Below, piece by piece: positions 1 through 64,000 of a DNA stretch of 64,000 nt (its first letter is position 1; each line of letters starts with the position of its first letter). The stretch lies in the NCBI GenBank assembly GCA_965223665.1, contig OZ245011.1, forward strand, positions 1,376,001 through 1,440,000, written 5' to 3'. The notes below the pieces were generated by a model. That model saw nothing but the letters and a program-made list of their open reading frames with translations, searched no databases and was not told the origin of the DNA. This DNA is from Nitrospinaceae bacterium (lineage in GTDB: Bacteria; Nitrospinota; Nitrospinia; Nitrospinales; Nitrospinaceae). The position numbers were made by a program, and so were the translations under genes.

Positions 1-1
1 T

Positions 2-478
2 GGGAATATCAATGATTTAAAAGAACAAAACAATCAAAAAGGACTTTACATTTCATTAGTAAACATACAAGAAGAAGAATCTTTAAAAAACGTTCCTCAC
101 ACTGTTCGAATAAATGGAAAACAGCATTACAAAGAACCCCCTGTCCACCTTAATATATTTCTTCTTTTTTCCTTTGCATTTGACAAATACGAAACCAGCC
201 TCCAACGACTCTCCCAGGTAATTGAATTATTTCAAAACAAAAGAGTCTATTCAAAAACTAATGCTTCAACAGAGAATCCTTTTCCTGGAGTTTTACAAAA
301 ATTAATCTTTGATCTTTCAAGCTTGGATTTTGAAAAGTTAAATTATTTATGGGGAATTTTAGGGGGAAGTTATTATCCCTCTGTTTTGTACAAAGTCCGA
401 ATGATAAGGATTCAAAAAGATGAATCCTTAGCTGGACCAGAAATTACAAACATTGAAGTAAACACTGGATTGATCTAA
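2..478 (+). CDS. eCIS cap/tail-terminator protein, DUF4255 (Afp16/Pvc16-like), 5'-truncated by the window edge
   Basis: Not in the ORF track. Frame 2 is open from base 2 to TAA at 476-478 and reads ...LYISLVNIQEEESLKN...PPVHLNIFLLFS...YETSLQRLSQVIELFQ...LDFEKLNYLWGILGGSYYPSVLYKVRMI..., the DUF4255 pattern. First gene of the CIS cluster. Confidence 0.85.
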   Translation, partial: GNINDLKEQNNQKGLYISLVNIQEEESLKNVPHTVRINGKQHYKEPPVHLNIFLLFSFAFDKYETSLQRLSQVIELFQNKRVYSKTNASTENPFPGVLQKLIFDLSSLDFEKLNYLWGILGGSYYPSVLYKVRMIRIQKDESLAGPEITNIEVNTGLI

Positions 479-483
479 TCAAA

Positions 484-1230
484 ATGAGTTTTATTAGACA
501 ATATCGTCGCCTATTCAAAATTGAAGCTCGAGACAGCTCTACCAAAAAGCCTTTGGAGGCTATAAAGTTTTCCCCAACATTTGAATGTCTCGAAAATTTA
601 CGAAATCATCATTTAGTTTCGAGAAAAAGAGAATCAGGAATTGAAATTTACTACCAACTAAACCCCGAATCTGAAGAACCAGTACTTGGAGCCATAGAAT
701 CCCAAACTCGTTTTGGCTTTGTTCTAGAAGTTCAGGGCGATCAATTTCCATTAAAGTATAAATCGGCTTTGTCTCCGGAAATTGGAAAGCATTACTTTTT
801 TGATAACATCAAAGGAAACGGAACCATCGAGATTAAAAAAGAAACCTCAATCACCGAAGGAAATGTTATGGGTAAAACCGACGCCATTCAAATTCATGGT
901 TCGGTATTTCACGAATGGGTCGAAATGAAAAATAATCCTAAGAAACTCATAATTAAAGAAAGATTCAAAGATACCATTATTAAGGAAATCCCTATTCAAG
1001 CAAAAAGTTCAGTCCAAAGGACTTCTGTCAAAGTGGATCTTTCTTCTTTAGAAAAAGGAGAATATCGAATAACTACGGACGCCACTGGAGGAAAGACAAA
1101 AAATATATATATCGATGATGATCTAGCAACCGCTTCGCTTCAAGGATTGGTAAATATTTACTTAAATGAACCACAGGATAAAGTCCCAAATGAAGGGGCT
1201 CAATTTATTATAAATTTCAAACCTCTTTAG
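484..1230 (+). CDS. eCIS accessory protein, putative cap adaptor (position equivalent to AlgoCIS Alg16B)
   Basis: 248-aa ORF tightly packed between cap and sheath genes. Function inferred from synteny only. Confidence 0.5.
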   Translation: MSFIRQYRRLFKIEARDSSTKKPLEAIKFSPTFECLENLRNHHLVSRKRESGIEIYYQLNPESEEPVLGAIESQTRFGFVLEVQGDQFPLKYKSALSPEIGKHYFFDNIKGNGTIEIKKETSITEGNVMGKTDAIQIHGSVFHEWVEMKNNPKKLIIKERFKDTIIKEIPIQAKSSVQRTSVKVDLSSLEKGEYRITTDATGGKTKNIYIDDDLATASLQGLVNIYLNEPQDKVPNEGAQFIINFKPL

Positions 1231-1311
1231 ACAAGGGATTTACAATTTCAATTTTATAAAGAGAATTTAAAAAGAAATTATTTGTTGACCGTTTTAAGTA
1301 AAGGATAGTTT

Positions 1312-2781
1312 ATGGCTAATACATATAAAACCCCAGGTGTATATATCGAAGAAATATCAGTTTTTCCTCCTTCAATTGCAGCCGTGGAAACAGCCATTCC
1401 AGCTTTTATTGGATTCACAGAAAAGGCCGAGGAAAAAAATGGAAAGACTTTAACCAATATTCCCACTCGCATTACATCACTTCTTGAATATGAACAAAAC
1501 TTTGGGAAAGCTCAAAATGAAGCTCTTTCAATAGATCTTGTTCAAAAGGTAAAAAAATCAGACAATCAAATTTTAGAGGCCACTTTATCATTTAACGGAA
1601 CGCCACCATCTTTGCCAAAACATTATCTTTATTACTCCATGCAAATGTTTTTCGAAAATGGCGGTGGCCCTTGTTACATTGTATCAATTGGAAATTATAG
1701 TACAGCTTATAAGGTAGATCTGTTTACAAAAGCAATTGATATTCTAGAAAAATATGATGAACCCACTCTTTTTGTTTTCCCTGATGCCTGCTTAGGAAAA
1801 GAGGGCGATGTTGGAAACATCATTAATAAAGCCCTCGGCAGTTGCAATAAAATGCAAGACCGGTTCACTATTGCCGATGTTTATAACGCTGTTCCTGATG
1901 GAACTGACACTGCAAAGAAAGTAAATGATTTATTTAGAGACAAAACCAGTAGTGATTTGGGTTTCACCAAATATGGAGCTGCTTATTACCCTTATCTTAA
2001 AACTTCTTTAAATTTCCAGGCCAGTGACAGCGATATTAAAGTAAAAACGCATAAAACTATTTCGGTAAAGGATGACGGAAGTGAAGAAGCGCCCAAAGAT
2101 GGACCCTTAAAAGACAAAGCAATTTCAGACGAATTGATTAAAACAAAGGACACGGCAGTTTACAACGCCGTAAAAGAATATATTCGTTTAAATGCTAAGG
2201 TGGTTCTTCCTCCCAGTGGAGCAATCGCGGGGGTTTATGCTCGAACGGACAGGTTGCGAGGAGTTTGGAAAGCTCCCGCTAATACCAGCGTTTTGAGAAC
2301 GATGGGTCCAGCTATAGATATCACTAACGATTTTAACGATGGTCTGAATGTAGATCCTTCCACAGGAAAATCCGTAAACGCCATCCGAGCTTTCTCCGGA
2401 AAAGGTACTCTAGTATGGGGTGGCAGAACTTTAGCAGGTAATGACAATGAGTGGCGCTATGTAAGTGTTCGCCGGTTTTTTAATATGGTGGAAGAATCCA
2501 CTAAAAAAGCGACCAGTCAATTCGTTTTTGAAGCCAATGACGCCAATACTTGGACAAAGGTTCGAGCAATGATCGAAAATTTCTTAATTTTGCAATGGCG
2601 GGCCGGAGCTCTGGCTGGCGCAAAACCTGAGCACGCTTTTTTTGTGAAGGTCGGACTCAATCAAACAATGACAGCCGATGATATTTTAAATGGATATATG
2701 ATTGTTGAAATCGGCATGGCAGTAGTTCGCCCTGCAGAATTCATAGTACTTCGTTTTTCACATAAAATGCAGGAATCATAG
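1312..2781 (+). CDS. Contractile tail sheath protein (Afp2/3/4-like)
   Basis: N-terminal YKTPGVYIEEI..AVETAIPAFIG; C-terminal PPSGAIAGVYARTD..RGVWKAPAN, WGGRTL..WRYVSVRR, VEIGMAVVRPAEFIVLRFSHKMQ. Confidence 0.95.
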   Translation: MANTYKTPGVYIEEISVFPPSIAAVETAIPAFIGFTEKAEEKNGKTLTNIPTRITSLLEYEQNFGKAQNEALSIDLVQKVKKSDNQILEATLSFNGTPPSLPKHYLYYSMQMFFENGGGPCYIVSIGNYSTAYKVDLFTKAIDILEKYDEPTLFVFPDACLGKEGDVGNIINKALGSCNKMQDRFTIADVYNAVPDGTDTAKKVNDLFRDKTSSDLGFTKYGAAYYPYLKTSLNFQASDSDIKVKTHKTISVKDDGSEEAPKDGPLKDKAISDELIKTKDTAVYNAVKEYIRLNAKVVLPPSGAIAGVYARTDRLRGVWKAPANTSVLRTMGPAIDITNDFNDGLNVDPSTGKSVNAIRAFSGKGTLVWGGRTLAGNDNEWRYVSVRRFFNMVEESTKKATSQFVFEANDANTWTKVRAMIENFLILQWRAGALAGAKPEHAFFVKVGLNQTMTADDILNGYMIVEIGMAVVRPAEFIVLRFSHKMQES

Positions 2782-2835
2782 TTCAAATAAATTTAAACAA
2801 TATTTCATTCATCAATACTTTTAAGGAAAAGAATC

Positions 2836-3270
2836 ATGGCAGAACAATATCCCCTCCCAAAATATCACTTTTCTGTGGATTGGGGCGGAACCAAAATATC
2901 ATTTACTGAAGTTTCTGGATTAGATGTGGAAACGGAAATAATTGAATATCGTGATGGTGCCAGTCCTCAATTCAGCAAACTAAAAATGCCTGGAATGCAA
3001 AAATACAGCAACGTGACATTGAAACGTGGAGTCTTCCAATCAGACAACGAATACTATGATTGGTGGAATACTGTGAACCTGAATACTATCGAACGACGCG
3101 ATGTAATTATTAGTCTTCTTAATGAAAATCATGAACCTGTTTCAGTCTGGAAATTGAATAACGCTTGGCCCTCCAAAATTCAATCCACTGATTTGAAAGC
3201 AGATGGAAATGAGGTGGCTATCGAATCTATGGAATTGGTTCACGAGGGATTGTCCATAAGCATGGAGTAG
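2836..3270 (+). CDS. Tail tube protein (T4 gp19-like, Afp1)
   Basis: YPLPKYHFSVDW, FTEVSGL..E.IEYRDG, NVTLKRG, W.L.NAWPSK, NEVAIESMELVHEG. Confidence 0.95.
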   Translation: MAEQYPLPKYHFSVDWGGTKISFTEVSGLDVETEIIEYRDGASPQFSKLKMPGMQKYSNVTLKRGVFQSDNEYYDWWNTVNLNTIERRDVIISLLNENHEPVSVWKLNNAWPSKIQSTDLKADGNEVAIESMELVHEGLSISME

Positions 3271-3274
3271 TTTT

Positions 3275-3709
3275 ATGTATTATCCTCCAGTGGGTTTTCA
3301 TTTTAAGGTCGAGTTTGATATTCCAGGAATCGCTAACAATGATTTCAGGTTCCGAGAGGTATCCGGAATCTCTCTCGAATTGGAAGAGGAAGCTGTAAAT
3401 GAAGGTGGTGAAAACCGATTTGTTCATAAACTTCCTAGCAGGGCTCGCTATCCGGACCTGGTTCTCAAGCGAGGAATGCTAACAGACTCTACTGTACAAA
3501 AGTGGTGCCGTGAAGCCATTCAAAATCATGACATCCAACCGGCCACCGTTTGGGTCACTTTGTTAAATGAGGAACATACTCCCTTAAAAACGTATTCCTT
3601 TAACAACGCCTGGCCAAAAAAATGGTCCATCAGTGACTTTAATGCGGAAAGCAGTGATCTTATTGTAGAGACATTGGAGTTGGCGTATCAATATTATTCA
3701 ATGGAGTAA
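3275..3709 (+). CDS. Second tail tube protein (gp19-like, Afp5)
   Basis: YYPPVGFHFKV, FREVSGI, EGGENRFVHKLP..YPDLVLKRG, AWPKKWSISDFNA, VETLELAY. Confidence 0.95.
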   Translation: MYYPPVGFHFKVEFDIPGIANNDFRFREVSGISLELEEEAVNEGGENRFVHKLPSRARYPDLVLKRGMLTDSTVQKWCREAIQNHDIQPATVWVTLLNEEHTPLKTYSFNNAWPKKWSISDFNAESSDLIVETLELAYQYYSME

Positions 3710-3712
3710 TCC

Positions 3713-3883
3713 GTGACTATTATTATTCATGAATTAGTTATTAAAAGTAAAGTGGGTAAGGATTCGAGGGGAGAACCTCAACCCTCCGAAAGAAGAAAAC
3801 CCCTGGCACTTGAAAAAAAAGAAATCATTCAAGAGTGTGTTGAAGAAGTTTTAAAAATTATTGAACAGAAAGAAGAACGATGA
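3713..3883 (+). CDS. Small eCIS plug protein (DUF5908/Afp6-like), 56 aa
   Basis: Below the ORF-track length cutoff. GTG at 3713 to TGA at 3883 gives MTIIIHELVIKSKV...KEIIQECVEEVLKIIEQKEER, matching the family pattern (I.ELVIK...I..CVE.VL.I..K.ER). The stop overlaps the next ATG. Confidence 0.8.
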   Translation: MTIIIHELVIKSKVGKDSRGEPQPSERRKPLALEKKEIIQECVEEVLKIIEQKEER

Positions 3884-4572
3884 TACCGCTACCTTCCGTT
3901 GATGGGGTCCTGGATAAAGTAAAAATAATTCCGTTTGAAAATCCGGAAACATTCCAAATGGGATTCCCTATTGGTCCTCCCTTTATTGCTCAATTCAATC
4001 CTGAATCTTTCAGCATTGACACCCAATACGATTGGGGCCCAGAGGAAACCACTCACGGAGATAAAGGGGGAGAAGCTAAATTTAAGTCGGTCAATCAAAG
4101 AACTTTTAGCATGGATTTTTTGTTAGATGGAACAGGAGCCAGCGGTTTTCCAATGGAAGTGAAAGTAGGTTTGAAGCTATTTGAAGCCACAGTTCAATTT
4201 TCTGGAAACCTTCATCGACCCAATTATTTAGTTGTTCATTGGGGTTTATTTTTGGTCACCTGTGTTTTAGAGAGTTATACGGTCAACTACAAGTTATTTC
4301 GGCCCGACGGAAGTCCATTGAGAGCCGTCATCTCTGCATCCTTTAAAGAACACATCGCAAATGAAAAAAATGAACTGATTAAGAATTTGCTTTCCCCTGA
4401 TCTAACTCATTTTCATTCAGTAAACGATGGAGAGCATTTGACTTGGCTTTCGCAAAAAACTTACAAGAATCCAAATTATTATTACCAAATTGCAGAGTCG
4501 AATAATCTAAACAATTTAAGGCAATTGAAAACTGGGCAAGAATTATTGCTTTATCCTATTGCGGACAAATAA
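3880..4572 (+). CDS. CIS tube initiator with C-terminal LysM-like domain (Afp7)
   Basis: FNPESFS, LDGTG, HRPNYLVVHWG, YKLFRPDGSPLRA, SPDLTH.H.V..G..L....Y..P.YY.QIA..N.L.N.R.L..G..L. Confidence 0.9.
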   Translation: MIPLPSVDGVLDKVKIIPFENPETFQMGFPIGPPFIAQFNPESFSIDTQYDWGPEETTHGDKGGEAKFKSVNQRTFSMDFLLDGTGASGFPMEVKVGLKLFEATVQFSGNLHRPNYLVVHWGLFLVTCVLESYTVNYKLFRPDGSPLRAVISASFKEHIANEKNELIKNLLSPDLTHFHSVNDGEHLTWLSQKTYKNPNYYYQIAESNNLNNLRQLKTGQELLLYPIADK

Positions 4573-6326
4573 TGGCATTAAACCTGGGAGCACTTATAGA
4601 TAATCGAGCTACCGACCTTACAACCTTTACTGTCAAGGTCAACGGGGAACCTTTACCTGGAATCTATAAAGTTAAATGGATTGATATCTTTAAGGCCTTA
4701 AATAAAGTTTCTCATGCTGAAATAACCATTCTAGACGGAGATCCCACTGGACAGGAATTTGCTCTCAGCAATGAAGATTTATTAATACCTGGAAATGAGA
4801 TTGAAGTATTTGGAGGGTACTCCAATGAAGAGGATCTCATTTTTAAAGGTGTAATAGTTAATCAAAAAATTTCAATGAAAAAAGAGGGTGACAGTATCGT
4901 TTGCATTCATTGCAAGGACGCATCCTACAAAATGACTTTAGTCCGCCGTTCAAATTACTACAAAGAGTTGTCAAACAGTCAACTGATTGAGGAACTCGTA
5001 GGTAGATACTCTGGTTTATCTACTCTTGCAGAACCCACCCAAACAATCTTTCCAGAAATCGTTCAATACCAAGTTTCCGATTGGGACTTGATGGTTTCTC
5101 GCGCAGAAAAATCCAGTATGGTTTGCTTAGCATCGGATGGAGAGATCAAAGTATTTAAACCTTCTATCAGTCAAACTCCGATAACAACTCTCACTTATGG
5201 AAGAAATATGTTTGACTTCAATATGGAGATGGATGCGCGCTTACAGTATGGAGACATAAAAGCAAGCAGTTGGGACTTGGGTGATCAAGCTCCCTTAGTA
5301 GCTGAAATATCAGATGTAGACATTCCCCCGCATGGCAACATAAGTGGTCCTGAATTAGCCAGCGTTAGTGAAAGTCCTTCTCTTGAATTGAAACATAGCG
5401 GACGTTTAAGCCAAGAACAATTAGATAGTTGGGCTGAATCCCAAATGATCAAATCACGGTTTTCTAGAATTCGAGGAACGGTTCAATTTCAAGGTACCGC
5501 TGAAATTAGACCGGGTGATTTAGTAGAACTTGATGGGCTGGGAGATCGTTTTAATGGAACTTCATTTGTTTCTGGAGTTCGCCATTCATTGGGCAAGGGA
5601 GATTGGGTTACCTCCGTACAGGTTGGCTTGGACCCTAACTGGCATCAGCAAAATTTTCCGGTAGACCCCATGCCAGGTTCAGGACTCAATACTTCCATAA
5701 CCGGTTTACAAATAGGTGTAGTCACGCAAATAGAAGGCGATCCTGATAGCGAAGAAAGAATATTAGTACGTCTTCCTCTTATCAGTTCCGAAGAAGATGG
5801 AATTTGGTCCAGAATTGCCACCTTAGAAGCTGGAGAAAATCGTGGATTTGTTTTTCGTCCGGAAATTGGAGATGAAGTGATTGTAGGATTTATTGAAGGA
5901 GATCCTCATCAAGCAATTGTATTAGGTGGGTTACATAGTAGTAATAAACCATCTCCTATTGAGGCAAAAGATGACAACCACATTAAAGGATGGGTTACTC
6001 GGAGCGAAATGAAAGTTACTTTTAATGATGAAGATATCAGCCTAACCATTGAAACCCCCAATGGAAATAAAATTGAATTGAGTGATAAAGATGGAAGTAT
6101 TGCTATCAAGGATGAAAACGGGAATTCCATCACCTTAAACTCAGACGGCATTGCATTAGAGTCTGCCAAAGATATTATTTTAAAAGCCCTAAACGATGTC
6201 TCAATAGAAGGGGTAAATAGCACCCTCAAAGCTCAGGCCAATTTGACCGCGGAAGGCAACGCTGGAGCAGCGCTGAAAAGCGGAGGAAGTGTTGAGGTTA
6301 AGGGATCAATAGTTCAAATAAATTAA
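4572..6326 (+). CDS. vgrG: VgrG-like spike (Afp8)
   Basis: gp27-like N-terminus (VQYQVSDWDLMVSRAE), OB fold (LQIGVVT..DPDSEERILVRLP, FRPEIGDEVIVGF), gp5-like beta-helix C-terminus ending VKGSIVQIN. Confidence 0.95.
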   Translation: MALNLGALIDNRATDLTTFTVKVNGEPLPGIYKVKWIDIFKALNKVSHAEITILDGDPTGQEFALSNEDLLIPGNEIEVFGGYSNEEDLIFKGVIVNQKISMKKEGDSIVCIHCKDASYKMTLVRRSNYYKELSNSQLIEELVGRYSGLSTLAEPTQTIFPEIVQYQVSDWDLMVSRAEKSSMVCLASDGEIKVFKPSISQTPITTLTYGRNMFDFNMEMDARLQYGDIKASSWDLGDQAPLVAEISDVDIPPHGNISGPELASVSESPSLELKHSGRLSQEQLDSWAESQMIKSRFSRIRGTVQFQGTAEIRPGDLVELDGLGDRFNGTSFVSGVRHSLGKGDWVTSVQVGLDPNWHQQNFPVDPMPGSGLNTSITGLQIGVVTQIEGDPDSEERILVRLPLISSEEDGIWSRIATLEAGENRGFVFRPEIGDEVIVGFIEGDPHQAIVLGGLHSSNKPSPIEAKDDNHIKGWVTRSEMKVTFNDEDISLTIETPNGNKIELSDKDGSIAIKDENGNSITLNSDGIALESAKDIILKALNDVSIEGVNSTLKAQANLTAEGNAGAALKSGGSVEVKGSIVQIN

Positions 6327-6339
6327 TGGTTCAAAAGAG

Positions 6340-6633
6340 ATGAAACCCGCCGCAAGAATAAATGATATGCATACTTGCCCTATGGTAAACCCGGGAGGAG
6401 TTCCTCATGTGGGTGGCCCAATTATTCCCCCTGGAAGTCCAACAGTATTGATCGGTGGACAACCCGCTGCGCGAGTTGGAGATATTGCCACTTGCGTCGG
6501 CCCACCGGACACAATTGCTTCGGGTTCATCCACTGTGATGATCGGTGGACAACCGGCTGCACGCATGGGAGATTCTACGGCTCATGGCGGTGTAATCGTT
6601 TTAGGAAATCCAACTGTTCTGATTGGAGGGTAA
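6340..6633 (+). CDS. PAAR spike-tip protein (Afp10)
   Basis: Three PAAR motifs plus HTCP and H residues for metal binding. Confidence 0.95.
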   Translation: MKPAARINDMHTCPMVNPGGVPHVGGPIIPPGSPTVLIGGQPAARVGDIATCVGPPDTIASGSSTVMIGGQPAARMGDSTAHGGVIVLGNPTVLIGG

Positions 6634-6635
6634 AA

Positions 6636-7040
6636 ATGCCAACTGAAAATTCTTTTATTGGAAGAGGTTGGAGCTTTCCTCCAAGTTTCAATAGGGCGAG
6701 TGCCCGGGTAGAAATGACAGAAGGTATCGACGATATCCACAAAAGTTTAGAAATTATATTCAACACTTCCTTGGGTGAGAGAATCATGAATCCCAAGTTT
6801 GGGTGCTCTCTCAAGGATATGGTTTTTGAACCTATTAATACTTCTGTTATAGGTTATATTCAAAACTTAATTGAAACAGCAATACTATACCATGAGCCCA
6901 GAATTGATGCCGAAAACGTAAATGTGGAGTTTGATTCGAACGAAGGAGCTTTGCGAATTAAAATCGACTACAAAGTTCGTGGAAGTAATTCTCGCTTCAA
7001 CTTTGTTTACCCATTTTATATTCGAGAAGCCACAGGTTAA
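6636..7040 (+). CDS. gp25/GPW-like baseplate protein (Afp9)
   Basis: The real start is ATG 6636 (MPTENSFIGRGWSFPP), then DIHKSLEIIF.T.LGERIM.P.FGC, HEPRI, SRFNFVYPFY. The ORF-track extension from 6375 overlaps the PAAR gene. Confidence 0.93.
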   Translation: MPTENSFIGRGWSFPPSFNRASARVEMTEGIDDIHKSLEIIFNTSLGERIMNPKFGCSLKDMVFEPINTSVIGYIQNLIETAILYHEPRIDAENVNVEFDSNEGALRIKIDYKVRGSNSRFNFVYPFYIREATG

Positions 7041-7043
7041 CTA

Positions 7044-10000
7044 ATGCCAGAAAAGTGTGAACGAAAAAATCCATTAGTTCGAAAGGGCACAAGTCAAGGA
7101 GACCGCCGATTGGAGGCTTTTCATCCAAATTATTTTAAAGTTGATGAGCGTTCTCTGGCAGATTTGATTATTTTTTCCCAACGATTTAGCAAGGAAGTCC
7201 GACATTACGATAATACCGGTCAACCAAATGACTGGTTGCCCTTTTTCAATTCAGATATCACATCCGTTTTGGCTGGTGTGAGTCAAATTCCGGTGTCTTT
7301 GTTTTGGTCTGTTTCTAGCTCTTTACACAAGTTTTTAGAATCGGATCCTCAAAGACCAAAAGAACAATTATTAAGTCATTTCAAGTTATTCTTTTTGTTA
7401 CCCACTGTTCTGTTTCAGGAAATTGGGATATTCTATGACAAACTTCCCAATAACCATCCTTTAAAATTATTTATTGAGAACGCTTTCAAAACCGGCTTAG
7501 AAACGGCTATACCCCATTGGGTTGCATATTACAAAGGAGCGGTAAAGGAACTCAAACCAAAATTTAAAGACACTCCCTTTAAAAGAAAAGACCACAATAT
7601 TGACTTAAATAATTCTGATTCAAAATTAGAAATACCTTCAAGGATTACTGAACGGATGGATGAAGCACACCCGCTTTCTTCCCTACCGTTCAATACCAGT
7701 TTTCTTTCATTAATACCTGCGAAAGACTGGAATACTTTTTACAAATCAGTAAAAGTAGACTCATCTCCTTACACAGTGAATCCTGGAAAGCTGTATGAGC
7801 AAATTCGAGATGCTTTGAATAACAACTTACTCAATGATTCCCTAAAAAAAATATACGAGTTGGCGCAACATATCTCTCAGGAAGCAGCGAAATATTTTGA
7901 GGGATCTCTAACAAATTTAGAAGATCATGAACCTCATTATGGCCTTTGGCTTACATTCTTACAATTATTTAAACACAATCAGGATCATATCAATCAATTC
8001 ACCCAACGTCATCTCGATTATTATTTTCAAGAAATTCTACAAATTTCTAAACAAGAAGCTCAACCTAATAAGGCTCATTTGCTTTTCACATTAAATAAAA
8101 ATAAAAAAACGCATCTATTAAATCAAGGCACTCAGTTTAAGGCAGGGAAAGACAGCGAAGGCCAAGATGTAGCCTACCAGCTAGATAACGATTTCGTAAT
8201 CAATAAAGGCACTATAGAAAAATTAATGTCAATTACCCAACTTAAAAAAAATAAAAGTGAAGCTCTTTATGCCTCCTCCATAACCAACTCCCGTGATGGC
8301 CAGGGTCAGGAGTTACTTAAAAGTCAGCCTCAATGGAAACCATTTGGCCCTATCCAAAGCAAACCCAACGGCCGCCTCGGTTTTGCTATCGCAGATCGAC
8401 AGCTTTTTTTACGAGAAGGTCTTCGAACAATAACACTGACAATTCGTTTAAAGGATCGAATCCGAGTTTCCTCACTCAAAAATACATTTAAAGTCTTTTT
8501 GACATCTGAAGAAGGTTGGCTAGAAATAACAAACCCAGAGAAACTTGATATTTCAATTAACAGAAGATCATTATTAATAATCCAAGTCACCCTTGATGGT
8601 GATGATCCTCCCATCATCCCTTTTAACTCGAATCTCCACGAGGGAAATTATTCAACTTCCTGGGCGGTTGCTAGATTTGAAATAAATCAAGAGTCCAATG
8701 CATATTCCTTTTTACAAAATGCCAGAATCAGATCTACCTGGTTAAAAGTACGCACAGAAAATTTAAGAAATATAACTGCACACAACATCCAAGGTCCTTT
8801 GGATACCAGCAAACCGTTTTTACCTTTTGGTTCCCAACCGGAAGAAGGAGCATATTTCATTTTTGGAAACAGCGAACTATTTAGTAAACCTTTAAAGGAA
8901 ATCAAATTTAATGTTGATTGGAAAGAAGATCATAACAGCAAAGACTATTTTTTGAGCCAAACATTTACTCGTAACGATTTCAGCTTTGAACAACTAAAAG
9001 CGTCTTTTTGGAACCCATTGGTTCAGTGGTATCAATACCCTAGGAATAGACAACGAAAACAAGCGGAAAGATTAGACACTCAAACTTTCACTATTCAATT
9101 TCCTTTAAAAAGCAAATTTGAGACGGACCAACCTTTTGAAAATCCGGTTTATTCAAATAAATCTTCTTCCGGCTTTGTAAAGGTGCTTCTCAATAGAGAG
9201 TTTGGACATAAAGATTTTAATACAAAAAAAACTCTTGCATTAATCAATAAAGCCAATCCATCGCAAAGCAAAAATATCATCCCCCTGTCGATGAAGTTTT
9301 TAAAAATTCGAACTCACATACCTTCAAAGGAAATTAAAGTATCCAAGCGAAAAATAGTGAGAATTAAAAGTTTGATACCACAACAAATCAACTATGTAGA
9401 TGGAATACCATTAGATCCATACACTCCTGAAATCGTTTCATTCGATTTGACCTATTCCACACATGCTTCCCCCCCCGATCAAATGTTTCATTTGTATCCA
9501 TTTGGACCACAATCGATTAACGACGAAATAAATACAGAACTTAGGGACCGCTTGCTTCCTTCAATAAGAAATGAGGGCGAACTTTATATTGGAATTAAAA
9601 ATTTAAATCCTCCGGAACAAATATCTATGCTGTTTCAAACACTAGACGGAAGTTCCAACCCACTAAAAGAAGAACAACCGATTCACTGGCATTATTTAAA
9701 AGGAGACGTCTGGAAAAACCTACAAGATCATTCTGTGGATGACAAAACCAACAATCTAACGAGTACCGGGATTATCCGCATTGCCCTCCCGGAAGAGGCA
9801 AATACCACACACAATATTTTACCAAGTGGATTGCATTGGTTAAGGTTATCTGTAGAAAAAAACATAGATGCGCTCAATGATTTACTAGCGATTGATTCTC
9901 AAGCGGCAACAGTTTCTTTTAAAGATCAAAATAATTCTTTAGACTTTTTGAAAACACCTCTGCAAGCAGAAACCATTTCCAAGCTCAAAATTAGTAATTC

Positions 10001-10754
10001 CGCTATAAAAAAAATTCAACAACCTAATGACTCTTTTGGTGGAAAACCCCTTGAAGACGAATCTCATTATTATCTCCGAGTAAGTGAACGATTGCGGCAC
10101 AAAGACCGGGCCTCAACTATATGGGACTATGAACATCTGATTTTGGAACAATTCCCCGAAATTTATAAAGTTCGATGTATCAATCATGCGACTTTACAGC
10201 GAAACAAACAAGATCAGATCATTGCAGATAATGGGCTGAAACCCGGTCACGTTTTGATTGTTCCCATTCCCTACTTGAACAAAGATACCGCCATTGATCC
10301 CTGCAGACCTTATACCCACAAAAAATTAATTGTAGCAATTGAAAAGTTTTTAAAGAGCCGCACTTCTCCGTTCGTGAATTTAAAAGTCGCAAATCCAAAA
10401 ATAGAAGCCGTGCAGGTCAAATTTGAGGTTGCTTTCAACGAAAATATCGCAGACATCGCTTTTTATATAAAAACTCTGCAAACCGCTATAAAAAGATACT
10501 TAACCCCATGGGCTTATAGTGAGGGAAAAGAAATTAATTTTGGTGGGAAATGGCATAAATCATCAATCATCAATTTTGTGGAAGAACAACACTATGTCAA
10601 CTTTATAAAAGAATTTCAAATGTTTCATATCGTAGACATTGATGGAAAAAACGCAACTGATGAGCGCCTCGATACAGATTTCGTAGAGGGGACCTCTTTT
10701 CGTTCTATTTTAGTTTCCCATTACGAACACCTCATTACCGAATACAAAGAATAA
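7044..10754 (+). CDS. Baseplate J/gp6-like wedge protein (Afp11), extended form
   Basis: GTSQGDR..L....VDER, EPHYGLWLTFL, NQFTQRHLDYYF..IL, SFGG...E....YY.RVSERLRHKDRA.TIWDYE.LIL..FP. Confidence 0.92.
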   Translation: MPEKCERKNPLVRKGTSQGDRRLEAFHPNYFKVDERSLADLIIFSQRFSKEVRHYDNTGQPNDWLPFFNSDITSVLAGVSQIPVSLFWSVSSSLHKFLESDPQRPKEQLLSHFKLFFLLPTVLFQEIGIFYDKLPNNHPLKLFIENAFKTGLETAIPHWVAYYKGAVKELKPKFKDTPFKRKDHNIDLNNSDSKLEIPSRITERMDEAHPLSSLPFNTSFLSLIPAKDWNTFYKSVKVDSSPYTVNPGKLYEQIRDALNNNLLNDSLKKIYELAQHISQEAAKYFEGSLTNLEDHEPHYGLWLTFLQLFKHNQDHINQFTQRHLDYYFQEILQISKQEAQPNKAHLLFTLNKNKKTHLLNQGTQFKAGKDSEGQDVAYQLDNDFVINKGTIEKLMSITQLKKNKSEALYASSITNSRDGQGQELLKSQPQWKPFGPIQSKPNGRLGFAIADRQLFLREGLRTITLTIRLKDRIRVSSLKNTFKVFLTSEEGWLEITNPEKLDISINRRSLLIIQVTLDGDDPPIIPFNSNLHEGNYSTSWAVARFEINQESNAYSFLQNARIRSTWLKVRTENLRNITAHNIQGPLDTSKPFLPFGSQPEEGAYFIFGNSELFSKPLKEIKFNVDWKEDHNSKDYFLSQTFTRNDFSFEQLKASFWNPLVQWYQYPRNRQRKQAERLDTQTFTIQFPLKSKFETDQPFENPVYSNKSSSGFVKVLLNREFGHKDFNTKKTLALINKANPSQSKNIIPLSMKFLKIRTHIPSKEIKVSKRKIVRIKSLIPQQINYVDGIPLDPYTPEIVSFDLTYSTHASPPDQMFHLYPFGPQSINDEINTELRDRLLPSIRNEGELYIGIKNLNPPEQISMLFQTLDGSSNPLKEEQPIHWHYLKGDVWKNLQDHSVDDKTNNLTSTGIIRIALPEEANTTHNILPSGLHWLRLSVEKNIDALNDLLAIDSQAATVSFKDQNNSLDFLKTPLQAETISKLKISNSAIKKIQQPNDSFGGKPLEDESHYYLRVSERLRHKDRASTIWDYEHLILEQFPEIYKVRCINHATLQRNKQDQIIADNGLKPGHVLIVPIPYLNKDTAIDPCRPYTHKKLIVAIEKFLKSRTSPFVNLKVANPKIEAVQVKFEVAFNENIADIAFYIKTLQTAIKRYLTPWAYSEGKEINFGGKWHKSSIINFVEEQHYVNFIKEFQMFHIVDIDGKNATDERLDTDFVEGTSFRSILVSHYEHLITEYKE

Positions 10755-13427
10755 ATGAAGACCTCTAAAATTTTAGAAAAGCAAAAGCAATTAAAACCAT
10801 CGCAAGATTATTCTTTTTTGCGGCAAGAGGGAATTCAACATTTACAAAATTTATCCGGTAGCATTTGGACCGATCACAATTCACACGATCCAGGTATCAC
10901 AATTCTTGAAATATTATGCTATGCAATCACCGACTTAGGCTATCGAACCGATTTTTTAACTCAGGATTTATTAACCAATAAATCGGGAATGGAACCCGAT
11001 CCCCAGCTAAGCACTTTTTTTCCGGCGCAGGATGTATTAACCAATACACCTTTGACAATAATGGATTACCGTAAAATTTTGTTAAAAATAAAAGGAGTTC
11101 GCAACGCCTGGCTGGTACCACTTGGTGTTCAAGAAGCCTATGAAAATGAAGTTCCAGTTTTTGTTGATACAACTCAAAAATCTCTAAGTTACGAAGAGAA
11201 TAATCACAAAGGAGTTGCCAACGAATCACTGAATTTATCGGGTTTATATAAAGTGCTTTTAGAATTTGAAGTGGATGAAAAAGTCAACTCTCCAAAAATA
11301 ATAAAAAAAGCAAAATGCATCCTCAATGCCCATAGAAATTTGTGTGAAGATTTTTTTCAGATAGAAACTGTCCCCACAGAACCCTTTGGTATTTGCATGG
11401 ACATTGAAGTTAAAAACCAAGCGGATTTAGAAAAAGTTCAAGCCGAAGTATTTTTTGAAATTGAAAAATATTTTAATCCACCAGTGAAATATTACTCCTT
11501 AAAAGAGTTGCTTGAAGAAGGAATGAGCTCCGACGAAATATTTAATGGTCCCTGGTTTGATTATCAATTTGAGTGCGATGGAGAGCTGGTTTTTACCAAA
11601 CCAGGTTTTATCAAATCAAACGATTTACAGGAAAGCGAATTGCGCAAAGAAATATACAGTTCCGACATCATTAACTTATTGATGGACTTAGAAAATGTCG
11701 TATCCATAAAAAATCTTCAGCTCCAACGTTATGACCACGCGGGAAACCCCATAGACATTAGTCACAGATGGAGCATAAATGTCAGCGATCAACATCAGCC
11801 CATTTTTGATGTAAGTCATTCCAAAGTGCTATTTTTTAAAAATGAAATTCCTTTCTTAGCTCAGCCAGAGGAATTTGAAAACACCCTGAATCAATTAAGA
11901 GTCAAAGCTAAAAAGGCTCTTTATATGGATTCTGATCAGACTCTCGAAATTCCGCGCGGAACCTATCGGGATACATCAACTCATTTTTCTATACAACATG
12001 ATTTTCCACAGACTTATCAAATAGGTGAAGAAGGCCTTGGGAAAAATGCCCGTCCAGAGCGAATTATCCAGGCAAGGCAATTGAAAGGATACTTGACATT
12101 TTTCGATCAGATACTGGCGGATTATTTACAACAACTAGGAAACCTTTCCAAATTATTCTCGTTGGATAAAAATATTAATCAAACTTATTTTTCCAGTTTC
12201 CTTACAAAAATTGCTTCTTCAGAAAAGAACTTTGAAGAGGAATATTATTTAGACCCGGCAAAATTGAGCGACCCCAAATTTCGTAATTTACTTACGGAAG
12301 ATGAAGTGATTTTCCAAGATCGCAAAAACAGGTTACTGGATCATTTAATCTCTAGATTTTCTGAACAATTTACAGATTACGTTCTAATGATGCACACCTT
12401 AAAACGCGATACTGTAAAAACCAATTCTCTCATCATTGAAGATAAAATTGAATTTTTAAAAGAATATCCTGTTATTAGCCGTGAACGCAATAAAGCATTT
12501 AATCTTTACCCTCAAAAAGATTCTGGGGTGTGGGATACAGATAATGTATCTGGTCTTGAAAAAAGAATCACGCGACTTACAGGTATTCCTTCATATAATC
12601 GAACCAATCTTTCATGCGAAAATGTTTTTTCCAAAGTTTTTAAAGTTCAAAAATCAGCAAACAAATTTCATGTCACGGTTAAAGATAGAAACAATGAGGT
12701 AATTTTCAAATCTGTTCAAAAATTTAATTCAAAAGAAGATGCGTTAAAAACAATTGATAATTTATCCCAAAGTTTGCACGACGCCAGCAATTTTTCCATC
12801 GCCGAAAAAGAAGGATCCAAAAAGTATATTTTTTCAATAAGCGAAAATGATTCAACTCTGCAAAGCGACAAAACCTACGACTCTCCCTCGGACGCTTTAG
12901 CGGATATTCAAAAAATTGTAAATCAATATGACGATTTTTTGGAAAGCAGTGCATGCGATAAAGAAGGTTTTTATTTATTTGAACATATTCTTTTTCGACC
13001 GAGGAAAAAAGGCGATCCTCTTATGAATATTTTTTTGGATGATGAAAGCGACTCTTGTGGAGATGAAGATCCATACTCATTCCGCATTACAGTAGTTTTA
13101 CCCTATTGGCCAGAAAGATTTCAAAATATGCAATTTCGCCAGTTTTTTGAAAAGACAGTTCGTGAGCAAACTCCTGCACATATTCACGTGAAAATTTGTT
13201 GGATCAGCAATGAGCAAATGGAAACGCTTCAAAGTAACTACCATTTATGGCTACAAACCCATTTTAACAATGAAGCCAATACAGAAAATGGAAAAATCTC
13301 GTTGTATGCACTATTAGAAACGATTGAACAATTAAAAACGATTTATCCCAAGGCAACACTTCATGATTGTATAGACGATGACACTAATCCGGTTAGATTA
13401 GGTAGTACTAACCTTGGGGTTTTTTGA
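10755..13427 (+). CDS. Baseplate wedge protein (Afp12-like)
   Basis: DY..LRQEGI..LQ.LSG.IWTDHN.HDPGITILE.LCYAITDLGYR, HRNLCEDF, EHILFRP, DPYSFRITVVLP, R..TPAHI...ICW. Confidence 0.92.
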   Translation: MKTSKILEKQKQLKPSQDYSFLRQEGIQHLQNLSGSIWTDHNSHDPGITILEILCYAITDLGYRTDFLTQDLLTNKSGMEPDPQLSTFFPAQDVLTNTPLTIMDYRKILLKIKGVRNAWLVPLGVQEAYENEVPVFVDTTQKSLSYEENNHKGVANESLNLSGLYKVLLEFEVDEKVNSPKIIKKAKCILNAHRNLCEDFFQIETVPTEPFGICMDIEVKNQADLEKVQAEVFFEIEKYFNPPVKYYSLKELLEEGMSSDEIFNGPWFDYQFECDGELVFTKPGFIKSNDLQESELRKEIYSSDIINLLMDLENVVSIKNLQLQRYDHAGNPIDISHRWSINVSDQHQPIFDVSHSKVLFFKNEIPFLAQPEEFENTLNQLRVKAKKALYMDSDQTLEIPRGTYRDTSTHFSIQHDFPQTYQIGEEGLGKNARPERIIQARQLKGYLTFFDQILADYLQQLGNLSKLFSLDKNINQTYFSSFLTKIASSEKNFEEEYYLDPAKLSDPKFRNLLTEDEVIFQDRKNRLLDHLISRFSEQFTDYVLMMHTLKRDTVKTNSLIIEDKIEFLKEYPVISRERNKAFNLYPQKDSGVWDTDNVSGLEKRITRLTGIPSYNRTNLSCENVFSKVFKVQKSANKFHVTVKDRNNEVIFKSVQKFNSKEDALKTIDNLSQSLHDASNFSIAEKEGSKKYIFSISENDSTLQSDKTYDSPSDALADIQKIVNQYDDFLESSACDKEGFYLFEHILFRPRKKGDPLMNIFLDDESDSCGDEDPYSFRITVVLPYWPERFQNMQFRQFFEKTVREQTPAHIHVKICWISNEQMETLQSNYHLWLQTHFNNEANTENGKISLYALLETIEQLKTIYPKATLHDCIDDDTNPVRLGSTNLGVF

Positions 13428-13460
13428 ATCTGAAAATATTCCTGTTTGAGGGTTAAAAAA

Positions 13461-16400
13461 ATGCAAAAATTCCATCCGATTTTTGAAAATGGTCAAGTTT
13501 TGACTTCCTTACACCTGAACAATTTAATTGTTTGGCTTAATCAACAAGATCATTCTACAAGAAATAAAACTATCGGTGTCGGAATCGTATGTGGGCTTGA
13601 GGTAGGATTTGATTCAGAAAATAAAGGTGTTCATATATCAAAGGGGGTTGCAATTACCAGCGAAGGACATTTAATCACTCAAGAAGATTGTTTCCTCCCA
13701 AAATTTCGTGAATATTCTTTACCCACCTCGACAGAAATCGAAGGAGTTTTTAATATTTTCTTAAAAGACTCCTTTCTAAACTACCCACCATTTATTGAAG
13801 AAGACTCACAGATCCCTCTTTGGGAATTATTACCCGAAGAATTTGAACCCGGCCCCGGAGAAACCAAACCCAAGCCCATAAACGAGACATTTTTAAAAGA
13901 TAAAGTAATTCTTCTCTTCCTGGAATGTTCATGGGAATCTCTAAAAAATTGCGATTTGAATGATTGCAGCGACAAGGGAGGAAAATCTAATTTTAATATC
14001 CGAAAGTTATTGGTGAATCAAAATGATGCTGAGGAAATCCTGGAGAAAGAGGCAGAAATTGCCGGAAGGCCTGTTGATTTATCTAGCCATCCAAAGTTCG
14101 ACTTGGAATCATTGCAATTAGAAAAACTCAATTTATTCGCCAATGACGTCACCAACTTTGCTGAATTAAAAAACCGCTTTATTGAAATCGGCAACTCTCA
14201 GAGCGAGATCATCTCTTCCGCCTTACAAAAAAGTTACGAAGCCTATTCTTATTTCTTAAGCGACTTATTTCCATTGGAACAGTTTCCGGAAGGACCATTT
14301 GGCTCACCAAATCTATTTAATAACATTTTTGAGACCATCAATAAAAATCCCTTTTCAATTCAGCATCTATATGACTTTCTCAGCGACATTGCCGATTCTC
14401 ATAACGAATTCCTAGAAATTGCTGGGCAATTGGAAACAGAATGCTGTCCGGAGGTGGATAGGTTCCCAAAACACGTATTTTTGGGAATTCCCCAGATTAT
14501 CAATTCTTTAGAAGATCCAGTAAAAAAGAAACTTAATCCTTTAGAAGTGAATTTTGATTTGGGAATTGCAACTAAACCTCAACCCTATAGACATCACTTC
14601 ATCGGCAGTCCAAACTTTGGAAACCAAAAAGATTTAATTAAAAAAGCTCAAACACTTTTTTACCGTACCTGGCTAATGGTTTTCCGGTTCAACACAGATG
14701 ATGTTTTAAAGGAAGATATCCAATTAACCCCAAGCAAATCAGACCCGGCTTCACTTTCTGAAAAGTCCATTCCGTATTATTTTAAATTTAATTCGGAAGA
14801 TGACTTCCATAAAAGCTGGTCTTATGAAAAAACGACTAAAAATCGTTTAAACAAAGTTGCTTCACATAAACTTATTAATTCCTCTGATCACCCGTTAAGA
14901 TTTCAATCTGATTCAGATGATTTTTATCGAGTCGAAGGAATATTAGGAAAAGGTCTAGGTCACTGTTTGGAAGAAATCCTTACGCTCAAAAACACTTTAG
15001 GTTTAAGTTTTGGTGTTGAACCAGTTTTTCTACCATTCCAGGATTTGTCAGATGCTGCAGAAAATAGAGTACTAGAAGTCTCTATGAGAAAAGCGGAAAA
15101 AACATTAACCTCCTTATTTTTATGCAAATTAAAAGATATTGATGTGGCTTTCATGCTTATCATGGGAGTTCTCTTTGACGGCTTGACCAAACTTCTCGAA
15201 ACCATCAAGGAAGTCAAACCAAAAACTTTAGTCGCAACAGAAATAAGCAGAAAACCTGAATTTCATGTTTTCAAACCTATAGCGTTTTCAGCGGTCCCCC
15301 AAACAACAAAACCCATCACCCCTCAACCCAGAGTTGGAAGGGCAACAAATGTTTTTACCGGAGGAACCACAAAAGAAAGTGTCTTAATGTCTAGAAAACT
15401 TTCCAAATGGAATGTCACATCTTATTCCAAAGGGACTTATATAAAAAATATTGCTGGAAAAGGAACTCCCGATTCTTCGGCTGGAAACCTATATGTGAGC
15501 GTAATCAATAAAAAAGGAACTGGAAGCTTCGAAGACAAATTCAAAAAAGTAATTCGGGAAGTGGATTTTGGTGCGGCAAATAAATCTTTGGTCGAAGAGC
15601 GACTGAGAAAAACTCTTGTTTTAATGGACAAAACAGAAGAGCTTATTGAAACAATCCACGTCCCATCAGTTGCAGAGTTTGATTTTGATGAATTTAGAGA
15701 ACGACATGAAAGCTTTAAAATCGCCTTCGAGGAATATCAACTCGAAGATTACCAAAAGGGCCGGAAAGAAGCAGGCAAAGAAAGTGTTTTGGAATCAATT
15801 CAAAGAATAATTGCTGAGGAAACTACTTTTGTTGCGAACACTTCTTCTTCTAACCCCATTAATATTGTCGCAGATGAATTACAAGATAGAATTCGAAATG
15901 TATTAAAAAGTTTCTTTTTATCAAATTATTCTAAAACACATCCTGGAATGGAACATAAATCCGGTGTTCCTAAAGGCGGAACGTTAATACTTTTAGTCAC
16001 ACACAAAGAATTTCTAAACCTAAAAAGCACGGACAAATTTATCACCTTAAAGGAAATCAAAAAAATTAATGAATTCGTTCCCATTGTCTTAGCCAATCGA
16101 AGAATAGCTCTCAAGAACAACCCTAGAATTCCGGAAAAATTAAAAGAAAGAATTAACGAACTAAAAACCTTTGCCGACGCACTTGACGATTTTGTGGTTC
16201 TAGCTGATTTTTGTTTGCCCACCATGTGCTGTGAATCGGATTGCAATGAGCTAAGCTTGGAAGACCCATTTAATCCAGAAGTAAAAAAGCCTATTGAAAA
16301 ACCAAAACCCGAAGAAGAAAGGCCAAAAATTAAAGAAACAAAGGTCACTACAAAAGTGACACATAGACAAGGAAATAAAGATGTTGCATTGGCAAATGCA

Positions 16401-17150
16401 ACTATCCAGGTTTTGCCTGCAAATTCAAATAAAGCATTGCGGACTGGTAAAACCTCAACTAACGGAACTTTTCAATTTACTGCCCCACCTGGTTCTTATG
16501 TTTTAAAAACTTCTTTATCTAATTTTAATCCCATGAATACATCCTTAATTCTTTCTGGAAAGCCTACTCAAAGTGTCTCGATAAAATTAACTCCAAAAAT
16601 TGTAAACACAACCGTCAGCGTTATTGTAAATCAAAAAGTGGGAACAAGATTTTCCCCCATAATAAGAGCACAAGTTGCAGTATTAGTAACCAAAGCAAAT
16701 AGGGTATCAACATTCAAAACAGGGACTACAACAACAGGAGGATTATTTAAATTTGTAGCACCTCCAGGAACCTATAGAGTCCGAGCTTCTGCAACAAACT
16801 TCAACTTAAAAGAAACTTCCATTAAACTCACTGGGAAAACAACACAATCACTCACTATCACACTTGTAGCTAAACCCAAAAATGGAACTCTTACCGGAAC
16901 AGTTACCCGGGGAAGGCCTCCTTTGCGACCTGTCACAAAATTAGCGGGAGCAACAATTGTGGCTGTAAACACTGTCAATCGAGCCAAACAAACCAGGAAA
17001 TCCGCATCCAATGGGAAGTACACCTTTTCTCTTCCGGCAGGAAAATATTCGGTAAGCATTAGTCATCCGACATTGGGAGCACAACCTGCTAAAACAATTG
17101 TCATCAGTTCAAATAAAGTTACAACATTGAATTTTAATTTTCCACGGTGA
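13461..17150 (+). CDS. Afp13-like fibre/crown protein with three C-terminal carboxypeptidase-regulatory-like (beta-sandwich) repeats
   Basis: Conserved CIS N-terminus FENGQVLT..HLNNL...TR.K.IGVGIVCGL; HPGMEHKSGVPKGGT and ADFCLP..CC motifs; three ~85-aa repeats with A.I...G.T...G.F.F..P.G.Y. ATG 13461 preferred over TTG 13446. Confidence 0.7.
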   Translation: MQKFHPIFENGQVLTSLHLNNLIVWLNQQDHSTRNKTIGVGIVCGLEVGFDSENKGVHISKGVAITSEGHLITQEDCFLPKFREYSLPTSTEIEGVFNIFLKDSFLNYPPFIEEDSQIPLWELLPEEFEPGPGETKPKPINETFLKDKVILLFLECSWESLKNCDLNDCSDKGGKSNFNIRKLLVNQNDAEEILEKEAEIAGRPVDLSSHPKFDLESLQLEKLNLFANDVTNFAELKNRFIEIGNSQSEIISSALQKSYEAYSYFLSDLFPLEQFPEGPFGSPNLFNNIFETINKNPFSIQHLYDFLSDIADSHNEFLEIAGQLETECCPEVDRFPKHVFLGIPQIINSLEDPVKKKLNPLEVNFDLGIATKPQPYRHHFIGSPNFGNQKDLIKKAQTLFYRTWLMVFRFNTDDVLKEDIQLTPSKSDPASLSEKSIPYYFKFNSEDDFHKSWSYEKTTKNRLNKVASHKLINSSDHPLRFQSDSDDFYRVEGILGKGLGHCLEEILTLKNTLGLSFGVEPVFLPFQDLSDAAENRVLEVSMRKAEKTLTSLFLCKLKDIDVAFMLIMGVLFDGLTKLLETIKEVKPKTLVATEISRKPEFHVFKPIAFSAVPQTTKPITPQPRVGRATNVFTGGTTKESVLMSRKLSKWNVTSYSKGTYIKNIAGKGTPDSSAGNLYVSVINKKGTGSFEDKFKKVIREVDFGAANKSLVEERLRKTLVLMDKTEELIETIHVPSVAEFDFDEFRERHESFKIAFEEYQLEDYQKGRKEAGKESVLESIQRIIAEETTFVANTSSSNPINIVADELQDRIRNVLKSFFLSNYSKTHPGMEHKSGVPKGGTLILLVTHKEFLNLKSTDKFITLKEIKKINEFVPIVLANRRIALKNNPRIPEKLKERINELKTFADALDDFVVLADFCLPTMCCESDCNELSLEDPFNPEVKKPIEKPKPEEERPKIKETKVTTKVTHRQGNKDVALANATIQVLPANSNKALRTGKTSTNGTFQFTAPPGSYVLKTSLSNFNPMNTSLILSGKPTQSVSIKLTPKIVNTTVSVIVNQKVGTRFSPIIRAQVAVLVTKANRVSTFKTGTTTTGGLFKFVAPPGTYRVRASATNFNLKETSIKLTGKTTQSLTITLVAKPKNGTLTGTVTRGRPPLRPVTKLAGATIVAVNTVNRAKQTRKSASNGKYTFSLPAGKYSVSISHPTLGAQPAKTIVISSNKVTTLNFNFPR

Positions 17151-18595
17151 GGACAAATGATTCAGAAAAATTGACTTTCTACTTAGCGATTATGACAAAA
17201 CCAACTAACCACATAATTAATAAAATATTTTGGAATTGTTACTTCTCTAATGAAGAAGAAGCCTTTGCACAAAGAGGTCAATTGCAAAACCATTTTGAAA
17301 AAATTGTTGTACCTCCTTTAAATAAAGCACTGGATCAATTTGATCAAAAAAACAAAATAATACACATTGATCGTCTGGAATTAAAAATTGATTTCCTCAG
17401 AAAAGATACATCTGAGCATCAATTATATTCAGAAATTTTAAAACATCTTAAAGAATTTCATACCAATCAATTAACTATTACGGACATAGAATCTTTTCAT
17501 GTAGAATCCTATTTAGTGTTTTTGAAAACGGGTCAATGGCATTTTTCAAAATCCTTTGAATCCTTAACCCAACTGGAAGTTTATTTAACCTCAATAAAAT
17601 CTAACGTTAAGGAGAGCCTAATAGACCAACTAAAATCTCTTTTACCTGTAAGTAATATTCAAAAACGATTTATCTACCAACATTCAGATAATTTTTTTTA
17701 TTGGACACTAAACCAACTCTATTCCAATTCCCCCCAAGTGGTTTCAATGGCACTAAAACACGAAATCTTTCAATCATTAGACCAAAGTCAGAAAAAAGAT
17801 ATTTTTCTCCAATCCATTTTAAAATTCCAAGACACAACGGATATTTCTGACATAATTAATTGGTTATCAAAAGAAGCTTATTCTTGCAAAAACTTACTAG
17901 ATGACAAAAAAAATAATGCGATAGATCAAAACCTAATTACTCATTTAAAGAAACCTCAAGACGGACCTTTAGACCAAACAAAAGAAACTAAAGATGAACA
18001 GTTATCCTCAAAGGAGTCAATTGGATTCGAGGGCACCGAACATAAAGAAAAGAAATTTGCTCCAAAAACTGAAAATATTTCTAAGGAATTTAAACAGCAC
18101 ATTGTGGCTAATGCGGGAATTCTGCTGCTTCATCCATTTATACCCCAGTTTTTTGTAAAATGTAATTTGCTGGACTCAAATCAAAAATTTAAAAGTTTAG
18201 ATTCTCAAATCAAGGCTGTTTTTATTCTTCACTTCCTCGCAACGGGTACGGTCAAATTAGAAGAACATCAATCCATAATATATAAATTATTTTCTGAGTT
18301 AGATTTTTCTTTTCCAATTCCTAATACTTTCTCCCTGACTAAGATAGAGAAAGAAGAATGCGAAATATTATTAAAATCGGCAATATCCCATTGGAGTGCT
18401 TTAAAAAACACTTCGCCGGAAGGATTAAGAGAAACTTTCCTTCAGCGAGAAGGAAAATTAGAAAAACTTGAAAAAAGATGGAATTTAATTATTGAACAGA
18501 AAACTCTCGATATATTGTTGTCCAAAATACCATGGGCCATTTCTATCATCAAATTCCCATGGATGAAAAAAACTATTTGGGTTGAATGGGCTTAA
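17147..18595 (+). CDS. CIS tape-measure protein (Afp14-like); start may be ATG 17192
   Basis: N-terminal HIINKI...IHIDRLELKI; C-terminal NAGILLLHPF, LL..AI.HW..LKNTS.EGLRETFLQREGKL, DILL..IPW..S.IK.PWM...I.VEW. Confidence 0.88.
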   Translation: MRTNDSEKLTFYLAIMTKPTNHIINKIFWNCYFSNEEEAFAQRGQLQNHFEKIVVPPLNKALDQFDQKNKIIHIDRLELKIDFLRKDTSEHQLYSEILKHLKEFHTNQLTITDIESFHVESYLVFLKTGQWHFSKSFESLTQLEVYLTSIKSNVKESLIDQLKSLLPVSNIQKRFIYQHSDNFFYWTLNQLYSNSPQVVSMALKHEIFQSLDQSQKKDIFLQSILKFQDTTDISDIINWLSKEAYSCKNLLDDKKNNAIDQNLITHLKKPQDGPLDQTKETKDEQLSSKESIGFEGTEHKEKKFAPKTENISKEFKQHIVANAGILLLHPFIPQFFVKCNLLDSNQKFKSLDSQIKAVFILHFLATGTVKLEEHQSIIYKLFSELDFSFPIPNTFSLTKIEKEECEILLKSAISHWSALKNTSPEGLRETFLQREGKLEKLEKRWNLIIEQKTLDILLSKIPWAISIIKFPWMKKTIWVEWA

Positions 18596-18623
18596 TCTTC
18601 ATTCATTGCTTGAGAGTCATACT

Positions 18624-21600
18624 ATGAAAACCAAAGCGCCTCTAAAAACTAGCCACGCTAATACAACCACTACTAAAAAAAGATCTGCGACTTTATTTTT
18701 TGAGAAAACTTCATCTTCGAAAGTTCAACCTTTTTTCAACCCGAATATTCAACCAAAATTAAAAGTTGGTAAAGCCGGAGACAAGTTTGAGCAACAAGCC
18801 GATAACATGGCCGATGAAGTTGTAAGTGGGAAATCCGTCGAAAGCTCACCAATATTCAATCGTGTTACTCCCGTGACACAAAGAAAAGAAGATGATCAAC
18901 TCCAAAGCAAAACTTTGCAATCATCCTCCAAAAACGATGAGGAACTTCAACGAAGGGAGGATCAGCAAGAAAACGAGGAGGTACAAACAAAATTAAACTT
19001 GCAAAAAACCGAAACCAAAGATGACGATAATTCTACAGTTCAAAAAATGGTCCAGGCTAAAAATGAAGAAGAGATTCAGAAACAATCAGAGGAAGAAGAA
19101 GAGGCCGCTCAAACAAAAAAAGAAGAAGGTGCAGAATTAAACCTTCAAAAAATGGAGGAAGAAGAGGCCGCCCAGACTAAGAATGAAAATGGAAAGGAAA
19201 ATTCAGAGGAAGATTCAGACAGCACCATTCAAAAGCAAGAAAAGGAGGAAGACGGATTACAAAAAAAAGAAAATGAAGGTGAGGAAGAAGTCCAAACTCA
19301 AGGTGAGGACAACGAATCCTTGCAGGCAAAAAGAAGCGAAAATACCTCTAAAAATATTGATCCGTCTTCTCAATTAGAGCTTAAATCACAAAAAGGTAAA
19401 GGCAGTCCTCTAAATGATACCGTCCGCAAAAAAATGGAGCAAAGTTTTCATGCAGATTTTAGCGGTGTGAAAATTCATACAGATGACGCTGCAGTAGTTT
19501 TAACCAAACAACTCAATGCACAAGCCTTGACCCATGGAAAAGATATTTACTTTAATAAAAATAAGTTTAATCCAAACACGCGAAAAGGGGAGCACCTTTT
19601 AGTTCATGAATTAACCCACACCATTCAACAAGGGGCGGCCGGTCCAAACCCCCTACAATTACGTTCCGATCCAAGCCTCATTCAAACCAAGGAAGAAGAG
19701 GGTGAAACCTATCAAATTCGTCCTGAGTTATTAAAAGCATTAAGATTGGCTAGAGGAGAAATAGGTAAAGTTAATTCAAAACAAACGGGACCCGATAAAA
19801 CTCGTTTGGGTTGGGAGCGGCTATACGAATTTTTCAAAACTGCATTTGGTGGGGAAAAACCTCTCAGCAAATCCGTCCACAAAGACGTCATCAAATTTTT
19901 TAAAACTTACAAAGTAGAAGGAAAGGCAAAGGACGCGCTTCCCAGTTGGTGTGGAATTTTTGTCTGGTGGTCCTTAAAGGAAGCAGGCGTTCCGCTTCCC
20001 GATTGGAAATTGGGAGTGGGAGTCCACCAAAATTTTAAATCCAGATTACCTAATGAACTTCCTAAAAAAGGCGATATCGCCCAAAAAACTACCAACCAGC
20101 ACTTTGCTATTGTCTCCGGAGTTGAAAACCCTAAAGGAAAAAGCATTAAGAGTGTTCAGGTAGCTACCATTAATGGAAATACCGCCGGAGAAGATCTTTT
20201 GGGTGGTCAAATTCAGGAAAAATGGGAGCCAATCGGAAACTGGGTTGTATTTTACGATCCCGTTTCAAAGTTGAACCTTCCGGATGTCCCCCTTGTAGAA
20301 ACCGGCTTAGGTCCTGATCCTGAAATTCCAGAACCAGAACCTGAAAAAGAAATAAAAAAATCGGAAAAACCCGAACCCAAAGAAAAAAGCTTTGGTGAAA
20401 AAAGTTTGGAAGAACCTGTTGCTGAAGCCATTGACGAAGTTCCTTCTGCCGAGGAATCAGCAATTGAAGTAGAGCTTCCTGAACCTCCTGCTTCTACGGA
20501 AATAGAAAAAGGTGCTGAAGTTGAAGCGCTCGATTTTAAAGGATCTTCTGACGAGTCCGTTGTAGAATTCAGTGATTCTTCCCCTTCCTCAATGGCAAAA
20601 AGCTTTCCTGCATTGGGTGGGGCAGTTACCGAAAAATTAGGAAGTGAAAAAAAGGACGAAGTAGACAACGCCCCCGTATTAGTCGCTAAAACCAGTGGAA
20701 AACTGGATGAAGGAATTGTTTCTCCGGAAGACATTCCTATTCCCAATGCCAATATCAACGAAGGTCTTACCGAAAATAACACACCGGACTTGCAAGCTGA
20801 TTCCCATGAAAATTTTGCGAAGGCCCCAAGTAATCAAGAAAAAGAAAAACTACTGGACAAAAAAGAAAAAGAACCTGGTTTCATTGAGTGGCTCAAAAAT
20901 AATATAAGAAATTTTATGGCAGGAGTTAAAACCAGTGACAACGGTTTAAATACCAGTGCGGGTGAGCGCCCCAAAGTCAATTTAGATGGAGAGGCCAATC
21001 CTAATAGAGCCAATGTTCAACGGAAGGAAGCTGATGGTCAGTTGAAATCGCAAAGGGATACCCTGACCGAAAAATTCAAAAACCATCCGGGTCAAAAAAA
21101 TATTCAGCCAAAAGAAATAAATGAAGAAAAACCTGTGGAGTTAAATGGGGAAAACAATGAAATTGTAGAAACCACCGAAGATACCAATATGGCTGATTAT
21201 GCGGAAGCTCCTTTACCTGCAGATGTCAGAGGTAAGGCCGATGAGATTTTGGAAACTACCATTAAACCTCATTCTCAAGAAGTAAAAACCGAGGCCCAAA
21301 CTGCCGCAGAAGAAAAAGAAAACAATAAAAGAGTCGAAATTGAAAAAGCAGAATCTGAGGCGGCAAAAATTAATGAAAAAGCGGATAAAGATCAAAGAGA
21401 TGTCGTTCTAGACAATCGTAAAAAAGTAGCCAACGAACAAAAACAAGGAATCGAGCAGGCTTACAACCACGTCAACGAATTTAACAAAGGAGCACAAGAA
21501 AAACAAAAAACTACCAATCAAGATATTACGGGAAAGGTGAACACATCCCAATCTGAAGCTAAAGGCAAGTTAGAAAAAGCAGAAAAAGATGTTAAAGAAA

Positions 21601-24209
21601 GAAAAGAAGCAGACGAAAAAATAGCTGCCGAGAAAAAAAGACAATTAGAAAAAGAACAGGAAAATCAAAGTTGGTGGGACCGAGCAAAAAGTTTTGTAAA
21701 AAAAGCAGTGAAAGCCCTTACCTCAGCAATTGATGGGATTTTTAACGCGTTAAGGAAATTCGTAAAAGAAACTATCGAAAAAGCAAAAAATGCGGCCATT
21801 GGTTTAATCAACAAAGCCCGTGACTGGGTAGTGGATAAACTAAACAAGTTCCGGGACTGGGCCAAAGATCAAGTTAATAAATATCTTGGCGATACGTTTC
21901 CGGGATTAGCTAAAGCAATCAATGGTGCCATCGATGGATTTGTCGATGGAGCCATTGCCGGAGTGAATGCGGCTGCTGATGCTGCAATTGCCGGCATAGA
22001 AGCGCTGGCCAAAGGACTCACAGCTGCATTGGATAAAATTTTATCTGTTTTTCAAACTGCCTTAAAAGCAGCCGTAGCAATTGCAGGAGCTGTCATTACC
22101 GGTGATTTTCTGGAAGCTTTGAAAATTGCTATTCAAGCTGGCTGCGATATTGCCGGAATCAATTCCAAACCTATATTCGATTTCTTTGAAAAAGCTGGAA
22201 ATCAATTAATAAAGATACTCAAAGAACCTGGCGTCTTTTTTAATAACCTAATGAGCGCAGTCGGTGGCGGAGTTAGAAATTTTGCAAAAAATATCAAAAA
22301 ACATCTAATTAAGGGCCTTATCGGTTGGTTGACCGGAGCACTTTCTGAAGTCGCCATAACACTTCCCGACAAATTCGATTTTAGGGGAATCCTCTCTCTG
22401 GTTCTGCAAATTCTTGGCTTAACATATGAAAATATTAAAGCTCGTGTCATTAAACGGTTTCCCAAAGCAGAAAAAGTCTTTAGTGCCATAGAAAAAGGAA
22501 TTGAAATCATAAACCGAATAAGAACAGAAGGCATTGGTGCTATTTGGACTATGGTGAAAGAATCCCTTTCTAACTTAAAAGAAATGGTTCTCTCTGGAAT
22601 CCGCAATTTTGTAATCACGACCGTTGTCAAAGAAGCCATTACATGGATTCTGGGATTACTAAACCCTGCAGGCGCTCTGGTCAAAATTCTTAAATTGCTA
22701 TTTGACTTTGTAATGTTCTTGATTGAACGTTTTCAGCAGATCAAAGATTTTATTCTGTCTGTTTATAATTCTATTACTGCAATCGCTTCAGGGCAACTTA
22801 CAAAGGCCATGACCGCTGTTGAAGATGCAATGTCCCGAAGTCTCCCTGTAGTGATAAGCCTATTGGCCTCATTAGCGGGTCTTGGAGGTATTGGCAAAAC
22901 AATAAAAGATATTATTAAAAAAGTAACCAAACCCATAAATAAAGTGATCGATAAGATTATTGATAAAGTGGTTAAGTTTGCTAAAAAACTTCTTAAAAAA
23001 GGCAAAGCCGGAGCAAAAAAGTTAAAAGAAAAATTGTTAAATTGGTGGAAAGCGAAAAAATCTTTTAAAGGAAACGATGGCAAATCTCACAAAGTTTATT
23101 ACAAAGGGAAAGAAGCCAATGCAGACCTATATGTAGCTTCCAAACCATACACCATCCCTGTTTTCTTAAAAAACAAAGAAAAAGAGATTAACAAATTACC
23201 AGATGACGATAAAAACAAAAAAAAGCAATCCAGTGCTCTAGAAAAAGCCAAAACTATTCAAAAAGAAATCGAACAATTAGAAACGAATTTACAAAAATTT
23301 CAAAGCAAAAAACATAAACCAATTGACCCAGCCGCAAAAAAGGAATTTGACAAACTCAAGAAAAAACTTGCGGCGTTAACCACCCAACTCCAAATCCTTT
23401 TTCAAGAAGAGGATCCAAAGTTTCCTCCAGCGGTCTTACCTCCATTTAGCATGGGCGTCCGAGCTTCCGGTTTTCAAGCTGAATATATTTCTAAAAAAAC
23501 GGGAACGGGGTCACCAGCAGGGGGACAAAACATTCCTGGGTGGGATACTATAGATAAATATGGTCTTGGAAAAGGATCAAAGTGGGTCCGCATGCATATG
23601 TTGCCAGATCGATTAGGTGGCAAAGCCACTTCATCAAATTTGGTCCCAGCGCGAGGACCAGAAACAAACATCGAATTTGCCAACCAAGTCGAACTCGAAG
23701 CATGGAAATATAAAGAAGGAAAATTAAGTCAATTCAAACCTAAGAAACCTTCACAAGGTAATCTTATTTGGTATAAAGTGAATTTAAGATTTGGACACAC
23801 ACAAAAAGAGTTTGTGAATTTTCCTAGCCGAATTGCTGCGGAATTTGGAACCTACGAATGGACTAGTAATAAATGGCAACCGAAAGCAGCTCCGGCTGGA
23901 ATAAAAAATAACGGCAAATGGTCCCAAAATCCCAAACCGCCGGACATCAGTGGCGGCCCAGAAACTAAAGAATATTACTTAGACACAGACGGTCGCGATC
24001 GGCTGAAACAAATTCCAGAAGCCCTCGGCTACGGCGAAACCATTTGGAAAGAGCGTTCCGAACGCGGCCTGTTTAAAAGAAAAGACAGTTTTAAAAAGCG
24101 AATGCGAGAACGAAACGAGGACTTGCCAACGCAGAATCAAATTAAAAATTTAAAACAAAGATTGGATGCCATCGCAGCTAATCCAAATGTTAAAATGAAA
24201 AAGAAATAA
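18624..24209 (+). CDS. DUF4157 (eCIS core) multidomain cargo/toxin with CHAP-like domain, coiled-coil/helical region, C-terminal non-specific endonuclease-like domain and HhH-like tail
   Basis: IQPKLKVG...DKFEQQAD, G.PL...R..ME..F..DFS.V.IHTD...NAQALT.G.DIYF...LLVHELTHTIQQ (DUF4157); SWCGIFVWW...PKKGDI...HFAIV...TINGN (CHAP-like); RMHMLPDRLGG....NLVP....N (nuclease-like). ATG 18624 preferred over TTG 18582. Confidence 0.85.
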   Translation: MKTKAPLKTSHANTTTTKKRSATLFFEKTSSSKVQPFFNPNIQPKLKVGKAGDKFEQQADNMADEVVSGKSVESSPIFNRVTPVTQRKEDDQLQSKTLQSSSKNDEELQRREDQQENEEVQTKLNLQKTETKDDDNSTVQKMVQAKNEEEIQKQSEEEEEAAQTKKEEGAELNLQKMEEEEAAQTKNENGKENSEEDSDSTIQKQEKEEDGLQKKENEGEEEVQTQGEDNESLQAKRSENTSKNIDPSSQLELKSQKGKGSPLNDTVRKKMEQSFHADFSGVKIHTDDAAVVLTKQLNAQALTHGKDIYFNKNKFNPNTRKGEHLLVHELTHTIQQGAAGPNPLQLRSDPSLIQTKEEEGETYQIRPELLKALRLARGEIGKVNSKQTGPDKTRLGWERLYEFFKTAFGGEKPLSKSVHKDVIKFFKTYKVEGKAKDALPSWCGIFVWWSLKEAGVPLPDWKLGVGVHQNFKSRLPNELPKKGDIAQKTTNQHFAIVSGVENPKGKSIKSVQVATINGNTAGEDLLGGQIQEKWEPIGNWVVFYDPVSKLNLPDVPLVETGLGPDPEIPEPEPEKEIKKSEKPEPKEKSFGEKSLEEPVAEAIDEVPSAEESAIEVELPEPPASTEIEKGAEVEALDFKGSSDESVVEFSDSSPSSMAKSFPALGGAVTEKLGSEKKDEVDNAPVLVAKTSGKLDEGIVSPEDIPIPNANINEGLTENNTPDLQADSHENFAKAPSNQEKEKLLDKKEKEPGFIEWLKNNIRNFMAGVKTSDNGLNTSAGERPKVNLDGEANPNRANVQRKEADGQLKSQRDTLTEKFKNHPGQKNIQPKEINEEKPVELNGENNEIVETTEDTNMADYAEAPLPADVRGKADEILETTIKPHSQEVKTEAQTAAEEKENNKRVEIEKAESEAAKINEKADKDQRDVVLDNRKKVANEQKQGIEQAYNHVNEFNKGAQEKQKTTNQDITGKVNTSQSEAKGKLEKAEKDVKERKEADEKIAAEKKRQLEKEQENQSWWDRAKSFVKKAVKALTSAIDGIFNALRKFVKETIEKAKNAAIGLINKARDWVVDKLNKFRDWAKDQVNKYLGDTFPGLAKAINGAIDGFVDGAIAGVNAAADAAIAGIEALAKGLTAALDKILSVFQTALKAAVAIAGAVITGDFLEALKIAIQAGCDIAGINSKPIFDFFEKAGNQLIKILKEPGVFFNNLMSAVGGGVRNFAKNIKKHLIKGLIGWLTGALSEVAITLPDKFDFRGILSLVLQILGLTYENIKARVIKRFPKAEKVFSAIEKGIEIINRIRTEGIGAIWTMVKESLSNLKEMVLSGIRNFVITTVVKEAITWILGLLNPAGALVKILKLLFDFVMFLIERFQQIKDFILSVYNSITAIASGQLTKAMTAVEDAMSRSLPVVISLLASLAGLGGIGKTIKDIIKKVTKPINKVIDKIIDKVVKFAKKLLKKGKAGAKKLKEKLLNWWKAKKSFKGNDGKSHKVYYKGKEANADLYVASKPYTIPVFLKNKEKEINKLPDDDKNKKKQSSALEKAKTIQKEIEQLETNLQKFQSKKHKPIDPAAKKEFDKLKKKLAALTTQLQILFQEEDPKFPPAVLPPFSMGVRASGFQAEYISKKTGTGSPAGGQNIPGWDTIDKYGLGKGSKWVRMHMLPDRLGGKATSSNLVPARGPETNIEFANQVELEAWKYKEGKLSQFKPKKPSQGNLIWYKVNLRFGHTQKEFVNFPSRIAAEFGTYEWTSNKWQPKAAPAGIKNNGKWSQNPKPPDISGGPETKEYYLDTDGRDRLKQIPEALGYGETIWKERSERGLFKRKDSFKKRMRERNEDLPTQNQIKNLKQRLDAIAANPNVKMKKK

Positions 24210-24292
24210 AGTTATGCCAATTTCTTTGAATTTAAATTTTTAAATCGCGAAAGTCATTTAAAAGCATTTTAACTTTTTTTCTCAAAAGTACT

Positions 24293-25708
24293 ATGCAAAA
24301 CTTCGAAGACAACTCAAATTCTACTTCAAAAGCAAAAGGAACTAATGCTGAGAACTTAAAACATGCCTTAGATTTTCTTAAAACCATTATCACGATTCGC
24401 TGTGACGTTTTTTTTAACAGAGTAGCTCAAAATGAATATCCAGATCCCCCATCATTAGAATATTTTGGAGACAACTCTGCTTATTGTAATTTCATTGAAA
24501 AATTTCAACCCACTTTTGATGAATATATCGTTTTCCTTCTAGCATTGGCTCCCCATGTGCAACCTGGGTTTTTAGATTCGGTCATTAAAAAAGGACTGAA
24601 AAATTCAACCGACTTCCCGGAAATCGGAGGGACTCGCGATAACGAAAATCGAATCTTCCTCCCGACTGGAGAAACTGCTTTGTTTATAATTGCCGGAAGT
24701 AATTTTGACATGCGATTTGAAGTTCAAAAAATATTTTCAGGGGATCATTGGTTTGCTCAAAACAATATTTTGAAACTGGAATCCGCAAAGGTGGGTGAAC
24801 CTTTTTACAGTGGGAGGCTCATACTTAATCCTGATCATGTCGAATTGTTTACTATCGGACATATTTCCAGTCCAAATTTTAGTACAACTTTCCCTGCTCA
24901 AGAAATTTCGACAGAATTAGAATGGAAAGATCTTGTGCTTAACCCGGAAGTTCGAGAACAAATTGAAGAAATAAAAAACTGGATTAAATTTCATCCTACC
25001 TTACTAAATCAATGGGGGCTCAAGCGAAAAATCAAACCCGGATATCGTGCTCTGTTCTACGGATCCCCTGGAACGGGCAAGACTTTAACTGCTACTTTGC
25101 TGGGGAAATATACAAATCGAAGAGTTTTCCGAGTTGATCTTTCAACAATAGTTTCCAAATACATTGGCGAAACAGAGAAAAACCTAGCCAATCTTTTCGA
25201 CAAAGCTAAAAGCCGCGACTGGATATTATTTTTTGACGAAGCAGATGCTTTGTTTGGTAAAAGAACCAGTATTAAAGATTCACATGATCGATTTGCCAAC
25301 CAGGAGGTATCTTATCTTTTACAAAAGGTTGAAGAGTTTGATGGATTAGTCATTTTGGCTTCCAATTTCAAATCGAATATGGATGAAGCTTTTCTCCGTC
25401 GTTTTAATTCTATCATTCAATTTCCACTTCCAAGTGAAGAAGAGAGAGCGGAACTTTGGCGGAATTGTTTTCCAAAAGAAGTCAAATTTAAGGACAACAT
25501 AGATTTGCCTAAATTATTAGCAAAATTTGAATTAACTGGCGGGAATATAATAAATGTAGTTCAATACGCATGTTTAAAATCCATCACACGAGGTAAAGAA
25601 AAAAAAGTCCAATTGAACGACGCGTTGCAAGGAATAAAAAAAGAAGTAGAGAAAGAGGGTAAAATATTCAAAAACCTAATTCAAGAAGAATGGATCACCA
25701 AAAACTAA
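24293..25708 (+). CDS. eCIS AAA+ ATPase (Afp15-like)
   Basis: Walker A GSPGTGKT, VDLSTIVSKYIGETEKNL, Walker B LFFDEADALFGKR, DRFANQEVSYLLQ, MDEAFLRR. Confidence 0.93.
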   Translation: MQNFEDNSNSTSKAKGTNAENLKHALDFLKTIITIRCDVFFNRVAQNEYPDPPSLEYFGDNSAYCNFIEKFQPTFDEYIVFLLALAPHVQPGFLDSVIKKGLKNSTDFPEIGGTRDNENRIFLPTGETALFIIAGSNFDMRFEVQKIFSGDHWFAQNNILKLESAKVGEPFYSGRLILNPDHVELFTIGHISSPNFSTTFPAQEISTELEWKDLVLNPEVREQIEEIKNWIKFHPTLLNQWGLKRKIKPGYRALFYGSPGTGKTLTATLLGKYTNRRVFRVDLSTIVSKYIGETEKNLANLFDKAKSRDWILFFDEADALFGKRTSIKDSHDRFANQEVSYLLQKVEEFDGLVILASNFKSNMDEAFLRRFNSIIQFPLPSEEERAELWRNCFPKEVKFKDNIDLPKLLAKFELTGGNIINVVQYACLKSITRGKEKKVQLNDALQGIKKEVEKEGKIFKNLIQEEWITKN

Positions 25709-25884
25709 AGCTTTTTTCAATCATTATATATTATCCCCTTCCCCTCAATCCCCAGTACCCCAAATGCCTACCTAACCATACATTCTGAGTAAAACTACTA
25801 TCAAACTAGTTGAACCAAGACAATCTAGGTACCTGTAGACAAACAACAATTTCAACAAAAATAAGTTTAAAAACAAAGGAGGGA

Positions 25885-25928
25885 TGGCGTCCCCAGCGGG
25901 ATTCGAACCCGCGTCGCCGGCGTGAAAG
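25885..25928 (-). tRNA. tRNA-Glu(TTC) 3'-half fragment (anticodon loop to CCA); att-like scar, not an intact tRNA
   Basis: Minus strand reads CTTTCAC-GCCGG-CGAC-GCGGG-TTCGAAT-CCCGC-TGGGGAC-GCCA. Upstream of the loop the sequence (TTGCC) is not the CCGGC needed for the anticodon stem, and there is no D arm or 5' acceptor strand. Confidence 0.88.
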
Positions 25929-26953
25929 GGCAAGGATCTTTCGCCTCGCGAGAACGCTCCATCCGGGTAAGCTTTGTGGTTTGAATTGGATATCCGGCTC
26001 CCGCCTTTTTGAGAATGCTCGCCAACCGTTGCCTTCTTGTTGCCCTCGGCCTCCTCCTTTTAGCTATCGATTTAATGAAAATATAAAGGGTGAATTCTAC
26101 GGATTCATTAAAATTATCACTAATTTTTGTGGTGCTGAAATGCTTCGAACGTTTTCCCAGAGATCCTTTGCTCTCTCAATTTAATTTTGTGAATTGTTTT
26201 TCTGGTATCCATCTCCATCGGCAAACTATCGAATAGAATACTGGTGGATTTAAGTAATTATCTCCATAGGGATTCAATTCAATTTTGAGAGAGAAAACCT
26301 TTTCATTGTTCGAAATAATTCAAAATTGTTTTCTGCCAATTTTCGTTGGGATCCCTCACTTTTATTCATTGGTTAAAAAGAAATTCGGGTGGATTGGATT
26401 CTGCTCCATGGGATGATCTGTTTCTAAAATCTTTCTGTATCTCTATTTAACTTTTACTTTTCTTTCGAATGGGAATCTGGTGAGTGAAGATTTAAAAGCG
26501 TCGATTTAATTGTTTTATTTTTAAAGTTTTTTTCGTCGTTGCGCACCACCACAGCCTCATCTGGTCAACCTCCGGTTGGGTTCCCTATTTTTATTTATAA
26601 GATGACATGAGATTAGGATTGATTGTGGAATCATCAATAATTTTTTGGGCATCGTTTTTGGATTCAGTTCCTGATGCATAGGAATAAAACACCTCAGCTC
26701 TTTTTTGGAAAGTGAGCTTTATGAATACACAAAATTATAAATCACTGAAGGTAAATCACCCCAGCCCTTTTTAGAAAAGAGGGAGCACATCGAACTCTTT
26801 TTATTATTTTCTGCGTTTTGTTCAAAGCTCTTTTTATGTAATGGTCGTTTTTTAAAAGGATGTTGTTTAAGATTTTTGGTTCGATTCTGGATTCGGCGTT
26901 CGAGGTTTATGTCGTTTCCTTTGACATGTTTCTTTTGATGAAAGGATGGGTTT

Positions 26954-28060
26954 ATGCCTAACCGTTTAATTAAGGAGTCGATTTGGACAAGTGAATCGCT
27001 TGGTCAGTGTTCCATTGGCGCCAACAATTTGTTTAAGAGTCTCCTTCCCAACACGGACGATTATGGTTGCTTCGACGCGCGGGCGGCGGTGCTCCGCGGT
27101 AAATTGTTCCCGCTAATGCTCCACCGGGTCAGCGAAAAAAATATCATCGGCTGGCTTGATGAACTGGTCCGCGTAGACTGCATTCGTCTTTGGACGGCTC
27201 CCAATGGAATTATGTATGGTTGGATGCCAGGGTTCAATTCACATAATGATATTAAGAACCAACACTCGCCGAAAACGCCCTGCCCTCCCTGGCTGCAGGA
27301 TGAAAAGGGAAACGATTCGCGACTTCCGACCAAAACCAAAGAAGCGTTCCAAAAATTAAGTCAGGCTTTAAAGTTATACCGACACCAGTCTCACGCCGAA
27401 AATCATGGCGGCAAAACTCCGACCTACCGAGAACTTCAGGCAATGACGGGCTGCAGCATGTCCACCATTTCCAAATTCTTTAAAGAGAGGGATTTAACGT
27501 CGCCGCTCCAGTTGGCTACAGATGCTCCGGTTGCTACGGACAGGAATCATAATCATAATCCTAATCTTAATCCTGAGAGTCTTTCTTCTTGTCGCGCTTC
27601 CAAAAAACCGAAGGCGCGACGGGATAAGTTTTCTGAGTGGGATTTGGAGTTTGCGAAGCGAATGCAACAGGACCTGCTGCAACTGAACCCAGGAGCCAAG
27701 TTAGCGGCCCCCGAAACCTGGGCGAACGAGCTGCGCCTGATGGGGGAGGCAGATGGTCGCTCCCAAGAATCAATAAAAGCAGTGTGGCGGTTTGCGAATT
27801 CAAATCCGTTTTGGCAATCGAATATCCTTTCGGCCCGCAAACTTCGCGAAAAGTTTGACCAGCTGACGCTGAAGATGAAGAGTCCCCCGGGAGCCAAAAC
27901 ATCGGAGGAAAAAATGATGAGCTCGTTTGAGCGTAAGCGCAACACGATTTTGAATCTCAAAGATCCTACGATTATTAAATCTAAGGAGGTGACACGTGAC
28001 CCCAACGAAGAAACTATTGACGTGGCGGGTGTTTCAGGAAGGACTGGCCTGGCTGGTTAG
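26954..28060 (+). CDS. Phage-type replication initiator (replisome-organiser N-terminus, internal HTH, lambda-O-like C-terminus)
   Basis: MPNRLIKESI..S..L.....A..LF..L....DDYG.FDAR; PTYRELQAMTGCSMSTISKF (HTH); WANELRLM...DGRS...FWQSNILSARKLREKFDQL. Confidence 0.8.
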   Translation: MPNRLIKESIWTSESLGQCSIGANNLFKSLLPNTDDYGCFDARAAVLRGKLFPLMLHRVSEKNIIGWLDELVRVDCIRLWTAPNGIMYGWMPGFNSHNDIKNQHSPKTPCPPWLQDEKGNDSRLPTKTKEAFQKLSQALKLYRHQSHAENHGGKTPTYRELQAMTGCSMSTISKFFKERDLTSPLQLATDAPVATDRNHNHNPNLNPESLSSCRASKKPKARRDKFSEWDLEFAKRMQQDLLQLNPGAKLAAPETWANELRLMGEADGRSQESIKAVWRFANSNPFWQSNILSARKLREKFDQLTLKMKSPPGAKTSEEKMMSSFERKRNTILNLKDPTIIKSKEVTRDPNEETIDVAGVSGRTGLAG

Positions 28061-28385
28061 TTGTAACGGACCAAACCTGGACCAGAAAACAGCGGAGGTT
28101 TGGTTCGAGATGCTTCAGCATATTACGGACGCTGATTTTGTGTGGGCGGTGAAGGATCTGATCGGAAACGAGGAAAAGTTGCCAACCGTGAACTTTGTGT
28201 ATCAAATCAAAAAACGGGCACGGTACAGTGCGGACCTTCGACTGCGATGCAGACGGATTAATGATCTGCGGCGCCAGTTGATGGAGGTGCGGCCTTCTCC
28301 TGAGGAGGCGAAGAAAAATATTGAAGCGATCAAAAGGCGGTTGGTGATTAAATCGGTTCCGCCTGACAATGGAGGCGAGGCGTAA
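27996..28385 (+). CDS. Putative phage helicase-loader/inhibitor-like protein
   Basis: Overlaps the initiator 3' end, GGAGG RBS before GTG; F..G...L......LD....VWF.ML.......F..AV.......LP pattern is typical of genes in this position. Confidence 0.5.
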   Translation: MTPTKKLLTWRVFQEGLAWLVSCNGPNLDQKTAEVWFEMLQHITDADFVWAVKDLIGNEEKLPTVNFVYQIKKRARYSADLRLRCRRINDLRRQLMEVRPSPEEAKKNIEAIKRRLVIKSVPPDNGGEA

Positions 28386-28387
28386 CG

Positions 28388-28642
28388 ATGAATGACTTCA
28401 ACGATATTTTGAATCAATGTAAATTTTGTGAGTATTGGTCGGAGGTGCCGGAATCATTTTTTCACAACATGCGGGCCTGCCGGAAACTGACCTTCCATCC
28501 GGAATTCGACAAGATGGTCTACGAGGTGTATCTCTCGGAAGGTCGAGACTATCGACAACATGAGACAGGTCCGGAATTCGGATGCATTCATTTTACGCCT
28601 CGAAGAATTCCTTCTAATGGAAATGGGAAAGTCAGTGCATAA
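28388..28642 (+). CDS. Small Cys-containing phage hypothetical protein
   Basis: CKFCEYW...C...T.PEFGCIHF; GAGG RBS; operonic with the replication genes. Confidence 0.55.
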   Translation: MNDFNDILNQCKFCEYWSEVPESFFHNMRACRKLTFHPEFDKMVYEVYLSEGRDYRQHETGPEFGCIHFTPRRIPSNGNGKVSA

Positions 28643-28866
28643 AGGTGACTCACCCTACCCCTCTTTAGGAAAGAAACCTTTGCGTAAGCCAGAAAATATA
28701 AAACCCATGGAGGTAAAATCCCCCTAACCCCCTTCACAAAGGGGGAATACATGGGGCTTCTTTTTTAATCTGTTGTGTTTTGATCTAAACCCGGGGTTAC
28801 GCAAAACTCTCTTTAGGAATGATGGAATACATCAATTTTCCCACTCACATAACTTTCTAAAGGAAA

Positions 28867-29157
28867 ATGATTTTGAATCGTTCTGGACCTTATGAAATAA
28901 ACGATATTGAGAAAGACATTCGCGCGGAGGATTTTCCTGAGGGCTCGTTACTGAACAAATTGTTGACCGCGGTCAAAGGGGAACATGCGGCGATTATTTG
29001 TTTGAAGGTCCTGGCTGAAGAAGCGGCGAAAGATCCGCAACGCCGGATTCATATCCGCAACTGGTCGGGTATCATTCGCAAAGCCAACGATCGGGATTTT
29101 AATAGAAAGACTCACTCGCCCCGGACAACGTCCGGAGGAAAAAATGATTTGCGATGA
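28867..29157 (+). CDS. Hypothetical protein
   Basis: 96-aa ORF with AAGGA RBS. Confidence 0.5.
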   Translation: MILNRSGPYEINDIEKDIRAEDFPEGSLLNKLLTAVKGEHAAIICLKVLAEEAAKDPQRRIHIRNWSGIIRKANDRDFNRKTHSPRTTSGGKNDLR

Positions 29158-29311
29158 GTTATTGAGATCGCCGAATGTTCAGAGATTTTTCCTGGAAAAT
29201 TGGGAAAACCTCTAAAAAAAAACCTTTAGTTTACTCAAGTTTTTGTGATTATTCCCTCTGGTAAAAACAATTAACTAGTTTTAAAAATGGTGGCCACCAA
29301 GCCCATATTGT

Positions 29312-29440
29312 CTACCTACAAGGTGGACGTCGAGTGTACGACGTTACCAAACGGCCATTCCTAATAAACGGGCGAACCCGCACAGTTTTCAGCCGCGGTG
29401 GGCAGATTTTAGGGATTCCCTTAATGCGTTTTATAGGCAT
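29312..29440 (-). CDS. Small basic peptide (42 aa)
   Basis: AAAGGA RBS upstream of the ATG at 29440; MPIKRIKGIPKICPPRLKTVRVRPFIRNGRLVTSYTRRPPCR. Confidence 0.45.
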   Translation of the reverse strand: MPIKRIKGIPKICPPRLKTVRVRPFIRNGRLVTSYTRRPPCR

Positions 29441-29618
29441 TTGTAGGGTTCCTTTTATTATTGCGAGAACTGAGAGTCTCACTTTCTCTCCGAGCGGTAT
29501 TGCTCGCGGCCTATCAAGCGAACCACTGGAGATAAACAGAAGAATGGTGGCCACCACCCGCCTTAATTATACGCTAAAAAAGTGCTAAAATGGGCCTATT
29601 CCGAAACAATTTTGGGGA

Positions 29619-30260
29619 TTGGGTGTGCTTAATAAATGGATTTGGTCTCTTCTTGGCGTTGGTATCAGTATGATGATTTTTGCGCAAGAATATCTTAATT
29701 TACATTTTCCGAAAATATTTTATGAATTGATTTTTATTGCAGGGCTTATTATTTTCTTATTCGCATTATTGCTTGGTTTTAGACAAGTTTTAATTTACAA
29801 AAATATCATACCAGATAAATATGATGCTAGCGAAATGTTGAAAGAAGCAGACGTTTTAATTAATTACGTTCCAATTGAAAAAGCCGTTTATCATGTGGCT
29901 AAATTTTTAAACCCTCAAATAAACTTTAGTCATTTACATATCACTAATGATTTAGGACCGGCTTGTGATTTGCTTGTTGAGAAGTTTAGAAACGGCGAAT
30001 TGATGGCTAAAGGTAAAAAAACAAATATTGTATTTGAAGGTGGACGAAAAAAATATAAAGCGCATTCAACAGATGAAAACATTGAGTTTTCTCAGGAAGA
30101 TTGGACTTATAGAACATTAAAGCCATTAGCCTCAACCATTACCTATCAAGAGGATGCGCAAACAGAATCTTACGGGAGTGAAGAAGATTTAACTCAGTTG
30201 ACAGCTTTAAAGGTTGATTTTAATAAAGTAAAAAAACTATGGCCTGTAGAAAATACTTAA
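29619..30260 (+). CDS. Hypothetical membrane protein (two N-terminal TM helices)
   Basis: 213-aa AT-rich ORF with two hydrophobic stretches followed by a soluble domain. Confidence 0.6.
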   Translation: MGVLNKWIWSLLGVGISMMIFAQEYLNLHFPKIFYELIFIAGLIIFLFALLLGFRQVLIYKNIIPDKYDASEMLKEADVLINYVPIEKAVYHVAKFLNPQINFSHLHITNDLGPACDLLVEKFRNGELMAKGKKTNIVFEGGRKKYKAHSTDENIEFSQEDWTYRTLKPLASTITYQEDAQTESYGSEEDLTQLTALKVDFNKVKKLWPVENT

Positions 30261-30327
30261 GCCTAAAAAAGGCTAGAAAAAAGAGTCAAATCAAAACCAA
30301 ATTTTTATTTTCCTTATTTATTAAGCC

Positions 30328-30741
30328 ATGAACCGAAATGAACACATTGAAGAAGAGTTTGTTCGGTCTTTTGTCATCAAACTCAAACGGGAGCGCGCGC
30401 TTTTCGATTTGGCCTCTCCTAAAAAGCGCGACCGATTCCTCAGCAAGCTTTGCCACGAATTCTATGAAATTCTGGACGATCGCTACCTGGAGAAAATACA
30501 AAATTCCTTTGCCGACGACACTCATCAATTGCTTAAAACACACGGCGCTCCGGAAAATTGTTACGTCTTATCATTTAATGAAACCGTCGATGGAAAGGAG
30601 CTTCCCCTTGCCGAGGCGTTAAGCCAAGTGGTGCACTACGGCATGCCGTCTATCGTGATATGCATCCCCGGAAAACTGGCTTACTTTGAAGCTGAGCAAA
30701 GTTACGGCCCTCCGCCTCGTTTTCTATTGAAACGTACCTGA
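30328..30741 (+). CDS. Hypothetical protein
   Basis: 137-aa ORF with globular composition (EE.FV..F....KRER....L...KKR..FL..L.H, DG.EL.L.EAL). Confidence 0.65.
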   Translation: MNRNEHIEEEFVRSFVIKLKRERALFDLASPKKRDRFLSKLCHEFYEILDDRYLEKIQNSFADDTHQLLKTHGAPENCYVLSFNETVDGKELPLAEALSQVVHYGMPSIVICIPGKLAYFEAEQSYGPPPRFLLKRT

Positions 30742-31010
30742 TGAGAAAAAGAAAACGAGGAGTTTGATGCGAGTAGGAGTTGGTTCTATTTATAGGGGAA
30801 TTTTTCGTGATGGCCTGGGAAAGGATCCGCTCGAAAAAGAGAACCTTAATAACCCCTTTTTAGGTGTTATTATTGTAGAAATATTAATCAGGGTATTCCC
30901 GTTTGGGCTAATTCAGAAAGTCCTTTAAATACCCCACTCTCTCAGGACATTATATTATATATATTTACAGAGTTATCCCCAACTCGATATTACTTTTATA
31001 TAACTTTTAC

Positions 31011-31040
31011 CATTTAAAACTTGTATAAGTTTTATAAATG
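31011..31040. promoter_or_regulatory. Palindromic operator candidate upstream of the DUF4142-cupredoxin operon
   Basis: TAAAACTT-GTAT-AAGTTTTA (31015-31034), flanked by CATTT/AAATG, in an AT-rich promoter region. Confidence 0.5.
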
Positions 31041-31112
31041 TTATATTGTTCTCAATAATTGTTTTATCCATTTTTCCTCAATTAATATCAAATTCTAAAG
31101 TGGGAGACTCGA

Positions 31113-31670
31113 GTGATGAGATTAAACACATTATTGAAACCGATCCACCTGTTCCTTTTGGCCGCAGCTTTTGCGGGATGCTCGCACAGTCCCGAGCCCG
31201 CTTCGACCGCGACCCAGGACACCTTGTCCGATGCCAACATCGCCGCCATTGTGGTGGGGGCCAATAAAATTGATATTTCCGCTGGGAAAATTGCTTTGGA
31301 CCGGTCGACCAATCCCAAGGTTAAAGAGTTTGCTCAACGCATGGTCACCGATCACCAATCGGTTTTGGACTCTGCGGTCCAATTGGCCACACGCCTGGGC
31401 GTGACTCCGGTGGATAACGATTTGGTGCACACCCTGGCCAGACAGTCCACCGAGCACGAAGCGAAATTGAAAACGCTTTCCGGTAAAGAGTTCGACAAAA
31501 CTTACATCGATCACGAAGTGGCTTATCACGAAGCGGTGATCAATGTGGTCAAAACCCAATTAATTCCCGGAGCGGACAATAAAGAATTGAAAGACACGTT
31601 GACCTCCGTGCTTCCTGCGTTTGACGCGCATTTGGCTCACAGTAAAACTGTGCAGGCAAGCCTCCAATGA
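31113..31670 (+). CDS. DUF4142 domain lipoprotein
   Basis: Lipobox FAGC; DANIAAIV..AN..DI..G..AL..S.N..VKEFA.RMV.DH, LSGKEFDKTYIDHEVAYH. Confidence 0.88.
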   Translation: MMRLNTLLKPIHLFLLAAAFAGCSHSPEPASTATQDTLSDANIAAIVVGANKIDISAGKIALDRSTNPKVKEFAQRMVTDHQSVLDSAVQLATRLGVTPVDNDLVHTLARQSTEHEAKLKTLSGKEFDKTYIDHEVAYHEAVINVVKTQLIPGADNKELKDTLTSVLPAFDAHLAHSKTVQASLQ

Positions 31671-32041
31671 TACAGAGGTGGTTCAAAGGGGCAAGGGTCG
31701 TTCCGGTTGGGTTCGGAGCGGCTCTTCCCTTTTTAATAATGGCGCTTACGGCTTGTGGCCATTCGGTTTCTTCACCTGACACTTTACCGAAACCGGCCAC
31801 GCATCACATTGTCATTAAAAAGTTTAAGTTTTTACCGAAAACCTTAACCGTGGCCCCGGGGGACACCGTGAAATGGGAAAACCAGGACATTGTCCCGCAT
31901 CAAATCGCAGAAGGCTCGCTGCAGCAATGGAAATCTCAAGAGCTAAAAGCGAAAGACATATTCACCCGTCAAATCGAAGGAGAGGTTTCCTATATTTGCA
32001 AACTGCATCCGACCATGAAGGGAAAAATCGTACTCCATTAA
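31667..32041 (+). CDS. Cupredoxin (amicyanin/plastocyanin-like) lipoprotein
   Basis: F.PKTLTV.PGDTV.W.N.D..PH and YICKLHPTMKGKI supply the type-1 Cu ligands H, C, H, M; lipobox LTAC. Confidence 0.9.
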   Translation: MIQRWFKGARVVPVGFGAALPFLIMALTACGHSVSSPDTLPKPATHHIVIKKFKFLPKTLTVAPGDTVKWENQDIVPHQIAEGSLQQWKSQELKAKDIFTRQIEGEVSYICKLHPTMKGKIVLH

Positions 32042-32127
32042 ACCCGTTTTTTGGGATGCGATACAAAGGCCTGCGTTAATTATTCAGGTAAACTCAGGAA
32101 AGACGCGTGGATAGAGGGGAAAACCGG

Positions 32128-32766
32128 TCACTCTTCTCGCGGAATGACCTTAAACTTGCAAACTTCACCTTCGCGTATAATGCATTCCTGGTGGTCAATG
32201 TGGCTGTCTAACAAGGTTTCCAGCAAGGCGCGGTCCAGTTGGCAAACTTCTTCAAACTCGCTCGCCAGGTGATGGTAAACACAATTGTAGGCTTTAATGA
32301 CGGGAAGGCTTTCGCCCTCGGCCTGAACGATTTTCGTTTCAAATCCCAAACCTTGCATGATACTTGAAACCTCCTCGATTTTTTCAATGAGGCTCATGCC
32401 GGATAATTTGGATTTCAAACCTTTTCCAAGGTTTCTTCCAATTTCATCCATCTTGGTTTCAAGACCTTCGAATCCTAATTGCGCTTTGAGGGAATTCAAA
32501 AGCAGCTCGGAAAACCAGGAGTATTGCTTGGGGAACAGGTCAATGCCTTTTTCGCTCAGTTTATAAACCTGGCTGGGGCGACCGCGCGTGGAGTTCAATT
32601 CGCCTTTGACAATGTAGCCGCCTTTTTCCAGGGCCATCGTATGCTGCTGCACCGCGTTTCGGGAAATGCCCAGCTCGGTGGCCAGTTCATCGATGGTGAG
32701 TCCCGATTTATGGAACAACAGTTTTTCCAACAATTCGCTTTGACGATGCCCAAATCCATAAAACAT
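32128..32766 (-). CDS. ArsR/SufR-like HTH transcriptional regulator with Cys-containing sensor domain
   Basis: GLTIDELATELGISRNAVQQH..LE..G, RGRP...Y.L...G...FP..Y, NCVY..LA.....C..D, C......C. Confidence 0.85.
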   Translation of the reverse strand: MFYGFGHRQSELLEKLLFHKSGLTIDELATELGISRNAVQQHTMALEKGGYIVKGELNSTRGRPSQVYKLSEKGIDLFPKQYSWFSELLLNSLKAQLGFEGLETKMDEIGRNLGKGLKSKLSGMSLIEKIEEVSSIMQGLGFETKIVQAEGESLPVIKAYNCVYHHLASEFEEVCQLDRALLETLLDSHIDHQECIIREGEVCKFKVIPREE

Positions 32767-33059
32767 AAAATCGTTCCTATTCAGAGAGAACTAACGCTTA
32801 TCCAAATATAATTTTACCAAATATCTGTGGCCCGAGTTCGAAAAGTTTCACGCCGGATTTGAAAAAAAAAGCGCCCTCCGGCAAGGTGATTGTCAGAGGG
32901 ATTTGCGGGGAAATTGGGCCACCCGGTCCCAAAAAAATAATTTTGTAAGGTGGCGGGTGGAGCCGAGACTAATAGGCTCTCGCATGATAGTCGCGAGGTC
33001 GGTGGACTTCCTCCGGCAAAATAAAATTAACAATCTGAGCCAAGTTAAGGGGGCATATC

Positions 33060-33359
33060 ATGAGTAATCGAAATGGAAATTTAGTCGGCGGCGATGCGGA
33101 ACATCCGGCATCGGGCCTGGTCAAAATAGAAGGCAACGTGGTGAAACTGGTGGACGTTCAAATTACAGAAGCGCCGGACGGACGCGTGATTCTGAGCAAA
33201 GATCTGGACGAGGCGAGCGGTGTGCGTTTAGGCAAACTGCAGGGGTTCACCGGAAGTCATGAGTACCCGATTCCGGAGGGCACCAATCCTGACGAGTACA
33301 ACAGCGTTCTCATCTGGTGCGACCAGTTTAACGTGCCCATCGGGAAAGTGGATTTATAG
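33060..33359 (+). CDS. DM13 domain protein
   Basis: H.ASG.V, APDGRVILSK, LGKLQGF.G...Y.IP......YNSVLIWC..F.V. Confidence 0.85.
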   Translation: MSNRNGNLVGGDAEHPASGLVKIEGNVVKLVDVQITEAPDGRVILSKDLDEASGVRLGKLQGFTGSHEYPIPEGTNPDEYNSVLIWCDQFNVPIGKVDL

Positions 33360-33517
33360 TTTCCAGCGTGACGCTGGACCCACTCACTCGCCGTGAGGGG
33401 CAACCAGGCCCCTCCTGGTGGGAACTTTATTTTTCATTGAATGATTGAGAATACAGAATCTGAAAATTTTTTCTAAAGTAAAGTTCATCTTTAGAAGAAA
33501 ACCAAAAAAAGAGAGCC

Positions 33518-34082
33518 GATGTGCCCCCTCTTTCCCAACCTGCGGTTGGATGCAAAAAGTATATTAAGAAATTGATGGATAGACGAACTGAATAGAGCCA
33601 TAGGATATTCCTACTTCCCCCAGGCGTTGCCTGGTGGGGTGATTCACATTCAGGGGTTTTATATTTTCCTTTAGAAGTGAATAAGGAAGGAAAGGACCAT
33701 GCGTTCCCCCTTTATGAAGGGGGCTAGGGGGATTTTTCCACTCTCCGTGGAGGCAACTATAATTTGCGATGATCGGTGATCCCTGCCGATCCCGCTAAAC
33801 CTTTTCCAAAGTTTAGTTTTCCTTTAGAAACCAATGAAAGAGAGAAAGGGGATGTGCCCCCTCTTTCCCAACCTGCGGTTGGATGCAAAAAGTATATTAA
33901 GAAATTGATGGATAGACGAACTGAATAGAGCCATAGGATATTCCTACTTCCCCCAGGCGTTGCCTGGTGGGGTGATTCACATTCAGGGGTTTTATATTTT
34001 CCTTTAGAAGTGAATAAGGAAGGAAAGGACCATGTGTTCCCCCTTTATGAAGGGGGCTAGGGGGATTTTTCCACTCTCCGTG
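33518..34082. repeat. Tandem direct repeat of a 232-bp REP-mosaic unit (33518-33749 and 33851-34082)
   Basis: The copies are offset by 333 bp and differ at one visible position (CATGCG vs CATGTG). Confidence 0.9.
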
Positions 34083-34099
34083 AAAACAACTAGGATTGT

Positions 34100-34612
34100 T
34101 CACTTTTTAGCCTGCGCCTGCCGCCAAAAGTTTTGCGCCGTTTGATAAAACTGGTTGAACTGTTGCTCGGAAGAGAAACTGCGCTTGGGAATGATGTGGA
34201 ATAAGTAACTAGATATTCGGAAAAGCAGGAAGGATTTCACAACTTTTATCTCTTCAATCCCTCCCCACAGGCTGGTCCCTTCATTGGCGGTTGTCTTTTC
34301 ATGCAATCCTTTTTCATCGATTTCATAATGGTGCTCACCTAGAATTCCATTCGACTTTTTGGACGACGCCAGAATAATGCAAAAACTAATAATTACCCCC
34401 ACAAGCATGGCAATCAATCCGACTGTTACTGATACAAAAATATTTATCAACCAGTCTTTAAGACAATTGGGGACCCCGTAGAGCCACAAATTAAACATAA
34501 AAGAAAAAAATATTATATATCCTAATGCTTTATGGTTCGCCTTCAATTTATAAAATATTGAAAGGTTAAACTGAAGCAAGTCTTTTCGAGTAAGATCTGT
34601 CGTTACTTTCAT
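34100..34612 (-). CDS. YcxB-like membrane protein
   Basis: Two TM helices, then G..G.H..EI...GL.E.T.......W..I..I.....HIIPKRSF. Confidence 0.8.
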   Translation of the reverse strand: MKVTTDLTRKDLLQFNLSIFYKLKANHKALGYIIFFSFMFNLWLYGVPNCLKDWLINIFVSVTVGLIAMLVGVIISFCIILASSKKSNGILGEHHYEIDEKGLHEKTTANEGTSLWGGIEEIKVVKSFLLFRISSYLFHIIPKRSFSSEQQFNQFYQTAQNFWRQAQAKK

Positions 34613-35092
34613 CGGATTCCATTAATGAGTGTGAAGCCGGTGTGCACCCTCTTTCCTAAAGAGGGCTGGGGTGATTCACATTCAGGGGTTTGAAATTATT
34701 TTAAAAATCTACTGGAGGTAAAATCCCCCTGGCCCCCTTCATAAAGGGGGAACACATGGCCTTCATTCAATAATTTCTTCTGAAGGTTAAACATCAAAAT
34801 CAAAAAAGTTTTCATAATTCTGTCAGCAAGTAACCTCATCGCACATAAATTATGAGTGCAGCATCACGCTGCCGTCGCAAATGAATGCTGCCGCCGGCCG
34901 GGCCAGGGTAACGCTGAACCCGAAAATTATTTACTATGGTCTGCGATAACAACTGAATCCACCTAATATTTCTAAAGTTGAGTTTTTCTTTAGAAACAAA
35001 TGAAAGAACGAAAGGGAATGTACCCCCTCTTTCCTAAAGAGGGCTGGGGTGATTGACCGCCTGGGAATTTTCGTTTTTAATTTCATATTAAA

Positions 35093-35785
35093 CTAGGCCT
35101 TTCCAGTGCCGGAGCGCACGCGGATTTTCGCCGGCGTTTTCGGCGAAGACATCACCGGACAGTTGTACAGTTTCGCTTCTACCTCATAATGCGAAAAGAA
35201 ACTGCGGTCACCCACTTTATACAGTTTATTCACTTCGTGCATATAGGCGGTGTTGGCGTTATCATCGACGGCGGCTTCACGGACTTTCATTTCCACATAA
35301 TGAATGTACATGTCATGCTCCGATGCTTTGCCAACGTACTTGCATCCCAACGGTTCATCATAGATGAGGTTGACCTTGAGTCGGGGATCCATCACAAACT
35401 TATCTTTGTTATGACAGCGATACGCCTGCGCGATGCCGTTCAAGTAAGGTTCCTTATCATAACCTTCGGAAGCCTCCATGGTTTTCCATCGCTTGAGAAC
35501 CTGAAACGTGTCGCCACCCACCTTGCCGGTTTTGTTGGTGAAGAACTTGGTGAACGCATCGAAGTTGTACTCCTCGTCATCGTACTCGGGGAAGTCGAGC
35601 ATCTTGATCGTGCCGAGGTCGATGCAATCCGACGGAGTCGCATTAACCTCTTTCACATGCTTGGCATGGGGACGCACCGTTCGAAACAAATTGCCCTGCA
35701 TGGCGCATCCCACGAAGAGCGAGGTTATATAAATGACAATAAGACCTTTGGCGAAATGGACCATGACCACCCGGTATCCTTTCAA
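35093..35785 (-). CDS. Lipoprotein with two DUF4156-like repeats
   Basis: Lipobox FVGC; two C..LG/VG...(GGD/NAN)T...A..Y.C units; more GC-rich codon usage than the flanks. Confidence 0.55.
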   Translation of the reverse strand: MKGYRVVMVHFAKGLIVIYITSLFVGCAMQGNLFRTVRPHAKHVKEVNATPSDCIDLGTIKMLDFPEYDDEEYNFDAFTKFFTNKTGKVGGDTFQVLKRWKTMEASEGYDKEPYLNGIAQAYRCHNKDKFVMDPRLKVNLIYDEPLGCKYVGKASEHDMYIHYVEMKVREAAVDDNANTAYMHEVNKLYKVGDRSFFSHYEVEAKLYNCPVMSSPKTPAKIRVRSGTGKA

Positions 35786-36102
35786 TCGATAGTTTTGTTG
35801 TAGAGAGAATTTTGAGATCAGAACTTATTTCGAGCCTAACCTATTATCCAGAGTAACGGATACCCAAAAAGGTGTAAAGCGCCCGTGCCGCCGTAGATTT
35901 TAAGTAAGGGAATTTGAGGGGGATTGGAGTGAATATTTGCCCTTTAAAAATAAACATGAACCCTAAAAGGCCCCAAAGTTGTACCTCAATTAAGCCATCA
36001 AACCTTCATATTTTATTAGCCCAAATTTTCCTTGATTACCAAAACGGATTTGGGTAGTGTTGAGAAAATAAATCTCTATTCTAAAAATCAGGGAGCATTA
36101 TT

Positions 36103-36981
36103 ATGGCAGTTCCACAAGGGTATGGGAATAAAAATACCGAAGGGGAAAAAGCTTCTAAAAATCAGAGTAAACAGTGTTTTGTAATAGCACCAATTGGAGC
36201 GGCAGACTCCGAAACCCGAAAGCGTTCAGATCAAGTATTAAAATATATAATTGAACCGCCCTTAAAAGAATTGGGATATGAAACAACTCGGGCTGACAAA
36301 ATTAGTGAACCTGGAATGATTTCAGGGCAAATTTTGCAATTTATTGAAGAAGCGGACCTTGTAATTGCAGATTTAACAGAGAGAAATCCTAACGTTTTTT
36401 ATGAGATTGCCTTTAGACACCTAATAAATAAACCTTTTATACATCTAATTCAAGATGGAGAAAATATACCATTTGATGTTTTTGATTTAAGAGCAATTCA
36501 TTTTAATCATAAAGATTTAGATAGTGTGGATCGAGCAAAAACCGAAATTAAATTACAAATAGAAGCTATTGAAAAACCCGATTTTGAATTAACTACACCT
36601 TTTTCAAATTCTATAAACTTAGAAAAACTTCAAAATAGTGAGAATTCGGAAGGCCAAGCAATTGGTCAAGTAGTGGAGGGCTTGCATCATCTAATTCGGT
36701 TGATTAGCAATTCAAATGAGCGACTAGACCGATTGGAAAACCTTCAACAAATCCAAAAACCGAATTATTTAGGTATGGGAAGCTCTGATCTAAGAGTTTA
36801 CACTCCATCATCACCTCCTGAATGGATTAAATACATTAATGAATTTTCTTTGGGGGGGAAAGCAACGGGAGAAAAAAAATTGAATAAAGATACAAAATTA
36901 AAAAATAAAGCATCGGGAAACCTCAAAAAAGAAAAAGACATAGAAAAAGAAAACTTAGGAAAAAGCAAGCCAGGACCATGA
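36103..36981 (+). CDS. Nucleoside 2-deoxyribosyltransferase-like (TIR-like Rossmannoid) domain protein
   Basis: CFVIAPIG...RKRSD.V...I.P....GY...RAD.I..PG.I...I...I..ADLVIADLT..NPNVFYE...H...KP.I.....PFDV. Confidence 0.8.
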   Translation: MAVPQGYGNKNTEGEKASKNQSKQCFVIAPIGAADSETRKRSDQVLKYIIEPPLKELGYETTRADKISEPGMISGQILQFIEEADLVIADLTERNPNVFYEIAFRHLINKPFIHLIQDGENIPFDVFDLRAIHFNHKDLDSVDRAKTEIKLQIEAIEKPDFELTTPFSNSINLEKLQNSENSEGQAIGQVVEGLHHLIRLISNSNERLDRLENLQQIQKPNYLGMGSSDLRVYTPSSPPEWIKYINEFSLGGKATGEKKLNKDTKLKNKASGNLKKEKDIEKENLGKSKPGP

Positions 36982-37088
36982 TAATTATTCACACCAGCAG
37001 TGTTGGCAACTAAAATCATCTTCCGAAAGATAACCACTAGCATCTTGCACACTAATATCAATTATCCAATCTGTATTCCCATCGCCAA

Positions 37089-37483
37089 TTACACAAAATG
37101 GATTTCGAGGTGGTTGGTGTCGGGGTCGTTGAAGTCCATGGCGATCCCATCTCAGCGGACCACAGGACCGGACCCCGTCCGGTCGGTAAATTTAATCTTC
37201 GATGAGTATCAGTAAATACGGTATCGTCGCAATGTTTTCGAAAATCTCAGTTGCCTCTGGCGGCTAGCCAGTCCTCACTCAGTTTGTCGATTTCTTTCGT
37301 GGTGTCTAAATCGGGGGCTTCGAACAGGGCCACGGCGGACGGACCCACCCTCACCATAATGTGCGGCGCTCCGGTTTCCAGGCGCATGAATACTTCGAAT
37401 CCTAAAACCTTCGTGTAAAAGTCTTCGGCGCGTTTGAGGTTGCGTACGTTCAAGGCAATGTGGTCGACTCCTTCGATTTTCAT
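37089..37483 (-). pseudogene. Disrupted VOC/glyoxalase family gene
   Basis: The N-terminal half (DHIALNVRNLKRAEDFYTKVLG...LFE) ends early at 37247. The family C-terminal motif survives downstream as GPVVR*DGIAMDFNDPDTNHLEIHFV* (TGA at 37152-37154, TAA at 37089-37091). Confidence 0.75.
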
Positions 37484-37982
37484 AGTTTCAACTCTTTATT
37501 TTAAAGTTTATTAATAAGGTCAATCACCCCAGCCCTCTTTAAAAAGAGGGAGCACATTCACCTTCGTTTTCTAATTTTTCTTCTAAAGGCAAACTTTACT
37601 TAAGAAAGTTTTGTGATGATTCTGCGCTCGCCACGGATCATCGAAAATAAAATATTCCCTCCAGGCGTGGCCCGGAAATCCCCCTAGCCCGCAGCGTGAC
37701 GCTGCACTCGGAATTAATCTTCAATGTGTTTCTTTGGAAACTGTATCTACAGAACTTCCCACAACGTCTTCTTTCATTTAGTTTAAAACCCCTGAAGGAA
37801 AAATCCCCCTAGCCCCCTTCATAAAGGGGGAACGCACCCACTTCTATCCTAATCTTCTTCTAAAGACCGGACCCCATCCGGTGGGAACATTTAATTTTCG
37901 ATTTATATAATTAGATGCAGAATCGGAGAGAAGTATTCAAAATTTATTCCGCGTATTGTTCCGGATCCCTAAAAGAACCACT

Positions 37983-38666
37983 TCAAATAGGTTTTCCGGA
38001 GAGGTATAGATCGACTGATCCTAAAGGATCTTTCACGGGGAGAGCGTCCTTGCCTACTTTCTTGGTGCCGGGTGTGAAGTTGCAGGGATAAATTTCGACA
38101 TTCACTTTCACCTCCGGTCCCATCACGGAGTCCAGCAGGTCACTGGCCGCGTACCGAATATCCAGATCCAGCGGAAGCGTCGTTCTGGTTTTGGGTGGAA
38201 AGTTGAGTCGGTATTCAAAAGCATCCAGAAACGGGTTGGACCAGTCCAGTATCTCGTAAGGCTTTCCCAAAATGTGCACCGGCGCAATGGCTTCGTCAGA
38301 TTGTGTTTTGATGAGTCCGCACAAGGTGGAGTAATTGAACATGTGCAGGTCGATATTCGCTTTATTCGATACCACCAGATGGCCGATTTGAGTTCTGAGA
38401 CGTTTGTCGTATTTTACCGAATCCAGAAATTTAAAATAGACTTCGTGCCTGTCGTTATCCGCCACCATTTGAGTCAATTGAAACCGAAACGCGTTTTCGT
38501 AATCGGGGTCCGGGCTCATAGAGCACGATGTCAGCATCAGGCACATTGCCAACTGTCCCACAATTTTTAGGAATTGAGAAAATATTCGTTTCATTATTAT
38601 AAAAAGCCTATCCTCGTTTTTGATGTATCCAGTATAGGGTTTCAAAGTAGGTGGATCAATAACCAC
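37983..38666 (-). CDS. Hypothetical lipoprotein (true start probably further downstream, at MKRIFS or MCLML)
   Basis: Lipobox-like LTSC followed by a ~180-aa soluble domain. Confidence 0.55.
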   Translation of the reverse strand: MVIDPPTLKPYTGYIKNEDRLFIIMKRIFSQFLKIVGQLAMCLMLTSCSMSPDPDYENAFRFQLTQMVADNDRHEVYFKFLDSVKYDKRLRTQIGHLVVSNKANIDLHMFNYSTLCGLIKTQSDEAIAPVHILGKPYEILDWSNPFLDAFEYRLNFPPKTRTTLPLDLDIRYAASDLLDSVMGPEVKVNVEIYPCNFTPGTKKVGKDALPVKDPLGSVDLYLSGKPI

Positions 38667-38900
38667 ACCAGGCCACGCCTGGAAGAAGCAAAAATTTCAT
38701 AAGGTACCTTTCGGACCCTCTATCCATAAACTATTGAATATCCCTTTTGCCGCCACGGCGAGTGGTCAATCACCCCAGCCCGCAGCGTGACGCTGCCGGC
38801 TCACAGCCGGTGGGAATATTTTTTTGCGATGAGTTACTGTGTAGACCGAATCTTCAGAATCATTTCTTTACGTTTTCTCCACTCAACACTAAACCCCCAA

Positions 38901-39046
38901 GTGGTCAATCACCCCAGCCCTCTTTAAAAAGAGGGCGATCATCGACTTCCGTTTTAATATTTTCTTCTAAAGAATCCGCTCTATATATAGAACAAACTGA
39001 ACTTACGAAAAAGCTCTCAAGATTCTGCGTTAACCACCGATCATCG
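38901..39046. repeat. 146-bp REP-mosaic repeat, copy 1 (direct repeat of 43100-43245)
   Basis: GTGGTCAATCACCCCAGCCCTCTTTAAAAAGAGGGCGATC...CCACCGATCATCG; 4 mismatches to copy 2 by manual alignment. Confidence 0.88.
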
Positions 39047-39257
39047 CTAATAAAAGTTGCCTCCACGGCGAGTGGAAAAATCCCCCTGGCCCCCTTCACA
39101 AAGGGGGAATACATCAACGCTCTATTAACATTTTTTTCTAAAGAACCAGCGTTATATATAGAACAAACTCAACTTAGGGAAAGGTTCTAATGCTTCTATT
39201 TGCAAGTAAACACATCGGAGATAAATTTCCCCGTCGGCCGGGGGCCGATGTGGACGG

Positions 39258-39872
39258 TTATGATTGATTCAGCGTTTGCAGGAAGGTCGCGATTTCCAGA
39301 CTGAGATCGGTGAGGGTCTGGTTCATAGCTGCCACAATGCCTTTAAAGTCAGCGGAAGGAACCTGTTGCCGAAAGTCGGATTTTTTCATGACCAGGGTAT
39401 CCTTTCCGTTATTGGTGAGCACCGTCCACCTGGCTTTCAAAATACTGCCCTTCCCCATCATCCCAATAAATTCGGTGACCTCGACTATGACCTGGTAGTC
39501 GATTGGCGTTGAACCTCTCCATGGGAAAATTGAAATCCGATCCGTTTTCATCAGCGCGGAAAGGTTTTCAGCCAATACTCTTGAAAAATTACCCTCCAGA
39601 GGCTCCGCCCATTGGTGAAACTCAGACAGATCGACATTATTCTGATTGGTGCGCGTTACAATTTGTGGGCGGTTGAGGTGTTCGGGAAGCTCCACGGGAC
39701 CAATTCCCAGCGCCAGATTCGATTGGGGCGTAGCAGTGATAGCATCGGCATTGCTGCCAGTTTCCAAAGGTGAAAGCACGTAAAATTTTGCTGGAACTGA
39801 TGAAGAACCTCCACATCCCGACAGGAACAACAGCATAACGGAAAGAACTAGAACGAACCAACGAAACATCAT
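39258..39872 (-). CDS. pqiC: PqiC-like ABC auxiliary lipoprotein
   Basis: Lipobox LSGC; FYVL, GIGPVELP.HL.RPQIVTR, WAEPL......VLAENL. Confidence 0.88.
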   Translation of the reverse strand: MMFRWFVLVLSVMLLFLSGCGGSSSVPAKFYVLSPLETGSNADAITATPQSNLALGIGPVELPEHLNRPQIVTRTNQNNVDLSEFHQWAEPLEGNFSRVLAENLSALMKTDRISIFPWRGSTPIDYQVIVEVTEFIGMMGKGSILKARWTVLTNNGKDTLVMKKSDFRQQVPSADFKGIVAAMNQTLTDLSLEIATFLQTLNQS

Positions 39873-39877
39873 AAAAC

Positions 39878-40990
39878 CTATCTCCTTTTGGGTGCGCCGG
39901 CCTTGCCGTAGAGCAAAGCGTCCGGATGCCGGGCGAGATAATCGGACAATATACGGATTGATCGGGCGGCGGTAGACAGCTCCCTAAGAGCATTGTCGAG
40001 TTCAAAACGCAGGGTCGAGTCAGTATCGACGGCTTCCTGAACAAGCTTGAGCGTTTTCTTACCTCCGTCCACAGCTTCTTTCGTAGACTTCAGAGTTCCC
40101 GAAAGCTGGGTGGCGAGAGGATCGACCTTGTCGTTAATGTTTTTAGCAAGAGTGCGGGCCTCCCGCATGGCCTCCGAAAATTCCTGTTCCATTTCAGAGA
40201 GTGACTGTTTGCCCTGTTTAAGATCCACTTGAGCCGCTTTCAGGGTTTCATTCATTTCCATGGTCACCGCGGAAATGTTGGCTAAAATCGGCGAAGCTTG
40301 ATCGCTGATTTTTTTCACCAGGTCGCGTGTCTCCTTCAAACTGTCGCGTGCCAAAAGGATAGTTTCCTTCAGTTCACCCGCACCCACTATTTTATCTATC
40401 GACTGCACCATATTATCCATCGACTGTACCATGTGCAGGGTGGCCGTCACCAGATCGTTGAGAGGTAGTTTTTCGAGTCGCTCTCCCAGTTCCTGGATTT
40501 TAGAAGGAATCGTGGGAAACTCCGGCACACCTTCATAGGCCCCCACCAGATTAACCGGGGCGTCGGGATAAAAATCATACTCCACCGCAAGCTGACCCGT
40601 GACAAAGCTTTGGGTCACCAACTGCGCCCGAAGCCCCCGCTCGATCAATTTATAAGCAAAATCATCGTCCTTGTCAAAGTCCACCTTCTCGCCGTTCACC
40701 AGGGTAATCCGGTTTGCTTCTATTTGAACAATTACCGGCGTTCGCACATCCACCTCCTCGTAATTCACCTGCATCAGAATATCTACAACTGAGCCAATCT
40801 GCACTCCACGAAAGTTGACGGGAGCCCCCACGTACAAACCCGCAACCGAACTGTCGAAAAACATCACCCATTTTTTGGTTTTTGTAAAAAACTTTCCTTG
40901 GGAAAAAAAGATCAAACCAAATATCATGAGCAGGATGGCACCTACGACAAATCCTCCAATCAATGTCGGATTGGCTTTCTTAACTTTCAT
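39878..40990 (-). CDS. mlaD: MCE/MlaD family protein with long helical C-terminus
   Basis: NPTLIGGFVVG TM segment; F..SV.GL..GAPV.FRGV.IG.V; GLRAQL...S..TGQL; ARSIR.L.DYL.RHP.AL..G. Confidence 0.9.
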   Translation of the reverse strand: MKVKKANPTLIGGFVVGAILLMIFGLIFFSQGKFFTKTKKWVMFFDSSVAGLYVGAPVNFRGVQIGSVVDILMQVNYEEVDVRTPVIVQIEANRITLVNGEKVDFDKDDDFAYKLIERGLRAQLVTQSFVTGQLAVEYDFYPDAPVNLVGAYEGVPEFPTIPSKIQELGERLEKLPLNDLVTATLHMVQSMDNMVQSIDKIVGAGELKETILLARDSLKETRDLVKKISDQASPILANISAVTMEMNETLKAAQVDLKQGKQSLSEMEQEFSEAMREARTLAKNINDKVDPLATQLSGTLKSTKEAVDGGKKTLKLVQEAVDTDSTLRFELDNALRELSTAARSIRILSDYLARHPDALLYGKAGAPKRR

Positions 40991-41757
40991 CGCGCCTCCA
41001 GAGTTGGAGAACTCCGGGTCAGGAAATTCCGAACCTTCGGCTCTGTGGATTCCGCTAAAAGTTTTTTGGGATTCCCCTGGGCGATCATGGTTTTGGATTC
41101 CGCATCCAGGAAGATGGAATCGTCTCCAATCGCAAAAATGCTTTGCAATTCATGAGTGACCACAACCACAGTTGTTCCCAAACTGGACTTCAGTTCAACA
41201 ATCAGGTCGTCCAAAAGGCGGGCGCTGATGGGATCCAGTCCTGCAGAAGGTTCGTCGAAAAACAAAAGTTCGGGGTCCAGGGCCATAGCGCGTGCAAGCC
41301 CGGCTCGTTTCTGCATCCCCCCGCTGATTTCAGAGGGATAAAATTCCTCAAATCCTTTAAGCCCGACAAGAGACAGTTTGAGTATGGCCACCTCTCGAAT
41401 CTGCGAGGGAGTGAGGTCTGTAAACTCGGAAAGCGGCAAAGCCACATTTTCCGCCAGCGTCATGGAACTCCATAGTGCTCCTGCTTGATAAAGCACTCCA
41501 AACCGATGCATCATCCGCTCCCGTTCCCAGGGATCGGCCTCCCAAAAGTTTTCTCCGTTATAAAAAATCTCTCCCTGGTCCGGTTCAATCAGACCCACCA
41601 GGTGTCTAAGCAAAGTACTTTTGCCACAGCCGCTGCCTCCCATGATAATGAACACCTCACCCCGCTTTACAGTGAAATTAAGATTGCGTTGGATAACGAA
41701 ATCCCCATAGGCCATATCCAGCTGCTCTACGCGAATGTGAGTCTCTGTTTCAGTCAT
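40987..41757 (-). CDS. mlaF: MlaF-like ABC transporter ATPase
   Basis: GGSGCGKS, PSEISGGMQKRAGLARAMALDP.LLFFDEPSAGLDP, VVTHEL. Confidence 0.92.
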   Translation of the reverse strand: MTETETHIRVEQLDMAYGDFVIQRNLNFTVKRGEVFIIMGGSGCGKSTLLRHLVGLIEPDQGEIFYNGENFWEADPWERERMMHRFGVLYQAGALWSSMTLAENVALPLSEFTDLTPSQIREVAILKLSLVGLKGFEEFYPSEISGGMQKRAGLARAMALDPELLFFDEPSAGLDPISARLLDDLIVELKSSLGTTVVVVTHELQSIFAIGDDSIFLDAESKTMIAQGNPKKLLAESTEPKVRNFLTRSSPTLEAR

Positions 41758-41778
41758 TGCGGTTATCGATTTCCATTT

Positions 41779-42927
41779 TTAAAAATCCAGAATATTGAAT
41801 ATGACCGTAAACACGGATGTCGCGATCACAATAAATACGATTCCCGTTACCACCGCAGAGGTAGCGGCGTTACCTACAGCGGCAGAACTCTTTCCGCACT
41901 GCATACCGCGGATGCATCCGGATACTGCCACTAACACTCCAAAGGCCGCGCTTTGGATCAACCCGGAAAGAAAATCATTCATATCGATAGAGTTCTTGGT
42001 CTGAATGAAATACTCCATCGGTGAAATGTCGAGCATACTCCATCCCACGAAAGCGCCCCCCAGTATTCCAAGAAAATCCGCGTACAGGCACAATAACGGC
42101 ATCATCAACATAAGCGCCAGCAAACGTGGCAGCACTAGAAATTCCATCGGGGAAATACCCATCGTGGTGAGGGCGTCCATTTCCTCATTCACCCGCATGG
42201 TTCCAAGCTGAGCTGCAAACGCCGCCCCGGTACGACCCGCCATAATGATCCCGGCCATCATGGCACCCATCACACGCACCATACCAAGGCCGACCAGGTT
42301 GGCCACATAAATCTCAGCGCCAAATTGCTGCAGTTGCACCGCCCCCACAAATGCTAAAGTGAGCCCCACTAATACGCTGATGAGGGATACGATAGGAAGT
42401 GCCTGCGCCCCGCATTCGTAGAGAACCAAAAATAAATCTTTTTTCTGAAACCGGGCTTTCCCCTGAAGGAGTTTGAGGAAGGCCAAAAACGCCTGGCCTA
42501 TGAATTCGAGCATCTCCCCGGTCGTACGGATGATGTTGCAAGTTCCCATACCGATGCGACTGAGCAAAGGATCCGGTGAATCCACAAGTTCGCTTTCGAT
42601 ACGTTTTGGCACCGCATGGGCTAATTCGAAAAGACGGCGTACACCTTGAGGCAAACCCGTAGAATCCAACTGTACCTTCCGGGAATGGCAATAAGCTTCA
42701 ATATGATTCAGAAATGTCAATAGACCTGTATCCCAGGACTCTAACGCACGGGTATCGAAAACCACACGCTTCGGAGTTGGCCAATTTAAAAACTGATTTT
42801 TAATTTCCACAGTGGAAGGCAGATTCCCAGCCAGCTTCCAACTGCCGGACAGTTCCAGGCACAGAGATTCGGCAGCGGTGGGGATAATTTTAAAATTCCA
42901 GGATTGCGTTTGCGACAATGGAGCCAC
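41779..42927 (-). CDS. mlaE: MlaE-like permease with N-terminal STAS-like domain
   Basis: LSGSW...WDTGLL (STAS-like); G..ALPIV.L...G...AF....QL..FGA, AGRTGAAFAAQLGTM.V.EE.DAL..MG, VG.A.T.AVV. Confidence 0.92.
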   Translation of the reverse strand: MAPLSQTQSWNFKIIPTAAESLCLELSGSWKLAGNLPSTVEIKNQFLNWPTPKRVVFDTRALESWDTGLLTFLNHIEAYCHSRKVQLDSTGLPQGVRRLFELAHAVPKRIESELVDSPDPLLSRIGMGTCNIIRTTGEMLEFIGQAFLAFLKLLQGKARFQKKDLFLVLYECGAQALPIVSLISVLVGLTLAFVGAVQLQQFGAEIYVANLVGLGMVRVMGAMMAGIIMAGRTGAAFAAQLGTMRVNEEMDALTTMGISPMEFLVLPRLLALMLMMPLLCLYADFLGILGGAFVGWSMLDISPMEYFIQTKNSIDMNDFLSGLIQSAAFGVLVAVSGCIRGMQCGKSSAAVGNAATSAVVTGIVFIVIATSVFTVIFNILDF

Positions 42928-43099
42928 GCCTACCTCTCATTGGAGAAAAAAAACCGGTGGTCTTAGTTTTTCAAAATCTTCGCTATAAGGGTGGAGATGA
43001 TATTTTCCGCATCATATAAAAAAAAAGAAGGGAAATCAATATACTCCCAACGACCCCAAGTCCACCCTGCAAGTTTTTTTCATTCGACTAAAACCCCAG

Positions 43100-43245
43100 G
43101 TGGTCAATCACCCCAGCCCTCTTTAAAAAGAGGGCGATCATCGACTTCCGTTTTAATATTTTCTTCTAAATAATCCGCCCTATATATAGAACAAACTGAA
43201 CTTATGAAAAGGCTCTCAAGATTCTGCGTTAACCACCGATCATCG
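43100..43245. repeat. 146-bp REP-mosaic repeat, copy 2
   Basis: Direct repeat of 38901-39046. Confidence 0.88.
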
Positions 43246-43324
43246 AAAATCATTTTTGCTTGCGGGCGCTGGCCCGCTGCCTCTCACGGCGAGTGAGGGT
43301 CTGCAGGCTCTGGCGGCGAGCCAG

Positions 43325-43753
43325 TTACTGTGTGTGAAAGGGCAAGGGCACTTTGCCTTCGTGGTAAATGAGTCCGAGGAGGATGCCGAAAATTCCGAAC
43401 TGGAACGTCAGGTAAATGGTTTCCATGACCATGAACTGGAGTACGTGTTGGACCGACTGCTTGGCGACAAACGCCAGCACGTGCGACGTCCAGAAAAACG
43501 CTCCCACCAAAAAGGCAAACTTCACGCCGCGCATAATGGGGATTCCATAAAACTTGACCAGCGGAAATAACACGGACAACGCAAACCCCTGCAACAGTAT
43601 CGTTAAAAAACCAAGAGAAAAACTCGGCTCGCCTTCAATGTAGCCAAAAGCACGATACCGTTCCTCGAACAATCCCACATGCCACACCACCGCTAAGATA
43701 AAGGTGCTGACCGTATACGCCACCGTTCCCCAAAGCACTCTTTTAATATTCAT
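43325..43753 (-). CDS. Hypothetical four-TM membrane protein
   Basis: Four hydrophobic helices; F.LA..WH..LF...Y pattern. Confidence 0.7.
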   Translation of the reverse strand: MNIKRVLWGTVAYTVSTFILAVVWHVGLFEERYRAFGYIEGEPSFSLGFLTILLQGFALSVLFPLVKFYGIPIMRGVKFAFLVGAFFWTSHVLAFVAKQSVQHVLQFMVMETIYLTFQFGIFGILLGLIYHEGKVPLPFHTQ

Positions 43754-43758
43754 GAATT

Positions 43759-45252
43759 CTATTCCTTATTCATTTTTGTTTGAAGGGGGATGAGCCAGGA
43801 GTCTACATCCTTCACCATATGGTTCAAACCAAATTTTTGGTAAATGGCTCGCGCTTTTTGATAAGCTTCCAGCGCCGCCTCATAATTGTTTTGCCCCTGG
43901 TAAGCGTAGCCGATATTATACCAACCGGTTGCCACCCATGGGTGAGATTCTCCCAAAGTTTGTTTATATATTTCTAACGCCTTTTTATAATACTCAATGG
44001 CTTTGTCAAATTTTTTTTGTCGAATCCAAACTAAGCCAAGGTCACTTAAACTCCATCCGATATGAGGATGAGGCCCTTTAAACAATTTTTCTCTGACTGC
44101 CCTTGATTTCTCATGGTAATCAATGGCCTTATCATATTCCCCCTTGGAATCCCAAGCTTGCCCCAGGTTACTCCAACGAATGGCAATTTTGGGATGCTCT
44201 TCGCCAAAAGTTTTAAGATCGCTGTCCAAAGCCTTCTCATAATACTCAATGGCTTTGTCGTAATCCCCCTTATTATTCCAGGCCCACCCCAGGTTGTTGC
44301 GACAGGTCGCGACATTGGAATGCTCCTCACCATAAGTAGTGAGATCACTCTTCAGCGCTTTTTCATAATACTCAATCGCTTTGTCGTAATCTCCCTTATT
44401 ATTCCAGGCCAAGCCCAGGTTATTCCAATTGGTGGCCACATGCGGATGATCCTCACCATAGGTTTTAATATTACGAGCCAAGGCCTTCTCGAAATAATCT
44501 ATCGCCAGATCGTAATCTCCCTTATGATTAAAAGCCAGGCCCAGGTTGTTCCAACTGGTAGCAATCTCTACATGATCTTCTCCATACGTTTTAATATTGC
44601 AGGCGAAGGCTTTTTTGAGATACTCAATAGCCTTACTGTATTTACCTAACGTATCAAAGATAAGTCCAGTCTCATTCAAATACAATGCATTCTCCGGGTC
44701 CAGTTGGGTAGCCCGCTCAAAATATTTTAGCGCCTTGGCGTAATCGAGTTTATTTTCCGCCAATCGTGCAATTTCGTAAGCCGCTTCGGCGGCCTGCTGT
44801 TTCGATTGGTCCAATTGTTTTTCGGATTTCTCAATATACTTAACATTTTCATCCAACGCCTGTTGGAACAGAGCTTCCGCTTTCTCGGTTTTTCCTTTAT
44901 TTAAATGTTCCTGCGCGTCGGCAATTTGGTCCTCCGGGATCGAAGGCTGCCGCTTTAAAGCTTCTTTGGTTTCCGCCAACAGCTTTTTGGTTTTTTCCAA
45001 ATCCGCTTCAACATCATTCAACCGCGCTTCCGTTAAACTCGAGACTTTTTCCAGCAGAGAAATTTTTTCCTGATCGCGCTGTTGACCTTTTTCATATTCT
45101 ACCTTCAACTGATCCTGAACTTTGCGAACCTCTTTCTCCAGTTCCGCCTTGTGCTCCTGAAGAGAAATGCCGATCTTATTCCCCTGGACGATGTCGCCAT
45201 CGGCGTGAATATTTCCTTCTGCATGAATGGATCTGTTACTCTTACTCATCAT
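43759..45252 (-). CDS. TPR protein (coiled-coil N-terminus, 42-aa kinesin-light-chain-type TPRs), paralogue B
   Basis: Repeated A..WNNLG.AW..KG.YDKAIEYYEKAL......GE.HP units. Confidence 0.92.
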   Translation of the reverse strand: MMSKSNRSIHAEGNIHADGDIVQGNKIGISLQEHKAELEKEVRKVQDQLKVEYEKGQQRDQEKISLLEKVSSLTEARLNDVEADLEKTKKLLAETKEALKRQPSIPEDQIADAQEHLNKGKTEKAEALFQQALDENVKYIEKSEKQLDQSKQQAAEAAYEIARLAENKLDYAKALKYFERATQLDPENALYLNETGLIFDTLGKYSKAIEYLKKAFACNIKTYGEDHVEIATSWNNLGLAFNHKGDYDLAIDYFEKALARNIKTYGEDHPHVATNWNNLGLAWNNKGDYDKAIEYYEKALKSDLTTYGEEHSNVATCRNNLGWAWNNKGDYDKAIEYYEKALDSDLKTFGEEHPKIAIRWSNLGQAWDSKGEYDKAIDYHEKSRAVREKLFKGPHPHIGWSLSDLGLVWIRQKKFDKAIEYYKKALEIYKQTLGESHPWVATGWYNIGYAYQGQNNYEAALEAYQKARAIYQKFGLNHMVKDVDSWLIPLQTKMNKE

Positions 45253-45271
45253 CGTTGTTGCTTATCATTGA

Positions 45272-46582
45272 TTATTTTTTCTCAAGGCGGTCGAGAAAGT
45301 AATCTACTTCCTTTACTATATGGTCCTGACCAAATTGCTGGTACATGGCTCGGGCTTTTTGATAGTTTTGAAGTGCTTTCTCAAATTTCTTTTGCAATTC
45401 AAAAGTATAGCCGAGGTTAAATAAATCCCTCGCAATATCCGGGTGACTCTCGCCATAGTTTTTACGGTCCGTTGCCAAAGCTTTTTCAAAGTACTCGATT
45501 CCTTTTTCAATATTGCCTTTATTGACCAAAGCCGCTCCCAGGTTATTCCAACCGGTGGCCACCCAGGGGTGCCGCTCTCCCAGAGTCTGTTTATAGATTT
45601 CTAATGCCCTCTCATAATATTCCACCGCTTTATCATAATCCTTTTTTCGATCCCAAACCATTCCCAAATCGCTCAAGTTGGATCCAATATGAGCATGCGG
45701 TCCTTTAAACAATTTTTCTCTCACCTGCAAAGCTTTTTCATAATACTCAATCGCCTTGTCATAGTTCCCTTTTTCGCACCACGCTTGCCCCAGGTTGTTC
45801 AAATTGATTGCCACCTGCGGGTCTTCTTCACCATTTAATTTAATGTTGCAGGCCAAAGCTTTTTCATAATACTCAATCGCCTTATCAAACTGCCCCTTAT
45901 AACTCCAGGCGCGTCCCAGACCATTTAAGTTGATGGCAACGTCAAAATCCTCCGCTCCTTTTAATTTTATATTTATATCCAGAGCCTTCTCATGATACTC
46001 AATGGACTTATCAAAAAGTCCCAGCGTAAAATAAAGCGACGCAATAGCAGTCAAATAAACCGGATTGTCAGGAGTCAATAGCGTGGCGCGCTCGAAATAC
46101 TGCAGCGCTTTTGGAAAATTAAGTTTGTTTTCTGCCAACCGCCCGATTTCGTAAGCCGCTTCGGCCGCCTGTTCCGTCTTCTCATCCAGCGCCTGCTGGA
46201 ACAGGGCTTCAGCTTTCTCGGTTTTTCCTTTGTTTAAATGTTCCTGCGCTTCGGCGATCTGGTTGGCGGGAATCGATGACTGCCGCTCTAAAGCTTCCTT
46301 GGTTTCCGCCAAAAGTTTTTTGGTTTTCTCCAAGTCTTCTTCAACATCATTGAGTCTTGCTTCCGTTAAACTCGATACTTTTTCCAGCAGAGAAATTTTT
46401 TCCTGATCGCGCTGTTGACCCTTTTCATATTCTTCCTTCAACTGCGCCCGAACTTTTCGAACTTCTTTCTCCAGTTCCGCCTTGTGCTCCTGAAGGGAAA
46501 TGCCGATCTTATCTCCCTGAATAATGTCTCCACCGGCGTGAATATCCCGCCCGGCATGAATTGATTTTTTATTCTCGCTCAT
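45272..46582 (-). CDS. TPR protein, paralogue A
   Basis: Same architecture; the first ~130 aa are nearly identical to paralogue B. Confidence 0.92.
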   Translation of the reverse strand: MSENKKSIHAGRDIHAGGDIIQGDKIGISLQEHKAELEKEVRKVRAQLKEEYEKGQQRDQEKISLLEKVSSLTEARLNDVEEDLEKTKKLLAETKEALERQSSIPANQIAEAQEHLNKGKTEKAEALFQQALDEKTEQAAEAAYEIGRLAENKLNFPKALQYFERATLLTPDNPVYLTAIASLYFTLGLFDKSIEYHEKALDINIKLKGAEDFDVAINLNGLGRAWSYKGQFDKAIEYYEKALACNIKLNGEEDPQVAINLNNLGQAWCEKGNYDKAIEYYEKALQVREKLFKGPHAHIGSNLSDLGMVWDRKKDYDKAVEYYERALEIYKQTLGERHPWVATGWNNLGAALVNKGNIEKGIEYFEKALATDRKNYGESHPDIARDLFNLGYTFELQKKFEKALQNYQKARAMYQQFGQDHIVKEVDYFLDRLEKK

Positions 46583-46817
46583 AATTTTTTTCAGGTCATT
46601 AATGTTCTTTTCATTCAGTGGGAGCCAACCCCTAAAACCAGAACAACAGGTCCGTATTTATTCAAACCCTACTCTCTTCGGCTAACGGATGCAACTACAA
46701 ATGCTGCATTCCCACTCCTTTAAAAAGGGGAGACACATCGTCCTCCTTTTTATAAAGTTTTATTTGAGTCCGCAGTGATGTCGTTATACTAAAAGAAAGG
46801 ATTTTTCAGGGAACCGC

Positions 46818-47933
46818 ATGTTGAGTTTAACCAGAAACCAAAATAAAAAACTGTTAAATAAAAACGCCTTCCTTAATGGCATTGTATTTATACTGTGTCT
46901 CTTTTTTTACAACGCCTGCTCGAACTCTTCTTCGCAACTCACCCATGCCGGGAAAGGAAAACGCATGCTCGGTATTCAGGCGAACATGGGAGCCGAAGGA
47001 GATTTCGATGCGCTGTTCGATGAATCGCTGGAGGCCGGGAACGAAACGCAGGTGCTCTCCATGGACTGGCGAGAAATTGAAACCACTCCCGAAACTTTCG
47101 AGCCACAGGTGAATTTTCTGGCCATCGGCAATTATTTTTATTCCAAGCGCGGGATGCCCATTCACGTGACCCTGCGTCCCATTCACACCAGTCAAAAGGT
47201 TGTGCCTTCGGATTTAGCAAACCTTCCGATGGATGATCCGCAAATGATCGCTCGGTTTAAAAAACTTTTGGATTGGACGGCGGAACAAATCACCAAAGTG
47301 GAACTGGTCTCGCTCACCATCGGTTCCGAAGTCGATATTTATATGTGGGGAAATGCAGAACGTTGGGAAGAGTGGATTCGGTTTTACTCAGAAGTGTCCG
47401 CATATGCCCGCGAAAAATTTCCCGGAACATTTATTTCCTGCGAAACCACTTTTGCCGCTTTTACCGGAGCAGATTTGGAACGACTGCGTCGGCTGCACCA
47501 GTACAGCGATGCAATTGGCGTTTCGTATTATCCCATGCAACAAAAACTGGCCTCGGTAAAATCGCCAAATGCGGTGCATGACGATTTTGCAGCAGCGGTG
47601 AACGCCATTGAAGACAAACCGATTTTCTTTTACCAAATCGGCTATCCCTCCAACCCTGCCCTCAAGAGTTCGCTGCAACAGCAAGCCGAGTTTATTACCG
47701 AAACTTTTAAGGCCTGGGATGAGCATGCAAACCGCATTCGTCTTCTTAATTTTCAGTGGATGCATGAAGCGCCCAGCCATGGCGTGCAGAAGTATGTCGA
47801 CTATTACCAATATGACTCGCAAAGTTTCCGCGCGTTTCTGGGGAGCCTGGGACTACAATCCTGGACCGGCGAACCCAAACCCGCCTGGAAACGCTTACAA
47901 CAGGAAGCCCACTCCCGCGGGTTTGGTCATTAA
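46818..47933 (+). CDS. Glycoside-hydrolase-like (clan GH-A TIM barrel) lipoprotein
   Basis: Lipobox-like YNAC; W..IE..P..F, TIGSEVD, D.IGVSYYP, KPIFFYQIGYPS, Q..F....F..W, LGL....G.PKPAW. Confidence 0.65.
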   Translation: MLSLTRNQNKKLLNKNAFLNGIVFILCLFFYNACSNSSSQLTHAGKGKRMLGIQANMGAEGDFDALFDESLEAGNETQVLSMDWREIETTPETFEPQVNFLAIGNYFYSKRGMPIHVTLRPIHTSQKVVPSDLANLPMDDPQMIARFKKLLDWTAEQITKVELVSLTIGSEVDIYMWGNAERWEEWIRFYSEVSAYAREKFPGTFISCETTFAAFTGADLERLRRLHQYSDAIGVSYYPMQQKLASVKSPNAVHDDFAAAVNAIEDKPIFFYQIGYPSNPALKSSLQQQAEFITETFKAWDEHANRIRLLNFQWMHEAPSHGVQKYVDYYQYDSQSFRAFLGSLGLQSWTGEPKPAWKRLQQEAHSRGFGH

Positions 47934-47987
47934 AACAAAACTTTTAAATTCTTAATAAGAAAATAACTTATCCTCGATTGGGCAAAC

Positions 47988-48491
47988 CTAAGATAAATAC
48001 AACCATGTTAAAACTAAAACTCGTCCCTGGAGAATTGGGTAAAATTTACGGCTACCTCGTGGGTGGGTTATAACTTTTATACAATAGGATTGGGAGAGAT
48101 TAATATAATTATCTATAAGAGACGCATTAGGAGACCTATATAATTGCCCTTCTTGAACTCGATAATCTTTTAATTGATCACAATGCAGGTCCCTGGCAAA
48201 ATCCATTGGGAGACGATATGCCACTGAGTGCACCCCTCCTCCAATCCAACTTTGCTCAGGATGATATTCATCTAACTTTTCAGAAAAGAAGGAAACGGCA
48301 AATCCGGCAAGTTCTTTCTCACTTTCTTTGGAAGAAAAATAACTATATATTCCAGTTGTAAGATAAAAAATTAAGAAAACACTCGTCAAAAGCACAACGA
48401 TATAAACAGAATATCTATAATCCTCGTTTTGCCAAAATCGTTTCCAAAATAATTTATCGACCTGCATACATTCCCTGGTATTCAATTTCAC
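47988..48491 (-). CDS. Hypothetical membrane-anchored protein
   Basis: One TM helix followed by a soluble domain; AT-rich. Confidence 0.55.
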   Translation of the reverse strand: MKLNTRECMQVDKLFWKRFWQNEDYRYSVYIVVLLTSVFLIFYLTTGIYSYFSSKESEKELAGFAVSFFSEKLDEYHPEQSWIGGGVHSVAYRLPMDFARDLHCDQLKDYRVQEGQLYRSPNASLIDNYINLSQSYCIKVITHPRGSRKFYPILQGRVLVLTWLYLS

Positions 48492-48896
48492 TCAAACTAT
48501 GGCCTCAATACGTTTCCCAATCAGGCTAATTGAAAAATAGAATCCTTTTCATTATATAACAAACCCTAACCTAAAAAGAATTAATAGAATCTATCTCCAA
48601 GCGAGTTTAGAGTATTCCTTTTTTTAAAGAGACCATTGCATAAGTCAAATTATTGAATGAACCACTAAAAATATTAAAAAGTGAAATCAATGTTCCCCCT
48701 CTTTCCTAAAGAGGGTCGGGGTGATTCACCTTCAGGGGTTTTAAGAATAAGGTAAAATCCCCCCAGCCCCCTTCATAAAAGGGGGAGCACATCGGTCGCA
48801 TTTTTATGTTTATTGTATTTTGTTTCATAGTTTCTATTATACAAAGCTCTCTTGAAAAAAATTAGAGCGGACTGAGTCCGCCCTAATTCCCATGGA

Positions 48897-49880
48897 TTAA
48901 GAAATACTTGCAAGCGCCTGTTCGATGCGGTGGTACTGTTCCTCGGTGACAAAACTGGTGAGGACTTTGTTGAAGTGCGGTTGTTGCGCGCCCATAATAA
49001 TGTGCTGCCATCGGTACGCTTTTAAGATCAGCGCTTCCACCGGCCGCCATTGATCCACGGTGAGCACGCGACCACAAGTCCGCGCAAAGTATTCGGCATC
49101 GGCCTGCGACTGCATTTGCAGAATGCCGTCCACCGCGCCGACCAGTTCAATGAACTCGTTCACGCCTCGGTCGCGGCCTTCCCATGAGGTTTGTCGATTG
49201 CAGCGATCCCATTCCAGTTCGTCCATAATGGCGTGCTGACTTTCTTCCATCCAGTGATAACGAAACACATCCTTGAACAGCGGCGACAGACCCTTCTCTA
49301 CTCCAATGCTTTGGCGATAGTGCACCAGCACCACCACTTCAATATGCAGGGTGAGCGCCAACACCGCCCACGTTCCTTTTTCCAACACCACCTGCGCCAC
49401 TTCGTTTGCGTCAGGGACAAATGTGTAACCAGGCGCCATTTGTGAATCGGCCAACTGTTCCAAACGACGGAACATTTCCTGGTGCTTTAATTCTTCATCA
49501 CTGAACCGAATCAGCGCTTCCAGTGCGGTTTGGTCTCCAAACCGGTGATCCTGACTCACTTCCAGCACTTTCGCATTCACAAACCGTTCGGCCATATGGA
49601 AAATGTTGCAGTAAGTCCGACCCTGAATTTGACTCAGGTACCGTTGCTCCGCCTCGGTTAAAAAACCCAATTGGGAAACGAGGGACAGTCCATCGGGCAG
49701 GAACTTCTGAGAGAGATCAAAGGACCGGCCGCGGATCACGTCCTGCTCGATATCCCAGCGCACCGATTTCGATGCCTCAATGCAGCGGGCATAGCGGGAG
49801 GGTTCCTCCCGGCGGGACTCCGCAGTTTGAAAAGGTTCTATATTAATAGCGATGTTTGTTGATGTGGTTTGCGTGGTCAT
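48897..49880 (-). CDS. Ferritin-like di-iron protein (AurF-like)
   Basis: E.F, DEELKHQEMF, LHIE, HWMEESQHA supply paired ExxH di-iron motifs. Confidence 0.8.
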   Translation of the reverse strand: MTTQTTSTNIAINIEPFQTAESRREEPSRYARCIEASKSVRWDIEQDVIRGRSFDLSQKFLPDGLSLVSQLGFLTEAEQRYLSQIQGRTYCNIFHMAERFVNAKVLEVSQDHRFGDQTALEALIRFSDEELKHQEMFRRLEQLADSQMAPGYTFVPDANEVAQVVLEKGTWAVLALTLHIEVVVLVHYRQSIGVEKGLSPLFKDVFRYHWMEESQHAIMDELEWDRCNRQTSWEGRDRGVNEFIELVGAVDGILQMQSQADAEYFARTCGRVLTVDQWRPVEALILKAYRWQHIIMGAQQPHFNKVLTSFVTEEQYHRIEQALASIS

Positions 49881-49915
49881 GAATCATCCTCCTCTTTGAA
49901 TGATGTAAAATTAAA

Positions 49916-49929
49916 ACTAACTGGTTAGT
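49916..49929. promoter_or_regulatory. Palindromic operator candidate upstream of the di-iron gene
   Basis: ACTAAC-TG-GTTAGT perfect inverted repeat ~35 bp upstream of the start codon. Confidence 0.5.
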
Positions 49930-50289
49930 AAAGTTATTAGGTAAAAAAACCGTCCACTCCGGCCTGGATGCCTGATAAAGCCCCTCTTTTTGATATAACC
50001 TTGCCAAAAACAACGGTTTTCAATAATATTTGGCTCCGGACTTTCTGGAGAGCCGCCTCCAGGTTGGCCTCTACGAGTGGGTTTAATTTGTCCGATTTCA
50101 TGTCGTTTTCTTTCTTTATTAATAGACCTTTGAATTACCCCGAACTAAGCAAAATACAACAAGTTTAAACTTGAGAACCCATGCGCTCCCCCTTTATGAA
50201 GGGGGCTGGGGGGATTTTACCTCCAGGGGTTTTTCAATTTATTCTTTTGCAAAGCTCTCTTTAATCCCGTCCGTCCAGATGGTTTCAAT

Positions 50290-50362
50290 TATTTCTGAAC
50301 GATAAGTGATTAAAACATATCTCTCCCGAGGCTGTCAACATATTTCTGAACGAAAGGTGATT
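50290..50362. promoter_or_regulatory. Duplicated 22-bp operator-like site upstream of tetR
   Basis: TATTTCTGAACGATAAGTGATT (50290-50311) and TATTTCTGAACGAAAGGTGATT (50341-50362). Confidence 0.55.
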
Positions 50363-50402
50363 TATTTTGATTTTTCCACTAACTCTTTGATATAGTGACC
50401 TT

Positions 50403-50984
50403 ATGGGACGCAAAAAAGAGTACAACCGAGCCGAGGTTCTGGAAAAAGCCATGGAACTGTTCTGGCACAAGGGCTATGAAGGGACGCATTTGCAGGAACT
50501 GGTGGAAGTCACCGGCCTCAACCGGTTCGGACTTTATAAAGAGTTCGGCGGTAAAGCCGGGTTATTCGACGAAGCAATGGACCTTTACCTGGGCCAACTG
50601 TCGAACACTGCCAAACCGCTTTCGCGAGAACCACGCGGAATGGGAAATATTCTGGCTTATTACGACGAATTAAAAATGGATCTCTTTCTCCACGGATGCT
50701 TTTTGGCTAATTCGTTGACAGAAAAACACGTCATCGATAAAAAAACCTATGACAAAATGATCCGAGCCATCACGGAATTCCAGAAAGTATTGAAGGACAA
50801 CATAGTCGCGGCGAAAGAAGCAGGCAACTTGAAACCGGGTGTCCACCCGGACAGCCTCATAAAGTTTTTAACCGTGTTTGACCTCGGCATGGTCGTCTAC
50901 GAAATCAACGCCGCCCCCGGCGACAAAGACCAAATCATCACCCACATCAAATCCTACCTCACTTCTCTCATTAAACCTGTATAA
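50403..50984 (+). CDS. TetR/AcrR family regulator (NemR/ComR-like)
   Basis: MGRKKEY....VLEKAMELFW.KGYEGT....L...TGLNR..LY.EFGGK..LF; GCFLAN. Confidence 0.92.
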   Translation: MGRKKEYNRAEVLEKAMELFWHKGYEGTHLQELVEVTGLNRFGLYKEFGGKAGLFDEAMDLYLGQLSNTAKPLSREPRGMGNILAYYDELKMDLFLHGCFLANSLTEKHVIDKKTYDKMIRAITEFQKVLKDNIVAAKEAGNLKPGVHPDSLIKFLTVFDLGMVVYEINAAPGDKDQIITHIKSYLTSLIKPV

Positions 50985-50994
50985 ATTTCACGAG

Positions 50995-51126
50995 TTAATC
51001 TTTCGTCAGCACAATACGATATTTAGGGTTGCCCTGGCGGAGGTGCTCCATGGCGTCGTTGACTTTGCTCAGGGGAAACTCATCCGTCACCGGTTGGATG
51101 TTGTGCCGCGCAGAAAATTCCAGCAT
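50995..51126 (-). pseudogene. Orphan 3' fragment (last 43 codons) of the alcohol dehydrogenase gene at 57438-58451
   Basis: Reads [43 protein letters not shown], versus [44 protein letters not shown] in the intact gene; 10 mismatches in 129 nt. Confidence 0.92.
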
Positions 51127-51632
51127 CCTATAAACCCTATCCACACCATCACCGGAGAAGCGGTAGCAATATATTTTGCAGAGGATTGGATTTCATCCCT
51201 TTCAACATCTTGACATTCCAAATTCGCCTCAAATTTACATGCCTGAGTTTTATTTTTAGAGGAACGCAATTAGACCCTCCCGATTACTGTCGATTTAAAA
51301 TCAAAAAGCCCCTCTCTCGCATGAATAGTTTGCCAGTTTAACCATTTAAGTCTATCCGAATAGACATAAAATATAACTTTTTTATAGGATAACGGTTTTC
51401 TTGAAAAGCGAAAATTCCAAGCCAAACAGGACCCTAAAATCCGATTAGAAGGCGTTTTTTCAATGAATTTCAAGTTATCCCACCTAGAGTGCTAATTGGG
51501 CGAAAACAGATAGTTCTGATATTGAATTAAAAAAAATTGTTTTTACCGAAATTTTTCTTTATTACAATTTTTCGGTGTGGTAATGTATTTACATTCAGAA
51601 GGCCAATCTAAGTTTCGTGGAGGGACGAACTT

Positions 51633-52013
51633 ATGAAAGAGGATTCTGTCACAAGGGCGTATTACCAGGGCATTGCTGATTATGAAGCCGCTCTATTCGA
51701 AACAAACGTTGACCCCGGTTCAGAACCGGACCCCCTACCTTCCTACGAAGACCCAACAAACCTATCATCTCATTACACCACACAACTAAATAGCGACTGG
51801 GAAACTGTCATTTCTGAATTCCACCAAAGCTTACAATCCATTGAACGGGCTGTGCACGAGTTCCATACCATTTATGATTCCACACAAACTCTTGAAGAGT
51901 CTGAACTAGATAATCAACTACAAGGCTACAAAGAATATTTGCAAAATTTATCAGAAACTAACAGCCAACTAATAAAGACCATTAAGGAGTTTCTAGATAC
52001 AGAATCAAACTAA
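51633..52013 (+). CDS. Acidic protein carrying one copy of the precursor's repeat motif (AYYQGIADYEAAL) plus a helical hairpin
   Basis: GGAGG RBS; the N-terminal motif matches AYYQGMADYEASL of the next gene. Confidence 0.75.
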   Translation: MKEDSVTRAYYQGIADYEAALFETNVDPGSEPDPLPSYEDPTNLSSHYTTQLNSDWETVISEFHQSLQSIERAVHEFHTIYDSTQTLEESELDNQLQGYKEYLQNLSETNSQLIKTIKEFLDTESN

Positions 52014-52031
52014 AAATTTAGGGAGGGTGAC

Positions 52032-53501
52032 ATGTCTACAAATGAAGAATTGGAAGCTTATTATCAAGGGATGGCAGACTATGAAGCGTCTTTAGCCGAA
52101 GAGGAAGGCACTGAAGAAGAACTCTCTGCTGAAGAAGAAGCCTACTACCAAGGGATGGCAGACTATGAAGCGTCTTTAGCCGAAGAGGAAGGCGCTGAGG
52201 AAGAACTCTCTGCTGAAGAGGAAGCCTATTACCAAGGGATGGCAGACTATGAAGCGTCTTTAGCCGAAGAGGAAGGCGCTGAGGAAGAACTCTCTGCTGA
52301 AGAGGAAGCCTATTACCAAGGGATGGCAGACTATGAAGCGTCTTTAGCCGAAGAGGAAGGTGCTGAGGAAGAACTCTCTGCTGAAGAGGAAGCCTACTAC
52401 CAAGGGATGACAGACTATGAAGCGTCTTTAGCCGAAGAGGAAGGCACTGAAGAAGAACTCTCTGCTGAAGAGGAAGCCTATTACCAAGGGATGGCAGACT
52501 ATGAAGCGTCTTTAGCCGAAGAGGAAGGTGCTGAAGAAGAACTCTCTGCTGAAGAAGAAGCCTACTACCAAGGGATGGCAGACTATGAAGCGTCTTTGGC
52601 CGAAGAGGAAGGTGCTGAAGAAAGTGAATTTTCACCTTTGAATGACCCAGCTGACGTGATAACTGGCCCTATAACTCGCCCAATCACAAGACCTTTAACG
52701 CGTCCGTTGACACGGCCAATCACAAGACCCATAACACGTCCGTTGACACGGCCAATCACAAGACCCATAACACGTCCGGTGACTCGACCGATCACAAGAC
52801 CTATAACACGTCCGGTAACTCGACCGATCACGAGACCCATAACGCGTCCGGTGACTCGACCGATCACGAGACCCATAACGCGTCCGGTGACTCGACCGAT
52901 CACAAGACCCATAACGCGTCCGGTAACTCGACCGATCACGAGACCCATAACGCGTCCGGTGACTCGACCGATCACAAGACCCATAACGCGTCCGGTGACT
53001 CGACCGATCACGAGACCCATAACCCGTCCGGTAACTCGACCGATCACGAGACCCATAACACGTCCGGTAACTCGACCGATCACGAGACCCATAACGCGTC
53101 CGGTAACTCGACCGATTACCAGACCCATAACGCGTCCGGTGACTCGACCGATTACCAGACCCATAACGCGTCCGGTGACTCGACCGATCACGAGACCCAT
53201 AACGCGTCCGGTGACTCGACCGATCACGAGACCCATAACGCGTCCGGTGACTCGACCGATCACAAGACCCATAACGCGTCCGGTAACTCGACCGATCACG
53301 AGACCCATAACGCGTCCGGTGACTCGACCGATCACAAGACCCATAACACGTCCGGTAACTCGACCGCTTACCAGGCCCGTAACACGTCCGGTGACTCGAC
53401 CGCTTACCAGGCCCGTAACACGTCCGGTAACTCGACCGCTTACCAGGCCTATTATTCGTCCTGCAACCCGACCTCTTACGAGACCGGTGGGACCTTTTTA
53501 G
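52032..53501 (+). CDS. Putative RiPP precursor / repeat substrate: 7 acidic 28-aa repeats + 68 [I/V/L]TRP-type tetrapeptides
   Basis: GGAGG RBS; open 489 codons; variation between repeats is mostly synonymous; lies directly upstream of a RiPP-type radical SAM and an S8 protease. Confidence 0.75.
   Translation: MSTNEELEAYYQGMADYEASLAEEEGTEEELSAEEEAYYQGMADYEASLAEEEGAEEELSAEEEAYYQGMADYEASLAEEEGAEEELSAEEEAYYQGMADYEASLAEEEGAEEELSAEEEAYYQGMTDYEASLAEEEGTEEELSAEEEAYYQGMADYEASLAEEEGAEEELSAEEEAYYQGMADYEASLAEEEGAEESEFSPLNDPADVITGPITRPITRPLTRPLTRPITRPITRPLTRPITRPITRPVTRPITRPITRPVTRPITRPITRPVTRPITRPITRPVTRPITRPITRPVTRPITRPITRPVTRPITRPITRPVTRPITRPITRPVTRPITRPITRPVTRPITRPITRPVTRPITRPITRPVTRPITRPITRPVTRPITRPITRPVTRPITRPITRPVTRPITRPITRPVTRPITRPITRPVTRPITRPITRPVTRPLTRPVTRPVTRPLTRPVTRPVTRPLTRPIIRPATRPLTRPVGPF
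52056..52622 (+). repeat. 84-bp tandem repeat, 7 copies (last partial), encoding AYYQGMADYEASLAEEEGAEEELSAEEE
   Basis: Directly visible; CAAGGGATG(G/A)CAGACTATGAAGCGTCTTT recurs every 84 bp. Confidence 0.95.
52659..53498 (+). repeat. 12-bp/36-bp nested tandem repeat encoding (xTRP)n, core (ITRP-ITRP-VTRP)x17
   Basis: 36-bp unit ATCAC(A/G)AGACCCATAAC(G/A)CGTCCGGT(G/A)ACTCGACCG; 280 codons equals 70 tetrapeptide slots including the first ITGP and last VGPF. Confidence 0.95.
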
Positions 53502-53651
53502 GAAGGAAGTGAGTCTTTAAATCATAGCAACCAGGAGGTGGTACTTTTTAGAAATACAAATAGATAAGATGACTGAAGATCAGGTTTTCAACAAAACATT
53601 TATCAGTCTGAACTCTTGAGCGTATTTCAAAAGAAATGTAATTTTCCACAT

Positions 53652-53709
53652 CCTTTGCTCAATAAGTTCTCTGGACCCAAAGCAGGACGCTTAGGTCCAG
53701 AGCCAAAGG
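53652..53709 (+). promoter_or_regulatory. Intergenic stem-loop between precursor and radical SAM gene
   Basis: CTCTGGACC(53669)...GGTCCAGAG(53702), with outer CCTTTG/CAAAGG pairing. Confidence 0.45.
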
Positions 53710-53902
53710 CAAATATTTTTAATGTTGTCCGAGTTTTAACGATAGAAACTTTTGAACCGGAATCACAAGGCAAGCTTTTATGAACATAACATAGTTACGC
53801 TCTAATGGATTCAGCGTTTATTTTTCTATTTAAAAATACTTTGAGATTAAATAAAACACAATACATAAACTATGTTTAGATGGGTAGGAATCGAGGGGAA
53901 AA

Positions 53903-55756
53903 ATGGATAAGAATAAAGTTTTATTAATTAATATGCCGTTTTCTACTACAAAATGGCCCGTTGTAGGGATTAGCATTTTGAAAGGTCGGCTACTAGAAGA
54001 AGGCATTCCTTGCGACATAAAATATTTTAATTTTGATTTTGCAGAAATGATCGGAATCGATTTATATGAAGAAATCAGTTTAGTACCTCCACAGTTAATA
54101 GGGGAAAGACTGTTTGCACAAGATTTTTTCGGCAGTCAACTGGCCGACCAGGAGCATTATAAGGCGCATCTGCGAAAGGTTTACACGGGACCGGAAAGCT
54201 ACGTGGACAAAATCTTTGGAATTAATAAATTTATAAAACCCTTTTTAGACCGATGCATGCAAACCCTTCCATGGGAGTCCTATAAGATCATTGGCTTTAC
54301 CAGTATGTTTGAACAAAACTTATCTTCAATTTCACTTGCGAGCCGAATCAAAAAACAATATCCGGATAAAACGATTGTATTTGGTGGCGCCAATTGCAGC
54401 GATGAAATGGGAGAAGAGTTACATCGCTCCTTTCCCTTCATTGATATAATTTGCAATGGTGAAGCCGATTTTAGTTTTCCTGAGCTGGTGAAACGAATCC
54501 TAAGCCAAGAATCCTATGAAGAATTACCGGGAGTTATTTATCGTTCCAATGGGGAGTCTATAATAAATCCCGCTACCCCTATGGTTGATAATATGGACGC
54601 ATTGCCTTGCCCTAATTATGATGATTATTTTTCTCAAATGGAAAAATTTCCATTTTTACAGTGCGAAGAATTGCATATGGAAACCTCACGAGGTTGTTGG
54701 TGGGGAGCGAAACACCATTGCACATTTTGTGGATTAAATGCAGAAACCATGGGATTTCGGGCAAAAAGCAAAGACAATGTGATTGACCAAATCAAACAAC
54801 TGACTGAGAAGTATGCGAGCAAATATAATATTGGACGCATTTCCATGGTCGATAATATTCTAGACATGAGTTACTTTAAGGAATTGATTCCGGAACTTAA
54901 GAAAAAGAAGTTTAATACAGAGTTTTTCTACGAAGTGAAAGCCAACTTAAGTGAGCACCAAATCAAAATGATGAGTGAGGCCGGAATCACTTCAGTTCAA
55001 CCGGGAATTGAAAGTCTCAGTACCAACATTCTTGGTTTGATGAAGAAGGGAATCACCAGTTTGCAGAATATTCAGTTTCTAAAATATTGCAAACAATTCA
55101 ATGTTTACCCTACATGGAATATTATTTTTGGATTTCCGGGAGAGAAGCAAGTAGACTATCACCAAACGGTGGAAATGATATATAAAATCACCCATCTGGT
55201 TCCCACTGAAGCAGTCATTCCACTTTCTATGCAAAGGTTCAGCCCCTATTTTATGAACCCGGATCTCTATGGCATTACCAATTTAAGACCGGAAAAAGTT
55301 TATGGTTTAATTTATCCATTTAAAGAAGAACGCATTTCCAAATTAGCTTACTTTTTTGAGTATGAATGTGTTGATGATTTCAAACCTGTTAATAATAAAG
55401 ATGAATTGATGGAAGCTGTCGACTTTTGGCGGGATTGTTATAATAATGGCGAAGGGCTTTACTCAATGGAAATGGATCCGGCAAACATCCTGATTGAAGA
55501 CAGCCGAACGAATTCAAAAATATCGCAAATGATCTTAGATGATGAACAAAAAGCAGTATACGAATACTGCAATACGGTTCGCAGCTTTCCTGCCATTCTT
55601 AAATTTGTTCGAAAGGAATTTCCTAATGATCCGGTAAGAGCAAGGGATGTTAAAGATTTTCTGAACGAAATGGTTGAATTGGATTTAATGGTCAGCGAAG
55701 AGGATAAATATTTAAGCTTAGCCATTTCAAACCAGGAAGAAAGCCGAGCTGCATAA
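53903..55756 (+). CDS. RiPP-maturation B12-dependent radical SAM C-methyltransferase (TIGR03975/PoyC/bottromycin-RMT-like)
   Basis: VLLINMPF....P..GISILK, GFTSMFEQN..S..LA..IK, FGGANC..EMG (cobalamin domain); ETSRGCWWGAKHHCTFCGLN (CxxxCxxC in the family-typical context); DNIL, FYEVKANL, QPGIESLS, NIQFLK, RFSPYF; C-terminal winged-helix/RRE-like region ending YLSLA. Confidence 0.92.
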   Translation: MDKNKVLLINMPFSTTKWPVVGISILKGRLLEEGIPCDIKYFNFDFAEMIGIDLYEEISLVPPQLIGERLFAQDFFGSQLADQEHYKAHLRKVYTGPESYVDKIFGINKFIKPFLDRCMQTLPWESYKIIGFTSMFEQNLSSISLASRIKKQYPDKTIVFGGANCSDEMGEELHRSFPFIDIICNGEADFSFPELVKRILSQESYEELPGVIYRSNGESIINPATPMVDNMDALPCPNYDDYFSQMEKFPFLQCEELHMETSRGCWWGAKHHCTFCGLNAETMGFRAKSKDNVIDQIKQLTEKYASKYNIGRISMVDNILDMSYFKELIPELKKKKFNTEFFYEVKANLSEHQIKMMSEAGITSVQPGIESLSTNILGLMKKGITSLQNIQFLKYCKQFNVYPTWNIIFGFPGEKQVDYHQTVEMIYKITHLVPTEAVIPLSMQRFSPYFMNPDLYGITNLRPEKVYGLIYPFKEERISKLAYFFEYECVDDFKPVNNKDELMEAVDFWRDCYNNGEGLYSMEMDPANILIEDSRTNSKISQMILDDEQKAVYEYCNTVRSFPAILKFVRKEFPNDPVRARDVKDFLNEMVELDLMVSEEDKYLSLAISNQEESRAA

Positions 55757-55796
55757 GATTAAGTTTATTTTTAGAGACAGTCATGGGAGAAAAAAG

Positions 55797-57338
55797 ATGA
55801 GTTCAAAAAAAAGATTTCTGATTGGACACCAAGGCAGTTCCGTGATGCCGGAAAGTTTAACCGAAAGTGTAGATAGTTTCGTCAATGAAAATAAAGATGT
55901 TAAATGCCTCCGCAAATTAAAATCCGGCCAGTGCATTATTGAAATGACTGAAGATCAAGCTGAGAAGCTAGCTCAACAACGCACAGATCTAATTATTGAG
56001 GAAGATCAAGAATTAGAAATGTTTTTCCCGATGCCAGGCCTTTCTCCTTTAGTGTCTGCAGACGAAGAGCTTTCTATTAAATTTAAAGTTGTAAACGAAA
56101 ATAAAAAACCCATCAGCGATGTCACCATTTTTTGTATGGGTAACCAAGTCACTTATAAAGGAAAGACAAATAAAAACGGTCTCGCCACTGTCAGGGTATT
56201 TGAATCGAATTTCAAACACATCATTGCTTCCCCCAGAGCGGATTATTGGTCGCAGGTACAATCTTCCGTAAAAGCTAAAAGCGACAAAGAAATTCAATTT
56301 CAGCTTAAAAAAATTCCAATCAGCGGTGATTATGACTGGGGTCATGTATTGTTGGGAGTAGATAAGGTGAAAGATTCCTTTACCGGAAAGGGTATTAAAG
56401 TAGCCGTTATTGACTCGGGCATTGTAGATCATGAAGATTTAAAAACTGCGGGTGGCTATAATACGTTAGACGGTCAGGACCCTAAAAAATGGGATCAGGA
56501 TGACAACGGCCATGGAACCCATTGCGCTGGAGTCATTGCTTCTCAACAAAATTCCTTGGGTGTGATAGGTGTGGCACCGGAAGCAGAAATATATTCATTG
56601 AAAGTATTTCCAGGGGGCCGATTCAGTGATCTTATGGAGGCCGTAGATTGGTGCATTGAAAATTATATCGATGTGATCAGCATGAGTTTAGGAAGCCGCG
56701 TTCCCTCGAATCTAATTGAGACGTCTCTAATAGAAGCTAATGCTCGAGGAATCACATGTATTGCCGCTGCAGGAAACAATTATGGCAAACCCGTATCCTT
56801 TCCTGCAAAATACGATCATGTCATTGCCGTAGCCGCTATGGGACAACTCGATACCTTTCCGGAAGACAGCGGTCACCAATTAAAAATCGGGAATCATTTT
56901 AGTCCTGATGGAAAATTATTTTCGGCAAACTTCACCAACGTAGGACATGAAATTGATGTATGTGCTCCCGGAGTAGCCATTCTCTCTTCTGTGCCGGGCG
57001 GGTATGCGTCTTGGGATGGAACCTCCATGGCCTGCCCCATTGTTTCAGGTTTGGTCGCCTTAATTCTAGAGGCGTATCCCGAAATCCGGACAGGAGATAG
57101 TCATCAACCTTATTTTGTCCGTGAAATTCTTAAAAGTACTGCAACGGATTTAGGGTTGCCTTTCAACAGGCAGGGAGCGGGTTTACCCAATGCGGAATTA
57201 GCCCTGGAAAATGCCATGCAACGGCTTAGTTATGAAGAAGAAATTGTAAAAGAAAATCGGGAGCGCTTGGAAGCCTTATTACAAATCGCGAATGAAAATG
57301 CCAAGAACATTAAAAGTGCCTTGGCTAAATTACCTTGA
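55797..57338 (+). CDS. S8 subtilisin-like serine protease without signal peptide (prodomain + beta-sandwich insert + catalytic domain)
   Basis: Catalytic triad VAVIDSG, GHGTHCAG, GTSMACP; oxyanion AAAGN; no hydrophobic N-terminus. Confidence 0.93.
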   Translation: MSSKKRFLIGHQGSSVMPESLTESVDSFVNENKDVKCLRKLKSGQCIIEMTEDQAEKLAQQRTDLIIEEDQELEMFFPMPGLSPLVSADEELSIKFKVVNENKKPISDVTIFCMGNQVTYKGKTNKNGLATVRVFESNFKHIIASPRADYWSQVQSSVKAKSDKEIQFQLKKIPISGDYDWGHVLLGVDKVKDSFTGKGIKVAVIDSGIVDHEDLKTAGGYNTLDGQDPKKWDQDDNGHGTHCAGVIASQQNSLGVIGVAPEAEIYSLKVFPGGRFSDLMEAVDWCIENYIDVISMSLGSRVPSNLIETSLIEANARGITCIAAAGNNYGKPVSFPAKYDHVIAVAAMGQLDTFPEDSGHQLKIGNHFSPDGKLFSANFTNVGHEIDVCAPGVAILSSVPGGYASWDGTSMACPIVSGLVALILEAYPEIRTGDSHQPYFVREILKSTATDLGLPFNRQGAGLPNAELALENAMQRLSYEEEIVKENRERLEALLQIANENAKNIKSALAKLP

Positions 57339-57437
57339 GCGTGTAAAACCAGAAGACTCTATGCAATACAAATTTTTTCTCGATACTTTTTCTTTATATC
57401 GTTTTCCAACATCCAGTAACTGTCCTGGCAACAATGA

Positions 57438-58451
57438 CTAACCGTCCTTCGTCAGCACAATACGGTATTTGGCGTTGCCCTGGCGGAGGTGTTCCATGGC
57501 GTCGTTGACTTTGCTCAGGGGAAACTGTTCCGTCACCGGTTGGATGTTGTGCCGCGCCGAAAACTCCAGCATCTTCCTTATGGTATCGGGACTGCCCACC
57601 GGTGAACCGCTCGCCGAGTATTGATTGAACAGCATCGGAAACACATCAATATCCAGCGGATCCATCAGCGCGCCCAACACATGAAACCGTCCACGCGGTT
57701 TCAGCGTACTCATGTAAGCGTTCCAGTCCAATTTCACGTTGACTGTCGACAGCAAAATATCAAAACTTCGTGCCGCCGCTTTGATGGCTTCGACATCCCG
57801 CGAGTTAATCGTATCGTGCGCGCCCAGTTCCAAAGCTTCTTTCGTTTTCGCTTCGCTGGAAGTGAACGCGGTGACGTGACAGCCCCAGGCGTTGGCGAAC
57901 TTGAGCGCCATGTGGCCCAATCCGCCAATTCCAATGATACCGACATGATCGGTTGGGCTCACATCAAATTGCACCAGAGGATTGAACACGGTGATGCCGC
58001 CACAGAGCAACGGACCCGCCGACGCCGCATGCAATCCATCCGGAAGTTTAATCGCACTGGGTGCCTGCACTCGCACCGTATCGGCAAAGCCGCCATGCCG
58101 ACCGACAATGACTCCGGTGGCGGTGGCGCACATGTTATGATCGCCATTCATGCATTGTTCACACACCATACAATAGGCCGAATGCCAGCCGACGCCCACA
58201 TGGTCTCCGACGGCCAAATGCGTCACGTGTTCTCCCACTGCGGAAACGGTTCCGATGATCTCGTGTCCCGGAACAAAAGGAAACGTGGTAATGCCCCAAT
58301 CGTTTTGCAGCATGCTGAGGTCGCTGTGGCAGATTCCGCAGCTTTCGACGGCCACATCGACGTCAAATGGACCGATCGGTCCCAATTCATAGCCAAACGG
58401 TTTTAATTCTTTTCCCGCGGCTTCGGCGGCATAGGCGCGAACGGTCGTCAT
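57438..58451 (-). CDS. ahr: Zn-dependent NAD(P)H alcohol dehydrogenase / aldehyde reductase (CAD family, Ahr/YjgB-like)
   Basis: CGICHSD, PGHEIIG, C..C..C.......[27 protein letters not shown]. Confidence 0.9.
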
Positions 58452-58502
58452 GATACTTTTTCCTTCCTGCGTTTTCGTCGTTTCATTTATTGGGTTAACA
58501 CC

Positions 58503-59030
58503 CTATTCGTAAGTTCCCCGGATCGGATAGTTATTTTCCTGAATCCATTCCACGGTTTCAACCACTTCAACCAGATCGGCCCTATGGAACGGTGTGTTGG
58601 AGATATCAATCAACTGAACGTTTCCTTCTGCGTTCACAGCAAACATGCCCGGCTCCGAAAAGGGTCGATCAGTTTCATCCGGAGAACGCGGATTGGATAT
58701 ATAGAGCCCTAACTCTTTCATTTGTTCAATCGAAAGATCAAAGGCCACGGGAAACGTAAGTCCATGGGCCTCGACCATTTTTAAAGCTTTGGGTTCAGGA
58801 TCGCCGGACACAGCGACCACTTCCGCATTAAATTTTAAAAATTGATCTTTCAGGCTTTCCAGTTTCGTTAAGTATTGTTTACAAATCGGGCAATGGAAAC
58901 CGCGGTATACAAAAACCAGTTGCCAGTTCCCTTCCGTTTCGGGTTTTCCCAAAGTCACCGAACCGCCTTTCACGAGCGGCAGGGTAAACTCAGGAAGTCG
59001 CCCTCCCGATGAAAGTTTTTGCGTCGCCAT
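58503..59030 (-). CDS. AhpC/TSA peroxiredoxin-like protein
   Basis: [33 protein letters not shown]. Confidence 0.88.
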
Positions 59031-59091
59031 ACGTTCTCTCCATTAAGGGATCTCTCATTTGTCTCTGAAAAACTCTCATTTCATAAACTAT

Positions 59092-59105
59092 CTACCGTTG
59101 GGTAG
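59092..59105. promoter_or_regulatory. TetR-type palindromic operator candidate upstream of the redoxin-adh operon
   Basis: CTACC-GTTG-GGTAG ~60 bp upstream of the redoxin start. Confidence 0.4.
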
Positions 59106-59209
59106 TGAATTATTCTCGATATTTTACCACACCTGATATTTATGGATTAGATCACCCGTATTGAAACCAAAGGCGGAGTGTTTTAATATATGCCAAACAA
59201 CAATTCCTT

Positions 59210-59941
59210 GTGATGATTCTAAAAAAAATTACAATTCAAATTCACGCCGCCATTTCCGTAGTGATCCTCTTATTCATGGTCTATGGTTGCGGTGAAGAAG
59301 CCAAGCACTCAACACCTATTAAAGTGGTCGCACGTCCTGGATCTGTCGCGGTTGTTCCCTTCAGGCAATCTGTCGAGGGTTCCCCAAAGCGCGCACTCAG
59401 CCTCGTTCCAGCGCACGCGTTGATTGACCCGAATTCGTTATATCAAGGCGCACGTGTTCTACAGTCTAATCTGAATTTACACAACAGTGGTGTGGTGCGC
59501 GGCCAACTTTTAATACTCGTGCCACCAACGGCGCAAGGCGATATCCCATTCTCTCTGTCGGCTTCCGGAGGTGGGCGGGGTCAGTCGGCGAGTGCGGTCT
59601 CCTTCAAAACCCAGCCGGTGAAAGTCACGCTAACTGTTAAAGGCGAACCGGTTTCCGAGAGTCCACCTTCTTTGGCAGGCGACTGGCAAAATAAAAATGA
59701 CACCTGGAATTTTTCTGCAGCTCCCGAACGAAAGTTAACCAAACGCTATGCCAGTGGAGAGGAAAAAGTCGAGGTGTATGACATCTATCCGGATAGCACC
59801 GGACGCTGGTTGTTGGTGTGCGTCAATCCAAAAGATGGAACTTACTGGGTAGAACTCGGCAAGGAGGGATCTCTCTCCGTGGCCCATCCCGGGAAAGCAT
59901 TTAAACCTTTCGCAACCATGACTCCCCTTCCTTCCAACTAG
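59210..59941 (+). CDS. Hypothetical lipoprotein
   Basis: Signal peptide with lipobox VYGC; beta-rich. Confidence 0.6.
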   Translation: MMILKKITIQIHAAISVVILLFMVYGCGEEAKHSTPIKVVARPGSVAVVPFRQSVEGSPKRALSLVPAHALIDPNSLYQGARVLQSNLNLHNSGVVRGQLLILVPPTAQGDIPFSLSASGGGRGQSASAVSFKTQPVKVTLTVKGEPVSESPPSLAGDWQNKNDTWNFSAAPERKLTKRYASGEEKVEVYDIYPDSTGRWLLVCVNPKDGTYWVELGKEGSLSVAHPGKAFKPFATMTPLPSN

Positions 59942-60013
59942 TATTATGGCTCTTAAATTTTTTCCTTAGAAACCCCTTAGCCAATACAATTGCTTAGGTT
60001 TACTCAATAGGCT

Positions 60014-60646
60014 TTATTCCTTTTTTGGAGCAAGCCTGTAAAGTTTTATTTTGTCTTCAGTTTTTGCAGATTGGGAATATTTTCTCAAGTAGTCATAGAC
60101 ATCTTTATTTTGACGACAACTTGACGAATAGGTCCACTCAATACAGTGACGACATGCTTTGTCATAATGCAAATAATTTGTAATTAACCTGTCAAGCGCC
60201 TCGGTATTACCAGTTGCTGAAAACCAGGCCCAGGTTGCGTCTACTTCGTAAGGTTCCACTATGGTTGGATTTATTGCATCTGAAAATTTTTCAAGGGCAG
60301 CTTTTTCAGTGAATGTCCCATCCTTACATTTGAAAAGGTAAGGTTTCATTTTTTCCAGAACAACCTTTTTTAGTTCCACTCCAATCGCTCCATAGAAACG
60401 TTCACAATCAAAATAGGATTCACGGCCAACAGGCACTAAGCTTAACAACACTTCACCAATGTAAAGTGATTTGGGTCTAGTCAAAAAGCCTAATTGCACC
60501 ATTTCAATGAGTAGATCTGTGATTTTTTCATCATCCACTTTATAAACAGCATGAGCCTGACTAAGAAGATTGTTTTTAGGGTTTGGATTGGGTTGGGACG
60601 CGCATCCGGAAATCAATATGACTAAAATTAAGAATATATGTATCAT
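60014..60646 (-). CDS. Hypothetical lipoprotein
   Basis: Lipobox ISGC; D..WAWF.ATGN motif. Confidence 0.6.
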   Translation of the reverse strand: MIHIFLILVILISGCASQPNPNPKNNLLSQAHAVYKVDDEKITDLLIEMVQLGFLTRPKSLYIGEVLLSLVPVGRESYFDCERFYGAIGVELKKVVLEKMKPYLFKCKDGTFTEKAALEKFSDAINPTIVEPYEVDATWAWFSATGNTEALDRLITNYLHYDKACRHCIEWTYSSSCRQNKDVYDYLRKYSQSAKTEDKIKLYRLAPKKE

Positions 60647-61152
60647 TTTAGAAAAATCACAGTCATTAAAAACAGGATTATTAAATTGAGAAGTCTCTAT
60701 ATTAACATTATTAGGATTATGAAACAGAAGGATCTAATCCGGTTATATTTTTTATCCCTGGCCCATCCAAAAATCCTTAAAATTAATCCACCTATTTTCC
60801 AAATTTCAGAATTTACCCAGAATACACAATTCGGTTTAAAAATTCTTGTTTGCCATACAACCAGTATTGTGTAAAATCAAAGTTTTTGAACACGATGACC
60901 TTGAGTCTACAATCTAAAGCGGACATTCTCATAAAGAGTAAAAGATGGCTGCCTCATTCAATTGCTAATTCCACCAGGGGGTAATGAAGACCTGTTTCCT
61001 TCCTGAAGCAAAATACCCAAGAGTCTGTCTTTAACCAAAAACTTAAAAACCGTATCGAAACGAGTGAATTGGTTTGAATCTCTGGAGAAGGGCGTCGTCG
61101 GCTCTATTCGCTTTGTGGCCTATGCCATGAGGCCTGGTATCCAAAAAATATT

Positions 61153-61956
61153 ATGGTTTCTTTTCTTCAACGGATCTTACTGATCGCCCTGGTTCTTGGG
61201 TACCCCCTCGCAGGAGGGGCAGAAACCCCGGCCTTCACTACCGACCGACCCTCGCAGTCGGATGCGAGTTCCCTGGTGCCGCCGGGCTACCTGCAGTTCG
61301 AATCGGGTTACACCTTCGCCTACGACGATACTTCCAATATCGAAATGACCCAACACAACCTTCCCAACCTTGTTCTCCGATACGGTCTGCTGGAACCGCT
61401 GGAACTGCGTTTGGGATGGAACGGTTATTTCTGGAACAGTCCCAACCCCGGCGCCACGCAAAAAGGATCTGGCGATGGTCAGATCAGTGCCAAGTGGCAA
61501 ATTTTTCAGGAAGCAGACGGACTTCCCGAAACCACTCTGCTGTCCGGCGTCAGTCTCCCTTGGGGACAGAGCGGTTTTTCTTCGAAACGTATTGATCCGT
61601 TCATCCGGGCGCTCTTGACCTGGACCTTGCCGCAGGGATTCAGTCTTGCTTCCAATTTGGGCGCTACCTGGACTACCCGCAGTGAGGGTGGGCACAAGGA
61701 CACCACGGCGGATTTCATCTACACGGTGCTTCTGGGCTACGCGTTGACACCGTACCTGAACGTATTCGGCGAGTTCTTTGGATCGGTGCCGTTGGAGGAG
61801 GGGGGCGACCGGCATGGCTTCGACGCCGGTTTCGCCTGGTGCGTGCTGCCCACTGTGCAGATCGATCTATCCGCAGGTGTGGGGTTGAACGAGGCCGCCA
61901 CCGACCTGTTTGTGATCGCGGGCCTGTCCTTCCGTCTTCCCCGGATAGTTCAATGA
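61153..61956 (+). CDS. Outer-membrane beta-barrel transporter (MetA-pathway of phenol degradation family)
   Basis: Signal peptide; TDRP......VP.G..Q.ESG, LRYG....ELR, G.GD.....K, Q.D...G.GL.......G.SFR. Confidence 0.85.
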   Translation: MVSFLQRILLIALVLGYPLAGGAETPAFTTDRPSQSDASSLVPPGYLQFESGYTFAYDDTSNIEMTQHNLPNLVLRYGLLEPLELRLGWNGYFWNSPNPGATQKGSGDGQISAKWQIFQEADGLPETTLLSGVSLPWGQSGFSSKRIDPFIRALLTWTLPQGFSLASNLGATWTTRSEGGHKDTTADFIYTVLLGYALTPYLNVFGEFFGSVPLEEGGDRHGFDAGFAWCVLPTVQIDLSAGVGLNEAATDLFVIAGLSFRLPRIVQ

Positions 61957-62353
61957 CTGGGTTGAATCAGTTGCCAAGAGAAACGCATTTCTGTTTCGAA
62001 TTTAGAGAATATTTTTATTTTTCGGATTGGTATTGGATTCAAATCAAAAATATAAGAGGAGATTCCCCCCAGCCCGCAGCGTGACGCTGCACCCAGAATA
62101 AATTTTCATCAGGTTTGTCCAAATATCATTTATCCACAAACTTTTAAGAATCCTTATTGCATCCAACCGCCAGGTTGGGGAAAGAGGGGATATATCGCTC
62201 TTTCTTCGAATATTTTTTTCTGAAGGAAAGCTCAACTTATGGAAAGGTTTTGAAGATTCTGCGTTTACCGCCGATCATCGAAAATTAATTCTGCCCCTCA
62301 CGGCAAGTGAGTTTCCTCCGGCTGGGAGCCGGGCCGCTAGGGCGAGTGGCCCG

Positions 62354-63466
62354 CTATTCCACAAAGGGGCCGCCCATGAGGAAGTTGCCGATAGCAAACT
62401 CCTGTTTGTGCGATTGCAGCGGATGAAACTCGCCGGCGAGTAAATCGCGATAGAGTCGTTCCAGCCCCACTTTCCTAAAATAGGAATAACCACCCAACGC
62501 TTCCATCGCGCACTGCGCACTTTGCCGTCCGTGCGAAGAGACGATCGACTTCCCTTGAATGGCTTTACTTGCGCTCGTGGTGTCAGGACTGATGTCAAAG
62601 TTATTCACGCGGCGGACCATATCCTCGATGGCCCATTTCGTAATCTGGTAATGGTTATTCATCTTGCCGATGCATGCGGTTGAGACAGGATCTTTTTTAG
62701 CGCGCTTGGAAAACAAGTCAACCGTTTTGTCATGAATGGCTTCCACCACTCCGGCGTAGGGCGACATAAAAATCGGAAACGCCAGGGTGCACACCACGTC
62801 CCACACCGGATGCCACTTACCGCGCTCGCGGATGAGGCCCACTTTTTCTTTTGGAATAAACACGTTTTTAAAATCGATGGAATGCGATCCGGTACCGCGC
62901 ATGCCCATGGCATCCCAGTCGTTTAAAATCTCCACCCCTTCCGCATTCAGTGGAGTGGAAAAATGGAGCACGTGTTCGCTTTCTCCATCGTCATATGCGC
63001 AGCTCATGACCGCGACATTGCCCAGAGGCGCGCCACTGCAAAACGCTTTGCGGCAAGTGATGCGATAGCCGCCGTCTACTTTTTCCGCCGACCCGTTAGA
63101 CGAAACCCAATCGCCGCCGCCGGTGCTCACTAAAATCAAATCGTTCGCCACAACCGCCTTTAAGGTGTTGGTGGAAGGGCCGTCGCCTTTCAGGTGCTTC
63201 AAGGTCAGAACCGCGACTAAATGCTGGTGCATGGACAAAGTTAAAGCAGTTGAGGGGCAAAACTTTGCGAGGTCTTTGAGAAATACGCAAAGGTCACTGT
63301 AGGAAACACCGCCTCCGCCCAGGTCGGCAGGAATAAGCGCTTTATAAACCCCCGCCTCTTGTAACTTTAGAAAATTTTCTTCTGCAAATTTGTTTTCCTG
63401 ATCCAGCTCGGGTGCGCGTTTCTCGAACTCCGGCCCCCACTGGTTCAGCACCGATTGTAAATCCAT
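62354..63466 (-). CDS. Acyl-CoA dehydrogenase family protein
   Basis: IP.DLGGGG, CPSTAL..SMH, GY.....K.FCSG, WDAMGMRGTGS....F..VFIP, ALGG.SY.....LERLYRD. Confidence 0.9.
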   Translation of the reverse strand: MDLQSVLNQWGPEFEKRAPELDQENKFAEENFLKLQEAGVYKALIPADLGGGGVSYSDLCVFLKDLAKFCPSTALTLSMHQHLVAVLTLKHLKGDGPSTNTLKAVVANDLILVSTGGGDWVSSNGSAEKVDGGYRITCRKAFCSGAPLGNVAVMSCAYDDGESEHVLHFSTPLNAEGVEILNDWDAMGMRGTGSHSIDFKNVFIPKEKVGLIRERGKWHPVWDVVCTLAFPIFMSPYAGVVEAIHDKTVDLFSKRAKKDPVSTACIGKMNNHYQITKWAIEDMVRRVNNFDISPDTTSASKAIQGKSIVSSHGRQSAQCAMEALGGYSYFRKVGLERLYRDLLAGEFHPLQSHKQEFAIGNFLMGGPFVE

Positions 63467-63800
63467 ACAACTCTCCCCTCATTTTAAAAGTCATACAGTT
63501 ATGGATAGCACTCCACAGGTTGGAATCTCACCTGCCTGAATTCTAGCACCAGAAGGGTGTTACCACAATGCCCCTAACGGTCTACACTCTCAACCTTTAG
63601 TTTCCAATAAGGGGACCCTTAGGATCACAATTGCCATTGGGTAAAGACCTTTTCCCAGTATCGAGATTTATATCGGTGATCCAGTAGAAACAGCAAGGCG
63701 TAGAAGAAATCGATTCCCAAGGACTTTTTACATAAGTTCACTCAACTTGTATAATATATGAACTAATTTTAAACTTTCTTCCAATTAATATGGAGATTTC

Positions 63801-64000
63801 ATGGCTTCTCATTCTTCAAAAAAAGTAATTTACGCTGCGCTGGCAGGCAACGGATTAATCTCCGTGACTAAATTCTGGGCCGCGGCTTACACCGGAAGTT
63901 CTACCATGTTCAGTGAGGCCATCCATTCCCTGGTCGATACCGGAAACCAGTGGCTGTTGTTATACGGTTTAAAGTCTTCAAAAAAACCGGCCGATGAATC
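63801..64000 (+). CDS. Cation diffusion facilitator (CDF) transporter, 3'-truncated by the window edge
   Basis: GGAG RBS; MASHSSKKVIYAALAGNGLISVTKFWAAAYTGSSTMFSEAIHSLVDTGNQWLLLYG includes the TM2 HSxxD metal site. Confidence 0.88.
   Translation, partial: MASHSSKKVIYAALAGNGLISVTKFWAAAYTGSSTMFSEAIHSLVDTGNQWLLLYGLKSSKKPADE

Follow-up and report, generated by a model that had tools for sequence, protein, structure and literature searches.

The four genes at 51633–57338 of the window, a 64,000-nt stretch of a Nitrospinaceae contig, probably form a RiPP-type maturation operon and belong to an undescribed multi-phylum family. We give this reading, together with the mechanism proposed below, a probability of about 0.68. 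Comparative genomics strongly supports the repeat protein as the precursor, the TIGR03975 radical-SAM (rSAM) enzyme as a putative tailoring methyltransferase and the S8 subtilase as its predicted protease. The original prediction had proposed these three roles, and they stand; its argument for Thr as a target is weakened, and the leader role it gave to the repeats is less certain.

The co-oriented set of four genes claimed earlier was recovered in full, all on the + strand, from the ORF listing with translations (Table 1). Reading of the sequence placed a purine-rich ribosome-binding site a few bases 5' of the ATG in each gene. Simple promoter and terminator scans at the locus gave scores no better than shuffle level. 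The precursor and rSAM genes are separated by a 400-nt gap with a stem-loop that appears in both the MFE and the centroid fold and has one compensatory pair relative to the sister genome. The stem-loop has no match in Rfam, and the gap as a whole folds unremarkably (z −0.68); the stem-loop may be a candidate processing or attenuation hairpin. Neither a transporter nor an extra tailoring enzyme was found among the neighbour genes tested (TetR, a weak AurF-like match, Zn-ADH and AhpC), in agreement with what had been claimed.

Table 1. Features of the operon, with positions in the window and the basis of each assignment
Feature	Position	Strand	Basis
Small helical protein, 126 aa	51633..52013	+	ORF
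Putative precursor protein, 489 aa: acidic motif-repeat domain, then Pro/Arg-rich tetrapeptide array	52032..53501	+	ORF, repeat analysis
Seven acidic 28-aa repeats (AYYQGMADYEASLAEEEGAEEELSAEEE), possible leader-like or pro-piece domain, net charge about −79	52056..52643	+	Repeat analysis
68 (I/V/L)-T-R-P units without spacers, net charge +68; then VGPF and stop codon	52671..53486	+	Unit count
Conserved stem-loop in the precursor/rSAM gap	53669..53702	+	Alignment to sister genome, fold
Predicted class-B (cobalamin) radical-SAM C-methyltransferase, TIGR03975, 617 aa	53903..55756	+	NCBIfam, Pfam, model
Putative PqqD-like (RRE-type) C-terminal domain of rSAM, residues 519-605	55457..55717	+	Model, weak PqqD match
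Predicted cytoplasmic S8 subtilase, 513 aa; family-specific ~190-aa N-terminal region and C-terminal helix	55797..57338	+	Pfam, NCBIfam, alignment

The precursor is the sole copy in its own genome. Its acidic domain carries 7 YYQG motifs at a spacing of 28 residues, and no NHLP or Nif11-type leader family was matched in NCBIfam or Pfam. Tandem Repeats Finder reported an 84-nt period with 6.8 copies (95% matches) and a 36-nt period with 21.2 copies (93% matches). The array is built of 68 consecutive four-residue units (67 xTRP and one IIRP), a count that depends on a single assembly and stands against 41 and 35 units in the two orthologues of the sister genome (325 and 268 aa). Position 1 is I in 39 units, V in 21, L in 7 and A in 1; position 2 is T in 67 and I in 1; positions 3 and 4 are R and P in 68/68. 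When all pairs of 12-nt units were compared, the T/R/P positions differed by 4548 synonymous and 67 non-synonymous codon changes, with 4 Thr, 6 Arg and 4 Pro codons in use. Because synonymous differences so far outnumber non-synonymous ones, the repeat is maintained by selection at the protein level, beyond the DNA level. At 489 aa the protein far exceeds the usual size of a RiPP precursor, which is a point against the RiPP reading.

The charges of the two domains are matched. In the three Nitrospinaceae precursors the leader/core charges are −79/+68, −51/+41 and −38/+35, and over 11 precursors, which are related sequences and not independent samples, the correlation is r = 0.98. Since leader acidity scales with the cationic charge of the core, the data point to acidic repeats that behave like a neutralising pro-piece. 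Such a role was not considered in the earlier reading.

The rSAM enzyme matched TIGR03975 over its full length with 645.6 bits against a cutoff of 281.85 (residues 6-608 on model positions 1-606 of 606), so that the HMMER search proposed for it gave the family predicted. The signature SRGCWWGAKHHCTFCGLN lies at residues 262-279, and its cysteines C265, C273 and C276 (Cx7Cx2C) are invariant in 12/12 aligned relatives. Pfam Radical_SAM matched with E 1.3e-15, and no match to the Pfam B12-binding domain was obtained at E ≤ 0.01. With phmmer the PDB sequence matches were TokK (residues 82-235), CysS and OxsB. The structural model (pLDDT 86.9) gave OxsB, TokK, TsrM, CysS and MgmA as best Foldseek hits (E 1e-14 to 1e-16), with alignments of more than 500 columns to TokK, TsrM, OxsB and CysS. 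An N-terminal cobalamin-binding domain is thus predicted at the level of fold and sequence. At the C-terminus a weak PqqD match (17.4 bits against a cutoff of 46, E 0.0031, residues 545-592) and a modelled domain of three strands, three helices and two strands suggest a putative RRE. In a FastTree phylogeny of 90 rows, the rSAMs adjoining Pro-rich repeats formed one 12-row clade (support 93) and the YYQG-type rSAMs an 8-row clade (support 99). In a sister rSAM clade, the adjoining S8 proteins have (P-I/V-R/Q)n repeats at their own C-terminal end.

The protease matched Pfam Peptidase_S8 (PF00082) with E 4.4e-51 and has the catalytic residues D206, H239 and S410. The alignment shows D206 and H239 to be invariant, and all 4 rows that extend to the Ser motif contain it. 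The enzyme has no signal peptide or membrane anchor: no hydrophobic run within its first 60 aa exceeds 4 residues, and Kyte-Doolittle(15) peaks at 0.4. The PatA/PatG cyanobactin protease model (TIGR03895) scored 54.9 bits against a cutoff of 421.05. The type VII secretion mycosin model (TIGR03921) also fell below its cutoff (140 bits against 278.75), and the signal and anchor of that class are missing.

Full-length relatives of the S8 protease, at 38-86% identity, were found in 12 loci. The original prediction had named rSAM/S8 pairs without a repeat ORF as the finding that would count against it. A Pro-rich short-period repeat ORF lies beside S8 in 10/12 of these loci, in Planctomycetota, Chloroflexota, Nitrospirota, Thermodesulfobacteriota and Acidobacteriota; of the other two contigs, one starts inside the rSAM gene and one, of 3.4 kb, has the most distant S8. 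A TIGR03975-like rSAM gene is present in 8/12. No B12 rSAM gene lies within the fetched stretch of the S8/repeat loci L111, L112 and L113, so methylation would not be obligatory for the family. An extra SPASM rSAM gene, absent from the window operon, occurs in related loci. A thirteenth locus, reached by way of the motif, comes from a Geobacter MAG (L132); it encodes the small protein, a precursor, a SPASM rSAM, a B12 rSAM and an S8 protease. The acidobacterial locus L110 (Pyrinomonadaceae), demonstrably of RiPP type by its genes, has the same S8 (49%) and rSAM (43%) on either side of a Cys/Pro-rich repeat ORF. It also encodes a SagD-type YcaO (334 bits vs 219), a TOMM leader-binding protein (71 vs 36.9), a SagB dehydrogenase (127 vs 78.4) and a PRMT-like methyltransferase.

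The cores of the relatives have in common Pro and an aliphatic residue, usually with Arg, and include xRPP repeats (VRPP, IRPP, FRPP). Thr is missing from most of them (VRPP, PPVR/PPIQ, CIIRPP, LLIRPP), which weakens the earlier argument that three of the four positions, Thr included, are of residue types that this enzyme class methylates. Judged from these comparisons, such gene sets occur in at least six bacterial phyla, and the window operon is one member, not unique to its genome. A precursor gene that adjoins a predicted tailoring-enzyme gene, the two conserved as an ensemble, is the criterion for a RiPP gene cluster, and the locus has this arrangement. Our search of the literature gave no description of this repeat/rSAM/S8 family. 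Taken together, these gene sets resemble a so far undescribed family of peptides that are made by the ribosome and then chemically modified.

We infer the following mechanism, in which array methylation and its site, enzyme docking, the pattern of cleavage and any biological activity are all proposals. The 489-aa protein would be the ribosomal precursor. In each of its 68 Pro-containing units the cobalamin rSAM, acting repeatedly along the array, would C-methylate an unactivated carbon. The aliphatic residue and Pro are the likeliest targets; Arg and Thr are less probable. The acidic AYYQGMADYEA domain would neutralise the strongly cationic array and make it harmless to the producing cell; it probably also recruits the enzymes, most likely by docking on the PqqD-like domain at the C-terminus of the methyltransferase. 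The cytoplasmic S8 protease would next cleave off the acidic domain, and the array itself may be cut as well. The outcome would be methylated cationic peptides rich in Pro and Arg, either one long or many short, resembling the proline-rich antimicrobial peptides of animals, which a serine protease also frees from stored, inactive pro-forms.

Alternatively, the methylated protein could stay intact in the cell as a diblock polyampholyte, with one acidic and one cationic polyproline-like block. It might then serve as a scaffold, condensate former or binder of nucleic acid or polyphosphate, and the part of S8 would be limited to its regulation or degradation. The operon contains no exporter or immunity gene, and none is conserved across the related YYQG-type loci, so that a secreted antibiotic role is unsupported; hydrophobic segments and signal peptides are absent from each of the four proteins. 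These observations suit an intact protein, as do the protein-sized precursor and its matched blocks of near-neutral overall charge. However, YcaO, SagB and TOMM leader-binding genes, the marks of pathways to peptide natural products, accompany the same S8 and rSAM clade in acidobacterial relatives. Within the order, 2/41 genomes searched have the S8 type, a patchy spread typical of accessory biosynthetic genes. The core changes fast (ITRP, ITPR, VRPP, xERP) while the enzymes persist, and a dedicated protease is kept in every locus. We regard an intact polyampholyte as rather unlikely.

The conservation of the Tyr-rich motif raises another question, namely which part of the precursor is the functional one. 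The 126-aa protein has a single AYYQGxADYEA motif (here AYYQGIADYEA) in an N-terminal helix, followed by a disordered linker and a helical hairpin; RAYYQGIADYEAAL is common to it and the precursor repeats. Its model (mean pLDDT 74.6) has helices at 5-24, 42-84 and 89-125. No Pfam or NCBIfam family was matched. Among 5.8e9 proteins it fell in only 2 clusters at 90% identity, and as a profile query it retrieved 43 representatives at E ≤ 1e-3. In Brocadia (L105) and Geobacter (L132) a homologue directly precedes the precursor gene; in Bryobacteraceae (L028) one lies upstream of the rSAM gene. In the second copy of the repeat the 11-residue motif is invariant among Nitrospinaceae, Brocadia and Desulfuromonadales. 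The AYYQGMADYEA module also occurs in metagenome proteins that end right after the repeats, without a Pro-rich core. Such core-less proteins were found on at least 20 metagenome contigs, often with NRPS, PKS or thioesterase genes as neighbours; none of these contigs yielded a TIGR03975-like gene. Because core-less versions adjoin NRPS/PKS genes in this way, the module, as far as gene context tells, is not simply the leader of the TIGR03975 enzyme. The seven repeats claimed as a 7-fold leader are there, and a classical leader role for them is only a possibility.

The Tyr-rich repeats might therefore be the functional or modified part, either as a repeated core or as a binding module for another pathway, such as one for NRPS products, with the Pro-rich array as an accessory tail. 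The repeat-only proteins favour this, together with the presence of the motif in the small protein and its much stronger conservation across phyla than that of the Pro-rich part. The sister genome argues otherwise. Its two copies share the small protein (99.2%) and S8 (99.2%) and are near-identical in the motif region, whereas their cores differ (ITRP vs ITPR). Their rSAMs are 86-100% identical in the last ~85 alignment columns, which hold the putative PqqD-like domain, and 25-69% in columns 1-550. Core and rSAM catalytic part thus change together, in what the alignments indicate is a natural cassette swap, and the catalytic part does not follow the motif. Moreover, rSAMs of the same and the sister clade adjoin Pro-rich repeats with other N-terminal regions or none, and protein-level selection on the array is very strong. 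That the Tyr-rich repeats are the functional or modified part is distinctly improbable.

Very improbable, too, is an intracellular pro-toxin for abortive infection or stress suicide, in which a neutral pro-form would be kept in store until phage attack activates the protease, which would release a translation-blocking Pro/Arg peptide in the producer itself. This reading is pure inference. A cytoplasmic protease, a pro-form-like architecture and the lack of both exporter and immunity gene would fit it, and a PADLOC subtilase model matched S8 with E 1e-34. That model is a generic subtilase model, however; PADLOC gave no meaningful defence-family match for the other three operon proteins, and the neighbours tested showed no sign of a phage or a defence island. 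That the repeat ORF is a non-functional slippery-DNA expansion or an assembly artefact beside two enzymes (long tandem repeats misassemble easily, several related contigs break inside the array, and there are mirror ORFs on the opposite strand) is for practical purposes refuted by the comparative data, namely the 4548:67 ratio, the ORF kept in the sister genome although the number of units differs and one unit type is permuted, the analogous ORFs across phyla and the intact ribosome-binding sites.

The RiPP-type reading can be compared with several known systems. Like the proteusins, the operon has an enzyme of family TIGR03975. The polytheonamide core is a unique 48-49-mer, whereas the core here is 68 repeated tetrapeptides behind a 7-fold repeated leader region. 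Proteusins have an NHLP or Nif11 leader, which the window precursor lacks, and the operon has no epimerase, dehydratase or N-methyltransferase and just one radical-SAM gene. By leader family and rSAM epimerase (NCBIfam, Pfam and operon genes) it is not a proteusin operon. PoyB and PoyC are assigned as TIGR03975-type B12 rSAM C-methyltransferases (PMC11285071). In the polytheonamide pathway unactivated carbons of a ribosomal peptide are C-methylated iteratively and many times, a chemistry that is only proposed here.

BotRMT1-3 of bottromycin are B12 rSAM enzymes too. Bottromycin is set apart from the window operon by its follower peptide, single 8-residue core and YcaO macroamidine. BotRMT1-3 methylate the side chains of Val, Pro and Phe in a ribosomal peptide (PMC11285071), and these residue classes overlap with those of the window core. 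Acidobacterial relatives carry SagD-type YcaO, SagB and leader-binding proteins as in TOMM/linear azole (SagBCD-type) pathways, and there these genes adjoin Cys/Pro-rich repeat precursors. Both YcaO and dehydrogenase are missing from the window operon, the tested neighbours include no YcaO, and the core lacks Cys and any Ser-rich or other azole-forming pattern. The YcaO and a fitting core are thus confined to those relatives, and the window operon was not assigned to the class.

Like the window precursor, those of the fungal dikaritins repeat a tetrapeptide core many times. Kex2, the dikaritin processing protease, is a subtilisin-like S8 enzyme. Ustiloxin UstA has a 16-fold Tyr-Ala-Ile-Gly core that is cut into units before/after tailoring (PMC11285071). 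Dikaritins are eukaryotic products of the secretory pathway with spacer/recognition sequences between repeats, and their tailoring is oxidative cyclisation; the window array has 68 units without spacers, and radical methylation is predicted. The triceptide-type WprB/WprP2 system is bacterial and likewise pairs an rSAM gene with a neighbouring serine protease gene; its two enzymes act on a precursor that is cut uniformly (PMC12957482, available portion). As that portion describes them, WprP2 is an S9 protease and not S8, WprB is a SPASM-type enzyme forming a cyclophane cross-link where B12 methylation is predicted here, and triceptides have no acidic repeat domain.

The cathelicidin Bac5 has repeated Arg-Pro-Pro triplets and is stored as an inactive pro-form from which elastase releases it (PMC7019029). 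Proline-rich peptides bind the ribosome exit tunnel via cationic side chains (PMC7136475). Bac5 and Bac7, both made as cathelicidin pro-forms, are not homologous to the window system; these peptides are unmodified, 40-60 aa long and secreted. Their cationic Arg-Pro-Pro-like repeats resemble the related cores, which are literally xRPP, and the window array, unlike them, is bacterial, up to 272 aa long and accompanied by a dedicated predicted methyltransferase.

The operon consists of four closely packed ORFs on the + strand, which by ORF calling span 51633-57338, and a purine-rich ribosome-binding site can be read before each of them. They encode a small protein, a 489-aa precursor, a B12 radical SAM (rSAM) enzyme and an S8 protease that has no hydrophobic segment at its N-terminus. 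The original prediction had described four co-oriented genes including a repeat protein, this class of rSAM enzyme and a signal-less subtilisin, and the observation is confirmed. In the precursor, acidic repeats carrying an AYYQGMADYEA-type (YYQG-type) motif come first; their DNA has a period of 84 nt (6.8 copies, 95% matches). A linker of 9 residues leads to an array of 68 uninterrupted four-residue units (67 xTRP and one IIRP), followed by a VGPF tail. Position 1 of the unit is I in 39 cases, V in 21, L in 7 and A in 1. The array's DNA repeats with a period of 36 nt, not 12, and codons differ among the three sub-units. When all pairs of units were compared at the T, R and P positions, there were 4548 synonymous versus 67 non-synonymous codon differences; it is therefore at the protein level that the tetrapeptide is maintained. 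ORFs antisense to the repeat are mirror images of it and were not taken as genes.

The precursor is single in its genome. No NCBIfam model matched it or the small protein, and the latter matched no Pfam family either. A word-index search with the leader region scored nothing, its 8000 candidates being swamped by low-complexity matches. Many precursors, in the window and at the related loci L021, L022, L105 and L110-L113, end in an aromatic residue (GPF, TF, PPF, CYF, LCF, PCF or EYY), which may be a processing or recognition mark.

The rSAM enzyme matched TIGR03975 ('RiPP maturation radical SAM C-methyltransferase') end to end with 645.6 bits against a cutoff of 281.85, bearing out the enzyme class originally predicted. 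Its cluster cysteines C265, C273 and C276 are invariant among 12 aligned relatives. Sequence matches in the PDB were the cobalamin radical-SAM enzymes TokK, CysS and OxsB, and the closest folds to the structure model (pLDDT 86.9) were OxsB, TokK, TsrM, CysS and MgmA (Foldseek E 1e-14 to 1e-16). Residues 519-605 are modelled as three strands, three helices and two strands, a layout suggesting a PqqD-like peptide-recognition domain, for which the sequence gives a sub-threshold PqqD hit (E 0.0031). Complex prediction of residues 500-617 with the first two motif repeats, run without controls, scored 0.00 and weighs neither way. The protease is an S8 subtilase (Pfam E 4e-51) with catalytic D206/H239/S410, and its scores for PatA/PatG and mycosin models are far under the cutoffs. 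Its first ~190 residues belong to no Pfam family, yet they are conserved among its relatives.

Coordinates and repeat cores of features in the window and at related loci (L numbers; unprefixed positions are those of the window)
Feature	Position or locus	Strand	Remarks
Gene 1, small protein		+	126 aa; N-terminus RAYYQGIADYEAAL
Gene 2, precursor, motif repeats	residues 9-204	+	seven 28-aa repeats AYYQGMADYEASLAEEEGAEEELSAEEE
Precursor C-terminus	53487-53498		aromatic end
Conserved hairpin	53669-53702		one compensatory pair; in 400-nt gap ahead of rSAM gene
Zn-dependent dehydrogenase and AhpC-type peroxiredoxin	57438-59030	-	directly downstream of operon
Two adjoining TPR-repeat proteins	43759-46582	-	497 and 436 aa
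Extracellular contractile injection system gene set	3880-25708	+	Pfam
Phage_base_V	4572-6326		Pfam; part of injection set
CIS tape-measure protein	17147-18595		Pfam E 1e-94
eCIS core domain	18582-24209		Pfam; in 1875-aa protein
AAA ATPase	24293-25708		Pfam; injection set
Second rSAM copy	G000:C1:4053149-4054969 = L024 7138-8985		window's genome
Second related system	L023 (G001:C13:2300000-2314000), 4962-10045	-	also L048, L053, L043
Genes preceding operon	L109 1078-3745; L132 3609-6389
S15 peptidase gene	L026 12809-13813		Blastocatellia
Examples of repeat-only motif proteins and their partner proteins	L137 3224-4230; L157 5475-6291; L150 4835-5245		adjoin NRPS, PKS or thioesterase genes
Repeat core	L104, G001 (sister genome)		ITPR
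Repeat core	L105, Ca. Brocadia		PPVRPPVRPPIQ
Repeat core	L106, Anaerolineales		PPVR; at contig start
Repeat core	L108 (contig shared with L025), Thermodesulfovibrio		VRPP; at contig start
Repeat core	L109, Desulfuromonadales		xTRP alternating with xERP/xDRP; two rSAM genes
Repeat core	L110, Pyrinomonadaceae		CRPP, CNPP, CI(I/V)RPP
Repeat core	L111, Acidobacteriota		TIPTLPRITIP-like
Repeat core	L112, Acidobacteriota		PPLLIR
Repeat core	L113, 'Deltaproteobacteria' MAG		CRPCIPPP
Repeat core	L114, Acidobacteriota		CNPP/CRPP

In the window's genome the rSAM query had 11 matches, only one other at E<=1e-60. This second copy is TIGR03975-like, 36% identical and adjoins a TetR gene, and neither a repeat ORF nor a protease lies nearby. 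Among the other 40 genomes searched in the order, 28 contain enzymes of its type (34-40% identity), a spread suggestive of a different and conserved role. Of the 41 genomes searched, the rSAM type of the operon itself (at least 54% identity) and its S8 protease were found in 2, the window's and that of a congener, G001.

Two copies of the operon occur in G001, one on a 13.5-kb contig (L021) and the other on a 4.0-Mb contig (L022). In L021 there are 5 motif repeats and 41 xxRP units, of which 38 are xTRP, and the rSAM enzyme shares 93% identity with that of the window; L022 has 4 motif repeats, 35 permuted (I/V)TPR units and an rSAM enzyme just 54-57% identical. Between the two copies the small protein and the S8 protease are each 99.2% identical, and the rSAM enzymes are 86-100% identical over the last ~85 alignment columns and 25-69% over columns 1-550. 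Aligned as DNA, the copies match at 92.7% from upstream through the leader and at 97-98% in the distal flanks; neither the core nor the 5' part of the rSAM gene aligns. Since the window's downstream synteny is common to both copies, they may be alleles of a single locus in different strains and not paralogues. In either case, the catalytic part of the rSAM enzyme changed along with the core, and the motif region, small protein, protease and rSAM C-terminal domain stayed constant. No other single finding argues as strongly as this cassette swap that the Pro-rich array would be the rSAM substrate and that the C-terminal domain would serve a constant partner.

Relatives were sought more widely from both enzymes. 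Among the 79 closest rSAM loci in the species genomes examined, full-length S8 proteases of the operon's type were present in three. When an S8 alignment served as the query, 26 loci were returned. Twelve contain the full-length type (38-86% identity); of these, 10 have a Pro-rich ORF built of short-period repeats and 8 have a TIGR03975-like gene. The original prediction would have been refuted by rSAM/S8 pairs lacking any similar repeat ORF; of the two S8 loci outside the ten, L115, with the most distant S8 (38%, on a 3.4-kb contig), had no repeat, and L107 begins inside the rSAM gene, where a repeat ORF cannot be judged. A whole-ORF periodicity screen of the 79 rSAM loci, blind to part-ORF or contig-cut repeats, flagged no giant repeat; the repeats that it missed were recovered by a windowed screen and ORF reading. 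A scan for the motif added one complete locus, in a Geobacter MAG (L132), with a small protein, an xRPP/xKPP precursor, a SPASM rSAM, a B12 rSAM and an S8 protease.

A FastTree phylogeny was built from 90 rSAM sequences, excluding ORFs shorter than 400 aa, masked bases and matches over less than 450 residues. The enzymes adjoining Pro-rich repeats formed one 12-row clade (support 93). Two of its rows are unlabelled: one is a Blastocatellia locus, likewise with a Pro-rich precursor, the other a Bryobacteraceae locus with a homologue of the small protein. YYQG-type enzymes formed an 8-row clade (support 99). The sister clade adjoins S8 proteins of 611-667 aa with (P-I/V-R/Q)n C-termini and an acidic tail, found in G001, Sulfitobacter, Roseovarius and an Actinomycetota MAG. 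Because both clades lie near Pro-rich repeats and S8 proteases, this TIGR03975 branch is tied to both. In the second related system (L023), an S8 protease with a C-terminal (P-I/V-R/Q/S)n tripeptide array stands directly before a TIGR03975-like rSAM gene (38% versus the window's), followed by a 138-194-aa protein and a ~200-aa protein, both without a family. It was not found in the window's genome and is present in G001.

Some related loci carry further genes. At L109 and L132 two further genes lie ahead of the operon. One encodes a 712-741-aa protein with a Pro-rich N-terminus and an HELGH zinc-protease-like motif, the other a 172-179-aa protein; no Pfam or NCBIfam family matched either. At L026 an S15 X-Pro dipeptidyl-peptidase (CocE/NonD) gene lies at the cluster end, where others have S8; the locus stops after it, and an S8 gene may lie beyond.

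At the Pyrinomonadaceae locus L110, rSAM (43%) and S8 (49%) homologues flank a Cys/Pro-rich repeat ORF, and the neighbours over curated cutoffs are a SagD-type YcaO (334 versus 219), a TOMM leader-binding protein (71 versus 36.9) and a SagB dehydrogenase (127 versus 78.4); a methyltransferase with a PRMT oligomerisation subdomain is also present. A SPASM radical-SAM enzyme of no assigned family is an extra gene in four YYQG-type loci. The S8 protease and the Pro-rich repeat recur across such varied loci, thus the pair is constant and the tailoring set variable, as is typically the look of RiPP families. We put the probability at about two in three that the operon belongs to a new RiPP-like family. 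The defining features of the family would be an S8 protease, a Pro-rich repeat precursor whose N-domain is acidic and repeated, and a tailoring set that varies, here a B12 rSAM C-methyltransferase. The comparisons support the core of the original RiPP interpretation and correct its details. No published account of the family was found in the literature searched, which covers subscription journals thinly, so one may exist. The RiPP radical-SAM C-methyltransferases listed in a 2024 review of RiPP methyltransferases are bottromycin, polytheonamide and thiopeptide enzymes (PMC11285071).

The original prediction also argued that three of the four positions of the unit are residue types methylated by such enzymes. 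Pro and an aliphatic residue occur in all cores and Arg in nearly all; Thr occurs in the Nitrospinaceae and Desulfuromonadales cores and is absent from the VRPP, PPVR/PPIQ, CIIRPP and LLIRPP cores. The argument is weakened by Thr, which is not conserved. Being always present, the aliphatic residue and Pro rank as the likeliest candidate methylation sites, and B12 radical-SAM methylation of Val and Pro has a precedent in bottromycin (PMC11285071).

The N-terminal domain and the array carry net charges of -79/+68 in the window and of -51/+41 and -38/+35 in G001. Over 11 precursors of all groups, with a uniform boundary rule, leader and core charge gave r = 0.98; the sequences are related, and the value is descriptive only. 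In Desulfuromonadales, xERP units leave the core half self-neutralised, and the leader is less acidic to match. This charge match fits a neutralising pro-piece. ProBac5 offers a parallel: it has repeated Arg-Pro-Pro triplets, is kept as an inactive pro-form and is released by elastase (PMC7019029).

AYYQGMADYEA is invariant in the second copy across three phyla, and in the small protein it is modelled as a helix. A motif scan of metagenome contigs gave 26 loci (L134-L159), where most motif proteins have only 2-6 motif repeats and end without a Pro-rich part. Some have an N-terminal 'EEWIFTL..TGE..KVE..SGER.ELSEEEY' domain, which also heads acidobacterial Pro-rich precursors, and partner proteins with this domain carry two motifs. 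The four longest contigs carry NRPS, PKS or thioesterase genes, one with a distant S8-like gene and none with a TIGR03975-like gene; at the Bryobacteraceae locus L028, an NRPS gene, a small-protein homologue and an rSAM gene occur together. Since motif proteins without a core stand beside NRPS/PKS genes, the motif module exists independently, which qualifies the leader role first proposed for the repeats. For this operon, leader or pro-piece is still their best reading, with the rSAM C-terminal domain, the S8 N-terminal region and the small protein as candidate binding partners.

The small protein is modelled as three helices. Its family has 43 representatives at E<=1e-3 among 1.84e9 proteins, of 90-200 aa with two motif-like helices and a conserved WKEYLQ...KQL...IEESI hairpin; a 6-row profile found the Brocadia locus only among the species genomes. 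Our guess is a chaperone or adaptor for the motif domain. Its best ESM Atlas match (0.87, eukaryotic Med21 clusters) was dismissed as helical-protein noise.

Neighbours of the operon are a TetR regulator, a weak AurF-like protein, a Zn-dependent dehydrogenase and a peroxiredoxin. No transporter is among the tested neighbours, in agreement with the original prediction, and no exporter or immunity gene is conserved across the operon and related loci. The dehydrogenase and peroxiredoxin genes are missing from both G001 copies, though other flanks align with the window, and the difference looks like an insertion or deletion at the operon edge. An Rfam scan of 50000-58500 gave no match at E<=1 and no riboswitch ahead of the rSAM gene, promoter and terminator counts were no higher than the shuffled-sequence level, and the gap holding the hairpin does not fold unusually as a whole. 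The locus is contained in four sequencing runs, all DNA and from one study. The contractile injection genes lie 26 kb upstream, and a link to the operon was rejected as the injection system is not conserved near the related loci examined. A defence-system reading was dropped, PADLOC giving only a generic subtilase model and chance-level matches.

If the RiPP-like reading holds, this is a new RiPP class in at least six phyla of mostly uncultured or slow-growing bacteria, including nitrite oxidisers, anammox bacteria, Acidobacteriota, Geobacter relatives and Nitrospirota, with a new precursor logic: a repeated domain for recognition or neutralisation, joined to tens of cores without spacers. With their matched catalytic domains, the ITRP and ITPR cassettes would offer a natural experiment on site choice by cobalamin rSAM methyltransferases, a hard-to-study enzyme class. 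The motif in core-less proteins near NRPS genes hints at a wider, unrecognised natural-product role of the module, and methylated, protease-resistant Pro/Arg peptides would be attractive ribosome-targeting scaffolds.

It is conceivable, if rather unlikely, that the product is an enzymatically poly-C-methylated cationic polymer and not a small peptide. Templated by the ribosome, it would form a polyproline-like rod that reaches about 270 residues and bears at least 68 added methyls, and would be the longest repetitive RiPP core known. The tandem acidic repeats would serve both as neutralising pro-piece of a charge-neutral pro-form and as multivalent dock for several enzyme molecules, and swapping of the core and catalytic-domain cassette between strains would diversify the polymer. 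Such a polymer would be a bacterial, chemically hardened counterpart of the proline-rich antimicrobial peptides of animals.
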